Shown here: positions 1-64,000 of the stretch, piece after piece | How the letters are laid out: the number at the start of each line of letters is the position of its first letter | How positions within the stretch are numbered: the first letter of the stretch is position 1 | Virus record (IMG/VR): IMGVR_UViG_3300044627_003892 | Length of the DNA: 64,000 nt | DNA from: a virus | Lineage: Duplodnaviria; Caudoviricetes | Reading direction: 5' to 3' (one strand) | Made by a program: the position numbers and the translations under genes | The notes under the pieces: generated by a model | Told to the model about the DNA's origin: nothing | The model's database searches: none | What the model saw: the letters and a program-made list of their open reading frames with translations, nothing else

Positions 1-1821
1 TGACATCATTGCTGCGTTCATAGTTTGTCTTTCAATTTTTAAAACGTCCATTAAACCTTTGTTAACACTTTTTTGTAACACATCAGGTAATTGAGTTGCA
101 GCTAAGAAATAGTCTTTTTCATGAATCTCAATATTACCACTAGGAGTTTTAATAGTATCACCAACTGGTGTATAAAAACCGTCACTCATTCTTGCTGCGA
201 TTTCAGCAATTGTACCAGTAAAATTTATTGTATTAACACTGGCAACATTCATATCTTTAATTTGGTCTCCCTTTTTAGGGTCGAATAACGTATCTTTAAT
301 TTTTTTCTTTTCTTCTGTTACAAATCCGCTAACACCCGTACCTGCAATAGTACTTATTGTCACCATTTGCTCCATTATTTTTTTAAAGTCCCCTTGAATC
401 ATTGCTGCCAAAAGTTTTGTTGTATTATCTATATTTAAAGCACCACTGTTTAATTTTGATTCAAATACAGAACCAGCTCCAAAATTTTTACCAATACTAT
501 CTGCTGTCTCTTTAAATTCTTTTTTAGCGCCAGATAATAAATCTTGTCCAAGTTTTGACCCTCCAATAGTGTTTGATATTGTATTTGCAATTTTTTCCTG
601 AGCAGCAACTAATTGACCGTATTCACCTAATTGTCCTTTAGCCATTTCAATTAATTGTTTTGCTGCCGGGTCATCTTTATCAACTATTTTAGGTTTATTA
701 CTTTGTTTAATAATCTCTAAATCTTTTTCTTTAATTTCTGATAATTTTTTAGTTTGTTCAACACCGTCTTTATCAAAATAACTTACTTTATATTCTTTTC
801 CACCTCCTGCAACATTTTCTAATTGAGAAAGATTTGCAAGTAATTCTTTGTCTTCTTTTGATGCGTCAAACCCTAATCTCATTTCTGACATTTTTTTGTT
901 TAAATTAGCTGACGATAAAGCTAATTTTTCAAATTCTGCTCTGTCAATATCAAGGGCGGAAGCGACTTCTCTAAGTTGACTTTTAGCCCCTTTCATAATT
1001 TGAAAGGATTGTGTTTTTTCGTCAAAGTATGTATACTGTTTTGCTAATTTAGCAATTTCCTCTTGAAGTCCTTCAACGTCATTTTGTGCTAAATCCATTA
1101 ATTTTAAAGGGTCGGTTAACGCTGTTGCAGCACCTCCTAACCTTTGTATAGAAGCCGCCACTTCAATTGCCTTTTCGGGACTCATTAAATTTTCGGCTAA
1201 ATTAAAAGTTTGAGTCACATCAAATTTTAAGGCCTGAGCCTTTGACGCCATTTTTGCCAAACCTTCAACCCCATTTACAAAACCGTATCTATTTAATTTA
1301 TCTAAATTTCCAGTTACAGTCACAGAAACCGCTTGAGCGTTAACTCCCATTTGACTAGCAACTTCTGAAATCTTAAACATATTCTCCCCAATGTGGGCAA
1401 CCTCCATACCTACATCATAAAACGATTCTTGTAGTTTTTCAGAACCTATTCCTGAAACACTGGACGCCGCGAATAATTCAGCAGCTTGTGATTTAAGTAA
1501 AACTAAATTTCTTCCACTCGCTTTAAAAAGACCTTCTTGCATGTCAACGGCGTCACTCATTTTACCACCTAAATCAACTATTGAACTATACGAAGCGTTT
1601 AAATTTTGTTTAAGACCTAAACTATTTTCAGTTGTACGTCCCATTGTCTTAGCAAATTTAGCAGCTTCAGCGTCCATTGACTGTATAGTTGTACTAAGGG
1701 TTTTTAATCCTTCACCCATCTCCTGATATCTGCTTAATCCGGCACTCTTAATCGATTCGCCTAAAAAATCGTCAGCAGTTGGGGTGGTTCCTCCACCTCC
1801 TCCATGTAAGTAATGAAACAT
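1..1821 (-). CDS. Tape measure protein, N-terminal 607 aa (runs off the window start; absent from the ORF track)
   Basis: ATG at 1821 (MFHYLHGGGGGTTPTADDFLGES...) opens a frame with no stop to position 1. The sequence is Ala/Lys/Glu-rich and helical. It lies directly downstream of tube and chaperone genes. Confidence 0.85.
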   Translation of the reverse strand, partial: MFHYLHGGGGGTTPTADDFLGESIKSAGLSRYQEMGEGLKTLSTTIQSMDAEAAKFAKTMGRTTENSLGLKQNLNASYSSIVDLGGKMSDAVDMQEGLFKASGRNLVLLKSQAAELFAASSVSGIGSEKLQESFYDVGMEVAHIGENMFKISEVASQMGVNAQAVSVTVTGNLDKLNRYGFVNGVEGLAKMASKAQALKFDVTQTFNLAENLMSPEKAIEVAASIQRLGGAATALTDPLKLMDLAQNDVEGLQEEIAKLAKQYTYFDEKTQSFQIMKGAKSQLREVASALDIDRAEFEKLALSSANLNKKMSEMRLGFDASKEDKELLANLSQLENVAGGGKEYKVSYFDKDGVEQTKKLSEIKEKDLEIIKQSNKPKIVDKDDPAAKQLIEMAKGQLGEYGQLVAAQEKIANTISNTIGGSKLGQDLLSGAKKEFKETADSIGKNFGAGSVFESKLNSGALNIDNTTKLLAAMIQGDFKKIMEQMVTISTIAGTGVSGFVTEEKKKIKDTLFDPKKGDQIKDMNVASVNTINFTGTIAEIAARMSDGFYTPVGDTIKTPSGNIEIHEKDYFLAATQLPDVLQKSVNKGLMDVLKIERQTMNAAMMS

Positions 1822-1837
1822 AATTTAATCTTTATTA

Positions 1838-1845
1838 TATAAATA
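1838..1845 (-). promoter_or_regulatory. TATTTATA putative late-promoter motif upstream of the tape measure gene
   Basis: Sense-strand motif 16 nt before the ATG, recurring before many structural genes. Confidence 0.6.
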
Positions 1846-1850
1846 ACCTA

Positions 1851-2012
1851 CTATTCGTTTTTAGGTGTATTAATTTCAATAACCTTATCAACCAAATATC
1901 TACGGTGATAAGACGGCATTTTCATGAAATCGGAATATGACAGATGTATTTTGGAACCCAATAGATAATATTGGTCCAATAAATTTTTTAAATACTCAGA
2001 AGAAAGGGCGAA
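1851..2012 (-). CDS. Probable frameshift extension of the tail assembly chaperone (53 aa, no upstream ATG)
   Basis: The +1 frame reads FALSSEYLKNLLDQYYLLGSKIHLSYSDFMKMPSYHRRYLVDKVIEINTPKNE*. It overlaps the 3' end of 1996..2745 at GAG TTT TTT CGC. Confidence 0.65.
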   Translation of the reverse strand, partial: FALSSEYLKNLLDQYYLLGSKIHLSYSDFMKMPSYHRRYLVDKVIEINTPKNE

Positions 2013-2745
2013 AAAACTCCGCCCCAAAGGTCACACGGGTGAGTACCTTTTTTCCAGATGGGGCTGTTATTTCTCTCACTAAATCCAACTTAGGTTCGTT
2101 TTCTCTAATGAAGTTGTTTATGTATTTTGAATCCATGATTGGCATTTTAGATATAAAATCCGCAATTGCACTTTCTTCTCGGTTACCTTCAACCTCAATA
2201 ATTTGTTTAGTCAACTTCAGAGTTACTGAAGGTGAAACCATACCCTTTGGGTAAGAGTCAATCTGTCGACTAATACTTTGACTTTCTCCGTATGTTAAAA
2301 ATTTAATTTTAATTTCTTTCTTTGTTTTTGGTAAAACTAAAGAAATCAAACCTTCTGAATTAGGTTCAACATCACTTTTTTTGAAATCTAAAGACTCAAG
2401 TGTTATAGTATGTTCAAATTTCTTATCAGTTTCAGGGTCAATTAAAGTAAAATCATAATTAGCACCAAATGAAGTATTTCTTAAAAAAACCAAAATAGCC
2501 TCTAAATCACCCTCTAACATTTCTTCAGGTCTAATATCAGGTTCATATAATTTACTTCTAACTAAATTAGTAATAATTTGGTCACCACTTAAATTGTTAA
2601 CTGAAGCTAAAATGTTTTCATCGGCAGCAGTTAGATATCCAACCTTAACAGATTTTTTCTTATTTTTATAAAATCTACCCTCGCTTGGTAGTAATACCAC
2701 GTCGTGTGGAAGGTCTAAATTCATTTGATTTATATTGTCACTCAT
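1996..2745 (-). CDS. Tail assembly chaperone / T4 gp26-like baseplate hub assembly protein
   Basis: Lies between tube and tape measure. It has VVLLPSEGRFY, VGYLTAADENIL and a C-terminal FFRPFF, typical of this family. Confidence 0.7.
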   Translation of the reverse strand: MSDNINQMNLDLPHDVVLLPSEGRFYKNKKKSVKVGYLTAADENILASVNNLSGDQIITNLVRSKLYEPDIRPEEMLEGDLEAILVFLRNTSFGANYDFTLIDPETDKKFEHTITLESLDFKKSDVEPNSEGLISLVLPKTKKEIKIKFLTYGESQSISRQIDSYPKGMVSPSVTLKLTKQIIEVEGNREESAIADFISKMPIMDSKYINNFIRENEPKLDLVREITAPSGKKVLTRVTFGAEFFRPFF

Positions 2746-2788
2746 AGTTTTTTATTATAAAAATACCTTATTTTTATTTATTGTAAAT

Positions 2789-2811
2789 AAAAAAACCCAC
2801 TTTCGTGGGTT
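2789..2811 (-). terminator. Rho-independent terminator after the tube gene
   Basis: AACCCAC-GAAA-GTGGGTT followed by a T run on the minus strand. Confidence 0.8.
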
Positions 2812-2834
2812 TGAATATAAGAAAGTAAATAATA

Positions 2835-3320
2835 TTAATATAATAATATACAGTAGTCAGGTCTTAAAGATGCTTGGATAGTTACCAATCCATCTTCAGA
2901 GTAAGATAATCCTTGGAAGTCAACTTTTGTAAGGAATGTGTTTTTAAGAACCCACTTTTCAATTACAACACCTGTCGGGTCTAATAGACTTAAGAAAATA
3001 TCTCTCTTATAACCTGCAGCGTATCCCATACGTCCTGTTACAGACTCAGCATGTAGACGAACCCATTCCATCAACGCTTGTGATGCTGAAGGTCCAATTG
3101 GGTCACGGAAAGTTACAGAGATTTCTCCCCACTCATACTTACCCGCAACATAAGTTTTAGTATTTAAGAAATCAATCGCAGTAGAGTTAATCGTTAAAGA
3201 AGGTCTACTTGTTGATTCTACATACCATTCGTTAATACCCAAGTCGTTAAAAGACATGATAAACCTATTCTTCCTTTTTGGTTCGTAGGGTATCGGCATT
3301 TTCATTAATAAATCAGCCAT
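2835..3320 (-). CDS. gp19: Tail tube protein (T4 gp19-like)
   Basis: 161 aa with EPKRKNRF, YVAGKYEWGEISVTFRD and IEKWVLKNTF. Located next to the sheath gene. Confidence 0.9.
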   Translation of the reverse strand: MADLLMKMPIPYEPKRKNRFIMSFNDLGINEWYVESTSRPSLTINSTAIDFLNTKTYVAGKYEWGEISVTFRDPIGPSASQALMEWVRLHAESVTGRMGYAAGYKRDIFLSLLDPTGVVIEKWVLKNTFLTKVDFQGLSYSEDGLVTIQASLRPDYCILLY

Positions 3321-3353
3321 ATTATTTTGTTTTAAATTTTTCTTTTATTTTAT

Positions 3354-3361
3354 TATAAATA
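3354..3361 (-). promoter_or_regulatory. TATTTATA motif upstream of the tube gene
   Basis: 33 nt before the ATG. Confidence 0.6.
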
Positions 3362-3436
3362 GTCCCTATCGAAAATTTTTCTATTTACTTTAGGTTTTTT
3401 TTTATTCAAACTTGCTATAAGTCCAGTTTATAAATA

Positions 3437-4252
3437 TTAATAGTTTTGCTTTTTACCACCATGTGTTGATATTGTTTGAATAATATTTTCTGGGTCTTTT
3501 GATAATTCATCTTTAACTTTTTCTAGATTTCTTAAATCATCATCTGAAAATCCTATTTTAGGAATAAAATTATTACTAATATCATCTTTAAACATTACTG
3601 GTTTTTTAAGTATATTTGCTAAATATTTTACATATTGTTGAAACTCTCTTAAAGCATCTACCTTTCCTTTTTCGGGACTTTGAGCGGAACCGTCTCCAAA
3701 TGTTACAGGATAATACTTATTCATATCCATATAAGCATTTATAAGTTCTTTATCTTTCATATCTTCCTCACCCGCAAACTTTCTAAACTTTCTTAAATTT
3801 TTAACCAATTCTTTTTTAGATATTCCTCTAAAATTAGTTTCAATCATATTTTCGATAGCTCTACGTAAAGCCAATGGTGAATGTCCTCTTGCGGTAACAA
3901 TTGAAAAGATTGAACCCCCATTAACCGCTTCAACAAAGTCTCCCCAAGCTGGTCCTTCTTTTGCCATCATCGCGTCGATAATGAACCTCTTATCCCCCTT
4001 GGTTCCAAAATTTCTGAACGGGTCGTCAGCAAATCCAACAACTGTTTTCTTTTTATATTCAAAAGGTTCAACTCCAACTTTCACACGATATTCCGCAAAG
4101 TCTTCTGTTGACATACCAACTTCTTCACCATCTTCAGTACGAAGTATTATTTGTGTTGGCATTGTAAGAATATTATCATCCCAGTCAAAAGCATAATACT
4201 TTAAATCGGGTGTAATTTCTTCTTCAAATTTTTCTACTAAAAACATTTTCAT
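3437..4252 (-). CDS. HAD-superfamily phosphatase-like protein
   Basis: HAD motif I (FDWDD), motif II (VTARG) and motif IV (GFSDDD) are present. Confidence 0.7.
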   Translation of the reverse strand: MKMFLVEKFEEEITPDLKYYAFDWDDNILTMPTQIILRTEDGEEVGMSTEDFAEYRVKVGVEPFEYKKKTVVGFADDPFRNFGTKGDKRFIIDAMMAKEGPAWGDFVEAVNGGSIFSIVTARGHSPLALRRAIENMIETNFRGISKKELVKNLRKFRKFAGEEDMKDKELINAYMDMNKYYPVTFGDGSAQSPEKGKVDALREFQQYVKYLANILKKPVMFKDDISNNFIPKIGFSDDDLRNLEKVKDELSKDPENIIQTISTHGGKKQNY

Positions 4253-4273
4253 ATCTATAAATATTATGTAAAT

Positions 4274-4298
4274 AAAAAACCCCCACTTTCGTGAGGGT
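4274..4298 (-). terminator. Rho-independent terminator after the sheath gene
   Basis: ACCCTCAC-GAAA-GTGGGGGT followed by a T run. Shares the CAC-GAAA-GTG core with the 2789 hairpin. Confidence 0.8.
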
Positions 4299-4317
4299 CT
4301 TTTTAAATTTAAGTTAA

Positions 4318-7300
4318 TTAGATGTCTTCAAAAGACGCTCCTGTTGGTGTAATTAAGAACTCAATATCAATGAACTCTAATGCTTTAGTTGGTTTGATAT
4401 AAATCTTACCTACTAATTGGTTAGCATCTAAGTCTTCAGGAGTATTTTGTACTGTTACACGGAAGTCATATAAACCTCTGTCTCTTCTAATAGCATCTAA
4501 GATTGGATTAACAGAGTCAAGGAATTGTTGTCTAACTGTATTATCATTTTGTTCAAACAACAATCTGATAGCCACCGCAGAAATCAATTTACGAGCTTGT
4601 AATAACAATCTTCTAACGTTAATTCTGTCTAATGCTGATTCAGCAATTTGAAGAGTTTTGTTACCCCAAATGACAGTTCCAACGTCGTTGAAAGTTGCGA
4701 TTGGGTTAATTCTTCCTTTGTAAAGAGTGTCTCTATCTTCTTGAGTTAATCTCTTTCTAGCTCTAACCGCATTTACAATACCTCTTGTGTAACCCGCAGT
4801 TGCAAACCATGGGAACGCTATGTTATCAGTTAACGCTAAGTTTCTTGTAACTTCAGCAGTTGCTGGAATATAGATTTGAGTGTTATTTACTGTATCACGA
4901 GTAAGAACCCATGGATAGTAAGTTGCTGTGTAGTTAGAGTCAATTCCTGTTTGTTCTAAACTATCAACCGCTTCTTGTGGGTAAATTAAATTATCCATCG
5001 AAGTTGAGTTTTGTAATAGGTTAAAGTCAGGAGTTGTACAAACATAGATTGAATCCGCTCTTTCGTTTGTAATCATATCAATTGCAGATTCAACTAATCC
5101 ACTATTATTAACATAATCAACACCAGGTGTTACAAGAACATTGATGTTTGTTACCTCAGGATTAGCAAAAGTTCTAATACCTAACAAGTATGCGTAATAG
5201 TCGGTGTTTGCGTAATCAATTGTGCCGTCTTCAATAGTGATAATTTTAAATGAACCCCATCCTGTTGATGTTGGATATGGTGCTTGTGGACAAAAACCAG
5301 CTCTAAATTTAGTCTGCCCAAGAGCGTAAGAATCATCATTTGTTCTTCTTTCATCGTAGATATCCCATCCGTCAAAACCACCTTGTACTAAGAAACTAAA
5401 CTTTCTTGAGTATAGGAAGTAATATGGATTAGTTGAATCTGTTGGTTCAGAACTAAATGAACCATCACCAACTTCAAATTGTGTAACACCACTTACCGTT
5501 ACAACAGTTGCCCCACTATCCATGTGGAAACCTTTTGTTGTGTTTGGCCAGTTGTTGTAACTACCTTCTTCACACAAATCACCAACAGGTCTTTGTTTTC
5601 CTTTATAGTCGAAGAAATCTGCGTCAACACCTACTGAAGATGAAATACCTAAATAAGTTCTTCTTTTATTATCACCAGGACTAGTTACTGCATTATCACC
5701 ACCTGTAGAACTACCAAATGGAGGATTCGCAATTACTTCACCAGGGATTGCATAGTGTGTTTTATAGACAGGGAAAGGAGATGTACCATTAGTATAACTT
5801 CTTGTTATAAAACCTTCAAATCCACAAGGAAGAGCGTCTAACGGAGCTTCTTCATTCATTTCTAACATAATATATTTAGAAAGAATTGCGTATTCACCGT
5901 CGATAGAACCTACCTTCTTAGCCACAAAACTGTTATTTGTAGCATCTAATGTACAATTAGTGAATTTCTCAATAACTGATGGGTTAGCATCTGTATCATA
6001 GAAATCTCTAACTATCAAGTCAAATGTTCCATTGTTAAATGAGATATTTGCAATAGAAACCTTAACTTCTCTGTTTGCGGCATTTCCATCAGGAATGGTA
6101 TAAACACGGAATAATTTATAAACTAAATTACCTCTAAGTTCAGAAACAACCCAAGGAGATGAAGGTGTTTGGTATCTCTCTAAATAGAAACCAGTTGTAT
6201 CAGTATTTGTTGAAGTTCTTGCATCACCTAAAGAAATAAAATTATTAGCGTTTAATCCACGAATAAATCCTTGATTATATCCATAATCCAACATTGTTGA
6301 ATATCTTTCTTCAACAAACAAAGGAACTTCAGTTCTGTCTTTAGCGAAATTTGACACACCAAACACACTACTAATATAGTTAGCTTGTGATGTTGCAAAT
6401 GATGTCTCAAAACTAAACGTGTCGTTTTCATAAGTTCTACCTGAAATCAAGAAAGTAGCATAAGGATTTTGACTTATTCCTGAATAACTACCTGTACCAA
6501 TCATTGTTACATCAGAAGTACCTGTCACTTGATATTGTGGTCCGTGTAAGGTTGATGAATATTGAGTAATACCTCTTGAACGTAAAGTTGCAACAACAAG
6601 ATTGTTATATCCTGAATAACTTGTTCCCGAGAATCCGTAATAAAAACCTGATACCGTACCTGTAAATGAGCCTGCAACTCCGTAAGCGGTTCCCGATAAA
6701 GAAGAAACATTTGTGTAATATGAATTACCATAATATGCGTTACCGTTAGCGGGTGGAACAAAATTAGCATAGAACCAAGCGTCATTTGTACCCGAACAAT
6801 AATCAATAGTTGTTGATGTAATACTATTAACACCAAATACATTAGTTGAAGCCGTTAATCCAGCAACAATATTTGCAGTTGCTTGAGTACCTGAAACTGG
6901 ACCAAAATAATAAGCCGAAGTTCCTGATGTACTATTAGTAACTAAAATACTATGTAATTGTGTTTGTAAGTCGCCTAAAATTGTAGATGTTCCACCATCA
7001 AATTGTGTGTAACCATTAGTATAATATGTGTTTCCACTTATTACACTTGGAACCGCTGAGGTAAATTGTACAGATGTTGTTGAAGCAGTTGAACCTGTGA
7101 AATCAATAGAGAAAGATGTTCCTCCTGTTATTCCAACTGTACTGCAATTAACATTTGCAACTGTGGTTATTGACCAAGACGGTCCTGCATCATAACCTGA
7201 TAGACCTAAAATTCTTGTTACATACAATTGGTTAGATTGTTGTAGATATGATTTAGCAATATATGCCGCCTCATATTTTGGGATTTGTGTATTCACAAAT

Positions 7301-7497
7301 TTTTCAGGTAACGTACCTCCAAAATAAGTTTGGAATTCATCATAATTAGTGATGAATATAGGTTCAAATGCGGGACCCTTAAGAGTTTCACCCACAATAC
7401 CTAAAGTAGTTACACCAACACTTTGTGAAACAAAAGATAAATCTCTCTCTGAGGTATAAACACCTGGAGAAACGAATACTTTGTTTGCTGTAGCCAT
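4318..7497 (-). CDS. gp18: Contractile tail sheath protein (T4 gp18-like) with a large Ser/Thr/Gly-rich insertion
   Basis: N-terminal FVSPGVYTSERDLS. C-terminal sheath motifs PWFATAGYTRG, INPIATF, WGNKTL, RINVRRLL, IKPTKALEFI. Confidence 0.95.
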   Translation of the reverse strand: MATANKVFVSPGVYTSERDLSFVSQSVGVTTLGIVGETLKGPAFEPIFITNYDEFQTYFGGTLPEKFVNTQIPKYEAAYIAKSYLQQSNQLYVTRILGLSGYDAGPSWSITTVANVNCSTVGITGGTSFSIDFTGSTASTTSVQFTSAVPSVISGNTYYTNGYTQFDGGTSTILGDLQTQLHSILVTNSTSGTSAYYFGPVSGTQATANIVAGLTASTNVFGVNSITSTTIDYCSGTNDAWFYANFVPPANGNAYYGNSYYTNVSSLSGTAYGVAGSFTGTVSGFYYGFSGTSYSGYNNLVVATLRSRGITQYSSTLHGPQYQVTGTSDVTMIGTGSYSGISQNPYATFLISGRTYENDTFSFETSFATSQANYISSVFGVSNFAKDRTEVPLFVEERYSTMLDYGYNQGFIRGLNANNFISLGDARTSTNTDTTGFYLERYQTPSSPWVVSELRGNLVYKLFRVYTIPDGNAANREVKVSIANISFNNGTFDLIVRDFYDTDANPSVIEKFTNCTLDATNNSFVAKKVGSIDGEYAILSKYIMLEMNEEAPLDALPCGFEGFITRSYTNGTSPFPVYKTHYAIPGEVIANPPFGSSTGGDNAVTSPGDNKRRTYLGISSSVGVDADFFDYKGKQRPVGDLCEEGSYNNWPNTTKGFHMDSGATVVTVSGVTQFEVGDGSFSSEPTDSTNPYYFLYSRKFSFLVQGGFDGWDIYDERRTNDDSYALGQTKFRAGFCPQAPYPTSTGWGSFKIITIEDGTIDYANTDYYAYLLGIRTFANPEVTNINVLVTPGVDYVNNSGLVESAIDMITNERADSIYVCTTPDFNLLQNSTSMDNLIYPQEAVDSLEQTGIDSNYTATYYPWVLTRDTVNNTQIYIPATAEVTRNLALTDNIAFPWFATAGYTRGIVNAVRARKRLTQEDRDTLYKGRINPIATFNDVGTVIWGNKTLQIAESALDRINVRRLLLQARKLISAVAIRLLFEQNDNTVRQQFLDSVNPILDAIRRDRGLYDFRVTVQNTPEDLDANQLVGKIYIKPTKALEFIDIEFLITPTGASFEDI

Positions 7498-7530
7498 TTT
7501 TTAATTTAATTGTTTAAAATTTATTTATTG

Positions 7531-7537
7531 ATAAATA
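7531..7537 (-). promoter_or_regulatory. TATTTAT motif upstream of the sheath gene
   Basis: 33 nt before the ATG. Confidence 0.6.
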
Positions 7538-7579
7538 TTCTATAAAACTTGAAAAACTATTGGTCTAAAGAACTATTTA

Positions 7580-7765
7580 TTGATTAGTAAGAATAAAATC
7601 TTACTTTTTTCTACCTTGAAAATAAAGAACCTTAAGATATCTGAAGAATCACATTTGTTGTTAAAAAAACATTGCTTAAAACATGGATTGAAAATTCATA
7701 GGTTTATTGAAAAACTTATTGAATTAAATTGTTCGGAAAAAAAAGATATCTACGGAGAAAATTAA
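7580..7765 (+). CDS. Small ribbon-helix-helix-like DNA-binding protein (true start probably TTG at 7616)
   Basis: KNLKISEESHLLLKKHCLKHGLKIHRFIEKLIE fits an RHH strand-helix-helix pattern. Confidence 0.5.
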   Translation: MISKNKILLFSTLKIKNLKISEESHLLLKKHCLKHGLKIHRFIEKLIELNCSEKKDIYGEN

Positions 7766-8814
7766 ATCAGTATTGATTCAAGTTGGAAATTAGATTGTAA
7801 AGAATTATTTGTCTTAATAATCTGAATAGTTAAAACATCATTTGTATTAATCTGTATTTCTCCCGTAATAAGTTGTTGTATATCCGTCCCATAAAAAAGA
7901 CCATTAATATACATTGAGTATGATGTTATATTTTCAGAATCAATTAGTTTAATATTTGTTGTATACTCAAATGTTTGGGTATACGCCGTAGTACCAACAG
8001 GAAATAAAATATCTAAAGGTATTCTATTAGGGTTTGGTGGTATTTTGTTAACTCTTCTTTTTGTTTTTCTTGGAGCAACTTCCATAAGTAATAAAGACCT
8101 ACTTACCGCAGGTTTAACTTCAAATTCATTTTCATCAATTAAAAATCCTTGTAAAGTAAAAGAATAACTTTGGATATAATATCTACGTTTTTCTAAATCC
8201 ATAACTGACTCGTCAGAAACTTCGTCAAGTTGTATTGGAATATAGTGACCTTTAATTTGTGTGTAAGCTTGTCTTGATGAAAATTTTTCAATTATAACCT
8301 GATTGAACTTATTTAATTCTCTCATTCTGTTACAAATAATTTTAACAGAATATTTTATATCAACAGGAACAGGTTGAGGTATTGTATAAATGTCCATACC
8401 TTTTCTTTGTCCATCCCATGTTGGAACTGCTGCGTAGTAATACTGTTTTCTGTTTGGGATATTATATTTTAATGACGGTATTGTCCCAAATTTAACTTCA
8501 GGAGTTCTTATTGTAGTAATAAATGGAGGTTGAACATTCTTGTCGATATTATTAAAATCCCAAGTTTGAGTAAATTGAGACCAGTTTTGAGTGGTCATCA
8601 ATATATCCACAACTTTAATATCTTTACCTGAAACTGAAGTTCTCAAATCGTTTTTAACAAACTCTAAAAACCCACCATCTAAATCTTCATGTAATAATGA
8701 TTTAGGCAAATATGTACCATCCCTATTGATATCCTCAAGAAGTTGTTCTCTTCGTTCATAACCAACAGGTGGGTATGTAAGTGGTAACTTTTTTTTAATT
8801 TTTGGTAATGCCAT
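7762..8814 (-). CDS. Tail terminator / sheath stabilizer (T4 gp15-like)
   Basis: PVPVDIKYSVKII and NQVIIEKF motifs, plus position beside sheath and neck genes. Confidence 0.6.
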   Translation of the reverse strand: MALPKIKKKLPLTYPPVGYERREQLLEDINRDGTYLPKSLLHEDLDGGFLEFVKNDLRTSVSGKDIKVVDILMTTQNWSQFTQTWDFNNIDKNVQPPFITTIRTPEVKFGTIPSLKYNIPNRKQYYYAAVPTWDGQRKGMDIYTIPQPVPVDIKYSVKIICNRMRELNKFNQVIIEKFSSRQAYTQIKGHYIPIQLDEVSDESVMDLEKRRYYIQSYSFTLQGFLIDENEFEVKPAVSRSLLLMEVAPRKTKRRVNKIPPNPNRIPLDILFPVGTTAYTQTFEYTTNIKLIDSENITSYSMYINGLFYGTDIQQLITGEIQINTNDVLTIQIIKTNNSLQSNFQLESILI

Positions 8815-8972
8815 TATTTTTCTTCATTATTATTACCACATTTATGACAAATATATGGGTCGTTTCCTCCGTCAGATAAATCCCAAGACCATCCACAATT
8901 ACAAATCACCCTACCATCTTGTATTGATTCAACAATCATTTTTAATTGTTCTTTAGAAATAATAATTTTCAT
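8814..8972 (-). CDS. 52-aa zinc-ribbon microprotein (absent from the ORF track)
   Basis: Translates as MKIIISKEQLKMIVESIQDGRVICNCGWSWDLSDGGNDPYICHKCGNNNEEK*. It has CxC and CxxC pairs and fills the gap exactly, abutting both neighbours. Confidence 0.75.
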   Translation of the reverse strand: MKIIISKEQLKMIVESIQDGRVICNCGWSWDLSDGGNDPYICHKCGNNNEEK

Positions 8973-8973
8973 T

Positions 8974-9489
8974 TTATAATCCTCTAAATTCGTTTTCCAT
9001 AACAGGAGATGCGTTTATTGTTCTATAAAATGGTTTGTACCCTGCGTATGTATGCTTATTATCTGAAACAACACGACCATCATTATTAACTACATAATAT
9101 CTCACTTGAGTTTCAGTTTCATAATATCCAATATAATCGCCAAGTTCTATGTCAATTTCTAATTCATCTAAATGTTTTTGATAAACTGAAATTCTTGCAT
9201 TACCCGGTTCCATTTGATTAATCTTACTTGAACCAAGAAATTTATTTTCAGGGGCAACAATTTGTAGATAAGCTTTAAACTCAATAGGTGGTAAAAATTT
9301 AATACCATCAACGGAAGCCTCACCATACACATCATCAACATTTGTCTTCTGTTTGTCAACACGATATAGTACAAGAGTGAAGTTCATATCCCCTTCTAAC
9401 CACTCTCTACCCATACTAATATCTAAGCTATAATCTTCCGCTCCGAAAAATTTACCTAATCTTGTTATTGGAACTATTCTATTTGACAT
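8974..9489 (-). CDS. Head closure / neck protein (T4 gp14-like); start corrected to ATG 9489
   Basis: MSNRIVPITRLGKFF, NVDDVYGE, DIELGDYIGY. The tracked extension to 9567 overlaps the helicase and the TATTTAT motif. Confidence 0.65.
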   Translation of the reverse strand: MSNRIVPITRLGKFFGAEDYSLDISMGREWLEGDMNFTLVLYRVDKQKTNVDDVYGEASVDGIKFLPPIEFKAYLQIVAPENKFLGSSKINQMEPGNARISVYQKHLDELEIDIELGDYIGYYETETQVRYYVVNNDGRVVSDNKHTYAGYKPFYRTINASPVMENEFRGL

Positions 9490-9546
9490 ATTGATAAATA
9501 TTTCTTTTTTGATTATTATTATAGTTGTATAGTTAATTAAAATAAT

Positions 9547-11307
9547 TTGACAACTTCTACAGGACATTTAAGTATTGAACAACAAGCAATATCCATTCTT
9601 GAAAATTATCAGGGGTCAAATAACTATATCCTTAAGTTAAAGAAACAAATTGAGTCAAATAAAAAGTATCTCCCAACGAGAGCTCAATGTGATTATGTGA
9701 TTGACTTCAATTCAGTAGTTCCAAAAGTTGCTAAAAAATGGGTTGAGATTGACTCATACTTTTCTCAAAAACTTGTTGCCGACAATCCTTTTATTAAAGA
9801 ACCTGATAAAATCTATGTTGAAAAGATTTTAATTGAGAAAGATAAATCATATCACATTTGGGGTAAGATTTTTAGTGGTGAGACTATTCACGATTTTTGG
9901 ATACCTAAAGCTGCAGTTATTAAACAACACACCGAAAACTTGGTTGATGTTGATTACACAAAATATGAAAACCGACCACCACTTGCCCACCAAAAAGAAG
10001 CCATAGAAAAATTATTAAAAAACGATAAGTTCATTTTAGCCGATGACATGGGACTTGGTAAAACAACAAGTACCGTTATCGCTTCGTTAGAAAGTGGAGC
10101 TAATAAAGTATTAATTATTTGTCCAGCATCACTTAAGATAAATTGGGAAAGGGAAATTAGAAACTATACTGATAAAACAATTTACATATGTGAAGGTAAA
10201 AAGTATGAACAGGCTGATTATGTAATTCTTAATTACGACATACTTAAAAACTTCCACGACCCAAAAGATAAATTAAACTCAATAATCCTTAATTCAAAAT
10301 TTGATTTGGTTGTTATTGATGAAGCGCATTATGTTTCAAACGCTCAAGCTCAGAGAACAAAGATTATAATGGATGTAACCAAAGACATTAAAAAACTTTG
10401 GTTATTGACGGGAACACCAATGACTTCTCGTCCTATGAATTATTATAATATTTTGAAACTTATTGATAGCCCTGTAAGTCAAAACTGGCAAGCATACGCA
10501 ATTAGATATTGTGGTGGTTATCAGTTTAGAGTTGGTGGTAAAAAGATTTGGAATGTAACAGGAGCATCTAATTTAGAAGAATTAAGAGAACGAACTTCTC
10601 GTCAAATTTTAAGAAGATTAAAAACTGAAGTTTTGGATTTACCTGAAAAAATTATGACACCTGTTTACCTCCGTTTAAAATCAAGATTATACGAAGGGTT
10701 GATGGGTGAGTATTATGATTGGTATAACAACAGACAAGACGAATCAAAATCGTTATCGGTTCAGTTCACAAAACTTATGAAAGTAAGACAAGTTATTGCC
10801 GAAGAAAAAATACCAATTACAATTGAACTTGCCGAAAACATTATTGAGCAAGGCAAAAAAGTTATTATCTTCAGTAACTTCACAGAACCTTTAAAAAAGA
10901 TACACGAACATTTTGGTAAGAAATCTGTTTATTTAGATGGTTCAACATCTAAACCTGCAAGACAAGATGCGGTTGATAAGTTCCAAGAGAGTGATAAAAT
11001 ACAAGTTTTTTGTGGTAACATGAAAGCTGCAGGTGTCGGATTAACTCTTACGGCAGGTGAAGCCGTTATTATGAATGACTTATCATTTGTTCCCGCAGAA
11101 CATAGTCAGGCGGAAGACAGAGCTTACAGATACGGACAAAAAAATTCAGTTTCAATATATTACCCACTATTTGAAAATACGATTGAAGGTGTTATCTACG
11201 ACATTCTTATAAAGAAGAAACAAATTATTGGTACGGTTATGGGTGATATAGATGAAAATTCTGTAGATATTGTTGAACAAATACTTAACGAAATCAATAG
11301 TAAGTAA
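9547..11307 (+). CDS. SNF2-family (SF2) helicase/ATPase
   Basis: Walker A LADDMGLGKT, DEAH box, LTGTP, and motif VI QAEDRAYRYGQ. Confidence 0.92.
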   Translation: MTTSTGHLSIEQQAISILENYQGSNNYILKLKKQIESNKKYLPTRAQCDYVIDFNSVVPKVAKKWVEIDSYFSQKLVADNPFIKEPDKIYVEKILIEKDKSYHIWGKIFSGETIHDFWIPKAAVIKQHTENLVDVDYTKYENRPPLAHQKEAIEKLLKNDKFILADDMGLGKTTSTVIASLESGANKVLIICPASLKINWEREIRNYTDKTIYICEGKKYEQADYVILNYDILKNFHDPKDKLNSIILNSKFDLVVIDEAHYVSNAQAQRTKIIMDVTKDIKKLWLLTGTPMTSRPMNYYNILKLIDSPVSQNWQAYAIRYCGGYQFRVGGKKIWNVTGASNLEELRERTSRQILRRLKTEVLDLPEKIMTPVYLRLKSRLYEGLMGEYYDWYNNRQDESKSLSVQFTKLMKVRQVIAEEKIPITIELAENIIEQGKKVIIFSNFTEPLKKIHEHFGKKSVYLDGSTSKPARQDAVDKFQESDKIQVFCGNMKAAGVGLTLTAGEAVIMNDLSFVPAEHSQAEDRAYRYGQKNSVSIYYPLFENTIEGVIYDILIKKKQIIGTVMGDIDENSVDIVEQILNEINSK

Positions 11308-11308
11308 G

Positions 11309-11316
11309 TATTTATA
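11309..11316 (+). promoter_or_regulatory. TATTTATA motif upstream of SOD
   Basis: 4 nt before the ATG. Confidence 0.55.
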
Positions 11317-11320
11317 ATTA

Positions 11321-12826
11321 ATGAAATCGTTAAATTTAGTATCAGAGTCATTAGTTAGTCGTATATTAGGTGAGGAAACTCAACCTGAAACCAAATTTTT
11401 TATTAACGAAATGAAAACCATAGGTATTGATAAATTACCTTATGGTTACGCATCATTAAGAAGATTTATTGACCCTGAAACAATGAAGTTCCATTATCAG
11501 AAACATTACAAGGGGTATGTAAAAAAATTAAATTCAGCTCTTCGTAAAAAAGATTATGGTGATGTTGAATTGGAGAATATTGTTAAACAAATTTCAAAGT
11601 ATAATACAACAATAAGAAATAACGCAGGTGGAGCATTTAATCATGCATTGTTTTGGAAAATGTTATCACCCACACCACAAAAACCAAGTGGTGAAGTATT
11701 TGAAAAGATTGTTAAACAATATGGGACGTATCGTAACTTCAAAACTAAATTTGAAGAAATCTCAAGAAAAAGATTTGGTTCAGGATGGTGTTGGTTAGTG
11801 TTAACTGATACAGGTAGATTAAAAGTTATGTCCACCTCAAATCAGGACAACCCACTTATGAATATAATAAACAAGGGTGGTTTTCCGTTGTTAGGTTTGG
11901 ATTTATGGGAACACGCTTATTATTTAAAATACCAAAACAAAAGAGACGAATATATTGAAAATTTTTGGGAAGTAATCAACTGGGAATTTGTTAATGAGTT
12001 ATACAAATCAAAAACTGAAAAAAAATTGAACGAGTCAACTTCACAAAAAAAACTTTTATACGAAAACGTATCTGACTACTCAGATATTTTTAGTAACAAC
12101 AAAAATGTTCTTTGGACTTATAGAAGATGTATTGATAATACGTTGAAAAGAGTTTTATCTGATAAATGGCATGAAAACAATCAACACTCTGAAGGTTCAT
12201 CTTCAGGTATTTACGACTTAGAACAACCAGGTCGTTCAGTAATTAATAAATTAAATACAAACTATATTGGATTTAAAATTTTAGTTGATGATTTGAATGT
12301 TGTTCTTACAAAAATAAATAAACCTACATTAAATTTTATTGGTGTGACACCTTCACAACAAGTAGAAGAGATAAATAAATTTTGTTCTTATATGGAGTTT
12401 TTTGGTGAAAGAATTTTTAAAGGGTCTAAAACTCTTGATAAAATTATGAAACTTTTAAAAAGAACCCATGATAAAGGTGGTCAACTTGAGGAGTATGTTG
12501 CAAAAAAAATCAATCAAGAATTTGGTGAGGGTACAGCAGTTGTAGTTGGTAGTTTAGGTTCAAAAGAGGATTTTGCGGGAACTGATTTAACTGTTAATTT
12601 TGACAACAAAATACAAAATGCTCAAGTAAAACCAATTTTAAGTATGGAAGTAATTGATGGTTTTTATAATATAAAAATCAGAGGGTTTGTTAAAAAATTT
12701 AATACCGACTTGTTAATTTTTTCAAATATTAACAAAGAAGTTTATATTTTTAAAAACAAAACTGTTGCCTTTAGTTCAAGTATGTTTAAAATTCCAACAC
12801 AAGATTTAATTTATACTGTGAATTGA
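11321..12826 (+). CDS. sodA: Mn/Fe superoxide dismutase (Mn-type signature) fused to an uncharacterised C-terminal domain
   Basis: Metal ligands in HYQKHY, NNAGGAFNH and DLWEHAYY. GG and NQD are Mn-type residues. About 270 extra C-terminal aa. Confidence 0.88.
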   Translation: MKSLNLVSESLVSRILGEETQPETKFFINEMKTIGIDKLPYGYASLRRFIDPETMKFHYQKHYKGYVKKLNSALRKKDYGDVELENIVKQISKYNTTIRNNAGGAFNHALFWKMLSPTPQKPSGEVFEKIVKQYGTYRNFKTKFEEISRKRFGSGWCWLVLTDTGRLKVMSTSNQDNPLMNIINKGGFPLLGLDLWEHAYYLKYQNKRDEYIENFWEVINWEFVNELYKSKTEKKLNESTSQKKLLYENVSDYSDIFSNNKNVLWTYRRCIDNTLKRVLSDKWHENNQHSEGSSSGIYDLEQPGRSVINKLNTNYIGFKILVDDLNVVLTKINKPTLNFIGVTPSQQVEEINKFCSYMEFFGERIFKGSKTLDKIMKLLKRTHDKGGQLEEYVAKKINQEFGEGTAVVVGSLGSKEDFAGTDLTVNFDNKIQNAQVKPILSMEVIDGFYNIKIRGFVKKFNTDLLIFSNINKEVYIFKNKTVAFSSSMFKIPTQDLIYTVN

Positions 12827-12834
12827 TATTTATA
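12827..12834 (+). promoter_or_regulatory. TATTTATA motif upstream of the neck gene
   Basis: 15 nt before the ATG. Confidence 0.6.
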
Positions 12835-12849
12835 TAGAAATATCACTTC

Positions 12850-13980
12850 ATGAATACAATAATCGCAGAACCATACAGAAGTCAACTATATACAAAAGTT
12901 AGACACGTATTAGGAGCTCCAATTCGTTCAATTGAATTAGAAGATGAACAAATGGACTCAATCTTAGAATTTTCTATCGGGGACTATTCCCAATATGTTC
13001 AAGATTGGTTAATTGAATCACAATGGACTTCATTATACAATTTAAATTTAGACACACAATCTTTATCAAGAGCATTCGTAACTAAGAGTTTAGATTACGA
13101 AAACAGATACGCACAAGCATACTCTAAAATAGTTGGTTTACAATCATCCCCACTTGGTGATTGGGAACTTAAAAAAGATTTTATTACATTAGTCCCAAAC
13201 CAACAGATTTATGAAATTCCTGCAGGTCGTGAAATTAATGAATTACTATGGTTCACACCAGCAACTCTAAACAACGTATTATTTGACCCATGGAGTTTTG
13301 GAGCATTAGGTGGTACAGGTATAGGTGGACCTGGCGGTTTTGCTCAAATGGGAGGTTCAGGTTCTTACTTTATGATGCCGGCATTTGACATGTTATTAAG
13401 AATGCAAGAAATTAATATCCAAAGAAGAATTATTGGAGGTGATTTAACTTATAGAATTACAGGGTTACCTAATGGTAAAAAAGCAATTCATTTAATGCAA
13501 ACACCGGGTGGTAAATTTGATTTTGGTAATGCGTCATTAAACCATCATCAAGTTTGGTATTGGTATTATGATGTTGGTCCTGAGGATAGAGACGCTTGTT
13601 TAGCTGCAAACCCTGATATTATCAAACTTCCTTCAGATGTACCAATTAACGCAATTGCTTGGGCTGATTTAAATGAACCGGCACAACAGTGGGTTAGAAG
13701 ATATTTTGTTGCAGGATGTAAAGAAACATTATCAAAAGTTAGAGGAAAATATTCGGGTAACTTAAAGACACCTGACTCTGAGTTAACTATGGATTACGCC
13801 ACTTTAGCAACTGAAGGTAAAGATGAAAAAACAAAATTGATTGAGGAATTAATTGGTGCCGATGGTAGATTAACAAGATTAAGACCTGAAAAAATAATGG
13901 AACGAGAAGCGTTAATTGCTGAAAATCTTAACAAACAAATGAAGTTTAGAGCGTTCCCAAGAAATCTATATGTTATTTAA
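12850..13980 (+). CDS. Neck / head-tail adaptor protein (T4 gp13-like)
   Basis: KVRHVLGAPIRSIELEDEQMD at the N-terminus and KETLSKVRGKY near the C-terminus match T4-like neck proteins. Confidence 0.75.
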   Translation: MNTIIAEPYRSQLYTKVRHVLGAPIRSIELEDEQMDSILEFSIGDYSQYVQDWLIESQWTSLYNLNLDTQSLSRAFVTKSLDYENRYAQAYSKIVGLQSSPLGDWELKKDFITLVPNQQIYEIPAGREINELLWFTPATLNNVLFDPWSFGALGGTGIGGPGGFAQMGGSGSYFMMPAFDMLLRMQEINIQRRIIGGDLTYRITGLPNGKKAIHLMQTPGGKFDFGNASLNHHQVWYWYYDVGPEDRDACLAANPDIIKLPSDVPINAIAWADLNEPAQQWVRRYFVAGCKETLSKVRGKYSGNLKTPDSELTMDYATLATEGKDEKTKLIEELIGADGRLTRLRPEKIMEREALIAENLNKQMKFRAFPRNLYVI

Positions 13981-13983
13981 ATT

Positions 13984-14319
13984 ATGAGTATACAAAAATC
14001 AATTCCGATGAAACGTGTTATCGGGGAAGAAGTTTTATTAACATCACAAGTTTGTATGATATCTGATGAGATATACACAACTGAAGGTGAATCAGTGATT
14101 ATTACAAAAGAGTTAGGATTAATCGAAGTTATTTTAAATCACAAAAATACTGACCACGTAATAGTAAAAGCTCTTACAAATACAAAAATCAAACCCATTG
14201 AGGGTTTGATTGATGAAGAGTATAGTGAAATTAATATTGAAAAAGGTGCTTGTGTTGAACTATATTACGCATTTGGTTCGTGGTTTATAGTTTCGTCAGA
14301 CGGGTTGAAACAGTCTTAG
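13984..14319 (+). CDS. Hypothetical protein
   Basis: 111-aa ORF tightly coupled to the neck gene. Confidence 0.6.
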   Translation: MSIQKSIPMKRVIGEEVLLTSQVCMISDEIYTTEGESVIITKELGLIEVILNHKNTDHVIVKALTNTKIKPIEGLIDEEYSEINIEKGACVELYYAFGSWFIVSSDGLKQS

Positions 14320-17096
14320 ACCATTTCTTCCCATCCTTCTTCTGCTAATTCATAAATATATTCAGGGTCAATCCCTCGTTTACCCCAATACACCATTTCT
14401 TGGTCTGTAATAGTTAACAAATCTTCAATACTATCTTGGTCACCAGATTCAAAAGGAATACCATTTGTTAATCTACATTGCTCTTTAGTAAATAAACCTC
14501 TGTCTTTAGGGTCAGTGACAATTAGATTATTTCTAACTTCTTCATTAAACACAATTAACAAAGGTTCAATTCTTTTGTTAAAGGTAACAATTGCTCTCGC
14601 AACATTATATTCACCTGTCATAGTAGGGTTATTCTCTAAATCTGACGGGTCAATACGATAACAATTAAGTTGGACGTGTGAACCTAACACAGGTTCTTTA
14701 CCATGAAATAAACTATACTGTTCTTTTTCTTTTTTACTCATTTTTTCATTTACCTTCTGAACATCCCCGTGTGAAGCTTTAATTCCATTGTTTACATAGA
14801 ATATTACATCACCCAAACTAACCGCGATACCATCTCTAATTGCCAATTCCATATGGGCCATCATTGACATCATATTACCCGCCTTTGTTTTTTGGCTTGA
14901 ACGTTTCTTATAATCGTCAATAGATAGTTTCACTTTTGCTCTTTGAGCAATCTTCATTAACGGAATTTGTTGGTTAAAGATTACTTCCAAATATTCATAA
15001 TACCACTCAACAAATGCCTGTCCATTACCTTCTAACAACATCTTAATACCCTTATCCAAAAAGTCCTCAATGTAAAGTGGTAGTTTCTTACTCTTGATTG
15101 AGTTACCTGTAAGTTTAATCTTACCATTATGTTCCATTGTTGCGTAGTTCTTACGAGCAATATTCATACAAGATTTCCAAGTTCCATCACAATCAAGACC
15201 CATTGCCCCTTTCATAAACGTATCATTAAACTCTGCAACATCTGCGTCGTAACCTGTATATTCTTTACCTTCTTTAACTAACCAATTCTTACCCTTACCG
15301 ATGTATCTTCTATCGTCCACACCACCTTCAGGTAATGAGAAGTTCATACCATCCGTATCACATACAAGTGGAGTATAACCTCGTTTCATAAAGAAACGTA
15401 ACATCTGACGAAGGTATTGTCGTCCTGTGCAGGTAATTTGTTCACCCATATACATATCACCCCAGTGATATACCTGTGGGGCAGATAAAGCTCCAAACAT
15501 GCTGTTAATGAATATCTTAATCGGTAATTGTTTTCTATCGTAAGATGTTGCTTGTTTTTTGTCAATATCCTGATACTCCTTTGCCAAGTTTTTATACTTG
15601 ATACGAGTATTACGGAAGTAATTTAACATGCCCTTCATTGCACCTGTAATATCACAAGTTGGAAATACATCATGAACAAGTTGTATTGAAGGGTAAAGTG
15701 ACGAGAAGTCAAGTTTCAATACATCTGTTGAATATCCTACTTTAAGTAGTCGTGATAATCCACCAACAAACTCTGTCTTTTCATTCTTTTTAGGAATCGC
15801 TAACATGTTTTTATATGACCAAGCTCTCATTTGGATTTCCCATAATGTTGCAGTTCCCATAGTAGAAACCCTTTCATATGTTGTTGGAACCAAAGATGCG
15901 AGTAGGAATGACCCCTGATTGAATTCTTCATCAACCGTTAGAGTTTCTTCCAAGTCATCATCAAGATATCGTTCAACCAAATCATCACCTGTTGTTTTAA
16001 TGTAGATACTTGAGTGTTTAGAACAAGCGTCATCAATCTTTGGGTCAACACCCACTTTCTTATATTTTCCGTTTTGAATGTTTAACCAAAACTCTTCTTT
16101 CTTTGCGTAAAACGGACCAATGTCTGTATGGTCAATGTAAACACGGTCAGGTGCTTCCGCCTTAATGTATTGAGTAATATACTTCAAACCTGCAGATTTG
16201 ATGGATGAATTGATTGCCTGAGCTCTTCTAACTGCGTGTAATGTATCAACAACGTTATAACCCCACATGGATGTTTGGTTAAATCTCTCAACCTCATTTG
16301 CCAACTTCAACATACTTTCAGATTGTTTAATTGGATTGATTGGATTTAATGTCTTCGCAATTTTCTTAATATCTAACTTTAACGCTTTGGCTCTTTCAAA
16401 TATCCAAAACCAGTCAAAGTTAAACCCGTTGTAAGATGCGATGATACTTGGTTTAAGTTCATCTATAGTATTGAAAAATTTAATAATACCTTCTCTTTCT
16501 TGGTCTTCGTCTGAACATTCAATTACTTGACTAAAACCTTTATTGGTTTTCATTCCTATCATAAAGATACGACCATCCTTTGGTTCAAGTGAGGTCGTCT
16601 CTAAGTCAAATACAAATCTTGTGATACTATTGTAATCATCAAATCCTTTGAACAATCGTTTTTCTTTTGTAACCAAAAATTGTTCTACAGGAGGCAATAT
16701 TAAAACTAATCCTTTTGTTGTTTCACCCCATGGGTCAACACCACCATCTCTGAAAAACTGAATAAGTGAACGATAACCGTTCAATGATTTAACCATAAAA
16801 GTTAAACCTTTCTCTAATCTTTCGTTACCATCAGTTCTTAATTTTTCAATGACAATTTTATGTTTTGTCATCGCCTCTTTTTGTAATGCTTTTGAGGATT
16901 TATAAAAGTTTAATCCACGCAAATCACCTACCCAAGCAAATGGGATGAAAGTATCTTTTTTAATTTGTTTTCCGTGAATTGGGTGTTCTAAAATTTTCCA
17001 AACACAATCTTTGACGTAATCGTATTCTACACTGACGATATATTTTTCGTCATCATTTCCCTGAAGGAAATTTTCAATTTCTTCGTTTGATATCAT
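14316..17096 (-). CDS. polB: Family B DNA polymerase with 3'-5' exonuclease
   Basis: Exonuclease motifs FDLETT and YNGFNFDW. Polymerase motifs LDFSSLYPSI, KIFINSMFG and CDTDG. No intein seen. Confidence 0.95.
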   Translation of the reverse strand: MISNEEIENFLQGNDDEKYIVSVEYDYVKDCVWKILEHPIHGKQIKKDTFIPFAWVGDLRGLNFYKSSKALQKEAMTKHKIVIEKLRTDGNERLEKGLTFMVKSLNGYRSLIQFFRDGGVDPWGETTKGLVLILPPVEQFLVTKEKRLFKGFDDYNSITRFVFDLETTSLEPKDGRIFMIGMKTNKGFSQVIECSDEDQEREGIIKFFNTIDELKPSIIASYNGFNFDWFWIFERAKALKLDIKKIAKTLNPINPIKQSESMLKLANEVERFNQTSMWGYNVVDTLHAVRRAQAINSSIKSAGLKYITQYIKAEAPDRVYIDHTDIGPFYAKKEEFWLNIQNGKYKKVGVDPKIDDACSKHSSIYIKTTGDDLVERYLDDDLEETLTVDEEFNQGSFLLASLVPTTYERVSTMGTATLWEIQMRAWSYKNMLAIPKKNEKTEFVGGLSRLLKVGYSTDVLKLDFSSLYPSIQLVHDVFPTCDITGAMKGMLNYFRNTRIKYKNLAKEYQDIDKKQATSYDRKQLPIKIFINSMFGALSAPQVYHWGDMYMGEQITCTGRQYLRQMLRFFMKRGYTPLVCDTDGMNFSLPEGGVDDRRYIGKGKNWLVKEGKEYTGYDADVAEFNDTFMKGAMGLDCDGTWKSCMNIARKNYATMEHNGKIKLTGNSIKSKKLPLYIEDFLDKGIKMLLEGNGQAFVEWYYEYLEVIFNQQIPLMKIAQRAKVKLSIDDYKKRSSQKTKAGNMMSMMAHMELAIRDGIAVSLGDVIFYVNNGIKASHGDVQKVNEKMSKKEKEQYSLFHGKEPVLGSHVQLNCYRIDPSDLENNPTMTGEYNVARAIVTFNKRIEPLLIVFNEEVRNNLIVTDPKDRGLFTKEQCRLTNGIPFESGDQDSIEDLLTITDQEMVYWGKRGIDPEYIYELAEEGWEEMV

Positions 17097-17119
17097 AAAA
17101 TTTAAAATGGTGTATTTGC

Positions 17120-17156
17120 TTCCGAAATTAAGGTCGGAATTTACCTTGTGTGGTAA
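17120..17156 (-). promoter_or_regulatory. Tandem hairpins in the DNA polymerase leader (possible translational operator)
   Basis: Stems TTCCGA/TCGGAA (17120-17139) and TTACC/GGTAA (17141-17156), downstream of a TTGACA-N17-TAAACT promoter candidate. Confidence 0.4.
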
Positions 17157-17185
17157 GTTTAACCAATTAAACTATTAATGTCAAA

Positions 17186-20023
17186 TTATATGTTTTCAAC
17201 GTAAATTTTGTTTTCCGCAGTAAATGTTCTAGCCGAAAATGTATATAAACTTTCACCTGCGTAGTCTATAGTTTGACTCACACCATTACAATCCACATAA
17301 TTTAAAGTTAAGTCAGGTGGTAATGTTTGACAATAAGTTGTTAACTGGAAATTATAACAACTTGTTGGTGTATAAGTCCCTAAGTCAATTAAATCAAATC
17401 CATCAGGTGATGCAGGACCTGATATCCATCTTGGTGGATAACTAGCATAAGATATAACCGTCATATAACCAATATCTGTGCGTGAACCTAAAGTTTGACT
17501 TACATAATTACCATTAATATTTCTATATTGAACTACCATACTTGAAACTGAGCAATTACCATCTTTTTGATTACCTATTACATACATTTTTAAAGGTTCT
17601 GCCGGTGATGGTGATGGAGTTATACTTAGAGTCGGTGTAACAGTCGGAGTTGGAGTTAATGTAGATGTGTTAGTAGGTGTTTGAGTAATAGTTGGTGTAG
17701 GAGTCAGAGTAGATGTTTTTGTTGGTGTTGGAGTTAATGTTGATGTTTTTGTTGGTGTTGGTGTCACTGTTTTTGTCGGTGTTGGGGTATTTGTTTCTGT
17801 GGGTGTTGGTGTTGTACCAATTGTCGCAGTTACGGATGGAGTTGGGGTATTTGTTGGTGTTAATGTTGGTGTAGGTGTTGGCAAGTTTGGAATTACACAT
17901 GTTAAAATTACAGTTTGGTCTTCTTCAATAAGATATAAATAAAAATTATTATAACAACAATTAGGTATTGTTGTATTATTTACTGTGAATGGAAATGTTT
18001 GATTTGAAGTAATTAAATATCTTGGGTTATCTTCTGAAACTTCATAATACAAATTAAATGTTTTATCCGCAAAAGTAGTTGAACTAAAAGTTAAATTATC
18101 TCCCGATACTATTATACAAATATCATTAATTAATCCATCTGAACAGTCAGGACATCCATAATCAAAAAGTAAAAACGGACTTTTTAAAATTTCAAAATTA
18201 TGTATAACTTCGGGATAACTTAATGGTTCTGTATACATTCTAAATTGTGAAATAGCACCATCAAACGTACCACCAAATGTTGGTTCAATTAAAATATTAG
18301 TAGTTAATGCCGATAATGAAGTTCCCGATAAAGTTTGATTTGGCATAACCTCAGGGTCTTGCATGTAAGTCAATCCTGTTAAGGTTGTTGGACATCCTGT
18401 AAAGGTTAAACTTTCTCTTAACCCTTGAGAACCACCACCCCATGATAAGTTAAAAGGAACACCTAATTGTTTTTCTTTTTCTGTGTTTAACGCTCTTGGA
18501 ATTACTTCTTCAAATCCATTAATAACATAAAATAATCTTCCGTTAATATAAATTTTTAAAACACCTAATCTATCTTCTCTCTCAATTAACCATCTTTCAT
18601 TTAGGTTAACTATTTCAACCTCTTCAGCAGGTGCCGAACCTTCATGAGTAATAGGTGGTTGAATAAGTAAGATACTATTATTTGATAAACTATCAACATA
18701 CTCTGTATCACTAATCAATCCTAATCCACCCCTGTAATATAAATCACAAGTATCAAAGTAAGTACTTCTTTCCCACACACAATCAACTAAAATCCAATGT
18801 TCTTTTGTTGTGTAATCTGAATTTAAATCTTCACAATAATCAAAAATTTGATTTGATGAACAATATTCTGTAATAGTATAACCTGTTTGATAAGTAATTC
18901 CTGTTGTTGGACAAGTCCCCGTTGTAATACATCCTCCTGTAAATGTTAATACTTTAACACAGACTTTTGGATTTTTAGGGTCACCAGATAATCTTAAAGA
19001 AAACGAATTTGACATTGAGTCGTATAACGGGTCTTTATCACTATTTGGGACTTGTGTGGTTGCATTACATCCACAGTTACAATCGGTATTATGTTGTGCT
19101 TTATAAACTAAAGGTTCGTATACCTCAACACATCTTGAATTGGTAACACCCGTGTTTGAACACGCACAAGTTTCTAAACATCCTGATAAAACTGAAGTTA
19201 CTCTTGTATATCCACTATCTGAAGATGGTGAACCTGAGTCATGATGATAAAATTTATTTTCAGCTCTAGCTCCAAAATAAAAAAATGTGTTATCGTTTTC
19301 AGGATAAGTTAAATTTAAAGTTGTTTGAAATGATGTCGGGGCAAATTCATCAACATATCTTGGTCTAATTAACATTTCAGCAGTCCAACCTTCATTAGTT
19401 CTGGTTGGGAATGTTTCGTAGTCATATCCAAACAATTTAAAAAACCCTTGGTAAAAACCGCCGTATAATTGATTATAATATGTTATAGTTAAACCTGATT
19501 TTGAAACCATATTATAAATGGTGTCTTTTGTATTACCCGAAAATCTTTCGTTTGGTGGATTAGTATAACCTGTTATTTGAAATAATTTTGTTCTTCTGTC
19601 AAAGTGATATCTATCCCACTTACTTGACCCAGTGAATAACCCCATCGTATAATTAATTGTTTCACCAGTCATCTGAGGAACTAAACCGTTATCTATACCT
19701 GTTAATCCTATATCACATAATGTAGATGCGGTTAAACAATTTAAATCTTGATTAAGTGGATTGTAGTTATTTAACGAAACTAAAGTATTACCTGATAAAA
19801 AATCACCATAGTTAATCGTTAGTTTTTGTGATGATAAAGGATTATTTAAATCAAAATAAATCGGTAATCTATTACCATCATTATAACCAATAAGATTAGT
19901 TGAAAATACAACTTCTTCATTATAATCTTTTTCATCTGATGCTAAACAAATGTCAAAAATTTTTGGGACGGGTTTAACATACCACTTTTTAAAATTGAAC
20001 TGATTTATATTCTGTTGAGCCAT
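17186..20023 (-). CDS. Large putative virion surface protein: LamG/concanavalin-like domain, Pro/Thr linker and Cys-containing C-terminal modules
   Basis: LKIYINGRL and FDGAISQFRMYTEPLS are LamG-like. About 95 aa of TPTPT repeats. Confidence 0.6.
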   Translation of the reverse strand: MAQQNINQFNFKKWYVKPVPKIFDICLASDEKDYNEEVVFSTNLIGYNDGNRLPIYFDLNNPLSSQKLTINYGDFLSGNTLVSLNNYNPLNQDLNCLTASTLCDIGLTGIDNGLVPQMTGETINYTMGLFTGSSKWDRYHFDRRTKLFQITGYTNPPNERFSGNTKDTIYNMVSKSGLTITYYNQLYGGFYQGFFKLFGYDYETFPTRTNEGWTAEMLIRPRYVDEFAPTSFQTTLNLTYPENDNTFFYFGARAENKFYHHDSGSPSSDSGYTRVTSVLSGCLETCACSNTGVTNSRCVEVYEPLVYKAQHNTDCNCGCNATTQVPNSDKDPLYDSMSNSFSLRLSGDPKNPKVCVKVLTFTGGCITTGTCPTTGITYQTGYTITEYCSSNQIFDYCEDLNSDYTTKEHWILVDCVWERSTYFDTCDLYYRGGLGLISDTEYVDSLSNNSILLIQPPITHEGSAPAEEVEIVNLNERWLIEREDRLGVLKIYINGRLFYVINGFEEVIPRALNTEKEKQLGVPFNLSWGGGSQGLRESLTFTGCPTTLTGLTYMQDPEVMPNQTLSGTSLSALTTNILIEPTFGGTFDGAISQFRMYTEPLSYPEVIHNFEILKSPFLLFDYGCPDCSDGLINDICIIVSGDNLTFSSTTFADKTFNLYYEVSEDNPRYLITSNQTFPFTVNNTTIPNCCYNNFYLYLIEEDQTVILTCVIPNLPTPTPTLTPTNTPTPSVTATIGTTPTPTETNTPTPTKTVTPTPTKTSTLTPTPTKTSTLTPTPTITQTPTNTSTLTPTPTVTPTLSITPSPSPAEPLKMYVIGNQKDGNCSVSSMVVQYRNINGNYVSQTLGSRTDIGYMTVISYASYPPRWISGPASPDGFDLIDLGTYTPTSCYNFQLTTYCQTLPPDLTLNYVDCNGVSQTIDYAGESLYTFSARTFTAENKIYVENI
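17600..17885 (-). repeat. Pro/Thr (TPTPT) low-complexity mucin-like repeat
   Basis: Degenerate tandem ggtgttggtgt/ggagtt units encoding PTPTPTLTPTNTPTPS... Confidence 0.9.
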
Positions 20024-20030
20024 TCTATTG

Positions 20031-20057
20031 ATAAATAGTTAAATCCAAGTATTTATA
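20031..20057. promoter_or_regulatory. Back-to-back divergent TATTTAT motifs
   Basis: Minus motif 20031-20037 serves 17186..20023. Plus motif 20050-20057 serves 20071..20943. Confidence 0.6.
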
Positions 20058-20070
20058 TGTAAAATACCAA

Positions 20071-20943
20071 ATGGAATTTAATAAAGAATATTTTTCGTCA
20101 CCTTATTACTTCTATATCAAAGAGGGTAAAGATACTATTTCCGTTTATTTTAGTGTTAGCAATACTTTAACTGAAGCTAGAAAAAAAGATGAAATTGTAA
20201 AATTTGATAAAAAAAATAAAAAAGAGGTTGAAAAAACAATTTCAAAAATTCAAAAAGAAAAAAAATTAAAGAATAATTCTGATGTTAAAAAAACTTTAAC
20301 AAAAAAGAAAGATGAACTTGGTGAATTGGTTGATTACGACGGTTCTTTTTTGAGTTCAAAAATTCCAATTCACAACCCTTACTTAGCACCAAAGAGTACA
20401 ATGGACCAAGAGGTTGTTGCAACAAGACAAACAAACAATCCTATTACTCGTGGATATCGTGTTTATTGGGGTGAAGGTGAAGAAGAAACAGATGAGGTAA
20501 TTAACGAAACTGACTTTTCCGATGCATTTGGTTATGAAGAAACAAAAGACAAAAATGGTCCTGAAACTTTTAAAACATTTGTTAAAGAATTAGGTTTAGA
20601 TAAAGATGAGGCCGCTGAAAGAACAAGACAACAAGGTAAAGAACCTGACGCTGAAAAACATAGAAGAAAATTAAATGCAGTACCTAAAAAAATCAAAAAA
20701 CAAAAAGGTTTTATTGATAGAATGACAATTTCAGAAAAATCGGAGCTCGAAAATATTAAAAAACAACAAGCAGTTGATATGGTTGAGGATATTGTTTTAG
20801 GTAAAAAAAGTTCGGACAAAGAGGTTGGTAAAAAGAAAAGTGGTGTTAGTAAATTATTAATGAAAAACTTAGAAAATATTAAAAAAATTGCTGAGAAAGA
20901 AGGTTTAGAATTAAATGATTTAATTAAAATATTAAAGAAATGA
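20071..20943 (+). CDS. Hypothetical protein (Lys/Glu-rich)
   Basis: 290-aa ORF preceded by a TATTTATA motif. Confidence 0.7.
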   Translation: MEFNKEYFSSPYYFYIKEGKDTISVYFSVSNTLTEARKKDEIVKFDKKNKKEVEKTISKIQKEKKLKNNSDVKKTLTKKKDELGELVDYDGSFLSSKIPIHNPYLAPKSTMDQEVVATRQTNNPITRGYRVYWGEGEEETDEVINETDFSDAFGYEETKDKNGPETFKTFVKELGLDKDEAAERTRQQGKEPDAEKHRRKLNAVPKKIKKQKGFIDRMTISEKSELENIKKQQAVDMVEDIVLGKKSSDKEVGKKKSGVSKLLMKNLENIKKIAEKEGLELNDLIKILKK

Positions 20944-21350
20944 ACAACGAATTATACGGAAAAAAATATGAGATTCCTGAAAATGTTTTAAATTCTTTAG
21001 AAAATCATAAAGATGAAACCACTATAAAAAATATTTTTACTAATGGGTATCTTACATACCAAAACATGAAAAAAATTCTTCACGATATTGATAACAATAA
21101 GTTTCAGGGTAGAGATTTAAATTCATTAAAATCATTTATTACCCAAAATTTAGGTTCTGATAGAGGAAGTATTAATAGACAAAAAAGAGATGCTAGTGAT
21201 TCGGGTATGCAAAACCAATATTTATCGGCACACCAAAAAAATGACCCAAGAAATATAACAGATAAACCACATTCAAAATTATATGAAAATAATAAAGAAG
21301 TGGTTGAGAGTTTAAAAAGAATAAACGAAATAATGAGACAAATACTTTAA
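20940..21350 (+). CDS. Hypothetical protein
   Basis: 136-aa ORF with ATGA overlap to the upstream gene. Confidence 0.65.
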   Translation: MNNELYGKKYEIPENVLNSLENHKDETTIKNIFTNGYLTYQNMKKILHDIDNNKFQGRDLNSLKSFITQNLGSDRGSINRQKRDASDSGMQNQYLSAHQKNDPRNITDKPHSKLYENNKEVVESLKRINEIMRQIL

Positions 21351-21354
21351 AATT

Positions 21355-21651
21355 ATGGCAGCAGAAAAAGAACCAGTTGACACACAACAACCATCTAATA
21401 AGTTATCTGAAATTTCAGATAGAATTAGAAAAGATTTAATTACCAGAAATAACTATGGTGGTGATAAAAACATTTACGGAGCAACAAACAAAGATGCTAT
21501 CGGTGATGGTGACCTACAAGGTAAGGGTACAGGTAGTTTCTTAGACATCTATAATGGTGGTAACATCACAGATAATGTTGAAAGAAAGAGTGAAATTAAA
21601 ATAAACACATATCAACCAGGAAAAGAATACAATACTCCTCCTACGTCGTAA
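21355..21651 (+). CDS. Hypothetical protein
   Basis: 98-aa ORF in the operon. Confidence 0.65.
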   Translation: MAAEKEPVDTQQPSNKLSEISDRIRKDLITRNNYGGDKNIYGATNKDAIGDGDLQGKGTGSFLDIYNGGNITDNVERKSEIKINTYQPGKEYNTPPTS

Positions 21652-22055
21652 TGAAACTTTACAATATTTTAAAAAAAGTTATTGTTGAAGCAAGTACTGA
21701 TGATATTACCTCTTCTATCAAAAATAAAAATTTGGTAACAATTTATTATGATGGAGATGATGATGGGAATTATACAGGAAAAGGTTTAAGAGTTATTGAA
21801 CCATTCTGTTACGGAACATCAAAAAAAGGTAATATGGTAATCAGAGCTTGGGACCGTGAAGGAGCTTCGTATACTGGTTCAAAAGGTGAACAACCTTTAC
21901 CAGGATGGAGGTTATTTAGAGTTGATAGAATAGGAAATTATTCTGTTAATCCTTTAGAAAATTTCACAGAACCAAGACCACTCTACAATCCTGATGATAA
22001 AGGTATGGTAGGACTAAAAATATGTGCAAAATTTGAATTAGAAGACAATGGATAG
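21651..22055 (+). CDS. Stand-alone WYL-domain protein
   Basis: VTIYY...RVIEPFCYG...IRAW...WRLFRVDRI follows the WYL SH3-like pattern. Confidence 0.75.
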   Translation: MKLYNILKKVIVEASTDDITSSIKNKNLVTIYYDGDDDGNYTGKGLRVIEPFCYGTSKKGNMVIRAWDREGASYTGSKGEQPLPGWRLFRVDRIGNYSVNPLENFTEPRPLYNPDDKGMVGLKICAKFELEDNG

Positions 22056-22632
22056 TTTAATGGAAAAATTAATGGTGTCTAAACAAATCATGGATAGACA
22101 TAACGATATGGACAGAGGTTCATTACCAAAATCAAATAGACCAAGTATGTCTGAGTCGTATTCTCGTGATGAATACGAAGAGAAACCAATACAATCAAGT
22201 TACAATATTCCTGAAGAATATTTATCTTCAGCACCCCCAACACCAAAATCACCACCTGTAGTAACTGAAGATAGAATTAAAAACTCTAAATTACCAGATG
22301 CTATTAAAAAATTAATGATTGAACATCCTATACAACAACCACAATCATACGCACCAACATTATCAAATGAGGTTATTGAAAAAGCTGCAAGATTAATGGG
22401 AAATAAACAACCTGTTTCTGAATCAACTCAACAACAACCAAGACAACAAAATACATCATTTAATTTATCCGCAGCTGATATAAAAAAAATTGTTAGAGAA
22501 ACTATTGAAGAAGTATTAAGTGAAAATGGATTAATGGTTGAGTCGACTCAAAAATCTAATGAATTAATGACTATTAAAGTTGGTAAACATGTTTTTGAAG
22601 GTAAAATCTCTAAAATTAAGAAAGTTCAATAA
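22048..22632 (+). CDS. Hypothetical protein
   Basis: 194-aa ORF, last gene before a terminator hairpin. Confidence 0.7.
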   Translation: MDSLMEKLMVSKQIMDRHNDMDRGSLPKSNRPSMSESYSRDEYEEKPIQSSYNIPEEYLSSAPPTPKSPPVVTEDRIKNSKLPDAIKKLMIEHPIQQPQSYAPTLSNEVIEKAARLMGNKQPVSESTQQQPRQQNTSFNLSAADIKKIVRETIEEVLSENGLMVESTQKSNELMTIKVGKHVFEGKISKIKKVQ

Positions 22633-22655
22633 CCTTTAATTATTATAATTAAAAT

Positions 22656-22679
22656 AAGTCTCCGTTAGGGGACTTTTTT
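22656..22679 (+). terminator. Rho-independent terminator separating the late operon from the glycosylation locus
   Basis: AAGTCTCC-GTTA-GGGGACTT followed by TTTT. Confidence 0.8.
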
Positions 22680-22690
22680 GTTTGTAAAGG

Positions 22691-22719
22691 TTGAATTATC
22701 CTATTATTTTATCTATCTT
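22691..22719 (+). promoter_or_regulatory. Candidate host-sigma promoter of the glycosylation locus
   Basis: TTGAAT-N17-TATCTT immediately after the 22656 terminator. No TATTTAT motif here. Confidence 0.4.
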
Positions 22720-22726
22720 TTTACTT

Positions 22727-23941
22727 ATGAATGCAAAAATTAAAGTTTTAGTTATCCCTTCTGACACAACAGGTGTTGGTAGATTTAGGTCAATAACACC
22801 TCACACACATCTACAATCGTTATATAATGATGATTTTCATATTGATATTGAATTTAATCCTGATTTAAATAACTTAAATTATTTTAAAGATTATCAAATT
22901 ATTCATTATCACCGTTCTCTTGGTCAAGATATGGATAGGTCGGTACAGGTTGTACCAATTCTTAATTCTTTAGGAATTATAACAATATGTGATTTAGACG
23001 ATTATTGGTTACCAGGCAATGAACACCCACTTCACCAGTTAATTATCCAAGAAAAAATACACGAAAAAATTGTTGCAAATTTAAAAGTTGCAAAATATGT
23101 AACTACAACTACTGAGTTATTTGCGGATGAAATAAGAAAACATAATAAAAATGTTGTAATTTTCCCAAATGCAATTGACCATAAAGAAGCTCAATTTAAT
23201 GAGCCCACTGAAGAATCTGACTTGGTGAGAGTTGGTTGGTTAGGTGGTTCATCACACTTACATGATTTGATGTTACTTGATGGCATGGTATCTAAACTTT
23301 CTGATATTCAGAAAAATTTACAATTTGTTGTTTGTGGTTTTGATACTCGTGGTATGATGACTGAAATTAACCAACAAACAGGGGAGAAAAAACAAAGACC
23401 AATTAAACCACACGAGACTGTATGGTACGATTACGAAAAAATATTTACAAACAATTATTCAATTGTTACTCCCGAATATAAAAAACATTTAGAATTATTT
23501 GTTCAAACACCTTATGAAAATGAACAAAACCAATCATATAGAAGAGTTTGGACAAAACCTGTCACATCTTACGCTCGTAATTATTCTAAATTTGACATAT
23601 CTTTGGCACCGATTAAACAACACATGTTTAACAAAGTAAAATCACAACTTAAAGTTATTGAGGCAGGTTTTTATAAGAAAGCGTTAATTGCAACTAACTA
23701 CGGACCGTATACAATTGATTTAAAACATTCATTAAAGAATGGTGAATTTACAGATGGAAACGCTCTTTTAGTCGATGACGTAAGAAATCATAGTGATTGG
23801 GCAAAATACATTAAAAAATTAGTCCAAAACCCAAACATGAGAATTGATATGGGAGAAAGACTATATGAACATGTTTCTAAACACTATAGTTTAGATGTAG
23901 TTACAAAAACAAGAGCAGAATTTTATAAATCAATCGTATGA
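22727..23941 (+). CDS. Glycosyltransferase, GT-B fold (GT4-like); start corrected to ATG 22727
   Basis: GVGRFRSITPH, DLDDYW, VGWLGGSSH, and KSQLKVIEAGFYKKALIATNYGPY. Confidence 0.85.
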   Translation: MNAKIKVLVIPSDTTGVGRFRSITPHTHLQSLYNDDFHIDIEFNPDLNNLNYFKDYQIIHYHRSLGQDMDRSVQVVPILNSLGIITICDLDDYWLPGNEHPLHQLIIQEKIHEKIVANLKVAKYVTTTTELFADEIRKHNKNVVIFPNAIDHKEAQFNEPTEESDLVRVGWLGGSSHLHDLMLLDGMVSKLSDIQKNLQFVVCGFDTRGMMTEINQQTGEKKQRPIKPHETVWYDYEKIFTNNYSIVTPEYKKHLELFVQTPYENEQNQSYRRVWTKPVTSYARNYSKFDISLAPIKQHMFNKVKSQLKVIEAGFYKKALIATNYGPYTIDLKHSLKNGEFTDGNALLVDDVRNHSDWAKYIKKLVQNPNMRIDMGERLYEHVSKHYSLDVVTKTRAEFYKSIV

Positions 23942-24636
23942 TAAAGCACCCATTACACAAAATCTTATTTATTGACATTGAAACTGTTGGGGTTTCAAGT
24001 AATTATGAAAATTTCAAAAAGGATTATCCTGAACTTCATTTCCAATTTATTAATTATTTGGATTGGTTTAAAAAAAGGTTTCCTGAAGATAGTGAATTAA
24101 GTTTGGACGAAATATTTGTTAACAGAGCCGCTCTTGTTCCCGAATTTTCAAAGATTGTTTGTGTTTCAGTAGGATTTGTTGACCCAAAGGGTGATATTAA
24201 AAAACAAAGTTTCTTTAACTCAGACGAAAAAGTATTACTTAAAGACGCTAACACATTATTAAATCGTGTAGACAAGTTAGGATTTATTCTTTGCGGACAT
24301 AATCTTAAGAACTTTGATATTCCTGTATTAGCAAAAAGAATGTTAATAAATGGTATCTTACCATCATCAATACTTCCATCTTATGATACTAAACCGTGGG
24401 AAATTAAGGCAATAGATACAAAAGAAATTTGGCAGTACGGACAATTTGGTGCTATTAGTTCATTAGAATTAATGTGTGTATCACTTGGTATTGAAAGTCC
24501 TAAAAACATGGAAGTGACTGGTAATAAAGTTCATAACGCATTTTGGAATGAAAACAAATACCAAGAAATTCAAGACTATTGTGAAAAAGATGTTGAAGTA
24601 TTAATAAAAGTTTTAATAAAGTTAACAAACTTATGA
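23938..24636 (+). CDS. DEDDy 3'-5' exonuclease (PolB exonuclease-like, stand-alone)
   Basis: FIDIET, GHNLKNFDIP and YCEKDV motifs. Confidence 0.85.
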   Translation: MIKHPLHKILFIDIETVGVSSNYENFKKDYPELHFQFINYLDWFKKRFPEDSELSLDEIFVNRAALVPEFSKIVCVSVGFVDPKGDIKKQSFFNSDEKVLLKDANTLLNRVDKLGFILCGHNLKNFDIPVLAKRMLINGILPSSILPSYDTKPWEIKAIDTKEIWQYGQFGAISSLELMCVSLGIESPKNMEVTGNKVHNAFWNENKYQEIQDYCEKDVEVLIKVLIKLTNL

Positions 24637-25217
24637 GTAAAGAATTAGATTTTAAAGAAGAATTAGAGACATTACAAAATTTTTTAAAACAAATGTCCAA
24701 TCCTGACACAGATGAAAATGAATTATTAATTTCGGATGAAGAGTTATCAAATTTGAGTGAAGAAATGGAAAATATGATTTATAAAGTTGACCTTAACTAC
24801 TCTTCAAAAGAAGGAAGAATATTAAGTTACAATTATGAATCCGATAGTGGGTTTGACTTATATTCTATTGAACAAATCACTATACCTGCCTTTGGTAGAG
24901 CTTTAGTTCCAACAGGTATTGTTTTAGATATCCCTGAAGGATTTGAGGTACAGATAAGGTCTAAAAGTGGTTTAGCTCTTAATCAGGGATTAATGGTGTT
25001 AAATAGTCCTGGAACAATTGACCAAGGGTACATTGGTGAAATTAAAGTAATAATCTTTAACACTAATAACCATTCAGTAATAATTGAACGAGGTATGAAA
25101 GTTGCTCAAGCTGTTTTAGCAAATGTCGTTAGTGGAAAATTTGTAACATTAAATAAAATTGAAAATGTGGACCAAAAAGAAAGAGGTTCTAATGGTTTTG
25201 GAAGTACAGGAATATGA
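24633..25217 (+). CDS. dut: Trimeric dUTPase
   Basis: SGFDL, RSKSGLA, GTIDQGYIGEIKV and RGSNGFGSTG motifs. Confidence 0.95.
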   Translation: MSKELDFKEELETLQNFLKQMSNPDTDENELLISDEELSNLSEEMENMIYKVDLNYSSKEGRILSYNYESDSGFDLYSIEQITIPAFGRALVPTGIVLDIPEGFEVQIRSKSGLALNQGLMVLNSPGTIDQGYIGEIKVIIFNTNNHSVIIERGMKVAQAVLANVVSGKFVTLNKIENVDQKERGSNGFGSTGI

Positions 25218-26851
25218 TAACAATAGGATATAGTACACGAAATTCTAACCCTGGATTTCAAGAATATTTAAAAAAATCTTCTGGACACCCCAAGGTTCAA
25301 ATTATTGAAAAGGTAAACAATGGTGAAAAAAATCTTTCACAAGTTTATAACGAGATTATATCAGAATCTAATTTTGATATAATTGTATTATGTCATGACG
25401 ATATCTATTTTGACACAAATAATTGGGCATCAAAATTAGTTAAACAATTTGATAAAAATCTTGATTATGGAATATTTGGTATGGCAGGTACAACAGAAAT
25501 GCCTACAAGTGGAATGTGGTGGGAAGATAGGTCAAAGATGTATGGTATAGTAAATCATGAATCTGAAGGTAAAAAATGGGAATCAAAATATTCTGAGTCA
25601 TTAGGAAATGATATTAAAGAAGTAGTTGTTGTTGATGGTGTGTTTATTGCAATTAACAAACAAAAGATTAATTCTAATTTTGACGAAACAGTTAGTGGAT
25701 TTCACATGTACGATGTCAATTTTTGTTTTAAAAATTTTTTAGAAAATGTTAAAATTGGTGTTTTAACTAATATCAGATTAACACATAAATCTATTGGAAT
25801 GACAAATGAAAAGTGGGAAGAAAATAAAAATTTATTTGCTAGGAAATATTCAGAATTTTTACCTAAAAAAGTAAAATTTACTGAACATAGTAAATTAAAT
25901 GTATTAATATCATGTTTATTTTTTCAAAAATTTACAGGTTCTGAGATGTATGTTTTTGAACTTGCTAAAAATTTGGTAAAACAAAATTGTGATGTCACAA
26001 TTGTTGCCTCTGAAACAAATGGTCCATTAGTGTTAATGGCAACTAAATTAGGGATTAAAGTTAAAAATATTAAAGAACCACCTGGATATAAATTAGGTGA
26101 TGGACAATGGGTTGTAATGACACCTGAAGGTCCTAAACCATCAATCCCTAATAATTATTATAAAATTTCAGAAACCCATTTTGATATTATCCATTGTCAA
26201 CATAAACCTATTGTTAATATGATGAATTTGTTATATCCAAATGTTGATAAAATATCAACAATTCATTCTGAAGTAATTGAATTAGAAAATCCTGTTATTC
26301 ATCCGTCAATTAAAAAATATATTGCAATTAGACCTGAGATTAAAGAACATATTATTTCTAATTTTAACATATCTGAAAATATGGTTGACGTTATCTATAA
26401 CCCAATAGATGAAACTAAATTTTTTAATAAAGATTTAAATTCTGAAAATTACGTTCTATTTGTCGGTTCAATTGATTACCTGAGAGAAAAAACTATACGT
26501 GATTTAATTGAGTACACTAAAGAAAATAATAAAGAATTATGGTTAGTCGGTGAAAACAAATCAAATTATCTTTCAGATATAACTAAAAATTCTCATGTTA
26601 AATTTCATGGACCAACATTAGACGTGGATAAATATATTCATAAATGTTCTGAAACCGCAGGAATACTTTTAGGTAGAACTACTATTGAAGGATGGATGTG
26701 TGGTAAAAAAGGATGGATATATGATGTGGATAATATGGGTAACGTAATTAATAAAGAATTATTTGATATTCCTGAGGACACTGATAAATTTAAATCTTTA
26801 AATGTTACTCAAAAAATTAAAAAAAGTTATTTAGATATATTAAATAAATGA
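25214..26851 (+). CDS. Bifunctional glycosyltransferase (GT2-like N-domain + GT-B C-domain)
   Basis: LCHDDI, VVVDGVF and FHMYDV in the N-domain. GSEMYVFELAK and GRTTIEGW in the C-domain. Confidence 0.8.
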   Translation: MITIGYSTRNSNPGFQEYLKKSSGHPKVQIIEKVNNGEKNLSQVYNEIISESNFDIIVLCHDDIYFDTNNWASKLVKQFDKNLDYGIFGMAGTTEMPTSGMWWEDRSKMYGIVNHESEGKKWESKYSESLGNDIKEVVVVDGVFIAINKQKINSNFDETVSGFHMYDVNFCFKNFLENVKIGVLTNIRLTHKSIGMTNEKWEENKNLFARKYSEFLPKKVKFTEHSKLNVLISCLFFQKFTGSEMYVFELAKNLVKQNCDVTIVASETNGPLVLMATKLGIKVKNIKEPPGYKLGDGQWVVMTPEGPKPSIPNNYYKISETHFDIIHCQHKPIVNMMNLLYPNVDKISTIHSEVIELENPVIHPSIKKYIAIRPEIKEHIISNFNISENMVDVIYNPIDETKFFNKDLNSENYVLFVGSIDYLREKTIRDLIEYTKENNKELWLVGENKSNYLSDITKNSHVKFHGPTLDVDKYIHKCSETAGILLGRTTIEGWMCGKKGWIYDVDNMGNVINKELFDIPEDTDKFKSLNVTQKIKKSYLDILNK

Positions 26852-27531
26852 TAGTTGGTAATGGGTTAATTGCTTCAGTTTTTTTAAAAAATGAAGAAAA
26901 TTATAAAGATTATATTATTTTTGCATCAGGTGTTTCCTCATCAAAAGAGACTAAATATGAGGAATTTGAAAGAGAAAAAACTTTATTAAAAAATGTATTA
27001 AAAAAAAATAATGATTTAAAATTAATATATTTCAGTACTATTCTTTCAGATAAAATTGATAATCCTTATTATCAACACAAATTAAATATTGAAAATTATA
27101 TAAAAAAAAATTGTAACAATTATAAAATTTATAGAATACCACAAATTCTAGGTTATAGTGGAAATAATGATAATTTAGTTAATTATTTCGTAAATAAAAT
27201 AAAAAAAAACGAGGAGATTAGTTTATATAAAAATGTTAAAAGGTCAATTTTAGACGTTGAGGATTTAAAAAACATTGTTGATGTAAACATAAAGAGTCCA
27301 AAAAATGAAATATTAAATATATCATCAATTGAAAAAATAAGTGTTGTTAATTTATGTAAAAAAATTGGGGATATCCTTAATATAAAACCAAAAATTAAAA
27401 CTATTATTGTTGATACAAAATTAGATTGGGATACACGAAATAGTAGAAAAATTAATGAAATAATTAATAGTTTAGATTTAATTAAAAAAAATTATACTAA
27501 TAACACATTAATAAAATATATTAAAAAATAA
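26848..27531 (+). CDS. NAD-dependent epimerase/dehydratase-like SDR
   Basis: N-terminal IVGNGLIA, FASGVS and YxxxK (YYQHK). Confidence 0.7.
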   Translation: MIVGNGLIASVFLKNEENYKDYIIFASGVSSSKETKYEEFEREKTLLKNVLKKNNDLKLIYFSTILSDKIDNPYYQHKLNIENYIKKNCNNYKIYRIPQILGYSGNNDNLVNYFVNKIKKNEEISLYKNVKRSILDVEDLKNIVDVNIKSPKNEILNISSIEKISVVNLCKKIGDILNIKPKIKTIIVDTKLDWDTRNSRKINEIINSLDLIKKNYTNNTLIKYIKK

Positions 27532-27532
27532 T

Positions 27533-28249
27533 ATGGTAATTTTAACAGGTTTTTATAACGCTGAAAAATATATTGAGCGTTCTTTATTATCAATAATGAG
27601 TCAAAGATTTAAAGATTTTACTTGTTATATCACACATGATATGTCCACAGACAATTCAGTTAATATCGTTAAAGAATTAATTAAAGATGACAATCGTTTC
27701 ATACTTATTGACAATTATGAAAAAAAACTTTATCAAGCAGGAAATTTTGATAATGTAATTCGTTATAACAAAAATATTAGTGATAATGAGGTATTAGTTG
27801 AGGTTGATGGAGATGACTGGTTACCAGATTCGAATGTTTTAACAAGAATCAATGAAGTTTATTCTGACCCTAATGTTTGGATAGCAAATGGTAGCTTTAA
27901 ATACTCAAACGGTACTACAGGATTTGCCAAACCCCAAACAAATTTTGAAAATTTAAGGTCACAAGTTTTTACAGCATCCCATATTCGTACTTGGAGAGCT
28001 TTTTTATGGAGAAAAATTAAAGAAGAAGATTTAAAAGATGAAAATGGTAATTATTGGCAATGGAGTGGTGATTTATGTTTTATGTATCCTATGTTAGAAA
28101 TGTCAGGAGAAGAACATTATAAGTTTATGAATGAAATTAATTATGTATATAATGCTGAAAATCCGATAAATGAACATAAAGTCAATATGGGGATGGTTAC
28201 TAACCATTCGTCAAAAATAAGAGAAAAAAAACCTTATAGTAAAATTTAA
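27533..28249 (+). CDS. Glycosyltransferase family 2
   Basis: FYNAEKYI, DMSTDNS and the DxD motif in VDGDDW. Confidence 0.85.
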   Translation: MVILTGFYNAEKYIERSLLSIMSQRFKDFTCYITHDMSTDNSVNIVKELIKDDNRFILIDNYEKKLYQAGNFDNVIRYNKNISDNEVLVEVDGDDWLPDSNVLTRINEVYSDPNVWIANGSFKYSNGTTGFAKPQTNFENLRSQVFTASHIRTWRAFLWRKIKEEDLKDENGNYWQWSGDLCFMYPMLEMSGEEHYKFMNEINYVYNAENPINEHKVNMGMVTNHSSKIREKKPYSKI

Positions 28250-28250
28250 A

Positions 28251-28973
28251 ATGAAAATGTCTAAAAACTTTAATCCAAAAATTTCAGTATGTATTCCCTC
28301 ATACGAGGCAAATGGTAGAGGTGTCGAATTTATTGATAAAAACATCCAATCAATTCTTTCTCAAACCTATAAAAATATAGAAATTATTGTTTCTGACCAT
28401 TCAAAAGATGACTCAATTGAAAATTACATTAAAGAGTTGAAGTTGGATAATATAATATATTTGAGAAATACTGAGTACATCGGGTGGCCGGCACATAACA
28501 CTAACAACGCAATTAAAAACTCTACAGGAGATTATATCAAATTAATGAATTTAGACGACTTTATGGTTGGTAATGATTGCATTAAACTAATGGTTGATTT
28601 ATTAGATGAAGGTAATCAATGGGTTGTCAGTGGATGCATTCACTATGATTATGGTAATGGAAATTGGATAAATCCAATAATTCCAAAAATTGATGGTGAC
28701 GGTAAACATTTAATTAAAGGTATTAATTTTGTTGGGTGTCCAAGTGTAGGTTTAATTCCTCGTAATGAATATTTTGACACCGAAGTTTTATATATGATTG
28801 ATTGCGAACTTTGGTATCGTATGTTTATAACATATGGTTACCCTGGAGTTTTAAAAGATTATAAGATTGCCGTTGGAGTTGGTGACCACACGTTAACAAG
28901 TCAATGGGAGTCAAAATATAATGAGTTACTTTATAAAGATATTGAGTATTGTAATAAAAAATTTTTAATATGA
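28251..28973 (+). CDS. Glycosyltransferase family 2
   Basis: ISVCIPSYE, IIVSDHS, NLDD and DCELW. Confidence 0.85.
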   Translation: MKMSKNFNPKISVCIPSYEANGRGVEFIDKNIQSILSQTYKNIEIIVSDHSKDDSIENYIKELKLDNIIYLRNTEYIGWPAHNTNNAIKNSTGDYIKLMNLDDFMVGNDCIKLMVDLLDEGNQWVVSGCIHYDYGNGNWINPIIPKIDGDGKHLIKGINFVGCPSVGLIPRNEYFDTEVLYMIDCELWYRMFITYGYPGVLKDYKIAVGVGDHTLTSQWESKYNELLYKDIEYCNKKFLI

Positions 28974-30127
28974 AAAATATACAATTGTTTGTTCCAAAAT
29001 TTAGGAACGAAGAAATTTTTGAACACATGTCAACTTGTTTAGATAAAGGTTGGACAGGATTAGGGTTTAAAACTGTTGAGATTGAAAATGAATGGAAAAA
29101 TTATACTGGTTTACCTCACGCTCATTTTATAAACTCAAACACGTCAGGTCTTCATTTAGCGGTAAAAATATTGAAGGATACAAATAAATGGTCAGATGAT
29201 GATGAAATCATCACAAGTCCATTAACATTTGTATCATCAAATCATGCAATAATGTATGAAAATTTAAAACCTATATTTGCAGATATTGATGAGTATTTGT
29301 GTTTAGACCCTGTATCAGTTGAATCAAAAATAACTAAAAAAACAAAAGCGATTTTATTTATTGGTATTGGTGGTAACACTGGTGAACTTTATAAAATTAT
29401 TGATTTATGTAAAAAACATAAATTAAAATTAATTTTAGACGCCGCTCACATGTCGGGTACATTTGCAAAAAATCCATCTACAGGTGAAATTGAGCATGTT
29501 GGTCATGGGGCAGATGTAACTGTATTTAGTTTTCAAGCAGTTAAAAATTTACCAACTGCTGATTCAGGTATGGTTTGTTTTGCAAATGAAGACTACGATA
29601 CTTTAGTTAGAAAACTATCATGGTTAGGTATTGATAAAGACACATACCAAAGAACTAATGATAAAGGCAATTACAAATGGGAATATGATTTAGTTGATGT
29701 CGGTTACAAATACCATGGAAACTCAATGATGGCTTCAATGGCATTAGTTGGTTTAAAATACCTCGACAAAGACAATAATAGAAGACGAGAAATCTGTGAA
29801 AAATACGAAAAAGAGTTAACTAAACACGGGATTCAAACAATAAAGACTCAAAAAGATTGTGTTTTATCGTCAAGACATTTATTTCAAATTGTAGTTAATC
29901 AAAGAAATAAATTTATGGAATTATTAAATTCAAGTGGGATTTATCCGGGGGTTCATTACAGAGATAACACACATTATAAAATGTATAAATACGGACTAGG
30001 AACTTGCCCAAACTCTTTAACTATTTCTGAAAAATTAATAACATTACCTTTACACATGAATTTAACTGAAAATGATATAGAATATATTATAGAAAAGGTT
30101 ATTGAAATAAATAAAAATTTAAATTGA
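28970..30127 (+). CDS. DegT/DnrJ/EryC1/StrS PLP-dependent sugar aminotransferase
   Basis: NSNTSGLHLA, LDAAH, and FSFQAVKNL with the catalytic Lys retained. Confidence 0.9.
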   Translation: MKNIQLFVPKFRNEEIFEHMSTCLDKGWTGLGFKTVEIENEWKNYTGLPHAHFINSNTSGLHLAVKILKDTNKWSDDDEIITSPLTFVSSNHAIMYENLKPIFADIDEYLCLDPVSVESKITKKTKAILFIGIGGNTGELYKIIDLCKKHKLKLILDAAHMSGTFAKNPSTGEIEHVGHGADVTVFSFQAVKNLPTADSGMVCFANEDYDTLVRKLSWLGIDKDTYQRTNDKGNYKWEYDLVDVGYKYHGNSMMASMALVGLKYLDKDNNRRREICEKYEKELTKHGIQTIKTQKDCVLSSRHLFQIVVNQRNKFMELLNSSGIYPGVHYRDNTHYKMYKYGLGTCPNSLTISEKLITLPLHMNLTENDIEYIIEKVIEINKNLN

Positions 30128-30128
30128 T

Positions 30129-30548
30129 ATGTTAATTATTCGTGATTTTAAAAGAGATGACTCAACGTGTGAACTATTAGAAGTACTTAAAGAAGTTTGG
30201 TCAGTAGATGAAATAAGTGAATTAACATTAGACAATTGGTTTAAAAATGATAATTACATGGTAATTGCTGAATTTGACGGTAAAATTATTGGTTCAGCAA
30301 CTTTACATTTACAACAAAAAATTATTCGTAACGGAGGTATTGCTGGTTGTATTGAGGATGTTGTGGTTAAACAATCTTATAGAGGAAATAATATTGGCAC
30401 CCAATTAATACAAGAATTAATTAAAAAAGCCGAAAATCTTGGGTGTTATAAAGTAATACTGTCTTGTTTTCCTGATAGAATAAATTTTTATAAAAAAAAT
30501 GGTTTTTTTGTGGAATCAACCACCATGAGATATAATTTTAAAAAATGA
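30129..30548 (+). CDS. GNAT acetyltransferase, GNA1 (glucosamine-6-P N-acetyltransferase)-like
   Basis: GCIEDVVVKQSYRGNNIG, GCYKVILSC and FYKKNGF. Confidence 0.8.
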   Translation: MLIIRDFKRDDSTCELLEVLKEVWSVDEISELTLDNWFKNDNYMVIAEFDGKIIGSATLHLQQKIIRNGGIAGCIEDVVVKQSYRGNNIGTQLIQELIKKAENLGCYKVILSCFPDRINFYKKNGFFVESTTMRYNFKK

Positions 30549-31258
30549 AATTTGCAATTATTATAAGTACGTACAAAAGGGATGATGGTAATACACCTTT
30601 TTTACTTAAAAGATGTTTAAATTCCATATCAAATCAATTACATGATGATTATAAAATTTTTTTAATAGGAGACCGTTATGAAAATAACGAAGAATTTATA
30701 GAAATTTGTAATACTTTTGAAAACAAAGATAAAATATATTTTGAAAATTTAAATATTGCGTCAGAAAGAGACGTTTTTAATAATAAACTTAACATTTGGA
30801 AATTTGGGGGAGTAAACGCTGTAAATCACGCCATAGATATTTCTAAAAATGAAGGATTTAATTATATTGTTAGGATTGACCATGATGATTTTTGGGAAAA
30901 TAATCATTTAAAATCAATTAATGATTGTATTGAACTAACTAATTCAGCGTTTGTTTGTACAAAAAGTAAATATTATGGTGAAGTTTTACCAAGTACCCCA
31001 AGCCATGAAAAATATATAGAATTTAAACCGTCTCCAGGAAATTTAGTTCACTCATCGATATGTTTTGATTTAAATCAACTACCATTAAAATATAGAACTT
31101 TAGGAGATATAAAATGTGGTGTATACGCCGCAGATGGATGTTTATATTTAGAAATTGCAGAATTAGTTGAAAAAAATAATTTAAAGTCTATATTGATAAA
31201 TGAAATTACTTGTAATGTAGAAAGTGATTCATTTTTTATAAGAAATGGTCGTAATTAA
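30545..31258 (+). CDS. Glycosyltransferase family 2
   Basis: IIISTYKR and the DxD motif in IDHDDFW. Confidence 0.8.
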   Translation: MKFAIIISTYKRDDGNTPFLLKRCLNSISNQLHDDYKIFLIGDRYENNEEFIEICNTFENKDKIYFENLNIASERDVFNNKLNIWKFGGVNAVNHAIDISKNEGFNYIVRIDHDDFWENNHLKSINDCIELTNSAFVCTKSKYYGEVLPSTPSHEKYIEFKPSPGNLVHSSICFDLNQLPLKYRTLGDIKCGVYAADGCLYLEIAELVEKNNLKSILINEITCNVESDSFFIRNGRN

Positions 31259-31272
31259 TATTAATTAAAAAA

Positions 31273-32076
31273 ATGTATACTGTAGAAAAAATATCAAATT
31301 GGGATATTAGAGTTGATATCCAAACAAATAAACCGTGTCAGCTATACGTAGACACGTTTCCGTCATCACCTAAACAATGTTTAAGAGTTCTTTGGTCTGT
31401 TGAACCAAATGAAATTGCAGGATTAAGAGATATTGTAATTAATAGACATAAAGAGTTTGATTTAATATTAACTTGGCACAAAGAAGTATTGGATAATTGT
31501 TCAAACGCCAGATTATTCCCACACGGGATGTCTTGGATTTTAGATTTTGATTTAACAAAAGAAAAAGAATATTGTGTAACCTCTATTGTTGGTGGTAAAA
31601 AGTTAACCCTAAATCATATTGTTAGACAAGAATTACCAACAGTAATAAACCAAGTTACTTCAGTACCATTACATTTATTTAATAGTAAAAATAATCCATA
31701 TAACGGAAAACCTACAATTGATAGATTTATACAAAATAGTGATATAAAAAATGAATTATTTTATTCTCAATATCATATATCTATTGAAAACGTATGTCAA
31801 CCAAATTATTTCAGTGAAAAACTTATTGATTGTTTTCAAACCAATACTATCCCAATTTATTTAGGATGTCCAAACATTGAAAATTTCTTTGATGTTAGAG
31901 GTATGTTTATAGTTAAAACTTTGGATGACATTGTTAATGTTTGTAATTTAATTACACCTGAAACATACAATGAAATGTTACCTTACGTTAAAGAAAATTA
32001 CAAAAGAAGTATCAAATACGCTAAGTTCAGAGAAACATTAAGAGATGAAATAATTGAATTTGTTAAAAATTATTAA
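31273..32076 (+). CDS. GT10-like (alpha-1,3/4-fucosyltransferase family) glycosyltransferase
   Basis: ISIENVCQPNYFSEKLIDCFQTNTIPIYLG matches the GT10 motif (ENS...YxTEK...PIYxG). Confidence 0.75.
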   Translation: MYTVEKISNWDIRVDIQTNKPCQLYVDTFPSSPKQCLRVLWSVEPNEIAGLRDIVINRHKEFDLILTWHKEVLDNCSNARLFPHGMSWILDFDLTKEKEYCVTSIVGGKKLTLNHIVRQELPTVINQVTSVPLHLFNSKNNPYNGKPTIDRFIQNSDIKNELFYSQYHISIENVCQPNYFSEKLIDCFQTNTIPIYLGCPNIENFFDVRGMFIVKTLDDIVNVCNLITPETYNEMLPYVKENYKRSIKYAKFRETLRDEIIEFVKNY

Positions 32077-32082
32077 TTTATT

Positions 32083-32865
32083 ATGAATTTCGTTTCGACA
32101 AAATTAATGGGTGGTTTGGGAAACTATCTATTCCAAATAGCGACAGCGTATTGTCTATGTTTAAGGGACAATAAAGAATTATTATGTGATGTGTCAGATT
32201 CTATAGTACCACATAAACCATATGTATATTATTTATCAAATATTTTCAGAAAAATTAATTTTATTAATGGTTTTAGTAATTTTACACCATTAGGGGAAAA
32301 TGGGTTTTCATACAGTCAATTACCTAAAATTGATGGGAATGTAAAATTGTACGGTTATTTTCAAAGTGAAAAATATTTTATGGATTATAGAAATGAAATA
32401 TTAGAACTTTTTAAAATAGATGATGAAACAAACCAAAAAATAACTGATAAGTATAATGAATTATTAACACTTAATACTTGTTCTATTCATGTTAGACGTG
32501 GTGATTATTTGGGTTTACAAAATTATCATCCAATACAGACTATCGAGTATTATCAAAATGCAATTAAAATTATTGGAGAAGAAAACCATTTTGTAATATT
32601 TTCTGATGATATAAAATGGTGTGAAGAAAACTTTAATTTCCTAAAAAACAAAACATTTATATCAGGTAATACGGATTATGAAGACCTATATTTAATGTCA
32701 ATGTGTAAACATAACATAATAGCCAATTCAACATTTAGTTGGTGGGGTGGATGGTTAAATTGTAATATTGATAAAAAAGTAATAATACCATCTAAATGGT
32801 TTGGGATTTCCAATTCACATTTAAATACTAATGATTTATATTGTAATAAATGGATTAAATTATGA
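32083..32865 (+). CDS. GT11 alpha-1,2-fucosyl/colitosyltransferase
   Basis: GGLGNYLFQ, IHVRRGDY, FSDD and IIANSTFSWWG. Confidence 0.9.
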   Translation: MNFVSTKLMGGLGNYLFQIATAYCLCLRDNKELLCDVSDSIVPHKPYVYYLSNIFRKINFINGFSNFTPLGENGFSYSQLPKIDGNVKLYGYFQSEKYFMDYRNEILELFKIDDETNQKITDKYNELLTLNTCSIHVRRGDYLGLQNYHPIQTIEYYQNAIKIIGEENHFVIFSDDIKWCEENFNFLKNKTFISGNTDYEDLYLMSMCKHNIIANSTFSWWGGWLNCNIDKKVIIPSKWFGISNSHLNTNDLYCNKWIKL

Positions 32866-33782
32866 AAGTATTAGTTACAGGTTCAAATGGATTATTAGGA
32901 CGAGCATTAAAAAAAGTTTTAGGAGATGGTCACGTCTACCATACACGAGAAGATGTTGATTTAACAAATTACGAAGAAACATTCAAGTTCTTTCAAGATA
33001 AAGTTTTAAATGAAGGTGTTGATACTATTATCCATACCGCAGCAAGAGTTGGCGGGGTTAACGCAAACATGAATAATAATCAATTATTTTTTGATGATAA
33101 TTACATTATTAATAGTAATGTAATTAAAGTATGTTCACTTTTAAAAGTTGATAATTTTGTTAATATATTATCTACTTGTATTTTTCCTCATGAAAATATT
33201 GTTTACCCATTAACTTCAGAACAAATTGATAACGGGCCTCCCCACCCGTCAAATTACGGGTATTCATATGCGAAAAGATTATCAGGTTATGAAACACAAA
33301 TTTTTAGAAATGTTTTAAATAAAAATTGGTATTCAGTTGTTCCTACAAATTTATATGGTCCTTATGATAATTTTAATTTAGAGGATAGTCATTTAATACC
33401 TGGTATGATTCATAGAGCGTATTTGGCTAAACAAAATAATGAAAAATTTGTGATTTGGGGAGATGGTTCACCATTGAGACAATTTGTATATTCTGAGGAT
33501 ATGGCAAAATTAATTGTTTGGTCTTTAACTAATTGGGTGTCGGAAAAACATTGTATGATGATTGACGAAACCGAAATTTCAGTTATGGAAGTTGCAAACA
33601 TTATTAGTAAAAAATTTGGGTTTAATGATGACGATTTAATTTTTGACGAAACAAAACCTAAAGGTCAATTTAAAAAACCTGCATCATCAGACATTAAAAA
33701 TTTTAATTTTAAATCAATTGAAGACGGTATTAATGAAACTATTGATTGGTTTATACAAAATTACAAAACTGCCAGAAAATGA
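32862..33782 (+). CDS. fcl: GDP-L-fucose synthase (Fcl) / GDP-colitose synthase (ColC)-like epimerase-reductase
   Basis: VTGSNGLLG, AARVGG, STCIFP, YSYAKR, PTNLYGP and WGDGSPLRQF. Confidence 0.88.
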   Translation: MKVLVTGSNGLLGRALKKVLGDGHVYHTREDVDLTNYEETFKFFQDKVLNEGVDTIIHTAARVGGVNANMNNNQLFFDDNYIINSNVIKVCSLLKVDNFVNILSTCIFPHENIVYPLTSEQIDNGPPHPSNYGYSYAKRLSGYETQIFRNVLNKNWYSVVPTNLYGPYDNFNLEDSHLIPGMIHRAYLAKQNNEKFVIWGDGSPLRQFVYSEDMAKLIVWSLTNWVSEKHCMMIDETEISVMEVANIISKKFGFNDDDLIFDETKPKGQFKKPASSDIKNFNFKSIEDGINETIDWFIQNYKTARK

Positions 33783-34939
33783 AAAAAATAGATTTAATTC
33801 AAGATACAATTGATAACCAAGATATTGATAATCTTATTCAATGGTTAAAAGAATACCCAAGATTAACAAAAGGACCTAAAACGATTGAGTTTGAAAATAA
33901 ATGGTGTGAATGGTTAGGGTCAAAATATTCTGTATTTGTTAATTCAGGGTCATCCGCAAATTTACTTATGTTATATGCTCTTAAAGCTCTTAACATGTTA
34001 AAAAATAATAAAATTTGTGTACCATCATTATGTTGGGCAACAGATTTATCACCTGTACTTCAGTTTGATATGCACCCATTATTAATTGATTGTAATTTAG
34101 ATAACTTGTCAGTTGATTTAAAACATTTGGAAGAAGTGTTCAAACATGAACAACCATCAGTATTAATCTTAGTTTCTGTACTTGGATTATCTCCTGACAT
34201 GGATTCGATTGTTAAGTTATGTAAAAAATATGATGTTATTTTACTTGAAGATAATTGCGAATCTCAAGGAACTAAATTTAAAGGAACTAAACTTGGTAAC
34301 TTTGGTTTGATGTCGTCATTTTCAACGTATTTTGGGCATACTATGTCAACAATTGAGGGTGGTGTTATTACAACAAATAGTGAGGAAATTTATCAGATAT
34401 TATTACAACTTAGAAGTCATGGGTGGGATAGGGATTTACCTGAATCAAAACAAAAAGAATTGAGAAACAAGTGGGAAGTTTCTGATTTTTCATCCCTTTA
34501 TACGTTTTATGTTCCAGGGTTTAATTTAAGGAGTACTGATTTACAAGCTCAACTTGGGATTCAACAATTATTAAAAGTTGATAAAATGATTGATAATAGA
34601 TATAAAAACTTTTTATATTACAAATCTAAGTTAGAAGGTAAAACATGGTTTCCAGTAACTTTTGATGACAGTTATACGTCAAATTTTGCAATACCTTTTA
34701 TCACTAAAACTATTGAAGATAAAAAAAGTTTAATTAAAGAGTTAGAAGAAAATAATATTGCTTGTCGTCCATTAATTTCGGGTTCAATGGGAACACAACC
34801 ATTTTATAAAAAAATATATGGTGAAAATAAACTACCTAATTGTTCAATTATTGATGATAGAGGAGTTTACGTACCAAATCATGATAAAATGACAGTTGAG
34901 GATATTAATAGAATTTGTGACATCTTATTAAAATATTAA
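33779..34939 (+). CDS. ColD-like PLP-dependent GDP-4-keto-6-deoxymannose 3-dehydratase (DegT fold); start corrected to ATG 33779
   Basis: VNSGSSANL and EDNCES. In FSTYFGHTMSTIEGG, His occupies the canonical Lys position, as in ColD/E1. Confidence 0.75.
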   Translation: MKKIDLIQDTIDNQDIDNLIQWLKEYPRLTKGPKTIEFENKWCEWLGSKYSVFVNSGSSANLLMLYALKALNMLKNNKICVPSLCWATDLSPVLQFDMHPLLIDCNLDNLSVDLKHLEEVFKHEQPSVLILVSVLGLSPDMDSIVKLCKKYDVILLEDNCESQGTKFKGTKLGNFGLMSSFSTYFGHTMSTIEGGVITTNSEEIYQILLQLRSHGWDRDLPESKQKELRNKWEVSDFSSLYTFYVPGFNLRSTDLQAQLGIQQLLKVDKMIDNRYKNFLYYKSKLEGKTWFPVTFDDSYTSNFAIPFITKTIEDKKSLIKELEENNIACRPLISGSMGTQPFYKKIYGENKLPNCSIIDDRGVYVPNHDKMTVEDINRICDILLKY

Positions 34940-34953
34940 TAATTAATGTAAAA

Positions 34954-35730
34954 ATGTTAAAATTTTTTAAACCAATAAGAGGTCATAGAGGTTATTTTTC
35001 ATATATGACTGAATCAGTTGTTAACATGCTTAATGTATTGTTAATCTATCCAAATGAAGAATTTAAAGTATATCATGATTTATCAAATATTGATGGGTAT
35101 GGTAGTCATAATATTTATGATGTCTGTTTTATACAAGATAAAAATGATTATTTTTTAAATAAAAATGAGTATTCTAATATTGAGTTAGTAAATAATATAG
35201 CACAATTAAATCCTTATGACAAGGATACATTTACTAAAGAAAAATTAAAAATGTGTGAATCAATAATAAAAGATAATTTTGTATTAAATGATGAAATGAA
35301 ACAATTGTTTTCATCAAGACACCCTCAAATTGATTTTACAAAAACTATAGGTTTTCATAGAAGGGCAACTGATATGTCAATAATACATGGTTTACCAACA
35401 ATAGATTTATCCATAATATTTGAAACATTAGAAAAAGAAGAATTTGAAAATATATTTTTAATGTGTGATAATCTTAATGATTTAATTAAATTTAAACAAA
35501 GATATGGAAATAAATTAATAACTTTTGACGAGTTAACAGCTTCAACAATTGAAAATAAACCATTTTTTAATTTAAAAAATGATGAAGAATTAATTAAAAA
35601 ACATATACAAGAAATTGTTTTTGGAGTATACACTTTAGGTATGACAAAAAAATTAATATGCACTATGTCTAACTTATCAACATTTTCTATTTTTTCAAAC
35701 TCAAATTTAGATTATATAAAATTAAATTAA
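34954..35730 (+). CDS. NodZ/GT23-like GDP-fucose-dependent glycosyltransferase
   Basis: IGFHRRATD (motif I), IFLMCD (motif II) and STFS (motif III). Confidence 0.6.
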   Translation: MLKFFKPIRGHRGYFSYMTESVVNMLNVLLIYPNEEFKVYHDLSNIDGYGSHNIYDVCFIQDKNDYFLNKNEYSNIELVNNIAQLNPYDKDTFTKEKLKMCESIIKDNFVLNDEMKQLFSSRHPQIDFTKTIGFHRRATDMSIIHGLPTIDLSIIFETLEKEEFENIFLMCDNLNDLIKFKQRYGNKLITFDELTASTIENKPFFNLKNDEELIKKHIQEIVFGVYTLGMTKKLICTMSNLSTFSIFSNSNLDYIKLN

Positions 35731-35735
35731 AAAAT

Positions 35736-36551
35736 ATGATTATACAAAATAAATTACCAAAACATTATTGTGAACTTAGTTATATACAACTAATTGAAGA
35801 ACAATTAGTTAAAGAATTTAACAACGACTATAGCCTGTACATTATTCATTCTGATTTAGATGTGATTGAGGGATTAGATTTTGGAGAAAAAATTAAAAAT
35901 GATACAAATTATAAAATAGCCATTCATGTTGGTAACGAGGTATCATATAACCCAAAATATTACGAATTTTTTGATATTATATTTAGATTTTATTTACAAG
36001 AAAAATGTGATTATAATAAAATATTCCCAATTAATATTGGATTTAATTCTAGTGGTGAATATAACATTTTTCCTAATAAGGGTGAAACATTATCTGAAAG
36101 AACTAATGATGTATTTTTTATGGGTAATAAATCAGTTAGATACGGATTTTATAATTCTATAAATAATTTATCTAAAAAATATGATATAAATTTTACAGAT
36201 GGTTTTAGAAGTGGTTTAGTAATCGAAGATTATTACAATAAATTATCAAACTCTAAAATATGTTTAGTTCCTAATGGAATGAGCCCCGAAACTTTTCGTT
36301 ATAGTGAATCTTTAGGGTCAGGATGTATTGTCATAACAAAGGATAAAATTAATTCTTGGTTTTACGAAAATAGCACAGCAATTTTTGTTAATGATTGGTC
36401 TGAAGTTACAGAAGAATTTATTAAAAATATATTATCATCTAATATTGATTTAAAATATGAAGAAAATCTGAATTATTATGAAAGATGTTTAAGTCCTGAT
36501 GCTAATGCCAAATATATTATTAAAACAATAAAAGAAAAAAAAATAAATTAA
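35736..36551 (+). CDS. GT-B glycosyltransferase (exostosin/GT47-like C-terminal motif)
   Basis: VFFMG and LSNSKICLVPNGMSPETFRYSESLGSGCIVI. Confidence 0.55.
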   Translation: MIIQNKLPKHYCELSYIQLIEEQLVKEFNNDYSLYIIHSDLDVIEGLDFGEKIKNDTNYKIAIHVGNEVSYNPKYYEFFDIIFRFYLQEKCDYNKIFPINIGFNSSGEYNIFPNKGETLSERTNDVFFMGNKSVRYGFYNSINNLSKKYDINFTDGFRSGLVIEDYYNKLSNSKICLVPNGMSPETFRYSESLGSGCIVITKDKINSWFYENSTAIFVNDWSEVTEEFIKNILSSNIDLKYEENLNYYERCLSPDANAKYIIKTIKEKKIN

Positions 36552-36552
36552 A

Positions 36553-37533
36553 ATGTCTAATAAAATCGCACTAATAACAGGAATAAATGGTCAAGATGGT
36601 TCGTATTTATCTGAATTTTTGATTAAAAAGGGATATGAAGTTCATGGTACATTAAAACGAAATTCCGTTGCCGAAAACCAAACTTCAAGATTAGATAATA
36701 TATTTAACCAAATTAAATTACATTATGCCGATTTGACAGATTTATCGTCATTAATTTCTGTTATCCAAAAAACAAATCCTGATGAAATTTATAATTTGGC
36801 GGCTCAGTCTCACGTTAGAATTTCATTTGACCAACCAATTTATACCGCAAATGTAACAGGGTTAGGTACTTTAAATTTGTTAGAGGCTGTTAAATTAATA
36901 AAACCTAATACTAAAATTTACCAAGCGTCGTCATCTGAAATGTTTGGTAATTCAATTGATTCTGACGGATACCAAAGAGAAACAACACCTCTTAATCCTG
37001 TTTCTCCATACGGATGTGCTAAAGTATTTAGTTATAACATTTGTCGTAACTACAGAAACTCATACGGTATGTTTATTTCCAACGGTATTTTATTTAACCA
37101 CGAATCACCAAGAAGAGGAACTAACTTTGTGACCAATAAAGTATGTAAAGAAGCGGTTAAAATTAAATTAGGACTATCTAATGAATTAAAATTGGGTAAT
37201 CTTGATGCAACACGAGACTGGGGACATGCGAAAGATTACGTTAGAGCAATGTGGGAAATTTTACAATTAGAAAATCCTGATGATTTTGTTTGTTCGACAG
37301 GTATATCTCATTCAGTTGGTGAACTTTGTGATTATGTATTTTCATCGTTAGGATTGGACTACAAACAATATGTTACTCAAGATGAAAAGTTCCTAAGACC
37401 TGAAGAATTACACGATTTAAAAGGTGATTCATCTAAATTAGTTAATACTACAGGGTGGTCACACGATTACACATTTGAAACGATGTTAGACGAAATGATT
37501 GACTACTGGATGGATTATTATACAATTAAATAA
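36553..37533 (+). CDS. gmd: GDP-mannose 4,6-dehydratase
   Basis: ITGINGQDGSYL, NLAAQSHV, QASSSEMFG, SPYGCAK, NHESPRRG and RDWGHAKDYV. Confidence 0.96.
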   Translation: MSNKIALITGINGQDGSYLSEFLIKKGYEVHGTLKRNSVAENQTSRLDNIFNQIKLHYADLTDLSSLISVIQKTNPDEIYNLAAQSHVRISFDQPIYTANVTGLGTLNLLEAVKLIKPNTKIYQASSSEMFGNSIDSDGYQRETTPLNPVSPYGCAKVFSYNICRNYRNSYGMFISNGILFNHESPRRGTNFVTNKVCKEAVKIKLGLSNELKLGNLDATRDWGHAKDYVRAMWEILQLENPDDFVCSTGISHSVGELCDYVFSSLGLDYKQYVTQDEKFLRPEELHDLKGDSSKLVNTTGWSHDYTFETMLDEMIDYWMDYYTIK

Positions 37534-38273
37534 TGACAAGAAAAAAAACAATTAGCAAAGACGGTCAGTATATTCCTACTGATGCTAAACCAAAAATGTC
37601 TAAGAAAGACCAAATTAGTGGTATGATTAAAAAGAGTAAGGATAAATTCTTAACTCAAAGTCAACGAGAGTATTACGATAAATTAGTTAGAAATCAAATT
37701 ACAATTTGTTCAGGTCCTGCAGGTGTTGGTAAAAGTTTTATAGCGATGAAAGCTGCGGTTGACTTAATTGCTGACCACACATCTCCTTACGAAAAAATTA
37801 TCATTGTTAGACCGGCAGTTGAAGCTGAGGAAAAACTTGGTTCCTTACCTGGTAATGTTGAAGAGAAATTAGACCCCTATATTTTTCCATCGTATTATCT
37901 ATTAAATAAGATTATAGGTAAAGAGGCAAGAGAAAAATTAAAACAAATGGAGGTTATTGAAGTTTTTGCTTTGGCATATATGAGAGGAATGAACATTGAT
38001 AATTCTATTCTAATATTTGAGGAAGCTCAAAATGCTACACCAAAACAAATGAAATTATTATTAACTCGTATTGGTACTGATAGTAAATTTTTTATATCAG
38101 GTGACTTGGAGCAAACTGACAGATATAAAGATAAAAAACATTCAGGTTTATGGGACGCTATTGAGAAATTTAAAAATATCTCTGAAATTGGTGTTCATGA
38201 ATTTGGAGATGATGATGTTGTTAGAAACCCATTGATTACTGAAATCTTAAAAAGATATGAAGATAGGAATTGA
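37533..38273 (+). CDS. phoH: PhoH-family ATPase
   Basis: GPAGVGKS, RPAVEAEEKLGSLPG, YMRG, EEAQN, GDLEQTD and VVRNPLI. Confidence 0.93.
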   Translation: MTRKKTISKDGQYIPTDAKPKMSKKDQISGMIKKSKDKFLTQSQREYYDKLVRNQITICSGPAGVGKSFIAMKAAVDLIADHTSPYEKIIIVRPAVEAEEKLGSLPGNVEEKLDPYIFPSYYLLNKIIGKEAREKLKQMEVIEVFALAYMRGMNIDNSILIFEEAQNATPKQMKLLLTRIGTDSKFFISGDLEQTDRYKDKKHSGLWDAIEKFKNISEIGVHEFGDDDVVRNPLITEILKRYEDRN

Positions 38274-38850
38274 GGTTAATGGTGTATTAAGAGATACCAT
38301 AGGTAAGTTTAAAACAACTTACGAAAAATTTTTAATAGATAATAATTTAGAGAATTCTGAGTCTGAAACACCATTTGAATACAAAATTAATGAACCTATA
38401 GATACGTTAGATTTAATCAATCATTTTTCATTTCAATCTAAGGAAGAATTTTTTAGTTTTTTGTATGAGGAGTTCCCTATGGAAATTTTTGGTCATTCAC
38501 CTTCAACTGAATTATCGTCATTTAATGATTTAAATGATTTATATATTAATTTAAGAGATAAAGTTGAATTTATTATAATTTCTGATGAGATGTCAAAATC
38601 AAAACCAGCAACTTTATTTTTCTTATCAAAATTTGGTTGTCTAATAGAAAAAATATTTTTTTATAATGAGGTGACAAAAAATAAACTATTAGATGAATTA
38701 GATTTAATAGTTACTTCTAACCCTGATATTATTATTAATTACAAAGATAAAGTTGTTAAATATGATACAACTTATAATGATAAACTTAGTTCTGAAGTTT
38801 CAATAACAAAACTAAAAGAATTAGAACCAATAATTGCTGAAAAACTATAA
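38257..38850 (+). CDS. 5'(3')-deoxyribonucleotidase-like HAD protein with degenerate motif I
   Basis: MKIGIEVNGVLRD aligns to the usual IGIDxDGVLxD. Confidence 0.55.
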   Translation: MKIGIEVNGVLRDTIGKFKTTYEKFLIDNNLENSESETPFEYKINEPIDTLDLINHFSFQSKEEFFSFLYEEFPMEIFGHSPSTELSSFNDLNDLYINLRDKVEFIIISDEMSKSKPATLFFLSKFGCLIEKIFFYNEVTKNKLLDELDLIVTSNPDIIINYKDKVVKYDTTYNDKLSSEVSITKLKELEPIIAEKL

Positions 38851-39116
38851 TGTTACCAATTTTAAACGAAAATTATTATATTGATTTAGAGGAGATTAAT
38901 TCTTTAATCAATATTGAACCAACTGAACCAATATCAGGAGAAACCGGACAACATATTAGTGTTGTTCAGTATGAACTTATTAAAATAATGATAGAAGTCA
39001 TTATGAGTGAACAAGAAGAAGTTGATGAAAAATTGGGTAATAAATCTCAATTATCAATCCCATTTAAATTAGCATTTAATACACTATTAAATAATAAAAC
39101 TATAAAAAAATACTAA
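38850..39116 (+). CDS. Hypothetical protein
   Basis: 88-aa ORF, translationally coupled. Confidence 0.65.
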   Translation: MLPILNENYYIDLEEINSLINIEPTEPISGETGQHISVVQYELIKIMIEVIMSEQEEVDEKLGNKSQLSIPFKLAFNTLLNNKTIKKY

Positions 39117-39119
39117 AAT

Positions 39120-40178
39120 ATGGAAGATAGAATTTTAAAAATTAAAGAATCAATCTTAAATTTAAAAGACAAAAAAAATAAAATATATTTTTTTGTACAA
39201 GACACTAAAGGTAATGCTAAAGCATCTATAAGATACATTTATCAAATAGCAAATACGTTACTTAAAGAAGGATATAACCCAATAATTTTACATGAAAAAC
39301 CTGATTATTTTGGTGTTTCAAGTTGGCTCGGTGAACAATACTCTAAAATCCCACATCAATCAGTGGAAGGTCAAAATTTACAAATAGCACCTGAAGATTT
39401 TATTATTGTACCTGAAATTTTTGGTTATGTTATGGCTCAATTGACTAACATTAAATGTACTAAAATTGTGTTGTCTCAATCATATGACCAAATTTTTGAA
39501 ACTTTACAACCAGGACAAATATGGTCTCAATTTGGTTTCACAAAATGTATTACAACTTCAGAAATACAAAAAAAATATATCTCTCAATTTATGAGAAATG
39601 TCCCAACTGATATTATTGAACCTGTAATATCTGACGTTTTTGAAAAATCAAAATACCCGGCAAAACCAATTATTGCAATCTCTTCAAGAGAACAAAGAGA
39701 TTCAATTAATTTAATTAAATCATTTTATCAAAAATATCCTCAATTTAGATGGATAACTTTTAGAGATATGAGAGGTATTTCTGAAGAAGAATTTGCAAAT
39801 ACATTAAAAGAGTGTATGTTATCAGTATGGGACGATAGAACAAGTGCGTTTGGTACATTCCCATTAGAGTCAATGAAATGTGGTGTCCCTGTAATTGGTG
39901 TAGTTCCTAAAATGGTACCTGAATGGATGAATGAAGATAACGGAATTTGGATTCAAGACGAATTAAATTTAGCCAATTTTATTGGTGAATATATCCAAAA
40001 TTGGTTAGAAGATAACATTTCGGAAGACATCTATAATGGAATGGAAAAATCTTCATTACAATACAGTGATATAAATGACTTTGAGAATAAAATTATATCG
40101 TTATTTAACGAATATACTAAATCAAAACTAAATGTTTTTGAGACAGAATATAATAAATTACAACCTATAGAACAATAA
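39120..40178 (+). CDS. Glycosyltransferase, GT-B fold (GT4-like)
   Basis: IIVPEIFG and AFGTFPLESMKCGVPVIG. Confidence 0.8.
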   Translation: MEDRILKIKESILNLKDKKNKIYFFVQDTKGNAKASIRYIYQIANTLLKEGYNPIILHEKPDYFGVSSWLGEQYSKIPHQSVEGQNLQIAPEDFIIVPEIFGYVMAQLTNIKCTKIVLSQSYDQIFETLQPGQIWSQFGFTKCITTSEIQKKYISQFMRNVPTDIIEPVISDVFEKSKYPAKPIIAISSREQRDSINLIKSFYQKYPQFRWITFRDMRGISEEEFANTLKECMLSVWDDRTSAFGTFPLESMKCGVPVIGVVPKMVPEWMNEDNGIWIQDELNLANFIGEYIQNWLEDNISEDIYNGMEKSSLQYSDINDFENKIISLFNEYTKSKLNVFETEYNKLQPIEQ

Positions 40179-40182
40179 AATT

Positions 40183-40989
40183 ATGGAAAATATTTTAGAC
40201 TTAAGTATCATCTTACCAATTAAGACAAATTTAGTTAAGGACTTTGTGGAACTTTTTACTAAATCAATTGAATCAATCCAATTACAATCAATTAAACCTA
40301 AAGAACTGATAATTGTTCATTCAAGTGAAGAAAAATTAATTGAGTTTTTAGAATCTTTTGATTTTGGGGATTTAAATGTTAAAAAAATTAAATTTGAAAG
40401 TGAACCTAACTTTTCATCTCAGGTTAATTTAGGTATTGAAAGTTCATCATCTAAATGGGTAAGTATTTTAGAATTTGATGATGAATATGCTAAAATTTGG
40501 TTTAAAAACGTTAAAAAATATATTGAAGTTTATCCTGAAATAGATGCGTTTTTACCAATTGTTGTTGATGTTGATAATAAAACAGTATTTGCAGGATTTA
40601 CTAATGAAGCAACATTCGCCGCAAATTTCAGTCAAGAAATGGGTTATTTAACTAACGAAACGTTATTAAATTATCAAAATTTTCAAACATCGGGTATGGT
40701 ATTTAAAAAATCAATTATTGAGGATTTTGGTGGTTTTAAGGCTAGTTTTAAATTAACATTCCCATATGAATTTTTATTAAGAATGACTTATAATTCTGTA
40801 AAAATTATGACTATACCAAAAATTGGTTACAAACATATGAACCTTAGAGAAGGGTCAATATTTTGGGAATATAAAAATGGTGAAAATAAAGTGAGTGACA
40901 GTGAAGTTCAGTTTTGGGTATCTTCTGCAAAAAAAGAATATTTCTTTAATACCGATAGAAACATAAAATATACTCAAGAAAATGCTTGA
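40183..40989 (+). CDS. Glycosyltransferase family 2
   Basis: LSIILPI and the DxD-like ILEFDDE. Confidence 0.78.
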   Translation: MENILDLSIILPIKTNLVKDFVELFTKSIESIQLQSIKPKELIIVHSSEEKLIEFLESFDFGDLNVKKIKFESEPNFSSQVNLGIESSSSKWVSILEFDDEYAKIWFKNVKKYIEVYPEIDAFLPIVVDVDNKTVFAGFTNEATFAANFSQEMGYLTNETLLNYQNFQTSGMVFKKSIIEDFGGFKASFKLTFPYEFLLRMTYNSVKIMTIPKIGYKHMNLREGSIFWEYKNGENKVSDSEVQFWVSSAKKEYFFNTDRNIKYTQENA

Positions 40990-41726
40990 TGACTATAAGT
41001 TCAAGCACAATACAGATTGAGGTTACTAAAAAAAAGAAACCAAGTTCTGAAAATTATTTTGACATAAGAGAAGAAAATGCGGTTAGAATGTTTTTAACCG
41101 CATCTACTTTTGATGAAAAAAACAAAATATATAACGATTATTTGAGACATCCTTTAGATAAAATGATATCCTCAATTATTCGAAGATATAAATTGTATAG
41201 AAAAGATATGGATTTTATTGAAATTCATACTGATACACATTCTTTTTTGATGACAAAAATTGATAAGTTTAGTCCGTCAAAAGAAAAGAAAGCGTATTCT
41301 TATTTTGGTACCATTTGTAAAAATTATCTGATGGGACAAATTCTGAAAGACCAAAAAGAAATGAATCGAAAAGTGTCTTATGAAGATATATCTAGTGATT
41401 TAGAAAATAGGTCAGAAATGGTTTATTACTTAGATATTGAACCAGAGGTTGAGGTAAATATTATACCAATTTTAAAATCATATATTAAAGACGTTTTAGA
41501 AGAAAATGATTTAAATGATAATGAAATAAAATTGGGTATTGCTTTAATTGAGGTACTTGACAATTATGAAACAATATTTCCAGCAACTGATAACAATAAG
41601 TTCAATAAAAATGTAATTCTTTTATCTTTAAGAGAAATGACTAATCTTTCAACTAAAGAAATAAGAGCTTCCATGAAAAAATATAAAAAAATATATTTAG
41701 GTCTTATAGAAATCAAACCAGATTAA
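40986..41726 (+). CDS. Sigma-factor-like protein (T4 gp55-like late sigma, region 2)
   Basis: KIDKFSPSKEKKAYSYFGTICKNYL resembles sigma region 2.3-2.4 and gp55 (F.P....N..AY.T......). Confidence 0.6.
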   Translation: MMTISSSTIQIEVTKKKKPSSENYFDIREENAVRMFLTASTFDEKNKIYNDYLRHPLDKMISSIIRRYKLYRKDMDFIEIHTDTHSFLMTKIDKFSPSKEKKAYSYFGTICKNYLMGQILKDQKEMNRKVSYEDISSDLENRSEMVYYLDIEPEVEVNIIPILKSYIKDVLEENDLNDNEIKLGIALIEVLDNYETIFPATDNNKFNKNVILLSLREMTNLSTKEIRASMKKYKKIYLGLIEIKPD

Positions 41727-41753
41727 ATTTTTTTTTAAAAACTATTTATTGGT

Positions 41754-42116
41754 ATGACAAAACCCAAAAAAAAACAAATTAATTTTACTAAAGACTCAAT
41801 TCTTGTTTTAATGCAAGAAATTTACAATGAGTTAGTAGAACAACGCTCAACGGCTATTAGAATTCAAAATAAAATGGTTGCCATGATGAAAGAACCTGAA
41901 GACATGACTCTAATTGGACCTGTTATTGAAAAACAACAAAAAATAATAAATGATTGTGTTGAGAAAAAATTACAACTTTCAAAGTTACAATCAGGTATTT
42001 GGGAAAAACAAAGTTCAAAAGAAGAATCATTTGATATTTCAAATATGGATGATGATGTTTTGCAAGGTTTATTAGATAAAGACATAAATTCTGATAATCA
42101 AAAATTTAGTTTATAA
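41754..42116 (+). CDS. Hypothetical coiled-coil protein
   Basis: 120-aa ORF with a TATTTAT motif 4 nt upstream. Confidence 0.65.
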   Translation: MTKPKKKQINFTKDSILVLMQEIYNELVEQRSTAIRIQNKMVAMMKEPEDMTLIGPVIEKQQKIINDCVEKKLQLSKLQSGIWEKQSSKEESFDISNMDDDVLQGLLDKDINSDNQKFSL

Positions 42117-44038
42117 TGGCAATTAGTATTGACGAAGGGTTTGAACAAAGTAAGAATAAACTTAAAGTTTATAAGACTTTTCTGCAATCAAAATCGGAAA
42201 TTAAAAAACAAAAACTAAAAAACAAACTTGACGAAAAAAAACTTTCAAGACAACAAAAATCTTTAGAAAGGGCTAAAAAAAATCAAGAACGAAAAGAAAG
42301 AGCTCAATCAAGTTATGAACAACTTATTGATATTTTACAAATGGCCAAAGGTGCCGCAAAACCTAAAGATAATTACATTACAAATCTTTTAGTCAAAGTT
42401 ACTAAACAAATTAAACCAAAAATTTCTGAAATAATTTCAGAAGAAATGTTAAAATCTTTAAATTGTTCCGAAGAAAGTACGTTTAACAACCTTGCAATTT
42501 ATATTAAAGTAAGTAGTTTAGATTTAGGTAAAATTTTACTTATAAGTCCTACGGATACATGGGGAAAATGTATTTACGAACAAAATCCTTACGACTATTC
42601 TTCACCAAAAAAATCAACTAACCAACTTTTATATTACCTAATACAAACTCCAACGGCTCTGTCTCAAGGTGGTATTAATGGTATTACTAACCCTGTTAAT
42701 ACTAAGTATAAAGGACAAAGTGGACAGGACCTTTTTGACATACAATTTGTTACCGTAGATAATACCGGTACACCAGGTCAATATTATAAAATTACCTTAT
42801 CAAATAGGGTTTTAGGTTTAAATAGAGTTTCCGATTTTATTAATGATTATTTTAAAACTAATTCATTATTAGATTTACGATATCTACTAACAACTTTAAC
42901 TGACATTATTTTAGGTTGTGTTTCCGCAGATTTAAAACTTGGGGATAATCAATTAGATGACTCAACAAGATTTGGTTTAATCATACAACGAATATTAGGT
43001 CAATGTCAGGATTACAACGTTGAAATTGATGTCGGGGGACAAGCAAAATATCCCGAAGTAGATAATTCAACAGACACTATTTTTGAAATGGAATCTAATG
43101 ATTTAGAGTTTATTAACGAAAGGGTTCAATCAATTAAAGTAGGGATTAGAGAATTTGTTGATTGTAATAATATTGCGTTACCAATATCGGACACAAATTA
43201 TTTATCTAACAATATATCTAACGTTGGTGACGATGGTGAAAATTTAGATAATGAAATAAATAATATTATAACTAATTTAGTTAATGACCCAAGATGGGTT
43301 GCCAATTTTCCATTTCCTGACGCAATATCTTTAAGTTTAAATAAAGATTTTATAAGTCAATTACCTATGGCGATTATAAAATCAATTTTTTCTCCAAAAG
43401 TTTTATTACCATATATTATTATGGCAAAGGCTATTGGTAACATGTACGATGAAGGAATTGAGGGATATAATAATTTTTTAAGAAACAACAGGGCGTTAGT
43501 TCAGGCCATCGGTAGTCGAATAATGGCTTTGTTTTTAGAAGCTCTACTGATTGAGATTAAAAAAATTGTTATAGCATTGGCCAAAGCAATAATACAAGAC
43601 ATGACTGCGGAAAAAAAGGCAACAATTGCTACAGTAATAAATAAGATTGTTTCACTTTCAGTTTTAATTGCTCAAACAATCAATGATTTTCGAGAGTGTA
43701 GGAGTTTAGTTGATTATTTGTTGAAATTATTTCAATTAAGAATTCCTTTACCAAAACAAATTACACCAACACCAATTTTAGCATTATCTGACATATTAGA
43801 TGGTGCGTCGACAAATAGGGCATATATGAATCATTTAGAGTTTTTACAAAGCCTTGGGTTACCAACAGGACCAAATCCTAATGGAACACCAATGTATTCA
43901 AACATGGAAGGATTTTCAATAATGCAAGGTTTAAATAAAGAAAAGGAAGAAAATGGTAAAACAGAAATGTTTATTAAACCAATACCTATAGCGGGATATG
44001 CAACCAGCCCAATTAGAGTTACAGGAAAATACTTTTAA
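42116..44038 (+). CDS. Hypothetical protein (640 aa; possibly baseplate-associated)
   Basis: Long ORF directly upstream of the gp5-like gene. Confidence 0.6.
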   Translation: MAISIDEGFEQSKNKLKVYKTFLQSKSEIKKQKLKNKLDEKKLSRQQKSLERAKKNQERKERAQSSYEQLIDILQMAKGAAKPKDNYITNLLVKVTKQIKPKISEIISEEMLKSLNCSEESTFNNLAIYIKVSSLDLGKILLISPTDTWGKCIYEQNPYDYSSPKKSTNQLLYYLIQTPTALSQGGINGITNPVNTKYKGQSGQDLFDIQFVTVDNTGTPGQYYKITLSNRVLGLNRVSDFINDYFKTNSLLDLRYLLTTLTDIILGCVSADLKLGDNQLDDSTRFGLIIQRILGQCQDYNVEIDVGGQAKYPEVDNSTDTIFEMESNDLEFINERVQSIKVGIREFVDCNNIALPISDTNYLSNNISNVGDDGENLDNEINNIITNLVNDPRWVANFPFPDAISLSLNKDFISQLPMAIIKSIFSPKVLLPYIIMAKAIGNMYDEGIEGYNNFLRNNRALVQAIGSRIMALFLEALLIEIKKIVIALAKAIIQDMTAEKKATIATVINKIVSLSVLIAQTINDFRECRSLVDYLLKLFQLRIPLPKQITPTPILALSDILDGASTNRAYMNHLEFLQSLGLPTGPNPNGTPMYSNMEGFSIMQGLNKEKEENGKTEMFIKPIPIAGYATSPIRVTGKYF

Positions 44039-44039
44039 T

Positions 44040-44237
44040 ATGGACCCAAAAATATTTAATATAATAAAAGAAAATAAAGATAGACCAAACAGAGATTTGG
44101 AGACCGCAATGAACTATCTAAATGAAGAATTTGAAAAAACTAAAGATTTAATAGTTAAATTATCTAAACATTTAGATAATGTTGAATTTAACTATAATAA
44201 GGTTTTAAAAGAATACGAATCTCGTAAAAAATCATGA
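44040..44237 (+). CDS. Hypothetical small coiled-coil protein; start corrected to ATG 44040
   Basis: MDPKIFNIIKENKDRPNRDLE... starts right after the upstream stop codon. Confidence 0.6.
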   Translation: MDPKIFNIIKENKDRPNRDLETAMNYLNEEFEKTKDLIVKLSKHLDNVEFNYNKVLKEYESRKKS

Positions 44238-45796
44238 TGAAAAAAATAATATATGGTGGTAGAGTAATTGCCAATAATGACCCATGGATGATTGGTCGTG
44301 TTAGAATTTTTCCTGATGATGAAGCGATTCAACAGATATTAATTTCTAAAAAAGATGAATATGATTCTCAAGGTGTATCAATATTAAATGATAATCAAAG
44401 TGATGTTAGGGATGTTTATCAATTCACGTCTAAAGACCCATTTGTTTATCTACCTCTATTACCAATAAATCTTTCAATTTTACCTGAAATAAATGAGTAT
44501 GTTAATATAATTTACTCTAACAAAGAAGAAAATACAGGTAGAAAAAATCAATATTATGTTGCAAGTACTAAAAGTACTGTAATGAATATTGCATATGAAC
44601 AAAATTCTGCAACAAAGTCAATTTTAGCTGAAGGAGCTAACATTGCTCAAAATTTACCAATTAAAAACTATGATGGAACATATCCAAATAGTAAATCTAA
44701 AGGTGTTTTTGCTGAACCTCAAGATATTGGAATTTATTCGAAAGGAAGGTCTGATATTATTTTAAAAGATGGTGAAGTTTTAATTAGAGCGGTAAAAACA
44801 CTATCCCTTGAGCAAACACAAAGACCTCAGGTTAATCAAAAAAGGACTTTTTTACAACTATCATATTTTGATAAAAAATTAACTTATTTACCTGAAAAAA
44901 CTGTTCAAGTACCATTTTTGGTCGATAATAATGTAAAAAAATTGTTAGAGTATGATGTTATTAATATTAATAACTCATCACAAGGAAATTATACTGGTAG
45001 TATTAAAATTTACAATTTACCACCTATAGATTTAACAAAAGTTTCTGTATTTAATCAAGATACTTCATTGCCGGCAACAGTTACTACACCGGCTTATATT
45101 GACGAATTTATTAATGTATCTGAAGAAGAATTAGTGTTAAGAATAAATAACGCAATAGGAGGTTTAAATAAAGGTAAAGTTGATGGGTATAATAAACCTG
45201 ATTATTTTGCATCTGATGGTGAAAGATTTCCATTTTATTACAGACCTGGTGTTAATTTAAAAATGGCATTACAAAACCCAATAGTATCAAATAGTTACAT
45301 AAACGCTGCTTCAATAACTAATAAAATTAAATTTATTGGTTCAACACTAAATAAAGGTTATGATTTAGTTTCCGCTGAAAATCGAACTGGAAGAATTACA
45401 GATTATAATAGAATTAAAACACAAGCCGTTCAAGTTTCACCAATCCAAGAAGGTTATGCTGTTTTAGGTGGCGATAATGTTTATTTATTATCACATAATT
45501 CTTCAATACCAGGAAAGAAAAAATTAAATCTTGGTGATGACACAGTTTATGGAATTCCTGTTGATGAATTATCGTTAAATTATATTAGTAACACTTCTGG
45601 GATTGTTAGAGGAGACCAATTAAAAGAACTTTTAAATTTAATTATAACATTTTTAACAAATCATACCCACCCTTGGCATAACTTATCCCCCGATGAAAAA
45701 CCTTTTAGTGGGGACGGTCCTTCTAAGTCATCAATAACAAGTGAACTTGCTTTATTTGATTCTAAAGTAATTAATCAAAATATTAGAACGAATTGA
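44234..45796 (+). CDS. Baseplate central spike / hub protein (gp5/VgrG OB-fold type)
   Basis: N-terminal GRVIANNDPWMIGRVRI (OB-fold) and a C-terminal HxH (NHTHP) of metal-binding spike tips. Confidence 0.7.
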   Translation: MMKKIIYGGRVIANNDPWMIGRVRIFPDDEAIQQILISKKDEYDSQGVSILNDNQSDVRDVYQFTSKDPFVYLPLLPINLSILPEINEYVNIIYSNKEENTGRKNQYYVASTKSTVMNIAYEQNSATKSILAEGANIAQNLPIKNYDGTYPNSKSKGVFAEPQDIGIYSKGRSDIILKDGEVLIRAVKTLSLEQTQRPQVNQKRTFLQLSYFDKKLTYLPEKTVQVPFLVDNNVKKLLEYDVININNSSQGNYTGSIKIYNLPPIDLTKVSVFNQDTSLPATVTTPAYIDEFINVSEEELVLRINNAIGGLNKGKVDGYNKPDYFASDGERFPFYYRPGVNLKMALQNPIVSNSYINAASITNKIKFIGSTLNKGYDLVSAENRTGRITDYNRIKTQAVQVSPIQEGYAVLGGDNVYLLSHNSSIPGKKKLNLGDDTVYGIPVDELSLNYISNTSGIVRGDQLKELLNLIITFLTNHTHPWHNLSPDEKPFSGDGPSKSSITSELALFDSKVINQNIRTN

Positions 45797-45815
45797 TATT
45801 TATTGAAAAAAGATA

Positions 45816-47309
45816 ATGTCAATTCATCGCTCATATTTTAATAGAAACAATACAATTCAATATAACAGTTTCACAAACACTGGTAAATCACCGTGGACTG
45901 AACTGTATTTTGGGTCGGCAAACGATTCTATAAGTCCGTCAGGATTTAGTCGTTTTATATTTGATTTAAATTTATCAGGTCTTACCCAAAAAATTCAAGA
46001 CGGAATCATATCTACAGGATGTACAGGATTTTCGGGTATAACTCATACTTTAAGAATGACAAATACTTCGTCATTTGATAACGAGTTATTAAATGATACA
46101 ACCTCAACAGGTAGAAGAAGAGCAACTTCTTTTGATTTAATATTATTTAGAATACCTTTAACTTCAGGTTCAACAGGTAATGCTCAATCTTGGGATGAGG
46201 GTGTTGGATACGATTACTATAATATAACAAAGACCTTAAATACTTCTAACGGATTATTAACACCAATAGCTCTACCTCAAGATAAATCATCGTCACAAAG
46301 ACCTTCCAATTGGTTTCAAACTACAACATTAAGTGGATGGAGTACTAATGGAATATATAATAATACAACTGGAGGTAATGTTGATTATTCGGATTTAATT
46401 ATTGTTGATACTCAACATTTTGAATTTGGTAATGAAGATATTGAGTTTAATATGACAAATGAAATTAATCAATATCTTACAGGTTCCACATCAGGATTTA
46501 CAGGATGGGGTATTGCGTATTTACCTCAATTAGAAAATTTAACAGGGTTAACTGAAAATTATTCTGTTGGATTTTTTACAAGACACACTCAAACATTTTA
46601 TGAACCGTTTTTGGAAACATCATATAACGATTTAATATTAGATAATAGAAATTCATTCTATTCTTACAATAATAATAATCTTTATTTATATTCTTATATT
46701 GGAGGGGTTCCAACGAGTTTAGACAATTTACCGTTGGTTACAATTAGAAATAACCAGGACAGTGTTATTGGTACTTATACAAGTTGTCAAATAACACAGG
46801 GTGTTTATCAAATAACAACAAGTGGGATAACTGTAACAACTCCATGTATGTTTACTGATACTTGGTCTAATTTAGTATATAATGGTGTTTCATTACCTAA
46901 TGTGGTTAATGATTTAACAGTATTACCTTATCAAGGGTATTTTACATTAGGAACACAAAGTAAAGACCCTGAATTATTTGGATTTGATTTTTATGGTATT
47001 AAACAAGATGAAAAAATATTAAACACTGATTTACGAAAAGTTGGTGTAATTGTTAAAAAAGCATATTCTTCAAATGAAGTTTTAACACCTGTAACAGTAT
47101 ATTATAGAGTTTATGTTCACGAAGGCCAGACAGAAGTACAAGTTCAAGATTGGACGTTAGTTAATAGAGCGTCAAATGAGTACTATTTTATATTTGACAC
47201 AAGAGATAAAATCCCTAATGAATATTTTATTGATTTAAAAGTATTAACATCAGGTGAAGTAGATACTTATAAAAGAACAATTAAATTCCAAATTGTTAAC
47301 AAAAAATGA
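45816..47309 (+). CDS. Putative virion structural protein (Ser/Thr/Gly-rich)
   Basis: Beta-rich with many [ST]G motifs. Preceded by TATTTAT and located next to the spike gene. Confidence 0.5.
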   Translation: MSIHRSYFNRNNTIQYNSFTNTGKSPWTELYFGSANDSISPSGFSRFIFDLNLSGLTQKIQDGIISTGCTGFSGITHTLRMTNTSSFDNELLNDTTSTGRRRATSFDLILFRIPLTSGSTGNAQSWDEGVGYDYYNITKTLNTSNGLLTPIALPQDKSSSQRPSNWFQTTTLSGWSTNGIYNNTTGGNVDYSDLIIVDTQHFEFGNEDIEFNMTNEINQYLTGSTSGFTGWGIAYLPQLENLTGLTENYSVGFFTRHTQTFYEPFLETSYNDLILDNRNSFYSYNNNNLYLYSYIGGVPTSLDNLPLVTIRNNQDSVIGTYTSCQITQGVYQITTSGITVTTPCMFTDTWSNLVYNGVSLPNVVNDLTVLPYQGYFTLGTQSKDPELFGFDFYGIKQDEKILNTDLRKVGVIVKKAYSSNEVLTPVTVYYRVYVHEGQTEVQVQDWTLVNRASNEYYFIFDTRDKIPNEYFIDLKVLTSGEVDTYKRTIKFQIVNKK

Positions 47310-47824
47310 AAAAAGTAACATTAAAAGAAAACGAATACGTTAAATTATTAAAATTTGTTTTATCCGAAGCTTTTACGGCAGGGGAAGATAAGATTGACGC
47401 AATTTTAGATAAAATTAGTCAATCAGGTATGGAATCAATCACACCTGAAGAAAGAGAAACTCTTGAAAAATTTACTAAGGGTATTTCAATAGAAGATGAG
47501 TCATCATCTAAAGAAGATTTTATGACAAAAGCGGGTGGTTTTTGGTCTTTTGAATTTCCAGGAATGCCATCGTTTAAATTTAGATATGAGTCAACTGAAG
47601 ATACTGAAGATGAAAAAATACATACAGGATATCTAACAGTTGATGATAGTGATTACTATGGTGAAATTTATTGTGATACGGAAGGTAATTTCCAAACTTG
47701 TATGTTTGAAAATACAACTGAAGGAACCAACGTATTTGAGGATTATGAAGGTTTAGAACACGATATTGAAGTGTTTTTAGATGTTGTCTGTAATGACCTA
47801 AAAGAAGATGATATGATGGCGTAA
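47306..47824 (+). CDS. Acidic protein containing a DUF6576-like helical module
   Basis: DKIDAILDKISQSGMESITPEERETL resembles the C-terminal module of Bacteroidota rhomboid proteins. Confidence 0.5.
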   Translation: MKKVTLKENEYVKLLKFVLSEAFTAGEDKIDAILDKISQSGMESITPEERETLEKFTKGISIEDESSSKEDFMTKAGGFWSFEFPGMPSFKFRYESTEDTEDEKIHTGYLTVDDSDYYGEIYCDTEGNFQTCMFENTTEGTNVFEDYEGLEHDIEVFLDVVCNDLKEDDMMA

Positions 47825-47825
47825 T

Positions 47826-48269
47826 ATGAAAAATTTAAATAACATAATTAAAAAAGTTCTTAAAGAGGAAAATCAAAGATACATGTTTTTCTCTAACTTA
47901 GAACAAATGAAACGCCAATGTGAAATACTACTTGGTAAAGATAAACAAATGATAGAATCAATTTTAGATAATGGACACGATTGGGCTCAAGACCATATTG
48001 CCGAAGCTAAAAATAATATGGACCAAGTATTTGATTTTATCATGAATGAAATCGAGGGTGAAGATTTTAGTAGTGATGACGCTGTAGAAGTAATGTATGA
48101 AGGTCGTAAAAAAGCGGGTACTAAATTATGTGCTCGTGGTAAAGCAGCGGCCGAGTCAAAATATGACGTGTATCCCTCAGCTTACGCTAATGGTTATGCG
48201 ATTCAAGTATGTAAAGGTAAAAAACCTGGTTTAGACGGAAAAAAACGTTGTTCAGGAGCATATTGTTAA
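47826..48269 (+). CDS. Hypothetical protein with basic Cys-containing C-terminus
   Basis: MKNLNNIIKKVLKEE leader and KLCARGKAAAESKYDVYPSAYANGYAIQVCKG. Confidence 0.65.
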   Translation: MKNLNNIIKKVLKEENQRYMFFSNLEQMKRQCEILLGKDKQMIESILDNGHDWAQDHIAEAKNNMDQVFDFIMNEIEGEDFSSDDAVEVMYEGRKKAGTKLCARGKAAAESKYDVYPSAYANGYAIQVCKGKKPGLDGKKRCSGAYC

Positions 48270-48277
48270 TCAAAAAT

Positions 48278-48308
48278 TTTGAATTATTAAAAAATCATAG
48301 TATGTTTG
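48278..48308 (+). promoter_or_regulatory. Bacteroidota-type housekeeping promoter (TTTG-N19-TAnnTTTG)
   Basis: TTTG at 48278-48281, a 19-nt spacer, then TATGTTTG at 48301-48308, upstream of 48328. Confidence 0.55.
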
Positions 48309-48327
48309 TAGTCAAATCATAAATAAC

Positions 48328-48732
48328 ATGACTATAATTAAAAAACTGTGGATTAAATATCGTCTATATCTACGTCGATTAGACCGAGAAAGTACCGAAT
48401 TTGACATTTATATGTCTAACGTGAGGAAATGTTCCACCATATGTAGAAAACTCATTCATTCGGAAGATTCTGAACTCATAATTGCTCCAATATCAGACAA
48501 AAAATATATCCGTAATGATAAATTAGGTATTTTTGTTACTATGGATGGTGGACAAGTTACAGTAACTAATCATACATACAGTTATTTTATTAAATTGAGT
48601 AAAATTCAATGGGATAAATTGGTCGGTACATTTCGTAAAGAAATGGAATTTAGAGCAATGGAGATTGAAAAAGAATTAGAAACTCAAATTAATCACTCAC
48701 TTGATAATATTTATAATAAAATAAATTGTTAA
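48328..48732 (+). CDS. Hypothetical protein
   Basis: 134-aa ORF with its own host-type promoter. Confidence 0.65.
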   Translation: MTIIKKLWIKYRLYLRRLDRESTEFDIYMSNVRKCSTICRKLIHSEDSELIIAPISDKKYIRNDKLGIFVTMDGGQVTVTNHTYSYFIKLSKIQWDKLVGTFRKEMEFRAMEIEKELETQINHSLDNIYNKINC

Positions 48733-48742
48733 TATTAAAGTC

Positions 48743-48988
48743 ATGTCAAAGTTAGATACACAAATTAAAAAAGTATTAAGAGAAATGTCTGAAGAACCTG
48801 AATACGGAAGATTGGATAGAAGTTTAATTCAAGATGTTATCGATAGAATATTATCTGATGAAACGGGTGAATATAAAAATGCGTTAAGAGAATTAAATTC
48901 TGAATACAATACAGGACAATACTCAAGACCTGAAAGAACTTATGAACCTCTTAAACCAGGTATTAGAGTTAGTAAAAGTATTTATTAA
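48743..48988 (+). CDS. Hypothetical protein
   Basis: 81-aa ORF with an IKKVLRE leader. Confidence 0.6.
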   Translation: MSKLDTQIKKVLREMSEEPEYGRLDRSLIQDVIDRILSDETGEYKNALRELNSEYNTGQYSRPERTYEPLKPGIRVSKSIY

Positions 48989-49722
48989 TCTAAAGCCTTC
49001 CTAATTAAAGATATTAAGACCGATTCGTTGGTCTTTTTCTTTTTTGGTTTGTATGAAGTCATAACAGGTTTTTGACCTTTTCCTGTTTGAGTATCTTTCT
49101 TTTCGGCCTTTCTTTTTTGTTGACAAGCCGCTTGTTTTTGAGAATCGGACATTTTAGCAGCCACACCAACCGCTCTACATTTAGGATAACTTTTTTCACT
49201 ACCCTCAGGTCTACCACAAGGTGGATGTTTACCATCTTTTTTACTACAAATATTAACCCATGGACCTTTAGGTTGTTTACTACCCTTTGGTTTTTTCTTA
49301 GTTCCAAACCAAACACCTAAATCTTCATTAGTATCTTTTTTTGATTCATTCACCGAATCTACTTGATAATGTGGTTCGAGTCTCTTAAATGGAGCATACG
49401 CATATTCATCATCTCCTTCATCAGGAGCATCTTGTCTATAATCTTTATCTCTAATATGTTTTGCTAATTTTTCTCTTTTTTGAATTTCTTTTTTAGATTT
49501 TTTAACATGACCATCTAATGAATCGTAATTTATTTCAGCGTCAACATAATCAGATACAGGGTCAATAAATGGCATTAAATTTTTATCAAACCATTTTCTA
49601 ATTCCTGGTCTAATTGGTGGTTTGTATGTGCCACCAACAGTTGATGTCGTAGAGGCTTCATTTAAATATTTCTCATATTCAGTTAATTTTTTAAAAATAT
49701 CTAATAAGTTCGTGCTTTCCAT
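48985..49722 (-). CDS. Hypothetical basic protein with a Cys-containing module; ATG start at 49722
   Basis: EDLGVWFG...WVNIC...PCGR...YPKC, with several xNE sites. Confidence 0.65.
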   Translation of the reverse strand: MESTNLLDIFKKLTEYEKYLNEASTTSTVGGTYKPPIRPGIRKWFDKNLMPFIDPVSDYVDAEINYDSLDGHVKKSKKEIQKREKLAKHIRDKDYRQDAPDEGDDEYAYAPFKRLEPHYQVDSVNESKKDTNEDLGVWFGTKKKPKGSKQPKGPWVNICSKKDGKHPPCGRPEGSEKSYPKCRAVGVAAKMSDSQKQAACQQKRKAEKKDTQTGKGQKPVMTSYKPKKKKTNESVLISLIRKALD

Positions 49723-49763
49723 AATCAATTTAAATTATTATCATTATATAAATATTACAAATT

Positions 49764-50018
49764 ATGGAACATTCTAATGAAGATATATTAAAAGAAGAAA
49801 TTATTGAAAAATTCAAAAATTTAAATCCTATTGGAAGTTTATTTGATGCTATTAATTATACTTCTTATGAAGATTTAGACAAATTCATAGTTAATATGTC
49901 TCAAGAACAATCTCTTTATTGTTTAATGGAGGCAGTTAAATGCTCATACAGAAGAGGTGTATTTACTCTTGAGGAAAGTGAAGCTATATCTAAATCACTT
50001 AGGATTTTATCTAAATAA
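49764..50018 (+). CDS. Hypothetical protein
   Basis: 84-aa ORF ending at a bidirectional terminator. Confidence 0.6.
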   Translation: MEHSNEDILKEEIIEKFKNLNPIGSLFDAINYTSYEDLDKFIVNMSQEQSLYCLMEAVKCSYRRGVFTLEESEAISKSLRILSK

Positions 50019-50047
50019 AAAAAGGTCAGATTTCTCTGACCTTTTTT
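50017..50047. terminator. Bidirectional terminator after the capsid gene and convergent 49764..50018
   Basis: A-run, GGTCAGA-TTTC-TCTGACC, T-run. Confidence 0.85.
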
Positions 50048-50066
50048 ATTATCGATTAAGATAAGA

Positions 50067-51959
50067 TTATCTTAACTCATTCAAATCGAATGTACGAACA
50101 CCATCAACGATGATACGTCCATAGAAACGGTTATTAACCATCTTCTTAGCGTAACGTGTCATAATACCCTTGATAGGAGTAAAGTTGAATGGGTTATACA
50201 TTGTTGGAGTTAATTGTAACGGTACGTATGGAGCGTAGATGTAACCAGTATCCAATAAAGAAGTACCTTTATGACCAATCAACACAGTGTTAGCTGGGAA
50301 GTATGGGTCACGGTATACTTGGTAACGACCACTTAATGTACCAACTCTCTCAATACCCATGTTGAATTGGTCCTGCTCAGGAGCCGCATTTGATACGTGG
50401 AAGTATTCCAAGTCATCAAAGATAGCACTGATTTCAGAAGATACAACAATCCAGTTAGCTCCACCTCTTAAAGTAGACTTATGGATTTGAGCTGAAATTT
50501 GGTTGATTGCAGTAATCAACGTTTGATTCCAGTCCTTTTGAGTGTAAGGAGTTGATTGGTTGTTCAGACGCTTCCATCCGTTGTAATCCCAACGTAATGT
50601 CCAAGCCGCACCTTTACGTAAGTCACGTAAAATTTCACGGTCAATTTCAGCCGCCACTTGCTCAGATAATAAAGCTGTTAATTCAGCTTCAGCATCGATG
50701 TTGTGGAATGCCGCAACGTCTTGTGCCATTTCTGGAGACCATTGTGCTCTTAATTTTCTTTCTGTTACAGAAACAGTTACTGACTCAAGGTCAAAAGAAA
50801 CTTCACCAATCTTATCTTCAAATTCTAACTCTTCGTAACGTCTCCAAGCAGCTTGGATGTTAGTATATGCATTACCAGTACCAGCAGTAGCTCCTGACCA
50901 ATATTGGTTAGTCAATGAAGAACCTGAATATCCATCAGGAGTTGATTGTCCACATGCGATACATGCTGGAACTTGTAAATCAACTTCTAAATAGATAAAT
51001 CCTTTTTGGTCACATACGTTATCATAATAACCACCATTACCACCTGTAGTTTGAGCTCCAGGGAATGCAGCTTGTGTTGAAGTGTATTGAGGACCATACA
51101 TAGCCTGACCATACTTCTGAGTTACAACACGATATAAAAGTGGAGTATATGTTGCAACACCCAAGTCGGTAGCAACGTTTGTGTTATTAGTATAAAGAAC
51201 CAAATTAGATAAGAAAGATTCAGTATCTTGCTCTTGTCCGTCAGGTCCGATTAATTTACCTATACCACTAGCACTTAAACCTGAAAGTGCAACAATAACT
51301 TTACGATATTCAGTTTTTGAAGCCGCAACTTGTCCAAGAAGAGTATAACCTGAAGCAATTAACGCACCATTAGACCAAGCAACTGTCGGTGTGTTTGCAG
51401 TATAAGTTACAAAACGTCCTTTAGAATAATCGAATAAACCTGCTGGGTCAAGACCTGGCTCAGTTCCTTCGTAGAATAAATCATAAAGATTTTTTGTATA
51501 TGCTCCTGAAGATGTACCATAACCTGCGTTAGGGTCACCAGGATAGTTTCCAGGAGAACCTACAGGTGCGTAGTGGTCACCTGAAGTAACGTTTACACCA
51601 TTGATTGAAGAACCTCCAGAATAACCTTGGATTTGAGGTACAAAGTAGAACAATTTACCGATTGGTAAGTTCATAGCTTGTACAGAAACGATTTCGTTAG
51701 ACAATAATTTAGAGAACACACGTCTGATGATAGGGAATACCACAGTCTCGAATGAACCTGAATCTGCCGTAGAAGATGCTTCGTTAATTAAATGTGACGC
51801 TTGGTTTTCATACAATTGTGCAACATTTTCTTTTAGGTGGCCTTTAAGACCTTCAAGGAACCCTAATTTGTCCCATTTGTTTATAGTGTCTTCTTTGATA
51901 ACTTTCAAGTGCTTAAGACCGATGTTACCTACTAATCCACTTTCTAATAATGCTCCCAT
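50067..51959 (-). CDS. gp23: Major capsid protein (T4 gp23-like) with an enlarged insertion domain
   Basis: VSVQAMNLPIGKLFY, RKLRAQWSPEMAQD, EIDREI, GYIYAPYVPL and GIMTRYA. Confidence 0.96.
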   Translation of the reverse strand: MGALLESGLVGNIGLKHLKVIKEDTINKWDKLGFLEGLKGHLKENVAQLYENQASHLINEASSTADSGSFETVVFPIIRRVFSKLLSNEIVSVQAMNLPIGKLFYFVPQIQGYSGGSSINGVNVTSGDHYAPVGSPGNYPGDPNAGYGTSSGAYTKNLYDLFYEGTEPGLDPAGLFDYSKGRFVTYTANTPTVAWSNGALIASGYTLLGQVAASKTEYRKVIVALSGLSASGIGKLIGPDGQEQDTESFLSNLVLYTNNTNVATDLGVATYTPLLYRVVTQKYGQAMYGPQYTSTQAAFPGAQTTGGNGGYYDNVCDQKGFIYLEVDLQVPACIACGQSTPDGYSGSSLTNQYWSGATAGTGNAYTNIQAAWRRYEELEFEDKIGEVSFDLESVTVSVTERKLRAQWSPEMAQDVAAFHNIDAEAELTALLSEQVAAEIDREILRDLRKGAAWTLRWDYNGWKRLNNQSTPYTQKDWNQTLITAINQISAQIHKSTLRGGANWIVVSSEISAIFDDLEYFHVSNAAPEQDQFNMGIERVGTLSGRYQVYRDPYFPANTVLIGHKGTSLLDTGYIYAPYVPLQLTPTMYNPFNFTPIKGIMTRYAKKMVNNRFYGRIIVDGVRTFDLNELR

Positions 51960-51988
51960 TTATTTTATAGGTTTTTTATTTTTTAAGT

Positions 51989-53419
51989 TTATTTTATTAT
52001 TTTTGACATAATGTCTTTCATTCTCAAGAATTGAGGATTCTCATAAGTCTTAGATTCAATCAGATTAACTGCTGAACCTGACTGTGGAGCTTTATCAATT
52101 ACTCTTTCGATTGACTCAGTCATGAACTTTTTGGTTTCCCCTCCAAGTTCGTCTTTTATTGTTTTATACAAAGCTTTAGACTCTTTAAGAGTTTCAGCAG
52201 AATCAAATCTTCTTAAAACGTTAATTTTTTCCTGCTTTGATGTAGAATGTTCTGTGAACAATCTTGTAGCATATGCTAAATTTGAATTAAATACGGCAAC
52301 TTCGTTAAGTTTATCTCTAAACATATTTAGAGCCTTTCTGTATTCTTCATTTTTAGCCTTTAACATTTCAACTTCTTCCATGATTTCACGGTTTTCAAAA
52401 GTTAGATTTCTGTTAGGTGTAACACCTTTTCTTAAACCACGTCCTTCTTTAGAACCGAATCCATAAGTACGAGATGCTTCTTTAGCTTCTTCCTTAGTGA
52501 ATTTTTTTACACCCTTTGGACTTGGCATGTCAAACATTTCACCTTCTTTGAATTCAAACTTTGGTTTAGATGTTCCTTTAGTAGGGTTAGCGTGTGATTT
52601 CTTTTCGTTAAAACCACCTTTAGATTTTTCATAATTAAATTTGGCTTTACCTACAGAACCTTTTGTACCAACTTTTGGTTTAATAACAGATTTAGATTCG
52701 TACATTACGTCTTCTTCAAACGTGTATTCCTCTTCTTCTTCACCTTCTTCCATGGTTTCAAAATCTTTGTAATGACCATCAACGTCTCCGATTTTATGAC
52801 CATCTCGTCTTTTATAATCGTGTTCGTCTCCGCCATACATTTCATCTAATTCTTCTTCAGCTTCATCATCCATTTCAATTTCGTAAACGATTTCTTCTGA
52901 TTCTTCTTCATTATCTTCTTCCATTCCAAACTCCTCTTCTTCAGATTCTGTTTGAATAAGGTATTCATCTTCTTCATCTTTTAAATGAATGAAATCACCT
53001 TCTTTTTTAATTTCAAAAGAATCATCTGGACTCATTTGTTTGTAAGCCTTTAAGACATCTTCTAATGAATGGTTAGATAAATCCATGATTTCATCAGATT
53101 CGAAATCATCTCCACCACTGATATCAGAAAAATTTGACATGTCGAAACTTTCTTCAGAATCTTCGTCTTCAGACTCGTCTTCTTCAGACTCGTCATCAAA
53201 TTCAAATTCGTCTTCCTCAGAATCATCTTCAGATTCTAATTCGTCTTCAACTTCAAATTCATCTTCTTCTTCAGCCTCATTTTTCATAGACTCTTTTACT
53301 AATTCGCTAATTTCTTCTTTCATTGTAGAATGAAGTATTTCTTTTGCATTTTCATTGATTGCTTCTTCCAAATTTTGTATTTGGATTAATGCTTCTTCAA
53401 CTAAGTTTTTTTCTGCCAT
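51989..53419 (-). CDS. Prohead core scaffolding protein (gp22-like)
   Basis: Highly acidic with many LxE/IxE sites. C-terminal LNEVAVFNSNLAYATRLF. Directly upstream of the capsid gene. Confidence 0.8.
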   Translation of the reverse strand: MAEKNLVEEALIQIQNLEEAINENAKEILHSTMKEEISELVKESMKNEAEEEDEFEVEDELESEDDSEEDEFEFDDESEEDESEDEDSEESFDMSNFSDISGGDDFESDEIMDLSNHSLEDVLKAYKQMSPDDSFEIKKEGDFIHLKDEEDEYLIQTESEEEEFGMEEDNEEESEEIVYEIEMDDEAEEELDEMYGGDEHDYKRRDGHKIGDVDGHYKDFETMEEGEEEEEYTFEEDVMYESKSVIKPKVGTKGSVGKAKFNYEKSKGGFNEKKSHANPTKGTSKPKFEFKEGEMFDMPSPKGVKKFTKEEAKEASRTYGFGSKEGRGLRKGVTPNRNLTFENREIMEEVEMLKAKNEEYRKALNMFRDKLNEVAVFNSNLAYATRLFTEHSTSKQEKINVLRRFDSAETLKESKALYKTIKDELGGETKKFMTESIERVIDKAPQSGSAVNLIESKTYENPQFLRMKDIMSKIIK

Positions 53420-53438
53420 TGCGTAGTTATTTTATTAA

Positions 53439-53445
53439 ATAAATA
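53439..53445 (-). promoter_or_regulatory. TATTTAT motif upstream of the scaffold/capsid operon
   Basis: 19 nt before the ATG, just after a terminator. Confidence 0.6.
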
Positions 53446-53486
53446 TGCAGATGTTTAGAAAAATTAATTTTTTTTGGTTTTTAAAT

Positions 53487-53514
53487 AAAAAAAGGGGACT
53501 TTTGTCCCCCTTTT
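53487..53514 (-). terminator. Terminator upstream of the scaffold gene
   Basis: GGGGAC-AAAA-GTCCCC followed by a T run on the minus strand. Confidence 0.75.
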
Positions 53515-53536
53515 AAATTCTTTTTAAACTTTGTGA

Positions 53537-53752
53537 TTACTCAAACACTTCGTCAATTTTACTTTCACTTACTGAAGTAATTCTCCAATCATAACTAAAT
53601 GATTTGTAAGCCTCAGTAACTTTAGCTTCTACATCAGTAACAGAATAACCTTTTACAAGTTTTTCTTCTCTTACCTTTTTAATTTTTCCTGTGTTTTCAT
53701 CTGGCAAATCGTATTGGATTTTAGCCACAAAGTATTTTTCGTCCATTTCCAT
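53537..53752 (-). CDS. Hypothetical protein
   Basis: 71-aa ORF between protease and scaffold. Confidence 0.65.
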   Translation of the reverse strand: MEMDEKYFVAKIQYDLPDENTGKIKKVREEKLVKGYSVTDVEAKVTEAYKSFSYDWRITSVSESKIDEVFE

Positions 53753-53758
53753 AATTGT

Positions 53759-54478
53759 TTATTTTCCTAAATAATCGGAAAGTCTTCCCATTAAATCAAG
53801 CGATTTGTTAACTGTTCTTGATGCTTTCATCTCATTTTCTTCTTGTAGGTTCTCCTCAAACGCAAATCTTCCATCAGGTTCAGTAAATAAATAAGCTCCT
53901 GGTGTTGATGGTGAAGATACCAAGTCAAAACAAATTAATTCAAAATCATCTTGAACTTCATTTTGGTCACCTACCTTCTTTAAGGAACCTACCCCTCTTG
54001 ACGATATACCTAACGTTACACCTAATCTTAATAGATTTGCCGCTTGGTCACCCTTTGTTGATACGATACCTCTTTCATGGAACCCTGGTGAAGTTAGAAG
54101 TAATAACTTACCTAATAGAACATTACCATCCCACCACATCTCTGTAATCATGTGTGATACTCTATCTAAATCTATCAATGAAGACTCAGGGTGGTTAAGT
54201 TCTGATAAAGCGGTTTTCTTACCGATATAATTTTTTATATAATTTTCAGATTCTCTCTTTAAAATTCTTTCAGGATATATTCTACCGTTTCTATTGGGTG
54301 TATTATATTTTTGTAGAACGGCATAGAACTCAAATGGTTTTGAATAATCTTTAAAATCCCTACTTTCTTGTAAGAATGTTTGATTATGTTTTTCTGTCGG
54401 GGAAACATATCCCGCATCCATCTCAATTAAAATACCTTTTCCTGTCTCTTTTGGACCTAATATTTTGTAATTTTGCAT
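53759..54478 (-). CDS. gp21: Prohead maturation protease (T4 gp21-like)
   Basis: NRNGRIYP, ELNHP, GISSRGVGS and DLVSSPSTPGA. Confidence 0.93.
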   Translation of the reverse strand: MQNYKILGPKETGKGILIEMDAGYVSPTEKHNQTFLQESRDFKDYSKPFEFYAVLQKYNTPNRNGRIYPERILKRESENYIKNYIGKKTALSELNHPESSLIDLDRVSHMITEMWWDGNVLLGKLLLLTSPGFHERGIVSTKGDQAANLLRLGVTLGISSRGVGSLKKVGDQNEVQDDFELICFDLVSSPSTPGAYLFTEPDGRFAFEENLQEENEMKASRTVNKSLDLMGRLSDYLGK

Positions 54479-54500
54479 TTTACCTTTTTATAGATAAATA

Positions 54501-54965
54501 TTAAATACTTTCTATTTTATCGGTTGTTTTTATTTTGTTCGATTTTGTAAGATAAAATTTGAAATATTTTGATTTTTTAAAAGATTCTTTTTCTACATAA
54601 TTTATGATATTTTTAATAGAATTTTTTAGTTCTACAGATTTAAAATCAATATCTTTTTTCAAAAAGAATGTTACTTCTAAATTCATAAAAGACCTTTTCT
54701 TAATTGTTATTCCACTTGTCCTTAAATCTAAATCAACTATAAATTTTTCATTTAGTAAGTCATTGTCGATAATTTCTATTAAGTTTGTTTTAATATTTTT
54801 ATTAAATACTGATACAATTCTATTCCAACTTTCTTCGTGTGTCTTTGGTTCAACCCAAGATTGGATATTTAAATAAATTGATTTTAAATTTTTTGAGTCA
54901 ACCGTACCATAAGAACATTTTATTTGTTTATATCCTCTAACCACACAACTTTTTCCTTTTTTCAT
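54501..54965 (-). CDS. Hypothetical protein
   Basis: 154-aa ORF preceded by TTGACA-N17-TAATAT. Confidence 0.65.
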   Translation of the reverse strand: MKKGKSCVVRGYKQIKCSYGTVDSKNLKSIYLNIQSWVEPKTHEESWNRIVSVFNKNIKTNLIEIIDNDLLNEKFIVDLDLRTSGITIKKRSFMNLEVTFFLKKDIDFKSVELKNSIKNIINYVEKESFKKSKYFKFYLTKSNKIKTTDKIESI

Positions 54966-55033
54966 TTACAAGTTTTTCATATCTTCGTTTATTTATGTAA
55001 GTAATATTAATCAACAAAAACCGAGTTGTCAAA

Positions 55034-55219
55034 ATGCTAATAATTCCCGTAAAAAATAACGATTTAGAAAAATCTTTAAAAAACTTTAAATCAAAAGTTT
55101 TAAAAACCAAAATGATTGTAGAGTTACAAAACAGAAAAAACTACAAAAAAAAATCTGACATAAAACGTCAGATTTTAAATGATGCTATTTATAAAAATTC
55201 AAAAAATAAAGATTTATAA
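55034..55219 (+). CDS. rpsU: Phage-encoded ribosomal protein bS21, Bacteroidota type
   Basis: MLIIPVKNNDLEKSLKNFKSKVLKTKMIVELQNRKNYKKKSDIKRQILNDAIY aligns with Bacteroidota bS21 (MLIIPxK..IDRALKRYKRK..T....LR.R..F.KPS..RR....KA.Y). Confidence 0.8.
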   Translation: MLIIPVKNNDLEKSLKNFKSKVLKTKMIVELQNRKNYKKKSDIKRQILNDAIYKNSKNKDL

Positions 55220-55924
55220 ATTTTGTGTTAAATTCATTAATTTAATATATTCTTTTTTAGAATGTTTTACATTTGTAAGTCTTTCTTTTGTTTCTAATAA
55301 AACTTTTGATAGTTCTTCATCAGACTCTGAAATAAGAGTGTCAATTTTTTGAATTGCAGTTTCTTTTAATTCTGTAAATTTTGTTTTTAAATTTTCATCA
55401 TTTGATGATAAAATTTCTTTAACAGAATTTCTTTCAGATTCAGTTAGGTTTTCTAAATATTTTTCAGCCGTTTTATTAGCAACTTTTAACATTGAACTAA
55501 TTGGTACGTTTGTAGATTTAGTTTCTTTTATTATTGGTTTTTTACCTAAAGACTCAACGATTGATTTTTTAGCAATTGATTTCTTTTCAGGTTTTAGTAA
55601 ATCACCATAAAATAATTCATCAATTGTTTTGTATTTGTTTTCAAGTACAATATCCTTAGTCCAACTTTTAACAAAATTTACTGTATTTTCAGATAATTTA
55701 ATTTGTCTAAATTCATTAGATAAATCATCAACCAAATAAGTTGCGGTTTCTTTATCTAATTCTTTATTTTCTTTTAAATTATCATATATCGACATTAATT
55801 TACAAAAATCACTATTTTTAAGTAATTTTCTTTCAAAAAGTCGCATATCAGTTTTAAGAGTTCCTTTAACAAAGGAATCAATTAATTTATTTTCTACTAA
55901 TGTTTTTATTAATCCAAATCTCAT
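55214..55924 (-). CDS. Hypothetical helical protein of the head module
   Basis: 236-aa ORF downstream of the portal gene. Confidence 0.65.
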   Translation of the reverse strand: MRFGLIKTLVENKLIDSFVKGTLKTDMRLFERKLLKNSDFCKLMSIYDNLKENKELDKETATYLVDDLSNEFRQIKLSENTVNFVKSWTKDIVLENKYKTIDELFYGDLLKPEKKSIAKKSIVESLGKKPIIKETKSTNVPISSMLKVANKTAEKYLENLTESERNSVKEILSSNDENLKTKFTELKETAIQKIDTLISESDEELSKVLLETKERLTNVKHSKKEYIKLMNLTQNL

Positions 55925-55947
55925 GTCTATATTTTTTTATATAAATA

Positions 55948-57804
55948 TCAATTCTTTAGTAGTTTATCTAATTCGGTACCCATTTCACCTAAAGAATTTT
56001 GAACTTTTGACAAATCAATCAATTCATCCTCATTTAACATACCTCTATTTTCTAATAAAATATTTAAATTTTCTTTATTTCTCTCATCGTTTTCAGGTAC
56101 AGTCCCTCCTTCTGCAGGTGGTGCTGGTGATGGTGATTCAGGTGGTGCCGGTGACTCTCCTCCCATATCACCCATTCCTCCTAAATCAGGTGGTGCTCCT
56201 AATCCTCCTCCTGTGTCAGTTGCCCCACCTTCAGTAGGTGTTCCAGCCGGTTCACCTTCTTTTTTACCATACAACTTGTCTATGTTATCAAATATACCTG
56301 TGTGAGTAATAACTTCAGCAGTTTTCTTAAGTTCTTCACCAACGGCTCTTTCGATACGTTGTTGTTGTAAATCAAGTTTAATTTCATCATCAGAAAATCC
56401 AAGAATATGTTTCTTAGCCCATGACATAGAAACTGCCGCAATACCACTTCCTGGGTCGGCAACCATATCTTTAAATAATAGTATTTTTTCTTTCCATACA
56501 TCAATCTTTAGTAAATCCGCTTGTGTTGAAGGATTTGTTAAACTTAATGTAAAGTTTGATATTTCATCCTCAAACCCTAATATGAATAAATGTATTATCG
56601 CAATTTTATTTAATTCAGAAATCATATTCTTTTGAATACGATTGATGGTACGAGCGAAACGAATATCTTGTAATGATAAATTCTTACCATCACCAACAGT
56701 TTCTTCAAAACCTAAAAATGCTTTAGGAACACGAAGAGCTGTTAACAATTTCTTTTGGATATACTCAATATCGGCAATCTCTGATAAGTTCGCAGCTCCC
56801 GGTAATGTCTCAATCGGCATTGTTTGTGTAGTATCTCTAACAGGAACGAAATAATCTTGGTCAACCGCCATCTGATTAAATCTCATATCCACATTACCTG
56901 TCTTATGGTCAACCGTTTGACTTCTCTTAAACTTATTAGCAAATCTTTGGATATATGGTTCAACATCCGCATCATCCATGTTACCAACAAATACTTTAAA
57001 TACACGTCTTTCAGGTGCTCTTGATGTTCTGTAAATTAACATAGCATCTTCAGATAACAATAATTGTTTCCAAATACGACGAGCCTTTTCTAACATAGAA
57101 GTTCCATAAGGAAGTCTTCTATCATCACCAAGTAATCTAAAGTGTGCAACTTCCCAAGTATTAAACTCTAAATCCTTTTGTTTCCATTTGAATTTTAAAT
57201 GTTTCTTTTCAGGATTTGTTGTCGAATCTGTTGAGTGAGCACCCATACCTGCTTCCAATCTTTCAATCTCGATGACTGGTAATTGCATACATCCTATAAT
57301 ACCTTTTTCAGGGTCTAATTTAAGATATACAAAATTATCACCATACTTACATGTGTTTCTTATCCACATAGGTAAGTTAGTATTAATATCTAACGCATTG
57401 TTAAATAAATCACCTAAAATAGATTTAATTCTTGTTGACTCAGAATAGATTTGTAACATAAAACCATCCTGATTAATTGTTGTTGACTCTTCAGCATAAA
57501 TGTCTAAAGCCGCACCAATTTCAGGTGTAAATTCCATTGACTCGTAGTCATAAAAAGACGCTAAACGAGTTGGTTCATAGTAAACTGCCTGTGTATATAG
57601 ATTATTCTCAACCCTACCCCATTGGTTTGCTAAGTAATATGTTTGTTGAGCTTGTAATTTCTCTCTATCATATTCAGATTTAGAAGTTGTCTTTAAAAGT
57701 TCCTTCTTATCATATTTGTACGTAGGATAATCCTGACCCAAAAGAGAATTGGGTCCAAATGTTTGGGATAACCGTTGCCATACCGTTAGTTTATTTTCAC
57801 TCAT
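55948..57804 (-). CDS. gp20: Portal protein (T4 gp20-like)
   Basis: EIGAALDIYAEES, YGTSMLEKARRIWKQL, EDAMLIYRTSRAPERRVF and ALRVPKAFL. Confidence 0.96.
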   Translation of the reverse strand: MSENKLTVWQRLSQTFGPNSLLGQDYPTYKYDKKELLKTTSKSEYDREKLQAQQTYYLANQWGRVENNLYTQAVYYEPTRLASFYDYESMEFTPEIGAALDIYAEESTTINQDGFMLQIYSESTRIKSILGDLFNNALDINTNLPMWIRNTCKYGDNFVYLKLDPEKGIIGCMQLPVIEIERLEAGMGAHSTDSTTNPEKKHLKFKWKQKDLEFNTWEVAHFRLLGDDRRLPYGTSMLEKARRIWKQLLLSEDAMLIYRTSRAPERRVFKVFVGNMDDADVEPYIQRFANKFKRSQTVDHKTGNVDMRFNQMAVDQDYFVPVRDTTQTMPIETLPGAANLSEIADIEYIQKKLLTALRVPKAFLGFEETVGDGKNLSLQDIRFARTINRIQKNMISELNKIAIIHLFILGFEDEISNFTLSLTNPSTQADLLKIDVWKEKILLFKDMVADPGSGIAAVSMSWAKKHILGFSDDEIKLDLQQQRIERAVGEELKKTAEVITHTGIFDNIDKLYGKKEGEPAGTPTEGGATDTGGGLGAPPDLGGMGDMGGESPAPPESPSPAPPAEGGTVPENDERNKENLNILLENRGMLNEDELIDLSKVQNSLGEMGTELDKLLKN

Positions 57805-57812
57805 ATTTTAAT

Positions 57813-57820
57813 TATAAATA
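57813..57820 (-). promoter_or_regulatory. TATTTATA motif upstream of the portal gene
   Basis: 8 nt before the ATG. Confidence 0.6.
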
Positions 57821-57842
57821 TTCTTATAGATTATTAAACAAT

Positions 57843-59306
57843 TTATCCAATATTATATGGACATGAACCTAAATTAGTAACACTTAGATTACTTCCAGTA
57901 GGTTCTGAACACAAACACATATATACTACATAGTTTTTAGGTAATGTAAACGATGTCGGAGCATCAACAAATGGAGGTGACATACTAACTGTTGCAGTAG
58001 CTCCTGTTGCTTCAAGTCGATATTGATTAGTAACACAAGTTCCACTATTTCTAGTACAAGCAGATGCACTAGTCGAAACCACACCTTCTACAACTTGATA
58101 AAAATATGGTGGTATTGTATTTCTCGTATTATTTCTTAAGTTAAAGTTTACATCTAAAAATGCAGTTCCTCCACTAAATAATCCTTGACTACTTGGTGGG
58201 TTATTTGTAAAAGTAATTGCTGAGTATGAATTACAATACCCTGTATTAAAAGGTACTGTATTACCAAAAAATCCATAAAATGTCTCATTATTACAAGTAC
58301 CACCAGTACATGGACCATAATTAGCTTTAATTATTGATATATCTTCATTAACAATTCGTGCACATACTTGGATTGATTCTCCAGCATTTATATTACCAAT
58401 AAATACTGTCCCCGAACAATCGTTATAATTATAATTTAAGGCACCTGCAGTAGGGTTTGTTAAATACCAACAACGACATTCTGGTATTGTCGGTGTCGGT
58501 GTAGTAGTTTGGGTAGGAGTGATTGTTGAAGTTATTGAAGGTGTTGGAGTTTGAGTATTAGTAGTGGTTTGAGTATTAGTAGGGGTTTGAGTTTGAGTTT
58601 GAGTTACTGAAGGTGTTGGTGTTGGTGTTTGGGTTTGCGTATTAGTCAGAGTTATTGAAGGTGTTGGTGTTGGGGTAGGTGTCGGACAAACTCCTGCATT
58701 ACAAAAAGGTGTATCTATACCTATTGAAATACCAGGTGCACTAATTGAATTTTGTTTAGCACAGAACCTTGTTGTTGTATTAGGTAACATTGACCCTGTA
58801 ATTGTACCTCCCGAACATGAAATACCACTATATGATAGTGGAGGAGCGAGAGGAGCTCCTGTAATATAACTTAAATCATAACAAACACAAGATATTTCAG
58901 TTGGTGTTACAGTTTGAGTATTGGTTGGTGTTATAGTATTAGTTGGTGTTTGTGTCGGAGTTTGAGTGTTTGTAGTCGTTACGGTTTGAGTTATTGATGG
59001 TGTCGGTGTTTGAGTTTGAGTGTTTGTAGGTGTTTGAGTTTGGGTTAAAGATGGCGTCGGTGTTTGAGTTTGGGTTAAAGATGGCGTCGGTGTTTGAGTT
59101 TGAGTTAAAGAAGGTGTTGGAGTATTGGTCGGGGTTACAGAAGGTGTTGGAGTTAAAGGAGGTCCAGGTTCACCCTTTGTTTGTTTTATTAAAAAAACAA
59201 ACTTTTTTAATTTACCGGTTAATGAACCGAAATTTTCTTGGCCCTCAACAATTAATTTTGAGCCGGTAAATATTCTACCTGATTTTTTTCTATCTCCTGT
59301 TCCCAT
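57843..59306 (-). CDS. Pro/Thr-rich modular protein with Cys-containing domains (putative virion surface/decoration protein)
   Basis: Three TPTPT/TQTQT tracts alternate with about 45-aa Cys modules. Lies between terminase and portal. Confidence 0.6.
   Translation of the reverse strand: MGTGDRKKSGRIFTGSKLIVEGQENFGSLTGKLKKFVFLIKQTKGEPGPPLTPTPSVTPTNTPTPSLTQTQTPTPSLTQTQTPTPSLTQTQTPTNTQTQTPTPSITQTVTTTNTQTPTQTPTNTITPTNTQTVTPTEISCVCYDLSYITGAPLAPPLSYSGISCSGGTITGSMLPNTTTRFCAKQNSISAPGISIGIDTPFCNAGVCPTPTPTPTPSITLTNTQTQTPTPTPSVTQTQTQTPTNTQTTTNTQTPTPSITSTITPTQTTTPTPTIPECRCWYLTNPTAGALNYNYNDCSGTVFIGNINAGESIQVCARIVNEDISIIKANYGPCTGGTCNNETFYGFFGNTVPFNTGYCNSYSAITFTNNPPSSQGLFSGGTAFLDVNFNLRNNTRNTIPPYFYQVVEGVVSTSASACTRNSGTCVTNQYRLEATGATATVSMSPPFVDAPTSFTLPKNYVVYMCLCSEPTGSNLSVTNLGSCPYNIG
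58485..58685 (-). repeat. Pro/Thr/Gln low-complexity repeat
   Basis: Encodes PTPTPTPTPSITLTNTQTQTPTPTPS...TPTPT. Confidence 0.88.
58895..59160 (-). repeat. Pro/Thr/Gln repeat including exact 30-bp tandem units
   Basis: tttgagtttgggttaaagatggcgtcggtg is repeated in tandem (TPSLTQTQTP). Confidence 0.9.
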
Positions 59307-59312
59307 ATAATG

Positions 59313-61058
59313 TTATCTTCGTCCCCCGAATAACCATAAATAGTTTTCGTAGTCACTTTTTGTTGCCTCTCGTTTAATGTTTTCTTGTTGTTGTGAAATT
59401 ACCGGGTCCATGAATTGTCTTCTGTTAAATTCATTTGTATTAACAGTCCATGAGTCAATCATCGCTTTTGTTTGATTTGTAACCTTATTAAGTGATGAAA
59501 ATGATGTTTCACCAACATAAAGAGCCATGGCAACAGACATAATCAAGTCATCATGTTGTCCCTTTTGGTGGTCAGGTCTTCCATTCACATAAATAAATGT
59601 GTTCATCTCATTTAATAAACGAGTTGAGTTTATTCTAAACCCATGTCTTAAATATTCCTCAAATGTTGCAATAATTTGAACTCGTTTAGCATTAAAGTTA
59701 ATTCCTGGTATTTTTTCAGTCGCCTTTGGGTCATATTGCCACTTATTTGAAATATCAACTCCATCAACATATACATTTCTATATCCTAACTCTCTCAATC
59801 TTAAAGATGTCGTAACTCCCATACCACCAGTGATATCCACAACAATAAATGCATTATACATATTACCCCATTTATAACATATTTCAGCTAAAGTGTCAGG
59901 AGGAAGTTTACCAACGTACTCAGCAACCTGTTCTCTTGAGTCAAAATCAACAATTTGGAATGTTGAAAAGTCTTCACTATCACCACGAGATACGTCAACA
60001 CCCATAATATATTTTTTACCTATTTCAGGTTCTTTCCAAATCCATAGTCCACCACCCATCATTTTTGTAGGAGGTTCCTTAACCATATTTATCCTTAAAT
60101 CTTCCAACATATCAGAATTAAATACGTTATCCCCCGAACCAAGAAACGCACATTCCAACTCCTGATTGACCTTACGTTTATCGTACTTAAGTTTTTTAAC
60201 CATTGACTCATACCAAGATGAGTTTGGTTTATAACCCTGTGAAATTAGTTGTCTTATCTCATCAAAGTTTTTTTCTTTATTGTTATATTCAATAATTTCA
60301 ACATCAGGATATTCATTACGATTTAAGTAATAATGAATAATATCTTTAACATTAACTAATGATAAATCTTTTGCATATCTTGGGTCTTTCCACCAAACCA
60401 TTTCGGAAACTTTAAATTCATTCATTCCCTTTAACGCTTGGTCGTATATTTCATAATAAATTGCATCATATCCGTTTGGTGTTGATACAACTATCACCTT
60501 ACCACCTGTGGATAAAGATGCCATACAAGCCGCCCAAAAATCACTATCTGCTTCAATATATGCAGCCTCGTCAAATATTAATATTGTCGGTGTATAACCA
60601 CGAAGAGCATCCTTAGATGTTGCAACCGCCTTAACTTCACATCCGTTAGTTAATTTAAAATGTCTTTGTGAGTTTTTTTCAGATGAAAATCCAACACCAA
60701 CCCAACTAGGCCATTGGTCAGTAAATCCTCTAATCTTATTTGCAACCTCAACCGCAGTATCTAACTTATTTGCAATAATTAAAACTTTTTCAGGACTATT
60801 CTTTTTAGCAAAAACAAGTTTTTTTGATGACCAAGCAGCTGTTACCGTAGATACTCCGGCTTGTCTATACTTTAGTGCAATATTTTCATTATAATTCTCG
60901 TAATCCTCAACCAGACTAATTTGGTCAGGAAATAACTCTAATGGGACATACTTTGAAACAGTGTTGTCATACGTCTGTAAATAAGTTTTAAGGGCGTATG
61001 GTGTTGATTTCATACACTTGGCATACTCCATTAAAACGGCTTCTTTAGATAAACTCAT
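59313..61058 (-). CDS. terL: Terminase large subunit (T4 gp17-like)
   Basis: KYRQAGVST (Walker A), IFDEAA (Walker B), STPNG, GVDVSRG and HDDLIM. Confidence 0.95.
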   Translation of the reverse strand: MSLSKEAVLMEYAKCMKSTPYALKTYLQTYDNTVSKYVPLELFPDQISLVEDYENYNENIALKYRQAGVSTVTAAWSSKKLVFAKKNSPEKVLIIANKLDTAVEVANKIRGFTDQWPSWVGVGFSSEKNSQRHFKLTNGCEVKAVATSKDALRGYTPTILIFDEAAYIEADSDFWAACMASLSTGGKVIVVSTPNGYDAIYYEIYDQALKGMNEFKVSEMVWWKDPRYAKDLSLVNVKDIIHYYLNRNEYPDVEIIEYNNKEKNFDEIRQLISQGYKPNSSWYESMVKKLKYDKRKVNQELECAFLGSGDNVFNSDMLEDLRINMVKEPPTKMMGGGLWIWKEPEIGKKYIMGVDVSRGDSEDFSTFQIVDFDSREQVAEYVGKLPPDTLAEICYKWGNMYNAFIVVDITGGMGVTTSLRLRELGYRNVYVDGVDISNKWQYDPKATEKIPGINFNAKRVQIIATFEEYLRHGFRINSTRLLNEMNTFIYVNGRPDHQKGQHDDLIMSVAMALYVGETSFSSLNKVTNQTKAMIDSWTVNTNEFNRRQFMDPVISQQQENIKREATKSDYENYLWLFGGRR

Positions 61059-61062
61059 ATAC

Positions 61063-61070
61063 TATAAATA
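61063..61070 (-). promoter_or_regulatory. TATTTATA motif upstream of the terminase gene
   Basis: 4 nt before the ATG, just after a terminator. Confidence 0.6.
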
Positions 61071-61090
61071 TAAAATTTATCATAAAATAG

Positions 61091-61116
61091 AAAACCCTTC
61101 ATCTCTGAAGGGTTTT
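61091..61116 (-). terminator. Terminator after 61124..62428
   Basis: AAAACCCTTCA-GAGA-TGAAGGGTTTT. Confidence 0.75.
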
Positions 61117-61123
61117 AAAGTTT

Positions 61124-62428
61124 TTAGTTAATACCTAATCCTTTTAAAAAGTCATCAAAATCCTCATCATCATCGTCGTCATCATCCTCATATTTTTTCA
61201 TAGTATCTTCATATTCTTCTTCTTTAAGTTCGGCAATGATTTCATCAACCATATCTTTTACCATTTTCTTTCCTTTTGGTGAACTTGATAAAATTTCACG
61301 AGCCATTGCAAAGAATTCATTTGGGGTAAGTTCTGCAAACTTAACAAGGAAATATTGTTGTAAGTTTCTCTTATCATCATCAAATAATTCATCAGGATAA
61401 GCTTCACGGAACTTTTGCCAAATAACAGGACCTAGTCTCATATCCCATATTTCACCAACAACAGTGTCTTGTGAATTGATTACAGCTTCTTGTCTTGTTT
61501 TATCTTTTGGTAATCCGTATGTTCCTGCAATTTCCATAACACCTTTAGCAAGTTCATGAATAAGGATTGGTAAGTTAACACCACGAGCCTTTACTGTTGG
61601 TGGGTCAGTCTTAGCATCTAACTCAGACATACCATATGTTGACTCTCCACCACCTGCCATACCTTGAACCATTGAGTCAGGCATTAACCAATAAAGAGAA
61701 TCTGCAAATGACATAAAGACACCATACATATTCAGTAATCTTGGGTTAATAGCATTTAACTCTCTGTTTAATAATTCAAACATATAAGAAGATTGTTTAG
61801 CAGCACCCTGAATAAGTGAATTGATAAACCTTCTTTTTGCCTTTTCCAAATCAAATTTTTCAAATGAATCTATAAAATCTTCAAGTTGTTCTTGTTCTTC
61901 TTCAGAACCAAACATATCTTCAATTTCTTCATCACTTGGTTCTTCACCTTTAGCCGATAACTTACTTGAGTCAATATCATTTGGTTTAACCAATTTTACA
62001 TCATATTGTAATGCTCCTTCAGGAATACCAAATTCTTTTTGAACAAGTTCAATAGCAAGTTCCTCCAAGTATTCTTTGTTTTCAGATTCAATCTGTGCAA
62101 TTTCTTGCATAGCGTTCATTACCATCATCTGAAGTCTCATCATTGAATTCTGTGATGTTACATCCTCAAGACCTGTATATCTTTTTAATCTACCGATAAC
62201 ATCTTTAAATCTTTGGGATGCAATAAGTTGTTCAAAGTTAGATGGTTTATCCGGACCTTCAGGTGTGATTTCAGGAAATGCCTTACTACCTGAATGAGGT
62301 GTTTCACCTTTTTCAAATTTAGATTGAATATCAGGAGCCATTTTTTCAGGTCCTTCATATCCGATAGGTGCCTCATTAATTCGGTTAACCAATCTTTTTA
62401 CTAATTGTTCTTTTTTCATCTTACTCAC
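61124..62428 (-). CDS. Hypothetical protein with an acidic C-terminal tail
   Basis: 434-aa ORF with an LVKRLVNRINE leader. Confidence 0.7.
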   Translation of the reverse strand: MSKMKKEQLVKRLVNRINEAPIGYEGPEKMAPDIQSKFEKGETPHSGSKAFPEITPEGPDKPSNFEQLIASQRFKDVIGRLKRYTGLEDVTSQNSMMRLQMMVMNAMQEIAQIESENKEYLEELAIELVQKEFGIPEGALQYDVKLVKPNDIDSSKLSAKGEEPSDEEIEDMFGSEEEQEQLEDFIDSFEKFDLEKAKRRFINSLIQGAAKQSSYMFELLNRELNAINPRLLNMYGVFMSFADSLYWLMPDSMVQGMAGGGESTYGMSELDAKTDPPTVKARGVNLPILIHELAKGVMEIAGTYGLPKDKTRQEAVINSQDTVVGEIWDMRLGPVIWQKFREAYPDELFDDDKRNLQQYFLVKFAELTPNEFFAMAREILSSSPKGKKMVKDMVDEIIAELKEEEYEDTMKKYEDDDDDDDEDFDDFLKGLGIN

Positions 62429-63314
62429 CTTTTAATTTAATATTCATTTTGCCAAAATTCAAATATGATGGTAATTCACCCTTTGGTCTTGGTTCAGCAT
62501 CAGGCGCTGGTTTGAAAGGATTTTTTCTCGTAGGAGTAGTTGTTTTTTCCTTTTCTTTAGTTCTTTCCTTTTCTTTAGTTCCTGAACCTTTTGGTCTTGG
62601 TTCAGTATCTGGAGATGGTTTGAAAGGATTTTTTCTTGTAGGAGTAGTTGTCTTTTCCTTCTCTTTTGTTTTTTCTTTCTCTTTAGTTCCTGAAGATTCT
62701 ATCATTTCTGAATTTTCTTTAGTTACTTTTTTTCTCATTAAATTCATTAAATCTTTTTTAGTAATTGCTGGTCTTATATTTGCTTCAACAATCTCTCTCA
62801 TTTTTTGTTCCAAAATTACTTCATATGGATTTTTACCTTCTTTTAATGACTTTTTGACACCAAGAACACATCTTTCAAATTTTTTATCTTCACCTTTAGT
62901 GTAATCATCTTTCTTTTTACCTTCCAATCCTAATGATGATGTACAAATTGCAAAAGGATTTTTTTCAACTTTTTTCTTTGTTGTTTTTTTACCCTCAATC
63001 ATTTCCCCTTCTTTGGTTGTTGCCATGATTTTTTTAGTTGTTGGGTCTTGAGTAATAGTTACCCCATTAACTGTTGCCCCTTTATCACCAATTTGATAAG
63101 TTTTTTGATTCGGGTTTACCGGAATTGCTTGTTCCTTAGATTCAGATTTTTTAACTGAAGTCATTCTACCAATAGGTTTATCCATTCCGACAAAACCTTG
63201 AGCATTTATCATACTCTCGTGTAAGTTTTTAATTTCTTTCAATGTCATTTTTGATAAAGTGTTTTTACTAACACCCATCTTAATGATTTCTTGGATTTGT
63301 TTTTCTGTTACCAT
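62421..63314 (-). CDS. Hypothetical basic protein with a 36-aa tandem duplication; ATG start at 63314
   Basis: MVTEKQIQEIIK... with two copies of SGTKEKE.TKEKEKTTTPTRKNPFKP.PD.EPRPKG. Confidence 0.65.
   Translation of the reverse strand: MVTEKQIQEIIKMGVSKNTLSKMTLKEIKNLHESMINAQGFVGMDKPIGRMTSVKKSESKEQAIPVNPNQKTYQIGDKGATVNGVTITQDPTTKKIMATTKEGEMIEGKKTTKKKVEKNPFAICTSSLGLEGKKKDDYTKGEDKKFERCVLGVKKSLKEGKNPYEVILEQKMREIVEANIRPAITKKDLMNLMRKKVTKENSEMIESSGTKEKEKTKEKEKTTTPTRKNPFKPSPDTEPRPKGSGTKEKERTKEKEKTTTPTRKNPFKPAPDAEPRPKGELPSYLNFGKMNIKLKGE
62479..62694 (-). repeat. Two-copy 108-bp in-frame tandem duplication
   Basis: Units start at 62479 and 62587 on the plus strand. They differ mostly at synonymous positions. 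Confidence 0.9.
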
Positions 63315-63699
63315 TTTCTTCAAATTCTTTATAATACTCAAGGATTATGTCCTTTTCGTATAGTTTATCTTTAACCTGTTGTTCACTCATTCCAAAGTGA
63401 AACACTAATCTATTATCTATATCACTATCTTTTTCCCATCCTAATGCTACGACATTATCAATAGCATCTTTCATACAAAAAAAATCGGAGTTTTGAATGA
63501 GCTCCATATCTATTCCGTCTCTATTCAATACTCCTACTTTTTTAATTTCTTTGGTATCAGGTGGTGTTGGGTTCCCATTCGCAGGATTTGTATCCCAATC
63601 ATCACCAAATACTTCAGTCGTTTCTGAGAAAATAAACTCGTAAGTTTTATTTCCTCTATAATTCGCCCCTAGTCCGTTAATAAAAACTAAATAACTCAT
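63280..63699 (-). CDS. Hypothetical protein
   Basis: 139-aa ORF (MSYLVFINGLGANYRG...). Confidence 0.7.
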   Translation of the reverse strand: MSYLVFINGLGANYRGNKTYEFIFSETTEVFGDDWDTNPANGNPTPPDTKEIKKVGVLNRDGIDMELIQNSDFFCMKDAIDNVVALGWEKDSDIDNRLVFHFGMSEQQVKDKLYEKDIILEYYKEFEENGNRKTNPRNH

Positions 63700-64000
63700 A
63701 GGATATTACCTTGTGGAGATACCTTAAGTTGTTTGTTTTTATTTTCAAACACTAAATTACCTTTATTAGTTTTACCTACAAAAGTAATAAATGGGAAATT
63801 GCTAACAATCTTTTTTGATATTTCAGATTGAGCCTCAGTTAATGATAACCTTTCAATTTCTTTTGAGTATCTTACTTTTCTTGATTCTGAAATAACTTTT
63901 TGTTCTTGTTTTTTTTCTTTAATGAACTTTTTTTCGTTTTCATTAACTACAACATATTTTTTCAAAATTTTATCTACTTGAGACTCTCCGAAAACTTTAG
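63696..64000 (-). CDS. C-terminal part of a protein starting beyond the window end
   Basis: The frame is open from 63998 (KVFGESQVDKILKKYVVVNE...). The tracked TTG start is probably internal. Confidence 0.7.
   Translation of the reverse strand, partial: KVFGESQVDKILKKYVVVNENEKKFIKEKKQEQKVISESRKVRYSKEIERLSLTEAQSEISKKIVSNFPFITFVGKTNKGNLVFENKNKQLKVSPQGNIL

Follow-up and report, generated by a model that had tools for sequence, protein, structure and literature searches.

The window analysed here, a 64,000-nucleotide stretch of DNA from a lake-water myophage that is uncultured and has a large genome, contains an 18-kb glycan gene cluster, inside which sits a conserved cassette in the order GT10-like, GT11, Fcl-family SDR, ColD-type dehydratase, GT23-like, variable gene and Gmd (Table 1). 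The GT11 stop/SDR start and SDR stop/ColD start junctions are both ATGA overlaps, and the three genes are predicted to be translationally coupled; an intact Gmd gene follows 1.6 kb downstream of the ColD-type gene. Pfam and NCBIfam profiles recovered the Gmd, the Fcl-family SDR and the GT11 that a first-pass annotation of this DNA had named. Its description of the pathway as complete is accurate from GDP-mannose onwards, with all three enzymes intact, but neither ManB nor ManC is encoded within the window, and GDP-mannose must be supplied by the host. Between 22.7 and 41.7 kb there are no TM-rich proteins apart from one N-terminal hydrophobic segment, and the glycan cluster encodes neither a flippase nor a polymerase, nor any further polytopic membrane protein.

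Table 1 Genes of the cassette and the upstream DegT/GNAT pair
Feature	Position	Strand	Evidence
Lys-type DegT aminotransferase (28970-30127) and GNAT acetyltransferase (30129-30548)	28970..30548	+	PF01041, 8e-74; PF00583, 4e-20
GT10-like (alpha-1,3/4-fucosyltransferase-type) glycosyltransferase, first cassette gene	31273..32076	+	PF00852, 24.5 bits, barely over the 23.9-bit cut-off
GT11, candidate alpha-1,2-colitosyl/fucosyl-transferase	32083..32865	+	PF01531, 3.7e-29, 102 bits against a 23.9-bit cut-off
Fcl/GMER-family extended SDR, proposed GDP-L-colitose synthase, possibly also GDP-fucose synthase	32862..33782	+	NF047922 (GDP-fucose synthase), 187 bits against a 500-bit cut-off
ColD-type PLP/PMP-dependent GDP-4-keto-6-deoxy-D-mannose 3-dehydratase (putative), catalytic His187	33779..34939	+	ColD structures, trees
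GT23-like (FUT8/NodZ-fold) fucosyltransferase-type enzyme	34954..35730	+	AlphaFold2 model and Foldseek
Weak GT47/exostosin-like protein, variable cassette slot	35736..36551	+	PF03016, 25.8 bits, under the 33.4-bit cut-off
GDP-mannose 4,6-dehydratase (Gmd), first committed step	36553..37533	+	PF16363, 3.1e-117, 392 bits

The ColD-type dehydratase

The translation of 33746-34939 contains FSTYFGHTMSTIEGG, in which a His stands six residues ahead of the Glu of EGG, as previously annotated; the true start is the ATG at 33779, since the identical database protein is 386 aa long. The protein has the DegT/aspartate-aminotransferase fold (PF01041, 2.1e-65) and 33% identity to E. coli O55 ColD (E 8e-74). 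In a phmmer search of the PDB the alignment to ColD structures spans the full length of the window protein, and the E-values are 6.5e-66 for ColD, 8.5e-34 for E1 and 6.5e-29 for perosamine synthase (PerA). His187 aligns with catalytic His188 of E. coli ColD, a column that can be identified because the deposited mutant entries 3b8x (...YSNH...) and 2r0t (...YSKH...) differ there. The Schiff-base column is thus occupied by His and not by the Lys that would speak against the annotated function. The Cys-rich WWGRxCxCVG...GxCGxRFD segment of two E1-type phage enzymes is absent, in the same alignment, from the window protein, E. coli ColD and the cyanophage homologues, which confirms that the enzyme has no E1-type [2Fe-2S] Cys insertion; the missing cysteine motif separates ColD from E1 and SpnQ (PMC8987622).

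All 15 ColD signature residues (E. coli numbering W88, D159, C161, E162, S183, H188, T192, E194, R213, G216, W217, R219, N248, R250 and R331) are present in the window protein; none of them varies among 69 viral homologues, and each is kept in 72-77 of 77 cellular His-type homologues, whereas 18 Lys-type enzymes have other residues at most of these positions. Because these residues have been kept, the resemblance to ColD is not due to chance; D159, E162, R219, N248, R250 and R331 presumably contact PLP or the GDP-sugar. An IQ-TREE quick tree and a 173-row FastTree, both fast rather than careful, place the enzyme with ColD rather than with E1 or aminotransferases: it and E. coli O55 ColD share a starred His-type clade (98* in IQ-TREE, 98 in FastTree) whose sister group is formed by E1-like enzymes. 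Within this clade it belongs to a virus-only ColD subclade of 73 rows in the FastTree. Judged by its sequence, the enzyme is therefore a true member of the ColD clade, and neither an E1 nor a PerA. Purifying selection acts on all cassette genes and is strong on ColD, the most conserved of them (dN/dS 0.09 in comparison with a relative at 87% amino-acid identity; Gmd 0.11, SDR 0.29).

Gmd and the Fcl-family SDR

Gmd scores slightly under the equivalog cut-off of TIGR01472 (388 against 415 bits) and matches Arabidopsis MUR1 in the PDB (3.3e-97). Where E. coli has the catalytic motif ASTSE...YAVAK, the window Gmd has ASSSE...YGCAK, with Thr replaced by Ser and the Glu, Tyr and Lys unchanged.

The SDR finds human GDP-fucose synthase (FX) as its top PDB match (1.2e-67, 232 bits), E. 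coli Fcl following at 1e-36; its identity to the E. coli enzymes is 31% for ColC and 29% for Fcl. Its S104/C106, Y134/K138 and H177 occupy the columns of Ser107/Cys109, Tyr136/Lys140 and His179 in E. coli Fcl, where we take the Ser/Cys, Tyr-x3-Lys and His to be the catalytic set. The window SDR groups almost exclusively with viral sequences and not in the ColC clade of E. coli (O55 WbdJ; 5 rows, 100*); its lineage is that of virus/eukaryote-type GDP-fucose synthases. Since SDRs adjacent to ColD are polyphyletic, with at least eight switches forced by starred branches, the ColC clade does not define function. Where a viral SDR shares 55% identity or more with the window SDR, a His-type ColD and a GT11 are its neighbours (11 of 11 cases); homologues from giant-virus MAGs (35-45% identity) mostly lack ColD. 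In the megaphage LR756504, which encodes an SDR 49.5% identical to that of the window, the whole genome lacks both ColD and Gmd; the SDR lineage is therefore not always tied to ColD. The earlier label Fcl/ColC stands as far as family and linkage to ColD are concerned, but not as to the ColC clade or the closest structure: it is only gene linkage that suggests a ColC role, and the sequence cannot name the protein ColC.

Glycosyltransferases, variable slot and upstream genes

Homologues of the GT10-like gene lie within 5 kb of a His-type ColD in 33 of 80 IMG/VR loci, and also near ColD at some bacterial loci. The GT11 is 31% identical to WbgN of E. coli O55 (E 4e-40); the family occurs within 5 kb of ColD in 39 of the 80 viral loci and within 3 kb at 9 of 74 bacterial ColD loci, whereas none of 75 Fcl loci that lack ColD has a GT11 at that distance. 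WbgN and human FUT2, both GT11 enzymes, accept GDP-Col as well as GDP-Fuc, and the donor pool therefore sets which sugar is transferred (PMC11987014). The GT23-like product has no Pfam match, but its AlphaFold2 model (pLDDT 87.6, pTM 0.88) retrieves GDP-fucose transferases in all of the top 50 Foldseek PDB matches (FUT8, NodZ, POFUT1/2, AtFUT1; top match E 7e-8, TMq 0.62-0.66). An Atlas feature search gives the same families, and a GT-B fucosyltransferase fold of the FUT8/NodZ (GT23) type is predicted. This gene is kept in relatives, and the GT47/exostosin-like gene next to it is replaced by a methyltransferase in relative L002 (284 kb). The upstream DegT (DegT2) retains Lys in the column of the ColD His (FSFQAVKNLPTADSG), as had been noted before; it and the GNAT gene are accessory and may form an amino-sugar branch.

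Distribution of the cassette

The cassette is not unique to this phage: relatives are encoded on at least 594 IMG/VR stretches. Among 80 IMG/VR loci seeded with ColD, the catalytic His is present in 78, with Gmd within 5 kb in 60 and an Fcl-type SDR in 59; at bacterial His-ColD loci, an Fcl-type SDR lies within 3 kb in 39 of 74. The cultured Synechococcus phages ACG-2014f and S-CAM7 (Kyanoviridae) also have the cassette, ordered as Gmd-like, Fcl-like, His-type ColD-like (FSFYFGHHMTT[IV]EGG) and glycosyltransferase genes, with a GT11-like gene in ACG-2014f. Their ColD is 32-35% identical to that of the window and belongs to a different ColD subclade, and unlike the window phage they have a bacterial Fcl-type SDR. 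These genes are annotated just as 'nucleotide-sugar epimerase' and 'aminotransferase', and other phage copies as fucose-pathway or plain "aminotransferase/epimerase" genes. In SAR11, the partners of ColD homologues from a neighbouring cellular subclade are not an Fcl-type SDR but another kind of 4,6-dehydratase together with a Lys-type aminotransferase; ColD-clade membership alone is therefore no guarantee of colitose.

Discussion

The cassette shares its three enzyme families with the colitose pathway of E. coli O55:H7 (Gmd, ColD/WbdK and ColC/WbdJ), together with the colC-then-colD order, the 4-base overlap and a GT11 in the cluster (the colitosyltransferase WbgN). Both ColD proteins have the catalytic His and the signature residues and lack the Fe-S motif. 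The enzymes are nevertheless just 31-33% identical, and the phage ColD and SDR fall in a virus-only subclade and outside the ColC clade, respectively. Moreover, the phage cluster lacks manB, manC, wzx and wzy, adds two fucosyltransferase-type genes (GT10-like and GT23-like), and is carried by a phage instead of an O-antigen locus. With the GDP-L-fucose cassettes of phages and giant viruses (S-SCSM1, P-SSM2, DSL-LC03) it has in common Gmd, a virus/eukaryote-type Fcl SDR, transferases of the GT11, NodZ or O-FucT-like kind, and large aquatic phages as carriers. Those cassettes have no His-type 3-dehydratase, whereas here ColD directly follows the SDR. This placement of ColD should turn a fucose pathway into one for colitose (3-deoxy-L-fucose), a rare 3,6-dideoxy sugar.

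We consider it probable that the genes form a GDP-L-colitose cassette, running from Gmd through ColD to the SDR and on to fucosyltransferase-type enzymes. The analysis establishes gene identities, catalytic residues, clade membership, linkage and selection; the substrates, product and acceptor that we infer would be connected as follows: (i) Formation of the shared intermediate. Gmd would oxidise and dehydrate host GDP-mannose to GDP-4-keto-6-deoxy-D-mannose. (ii) Removal of the 3-hydroxyl. The His-type PLP/PMP enzyme would yield GDP-4-keto-3,6-dideoxy-D-mannose, with glutamate regenerating PMP as in ColD and no need of an Fe-S reductase partner. (iii) Epimerisation and reduction. The SDR would epimerise C5 and reduce C4 to give GDP-L-colitose, and any 4-keto-6-deoxymannose escaping ColD could become GDP-L-fucose through the same SDR. 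(iv) Transfer. Three fucosyltransferase-type enzymes would place these 6-deoxy-L-sugars on an acceptor, which is more likely cytoplasmic since the cluster has no flippase, polymerase or polytopic membrane protein; phage proteins or a lipid-linked host glycan are more likely than a self-contained O-antigen unit. The most likely product is GDP-L-colitose, possibly with GDP-L-fucose alongside. Since the sequence does not identify the SDR as a ColC, the original wording, in which colitose may be made in addition to fucose or in its place, is still apt.

It is conceivable, if rather unlikely, that DegT2 and the GNAT turn the ColD product into a GDP-4-acetamido-3,4,6-trideoxyhexose while the SDR mainly makes GDP-fucose. 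DegT2 groups (98* SH-aLRT) with Lys-type DegTs that lie between a 4,6-dehydratase and a directly adjoining His-type ColD gene in four SAR11 genomes without an Fcl-type SDR nearby, and 9 of the 80 viral loci carry a DegT2 homologue no more than 5 kb from ColD. However, that grouping is deep in the tree and on long branches. DegT2 and the GNAT belong to the variable part of the cluster, 3.6 kb upstream, and close relatives in which SDR and ColD still overlap do not have them (L002). No His-type ColD homologue accompanies the nearest DegT2 relative (54% identity, Anaerovorax MAG) in the locus retrieved for it, and the best PDB matches of DegT2 are ArnB-type UDP-sugar aminotransferases. Such a branch could also operate alongside colitose synthesis in this phage.

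That the cassette makes fucose only, with Gmd and Fcl feeding the GT10, GT11 and GT23 enzymes and the His-type enzyme carrying low flux, acting on a different substrate or serving in regulation or in an aminotransferase-like way, seems improbable to us. In its favour, true GDP-fucose synthases are the closest match of the SDR, the three transferase families are those of the classical fucosyltransferases, and phage Gmd-Fcl-GT11 cassettes without ColD exist (DSL-LC03, for example), which published work treats as fucose AMGs (PMC9602691, PMC10611076). Against this, ColD is the best conserved gene of the cassette, retains every signature residue and is apparently coupled in translation to the SDR, and its virus-specific clade implies long-term selection for activity. 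An active ColD beside Gmd necessarily diverts the shared intermediate.

We regard as very unlikely a 3-dehydratase unrelated to Gmd that acts on a host CDP-, dTDP- or UDP-4-keto-6-deoxyhexose in the manner of E1 or SpnQ: the JGI pipelines do name close homologues 'CDP-6-deoxy-D-xylo-4-hexulose-3-dehydrase', RfbH is the best NCBIfam match, though far under its cut-off, the dehydratase beside the SAR11 relatives is no typical Gmd, and E1 (RfbH/DdhC) and SpnQ share the DegT fold and the His in place of the Schiff-base Lys, but their chemistry requires the Cys-rich [2Fe-2S] segment and an E3-type reductase partner (PMC8987622), both missing here, the window enzyme lies in the ColD clade and not in the E1 sister clade, scoring 106 bits less against E1 than against ColD, and most viral loci have a canonical Gmd close by.

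Returning to the colitose cassette, its chemistry is familiar, and what is new is the carrier. The first-pass annotation was not aware of such a pathway in a phage, and in the searchable literature we likewise found no paper describing a phage colitose cassette; the genes themselves, however, are already deposited under generic names, in GenBank for ACG-2014f and S-CAM7 and in hundreds of IMG/VR contigs. To our knowledge, a colitose-type 3,6-dideoxy sugar has so far been known only from Gram-negative O-antigens, and we know of no description of 4-acetamido-3,4,6-trideoxyhexose as a GDP-sugar. We tentatively propose, as a possibility short of an even chance, that a virus-specific, long-kept colitose cassette (viral ColD and SDR clades, Gmd, and GT10, GT11 and GT23) is widespread in aquatic phages, with a Lys-DegT/GNAT branch added here. 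If this is true, many phage 'GDP-fucose' AMG annotations would actually denote 3,6-dideoxy sugar synthesis, the Lys-DegT and GNAT of this phage would convert the ColD product to the 4-acetamido sugar, and phages would decorate their own virions or recode the host surface with colitose.

A predicted ColD-type 3-dehydratase in the glycan cluster

The first-pass annotation had read, in the DegT-fold enzyme that starts at 33779, a motif with His in place of the Schiff-base Lys. This motif, FSTYFGHTMSTIEGG, is found in the translation from the ATG at that position; the product, of 386 aa, is identical to database protein P0122. When the protein was compared with PDB by phmmer, four ColD entries ranked top (6.5e-66, 226 bits), with E1 at 8.5e-34 and perosamine synthase at 6.5e-29. 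In these alignments it is the motif His, and not a Lys, that lies opposite His188 of ColD; which of the two adjacent His residues of ColD is position 188 is shown by the mutant entries 3b8x (H188N) and 2r0t (H188K). The other DegT-fold enzyme of the window (DegT2) keeps Lys in the same column, as had been claimed. With the O-antigen region of E. coli O55:H7 CB9615, located by metG/gnd synteny, as an anchor, the window enzyme and E. coli ColD share 33% identity (8e-74).

Alignment with two E1-type phage enzymes also confirmed that an E1-type Cys-rich [2Fe-2S] insertion is absent: both carry the segment WWGRxCxCVG...GxCGxRFD, which none of the window protein, E. coli ColD and the cyanophage homologues possesses. 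The presence or absence of this Fe-S motif is the distinction drawn between E1 and ColD in a review (PMC8987622). An E1-type reading of the enzyme was ruled out for lack of the motif, and a perosamine-synthase reading for lack of the Lys, the PerA match being 122 bits lower.

With an alignment-based query, a scan over prokaryotes that took one genome for each species returned 595 ColD-like stretches. A first phylogeny with ColD-type, E1-like and Lys-type enzymes (104 rows, IQ-TREE quick, LG+G4) agrees with the ColD-like label: 83 His-type sequences, including E. coli ColD, group in one starred clade (98*) whose sister group is the E1-like His enzymes, and Lys-type aminotransferases fall outside. 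A second tree (173 rows, FastTree), which adds non-redundant ColD from 80 IMG/VR loci, places the window enzyme in a clade of 73 rows that holds viral sequences only (support 96). One step further out (83), 21 cellular sequences join; in the 104-row tree these are the group of Pelagibacterales, Fonsibacter, Flavobacteria and Rhizobiales. A 152-row ColD clade (98) holds them all. At fifteen ColD signature positions the 69 viral sequences show no variation, and 77 cellular His-type enzymes show none or almost none (72-77 of 77); in 18 Lys-type enzymes the residue is a different one at most of these positions. R219, N248, R250 and R331 of ColD we take to be ligand contacts. Against a relative with 87% amino-acid identity, the gene has a dN/dS of 0.09, the lowest in the cassette. 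Clade membership, signature residues and this low ratio lead us to conclude that the window encodes a predicted functional ColD-type 3-dehydratase.

Features of the window and of compared stretches
Stretch	Feature	Coordinates	Strand
Window	Tail sheath gene	4318-7497	minus
Window	Terminator-like hairpin	22656-22675	
Window	227-aa partial SDR-like ORF	26848-27531	plus
Window	Lys-type DegT (DegT2)	28970-30127	plus
Window	GNAT acetyltransferase	30129-30548	plus
Window	GT10-like	31273-32076	plus
Window	GT11	32083-32865	plus
Window	SDR (Fcl/GMER family)	32862-33782	plus
Window	ColD-type enzyme	33779-34939	plus
Window	GT23-like ORF	34954-35730	plus
Window	Weakly GT47-like ORF	35736-36551	plus
Window	Gmd	36553-37533	plus
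Window	PhoH-like ATPase gene	37533-38273	plus
L015 (ACG-2014f, NC_047712)	Gmd-like to glycosyltransferase	6978-10891	
L177 (S-CAM7, NC_031927)	Gmd-like to glycosyltransferase	4013-7867	
L178 (RB11-B, PV261925.1)	E1/SpnQ-type gene	4827-6122	
L016 (megaphage LR756502)	E1/SpnQ-type gene	16478-17779	
L038 (Pelagibacterales)	DegT/ColD-type locus	3559-9603	

Linkage of the cassette genes

Gmd, a ColD-like enzyme and an Fcl-type SDR beside a GT11, the set first reported for this region, are all present, and the GT11, SDR and ColD genes overlap. Both junctions, GT11 stop/SDR start and SDR stop/ColD start, are ATGA; in E. coli O55, too, colC precedes colD and the two overlap by 4 bases. Within 3 kb of 74 bacterial and archaeal His-ColD loci we counted 39 Fcl-type SDRs, 25 Gmds and nine GT11s; around 75 Fcl loci without ColD, for which Fcl was the seed gene, GT11 occurred at none over the same distance. 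Among the 80 IMG/VR viral loci, 78 of which keep the catalytic His, an Fcl-type SDR lies within 5 kb in 59, Gmd in 60, GT11 in 39 and a GT10-like gene in 33, the usual order being GT10, GT11, SDR, ColD, (GT23-like), Gmd. GT11, SDR and ColD proteins 62-72% identical to those of the window, far closer than in any other cellular genome, occur on a 17-kb Saprospirales MAG contig (L017/L098) and an 8.3-kb Promethearchaeota MAG contig (L097), which are probably phage contigs in wrong bins.

Gmd is a standard member of its family (PF16363, 3e-117; Arabidopsis MUR1, 3e-97) with the catalytic Glu, Tyr and Lys kept and Thr replaced by Ser. The sugar enzymes are surrounded by three fucosyltransferase-type families, GT10-like, GT11 and GT23-like. 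The GT23-like ORF has no Pfam match; its AlphaFold2 model, built from eight viral homologues (pLDDT 87.6), retrieved from PDB only GDP-fucose-dependent GT-B transferases among the best 50 matches listed (FUT8, NodZ, POFUT1/2 and plant FUT1; best E 7e-8, TMq at most 0.66), and an Atlas feature search agrees with this fold. The next ORF is weakly GT47-like, and its slot holds a methyltransferase in a 284-kb relative (L002). Directly after Gmd, with its start overlapping the final base of the Gmd stop codon, lies a PhoH-like ATPase gene, and the Gmd-PhoH order is also kept in L002.

The SDR and the ColC question

The Fcl/ColC label given to the SDR stands as to family, for the protein is an Fcl/GMER member with the catalytic set kept. 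A ColC assignment cannot be made by sequence, for four reasons. E. coli ColC (31%, 130 bits) and E. coli Fcl (29%, 144 bits) lie at much the same distance from the SDR; in PDB it matches human GDP-fucose synthase best (1.2e-67); it falls outside the E. coli ColC clade, which has only five members in a 123-row tree; and ColD-adjacent SDRs are dispersed across the Fcl family in that tree, with at least eight switches forced by starred branches. A search for residues separating ColC from Fcl found none, the catalytic set being common to both. The dispersal implies that ColD was repeatedly paired with whichever Fcl-type enzyme was available, and similarity to Fcl is therefore no evidence against a ColC role.

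When viral SDRs were added to the tree, 52 of 55 fell in one 56-row clade (support 99). In an SDR-seeded scan, all 11 viral homologues at least 55% identical adjoin His-ColD and GT11; among 68 more distant homologues (35-45% identity; many come from giant-virus MAGs), ColD occurs in only six and Gmd in 40. The megaphage LR756504.1 (L260, 636 kb) has a window-type SDR (49.5% identity), and its whole genome contains no ColD and no Gmd, the sole DegT match being distant (27% identity, E 5e-13). The scan and this genome together indicate that the SDR comes from a virus/eukaryote-type fucose synthase lineage, one branch of which became ColD-linked. The window SDR is nearer to eukaryotic and giant-virus GDP-fucose synthases (human FX, 232 bits; GVMAG homologues, 37-43% identity) than to the usual Fcl of bacteria, where identity is about 30% and scores are 130-165 bits, a pattern that hints at an unusual evolutionary origin for this phage gene. 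On two IMG/VR contigs of 8-10 kb labelled GVMAG (L327, L328), Gmd and a His-type ColD accompany an SDR with 39% identity to that of the window; either giant viruses carry the cassette too, or these are misassigned phage fragments.

Phage context of the glycan cluster

Genes for tail sheath, DNA polymerase, major head protein, portal and large terminase identify the window as phage DNA. The closest cultured relatives are distant, with terminases of Flavobacterium, Microcystis and cyanobacterial myophages and of megaphages 25-29% identical. Megablast of the 5.4-kb region against 50,697 GenBank phages gave 0 matches, so that near-identical DNA was not found there, and a distant blastn search of E. 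coli genomes with the ColD gene was equally without a match. At least 20 lake-water metagenome runs contain the 2-kb SDR-ColD stretch at about 100%, and the identical ColD protein lies on 85 contigs, the longest of 306,801 bp.

From about 22.7 to 41.7 kb the genes form one tightly packed plus-strand run with many glycosyltransferases and nucleotide-sugar enzymes; GC across the cluster is 24-30%. A terminator-like hairpin precedes the first gene. Sigma-70-like promoter matches at 22-42 kb (167 against 146.7 +/- 12.3 by chance) are not in clear excess. A hydropathy scan of the cluster found no polytopic membrane protein, and hence no Wzx/Wzy-type export machinery. The 227-aa ORF aligns with the SDR 'Epimerase' model over the C-terminal half alone (profile positions 139-239) and has no recognisable Rossmann N-terminus; position and length are kept in a near-identical contig (L001), and the ORF could encode either an SDR that is truncated or degenerate or a module for substrate binding.

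Discussion

No ManB or ManC was found in the window, and GDP-mannose must therefore come from the host. Gmd would yield GDP-4-keto-6-deoxymannose, from which the ColD-type enzyme would strip the 3-OH via a PMP-sugar Schiff base with His as acid/base, glutamate then regenerating PMP, as described for ColD (PMC8987622). The SDR would carry out C5 epimerisation and C4 reduction. Since colitose is 3-deoxy-L-fucose, an enzyme of Fcl type, given the 3-deoxy intermediate, would yield exactly GDP-L-colitose, which we infer to be the product of this final step. Both WbgN and human FUT2, which are GT11 enzymes, accept GDP-Col as well as GDP-Fuc (PMC11987014), so the nucleotide-sugar pool would decide the outcome, and fucose and colitose may occur as a mixture.

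SAR11 loci in which a related DegT lies between a 4,6-dehydratase and a ColD-type gene suggest a branch, through the Lys-type DegT and the GNAT acetyltransferase, to a 4-amino-3,4,6-trideoxy sugar; in this phage lineage, however, those last two genes are accessory. In the SAR11 loci, from Pelagibacterales SAGs and a MAG (L035, L036, L038, L040), a nucleotidyltransferase is followed by an atypical 4,6-dehydratase, which scores only 115 bits against GDP_Man_Dehyd; then come, in this order, the Lys-type DegT, the His-type ColD homologue, a GT2 and an RmlC-like cupin. None of the four has an Fcl-type SDR, and they look like a route to a 4-amino-3,4,6-trideoxyhexose, not colitose. A fucose-only pathway sits poorly with how strongly ColD is constrained, and an E1-like 3-dehydratase acting on a CDP- or dTDP-sugar fails on both the missing Fe-S motif and the phylogeny.

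The predicted colitose cassette has parallels in cultured phages. ACG-2014f and S-CAM7 have Gmd-like, Fcl-like and His-type ColD-like genes followed by a glycosyltransferase, GT11-like in ACG-2014f; the trio is annotated 'nucleotide-sugar epimerase', 'nucleotide-sugar epimerase' and 'aminotransferase', with ACG-2014f in about 50 records, and the loci look like under-annotated colitose cassettes. JGI pipelines label the lake-phage ColD-type proteins 'CDP-6-deoxy-D-xylo-4-hexulose-3-dehydrase'. Synechococcus phage RB11-B encodes an E1/SpnQ-type 3-dehydratase (432 aa) with His at the Lys position and a Cys-rich Fe-S-like segment, and the Fe-S class is therefore carried by cyanophages too; the gene, annotated only as a DegT aminotransferase, adjoins RmlC-like, SDR and several fucosyltransferase-type genes. 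The same type occurs in megaphage LR756502 and marine virus AG-345-D19 (L179).

Phage sets of Gmd, Fcl and fucosyltransferase have been described as fucose AMGs (PMC9602691, PMC10611076). In the Dishui Lake phage DSL-LC02, fcl is ORF140 and gmd ORF142, and the paper does not discuss the intervening ORF. Searchable literature on colitose with phages, cyanophages, viruses or AMGs yielded no description of phage-encoded colitose synthesis, which bears out the initial remark to that effect; the genes are already in cultured cyanophages under generic names. What emerges from these comparisons is the predicted presence of a known pathway in a carrier that is new and apparently widespread, and whose enzymes form clades specific to viruses.

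Colitose, a rare and immunodominant sugar, occurs in a small number of O-antigens (E. coli O55 and O111, Salmonella O35, V. cholerae O139, Yersinia). A predicted pathway to it, conserved as a virus-specific cassette in hundreds of aquatic phage genomes, widens the known phage sugar repertoire and suggests that 'fucose' AMG annotations in published work on cyanophages and lake phages are incomplete. The viral enzymes could serve as tools for enzymatic GDP-colitose synthesis. The cultured carriers ACG-2014f and S-CAM7 (Synechococcus WH7803) make the role of phage glycan clusters testable, as virion glycosylation versus host-surface remodelling.
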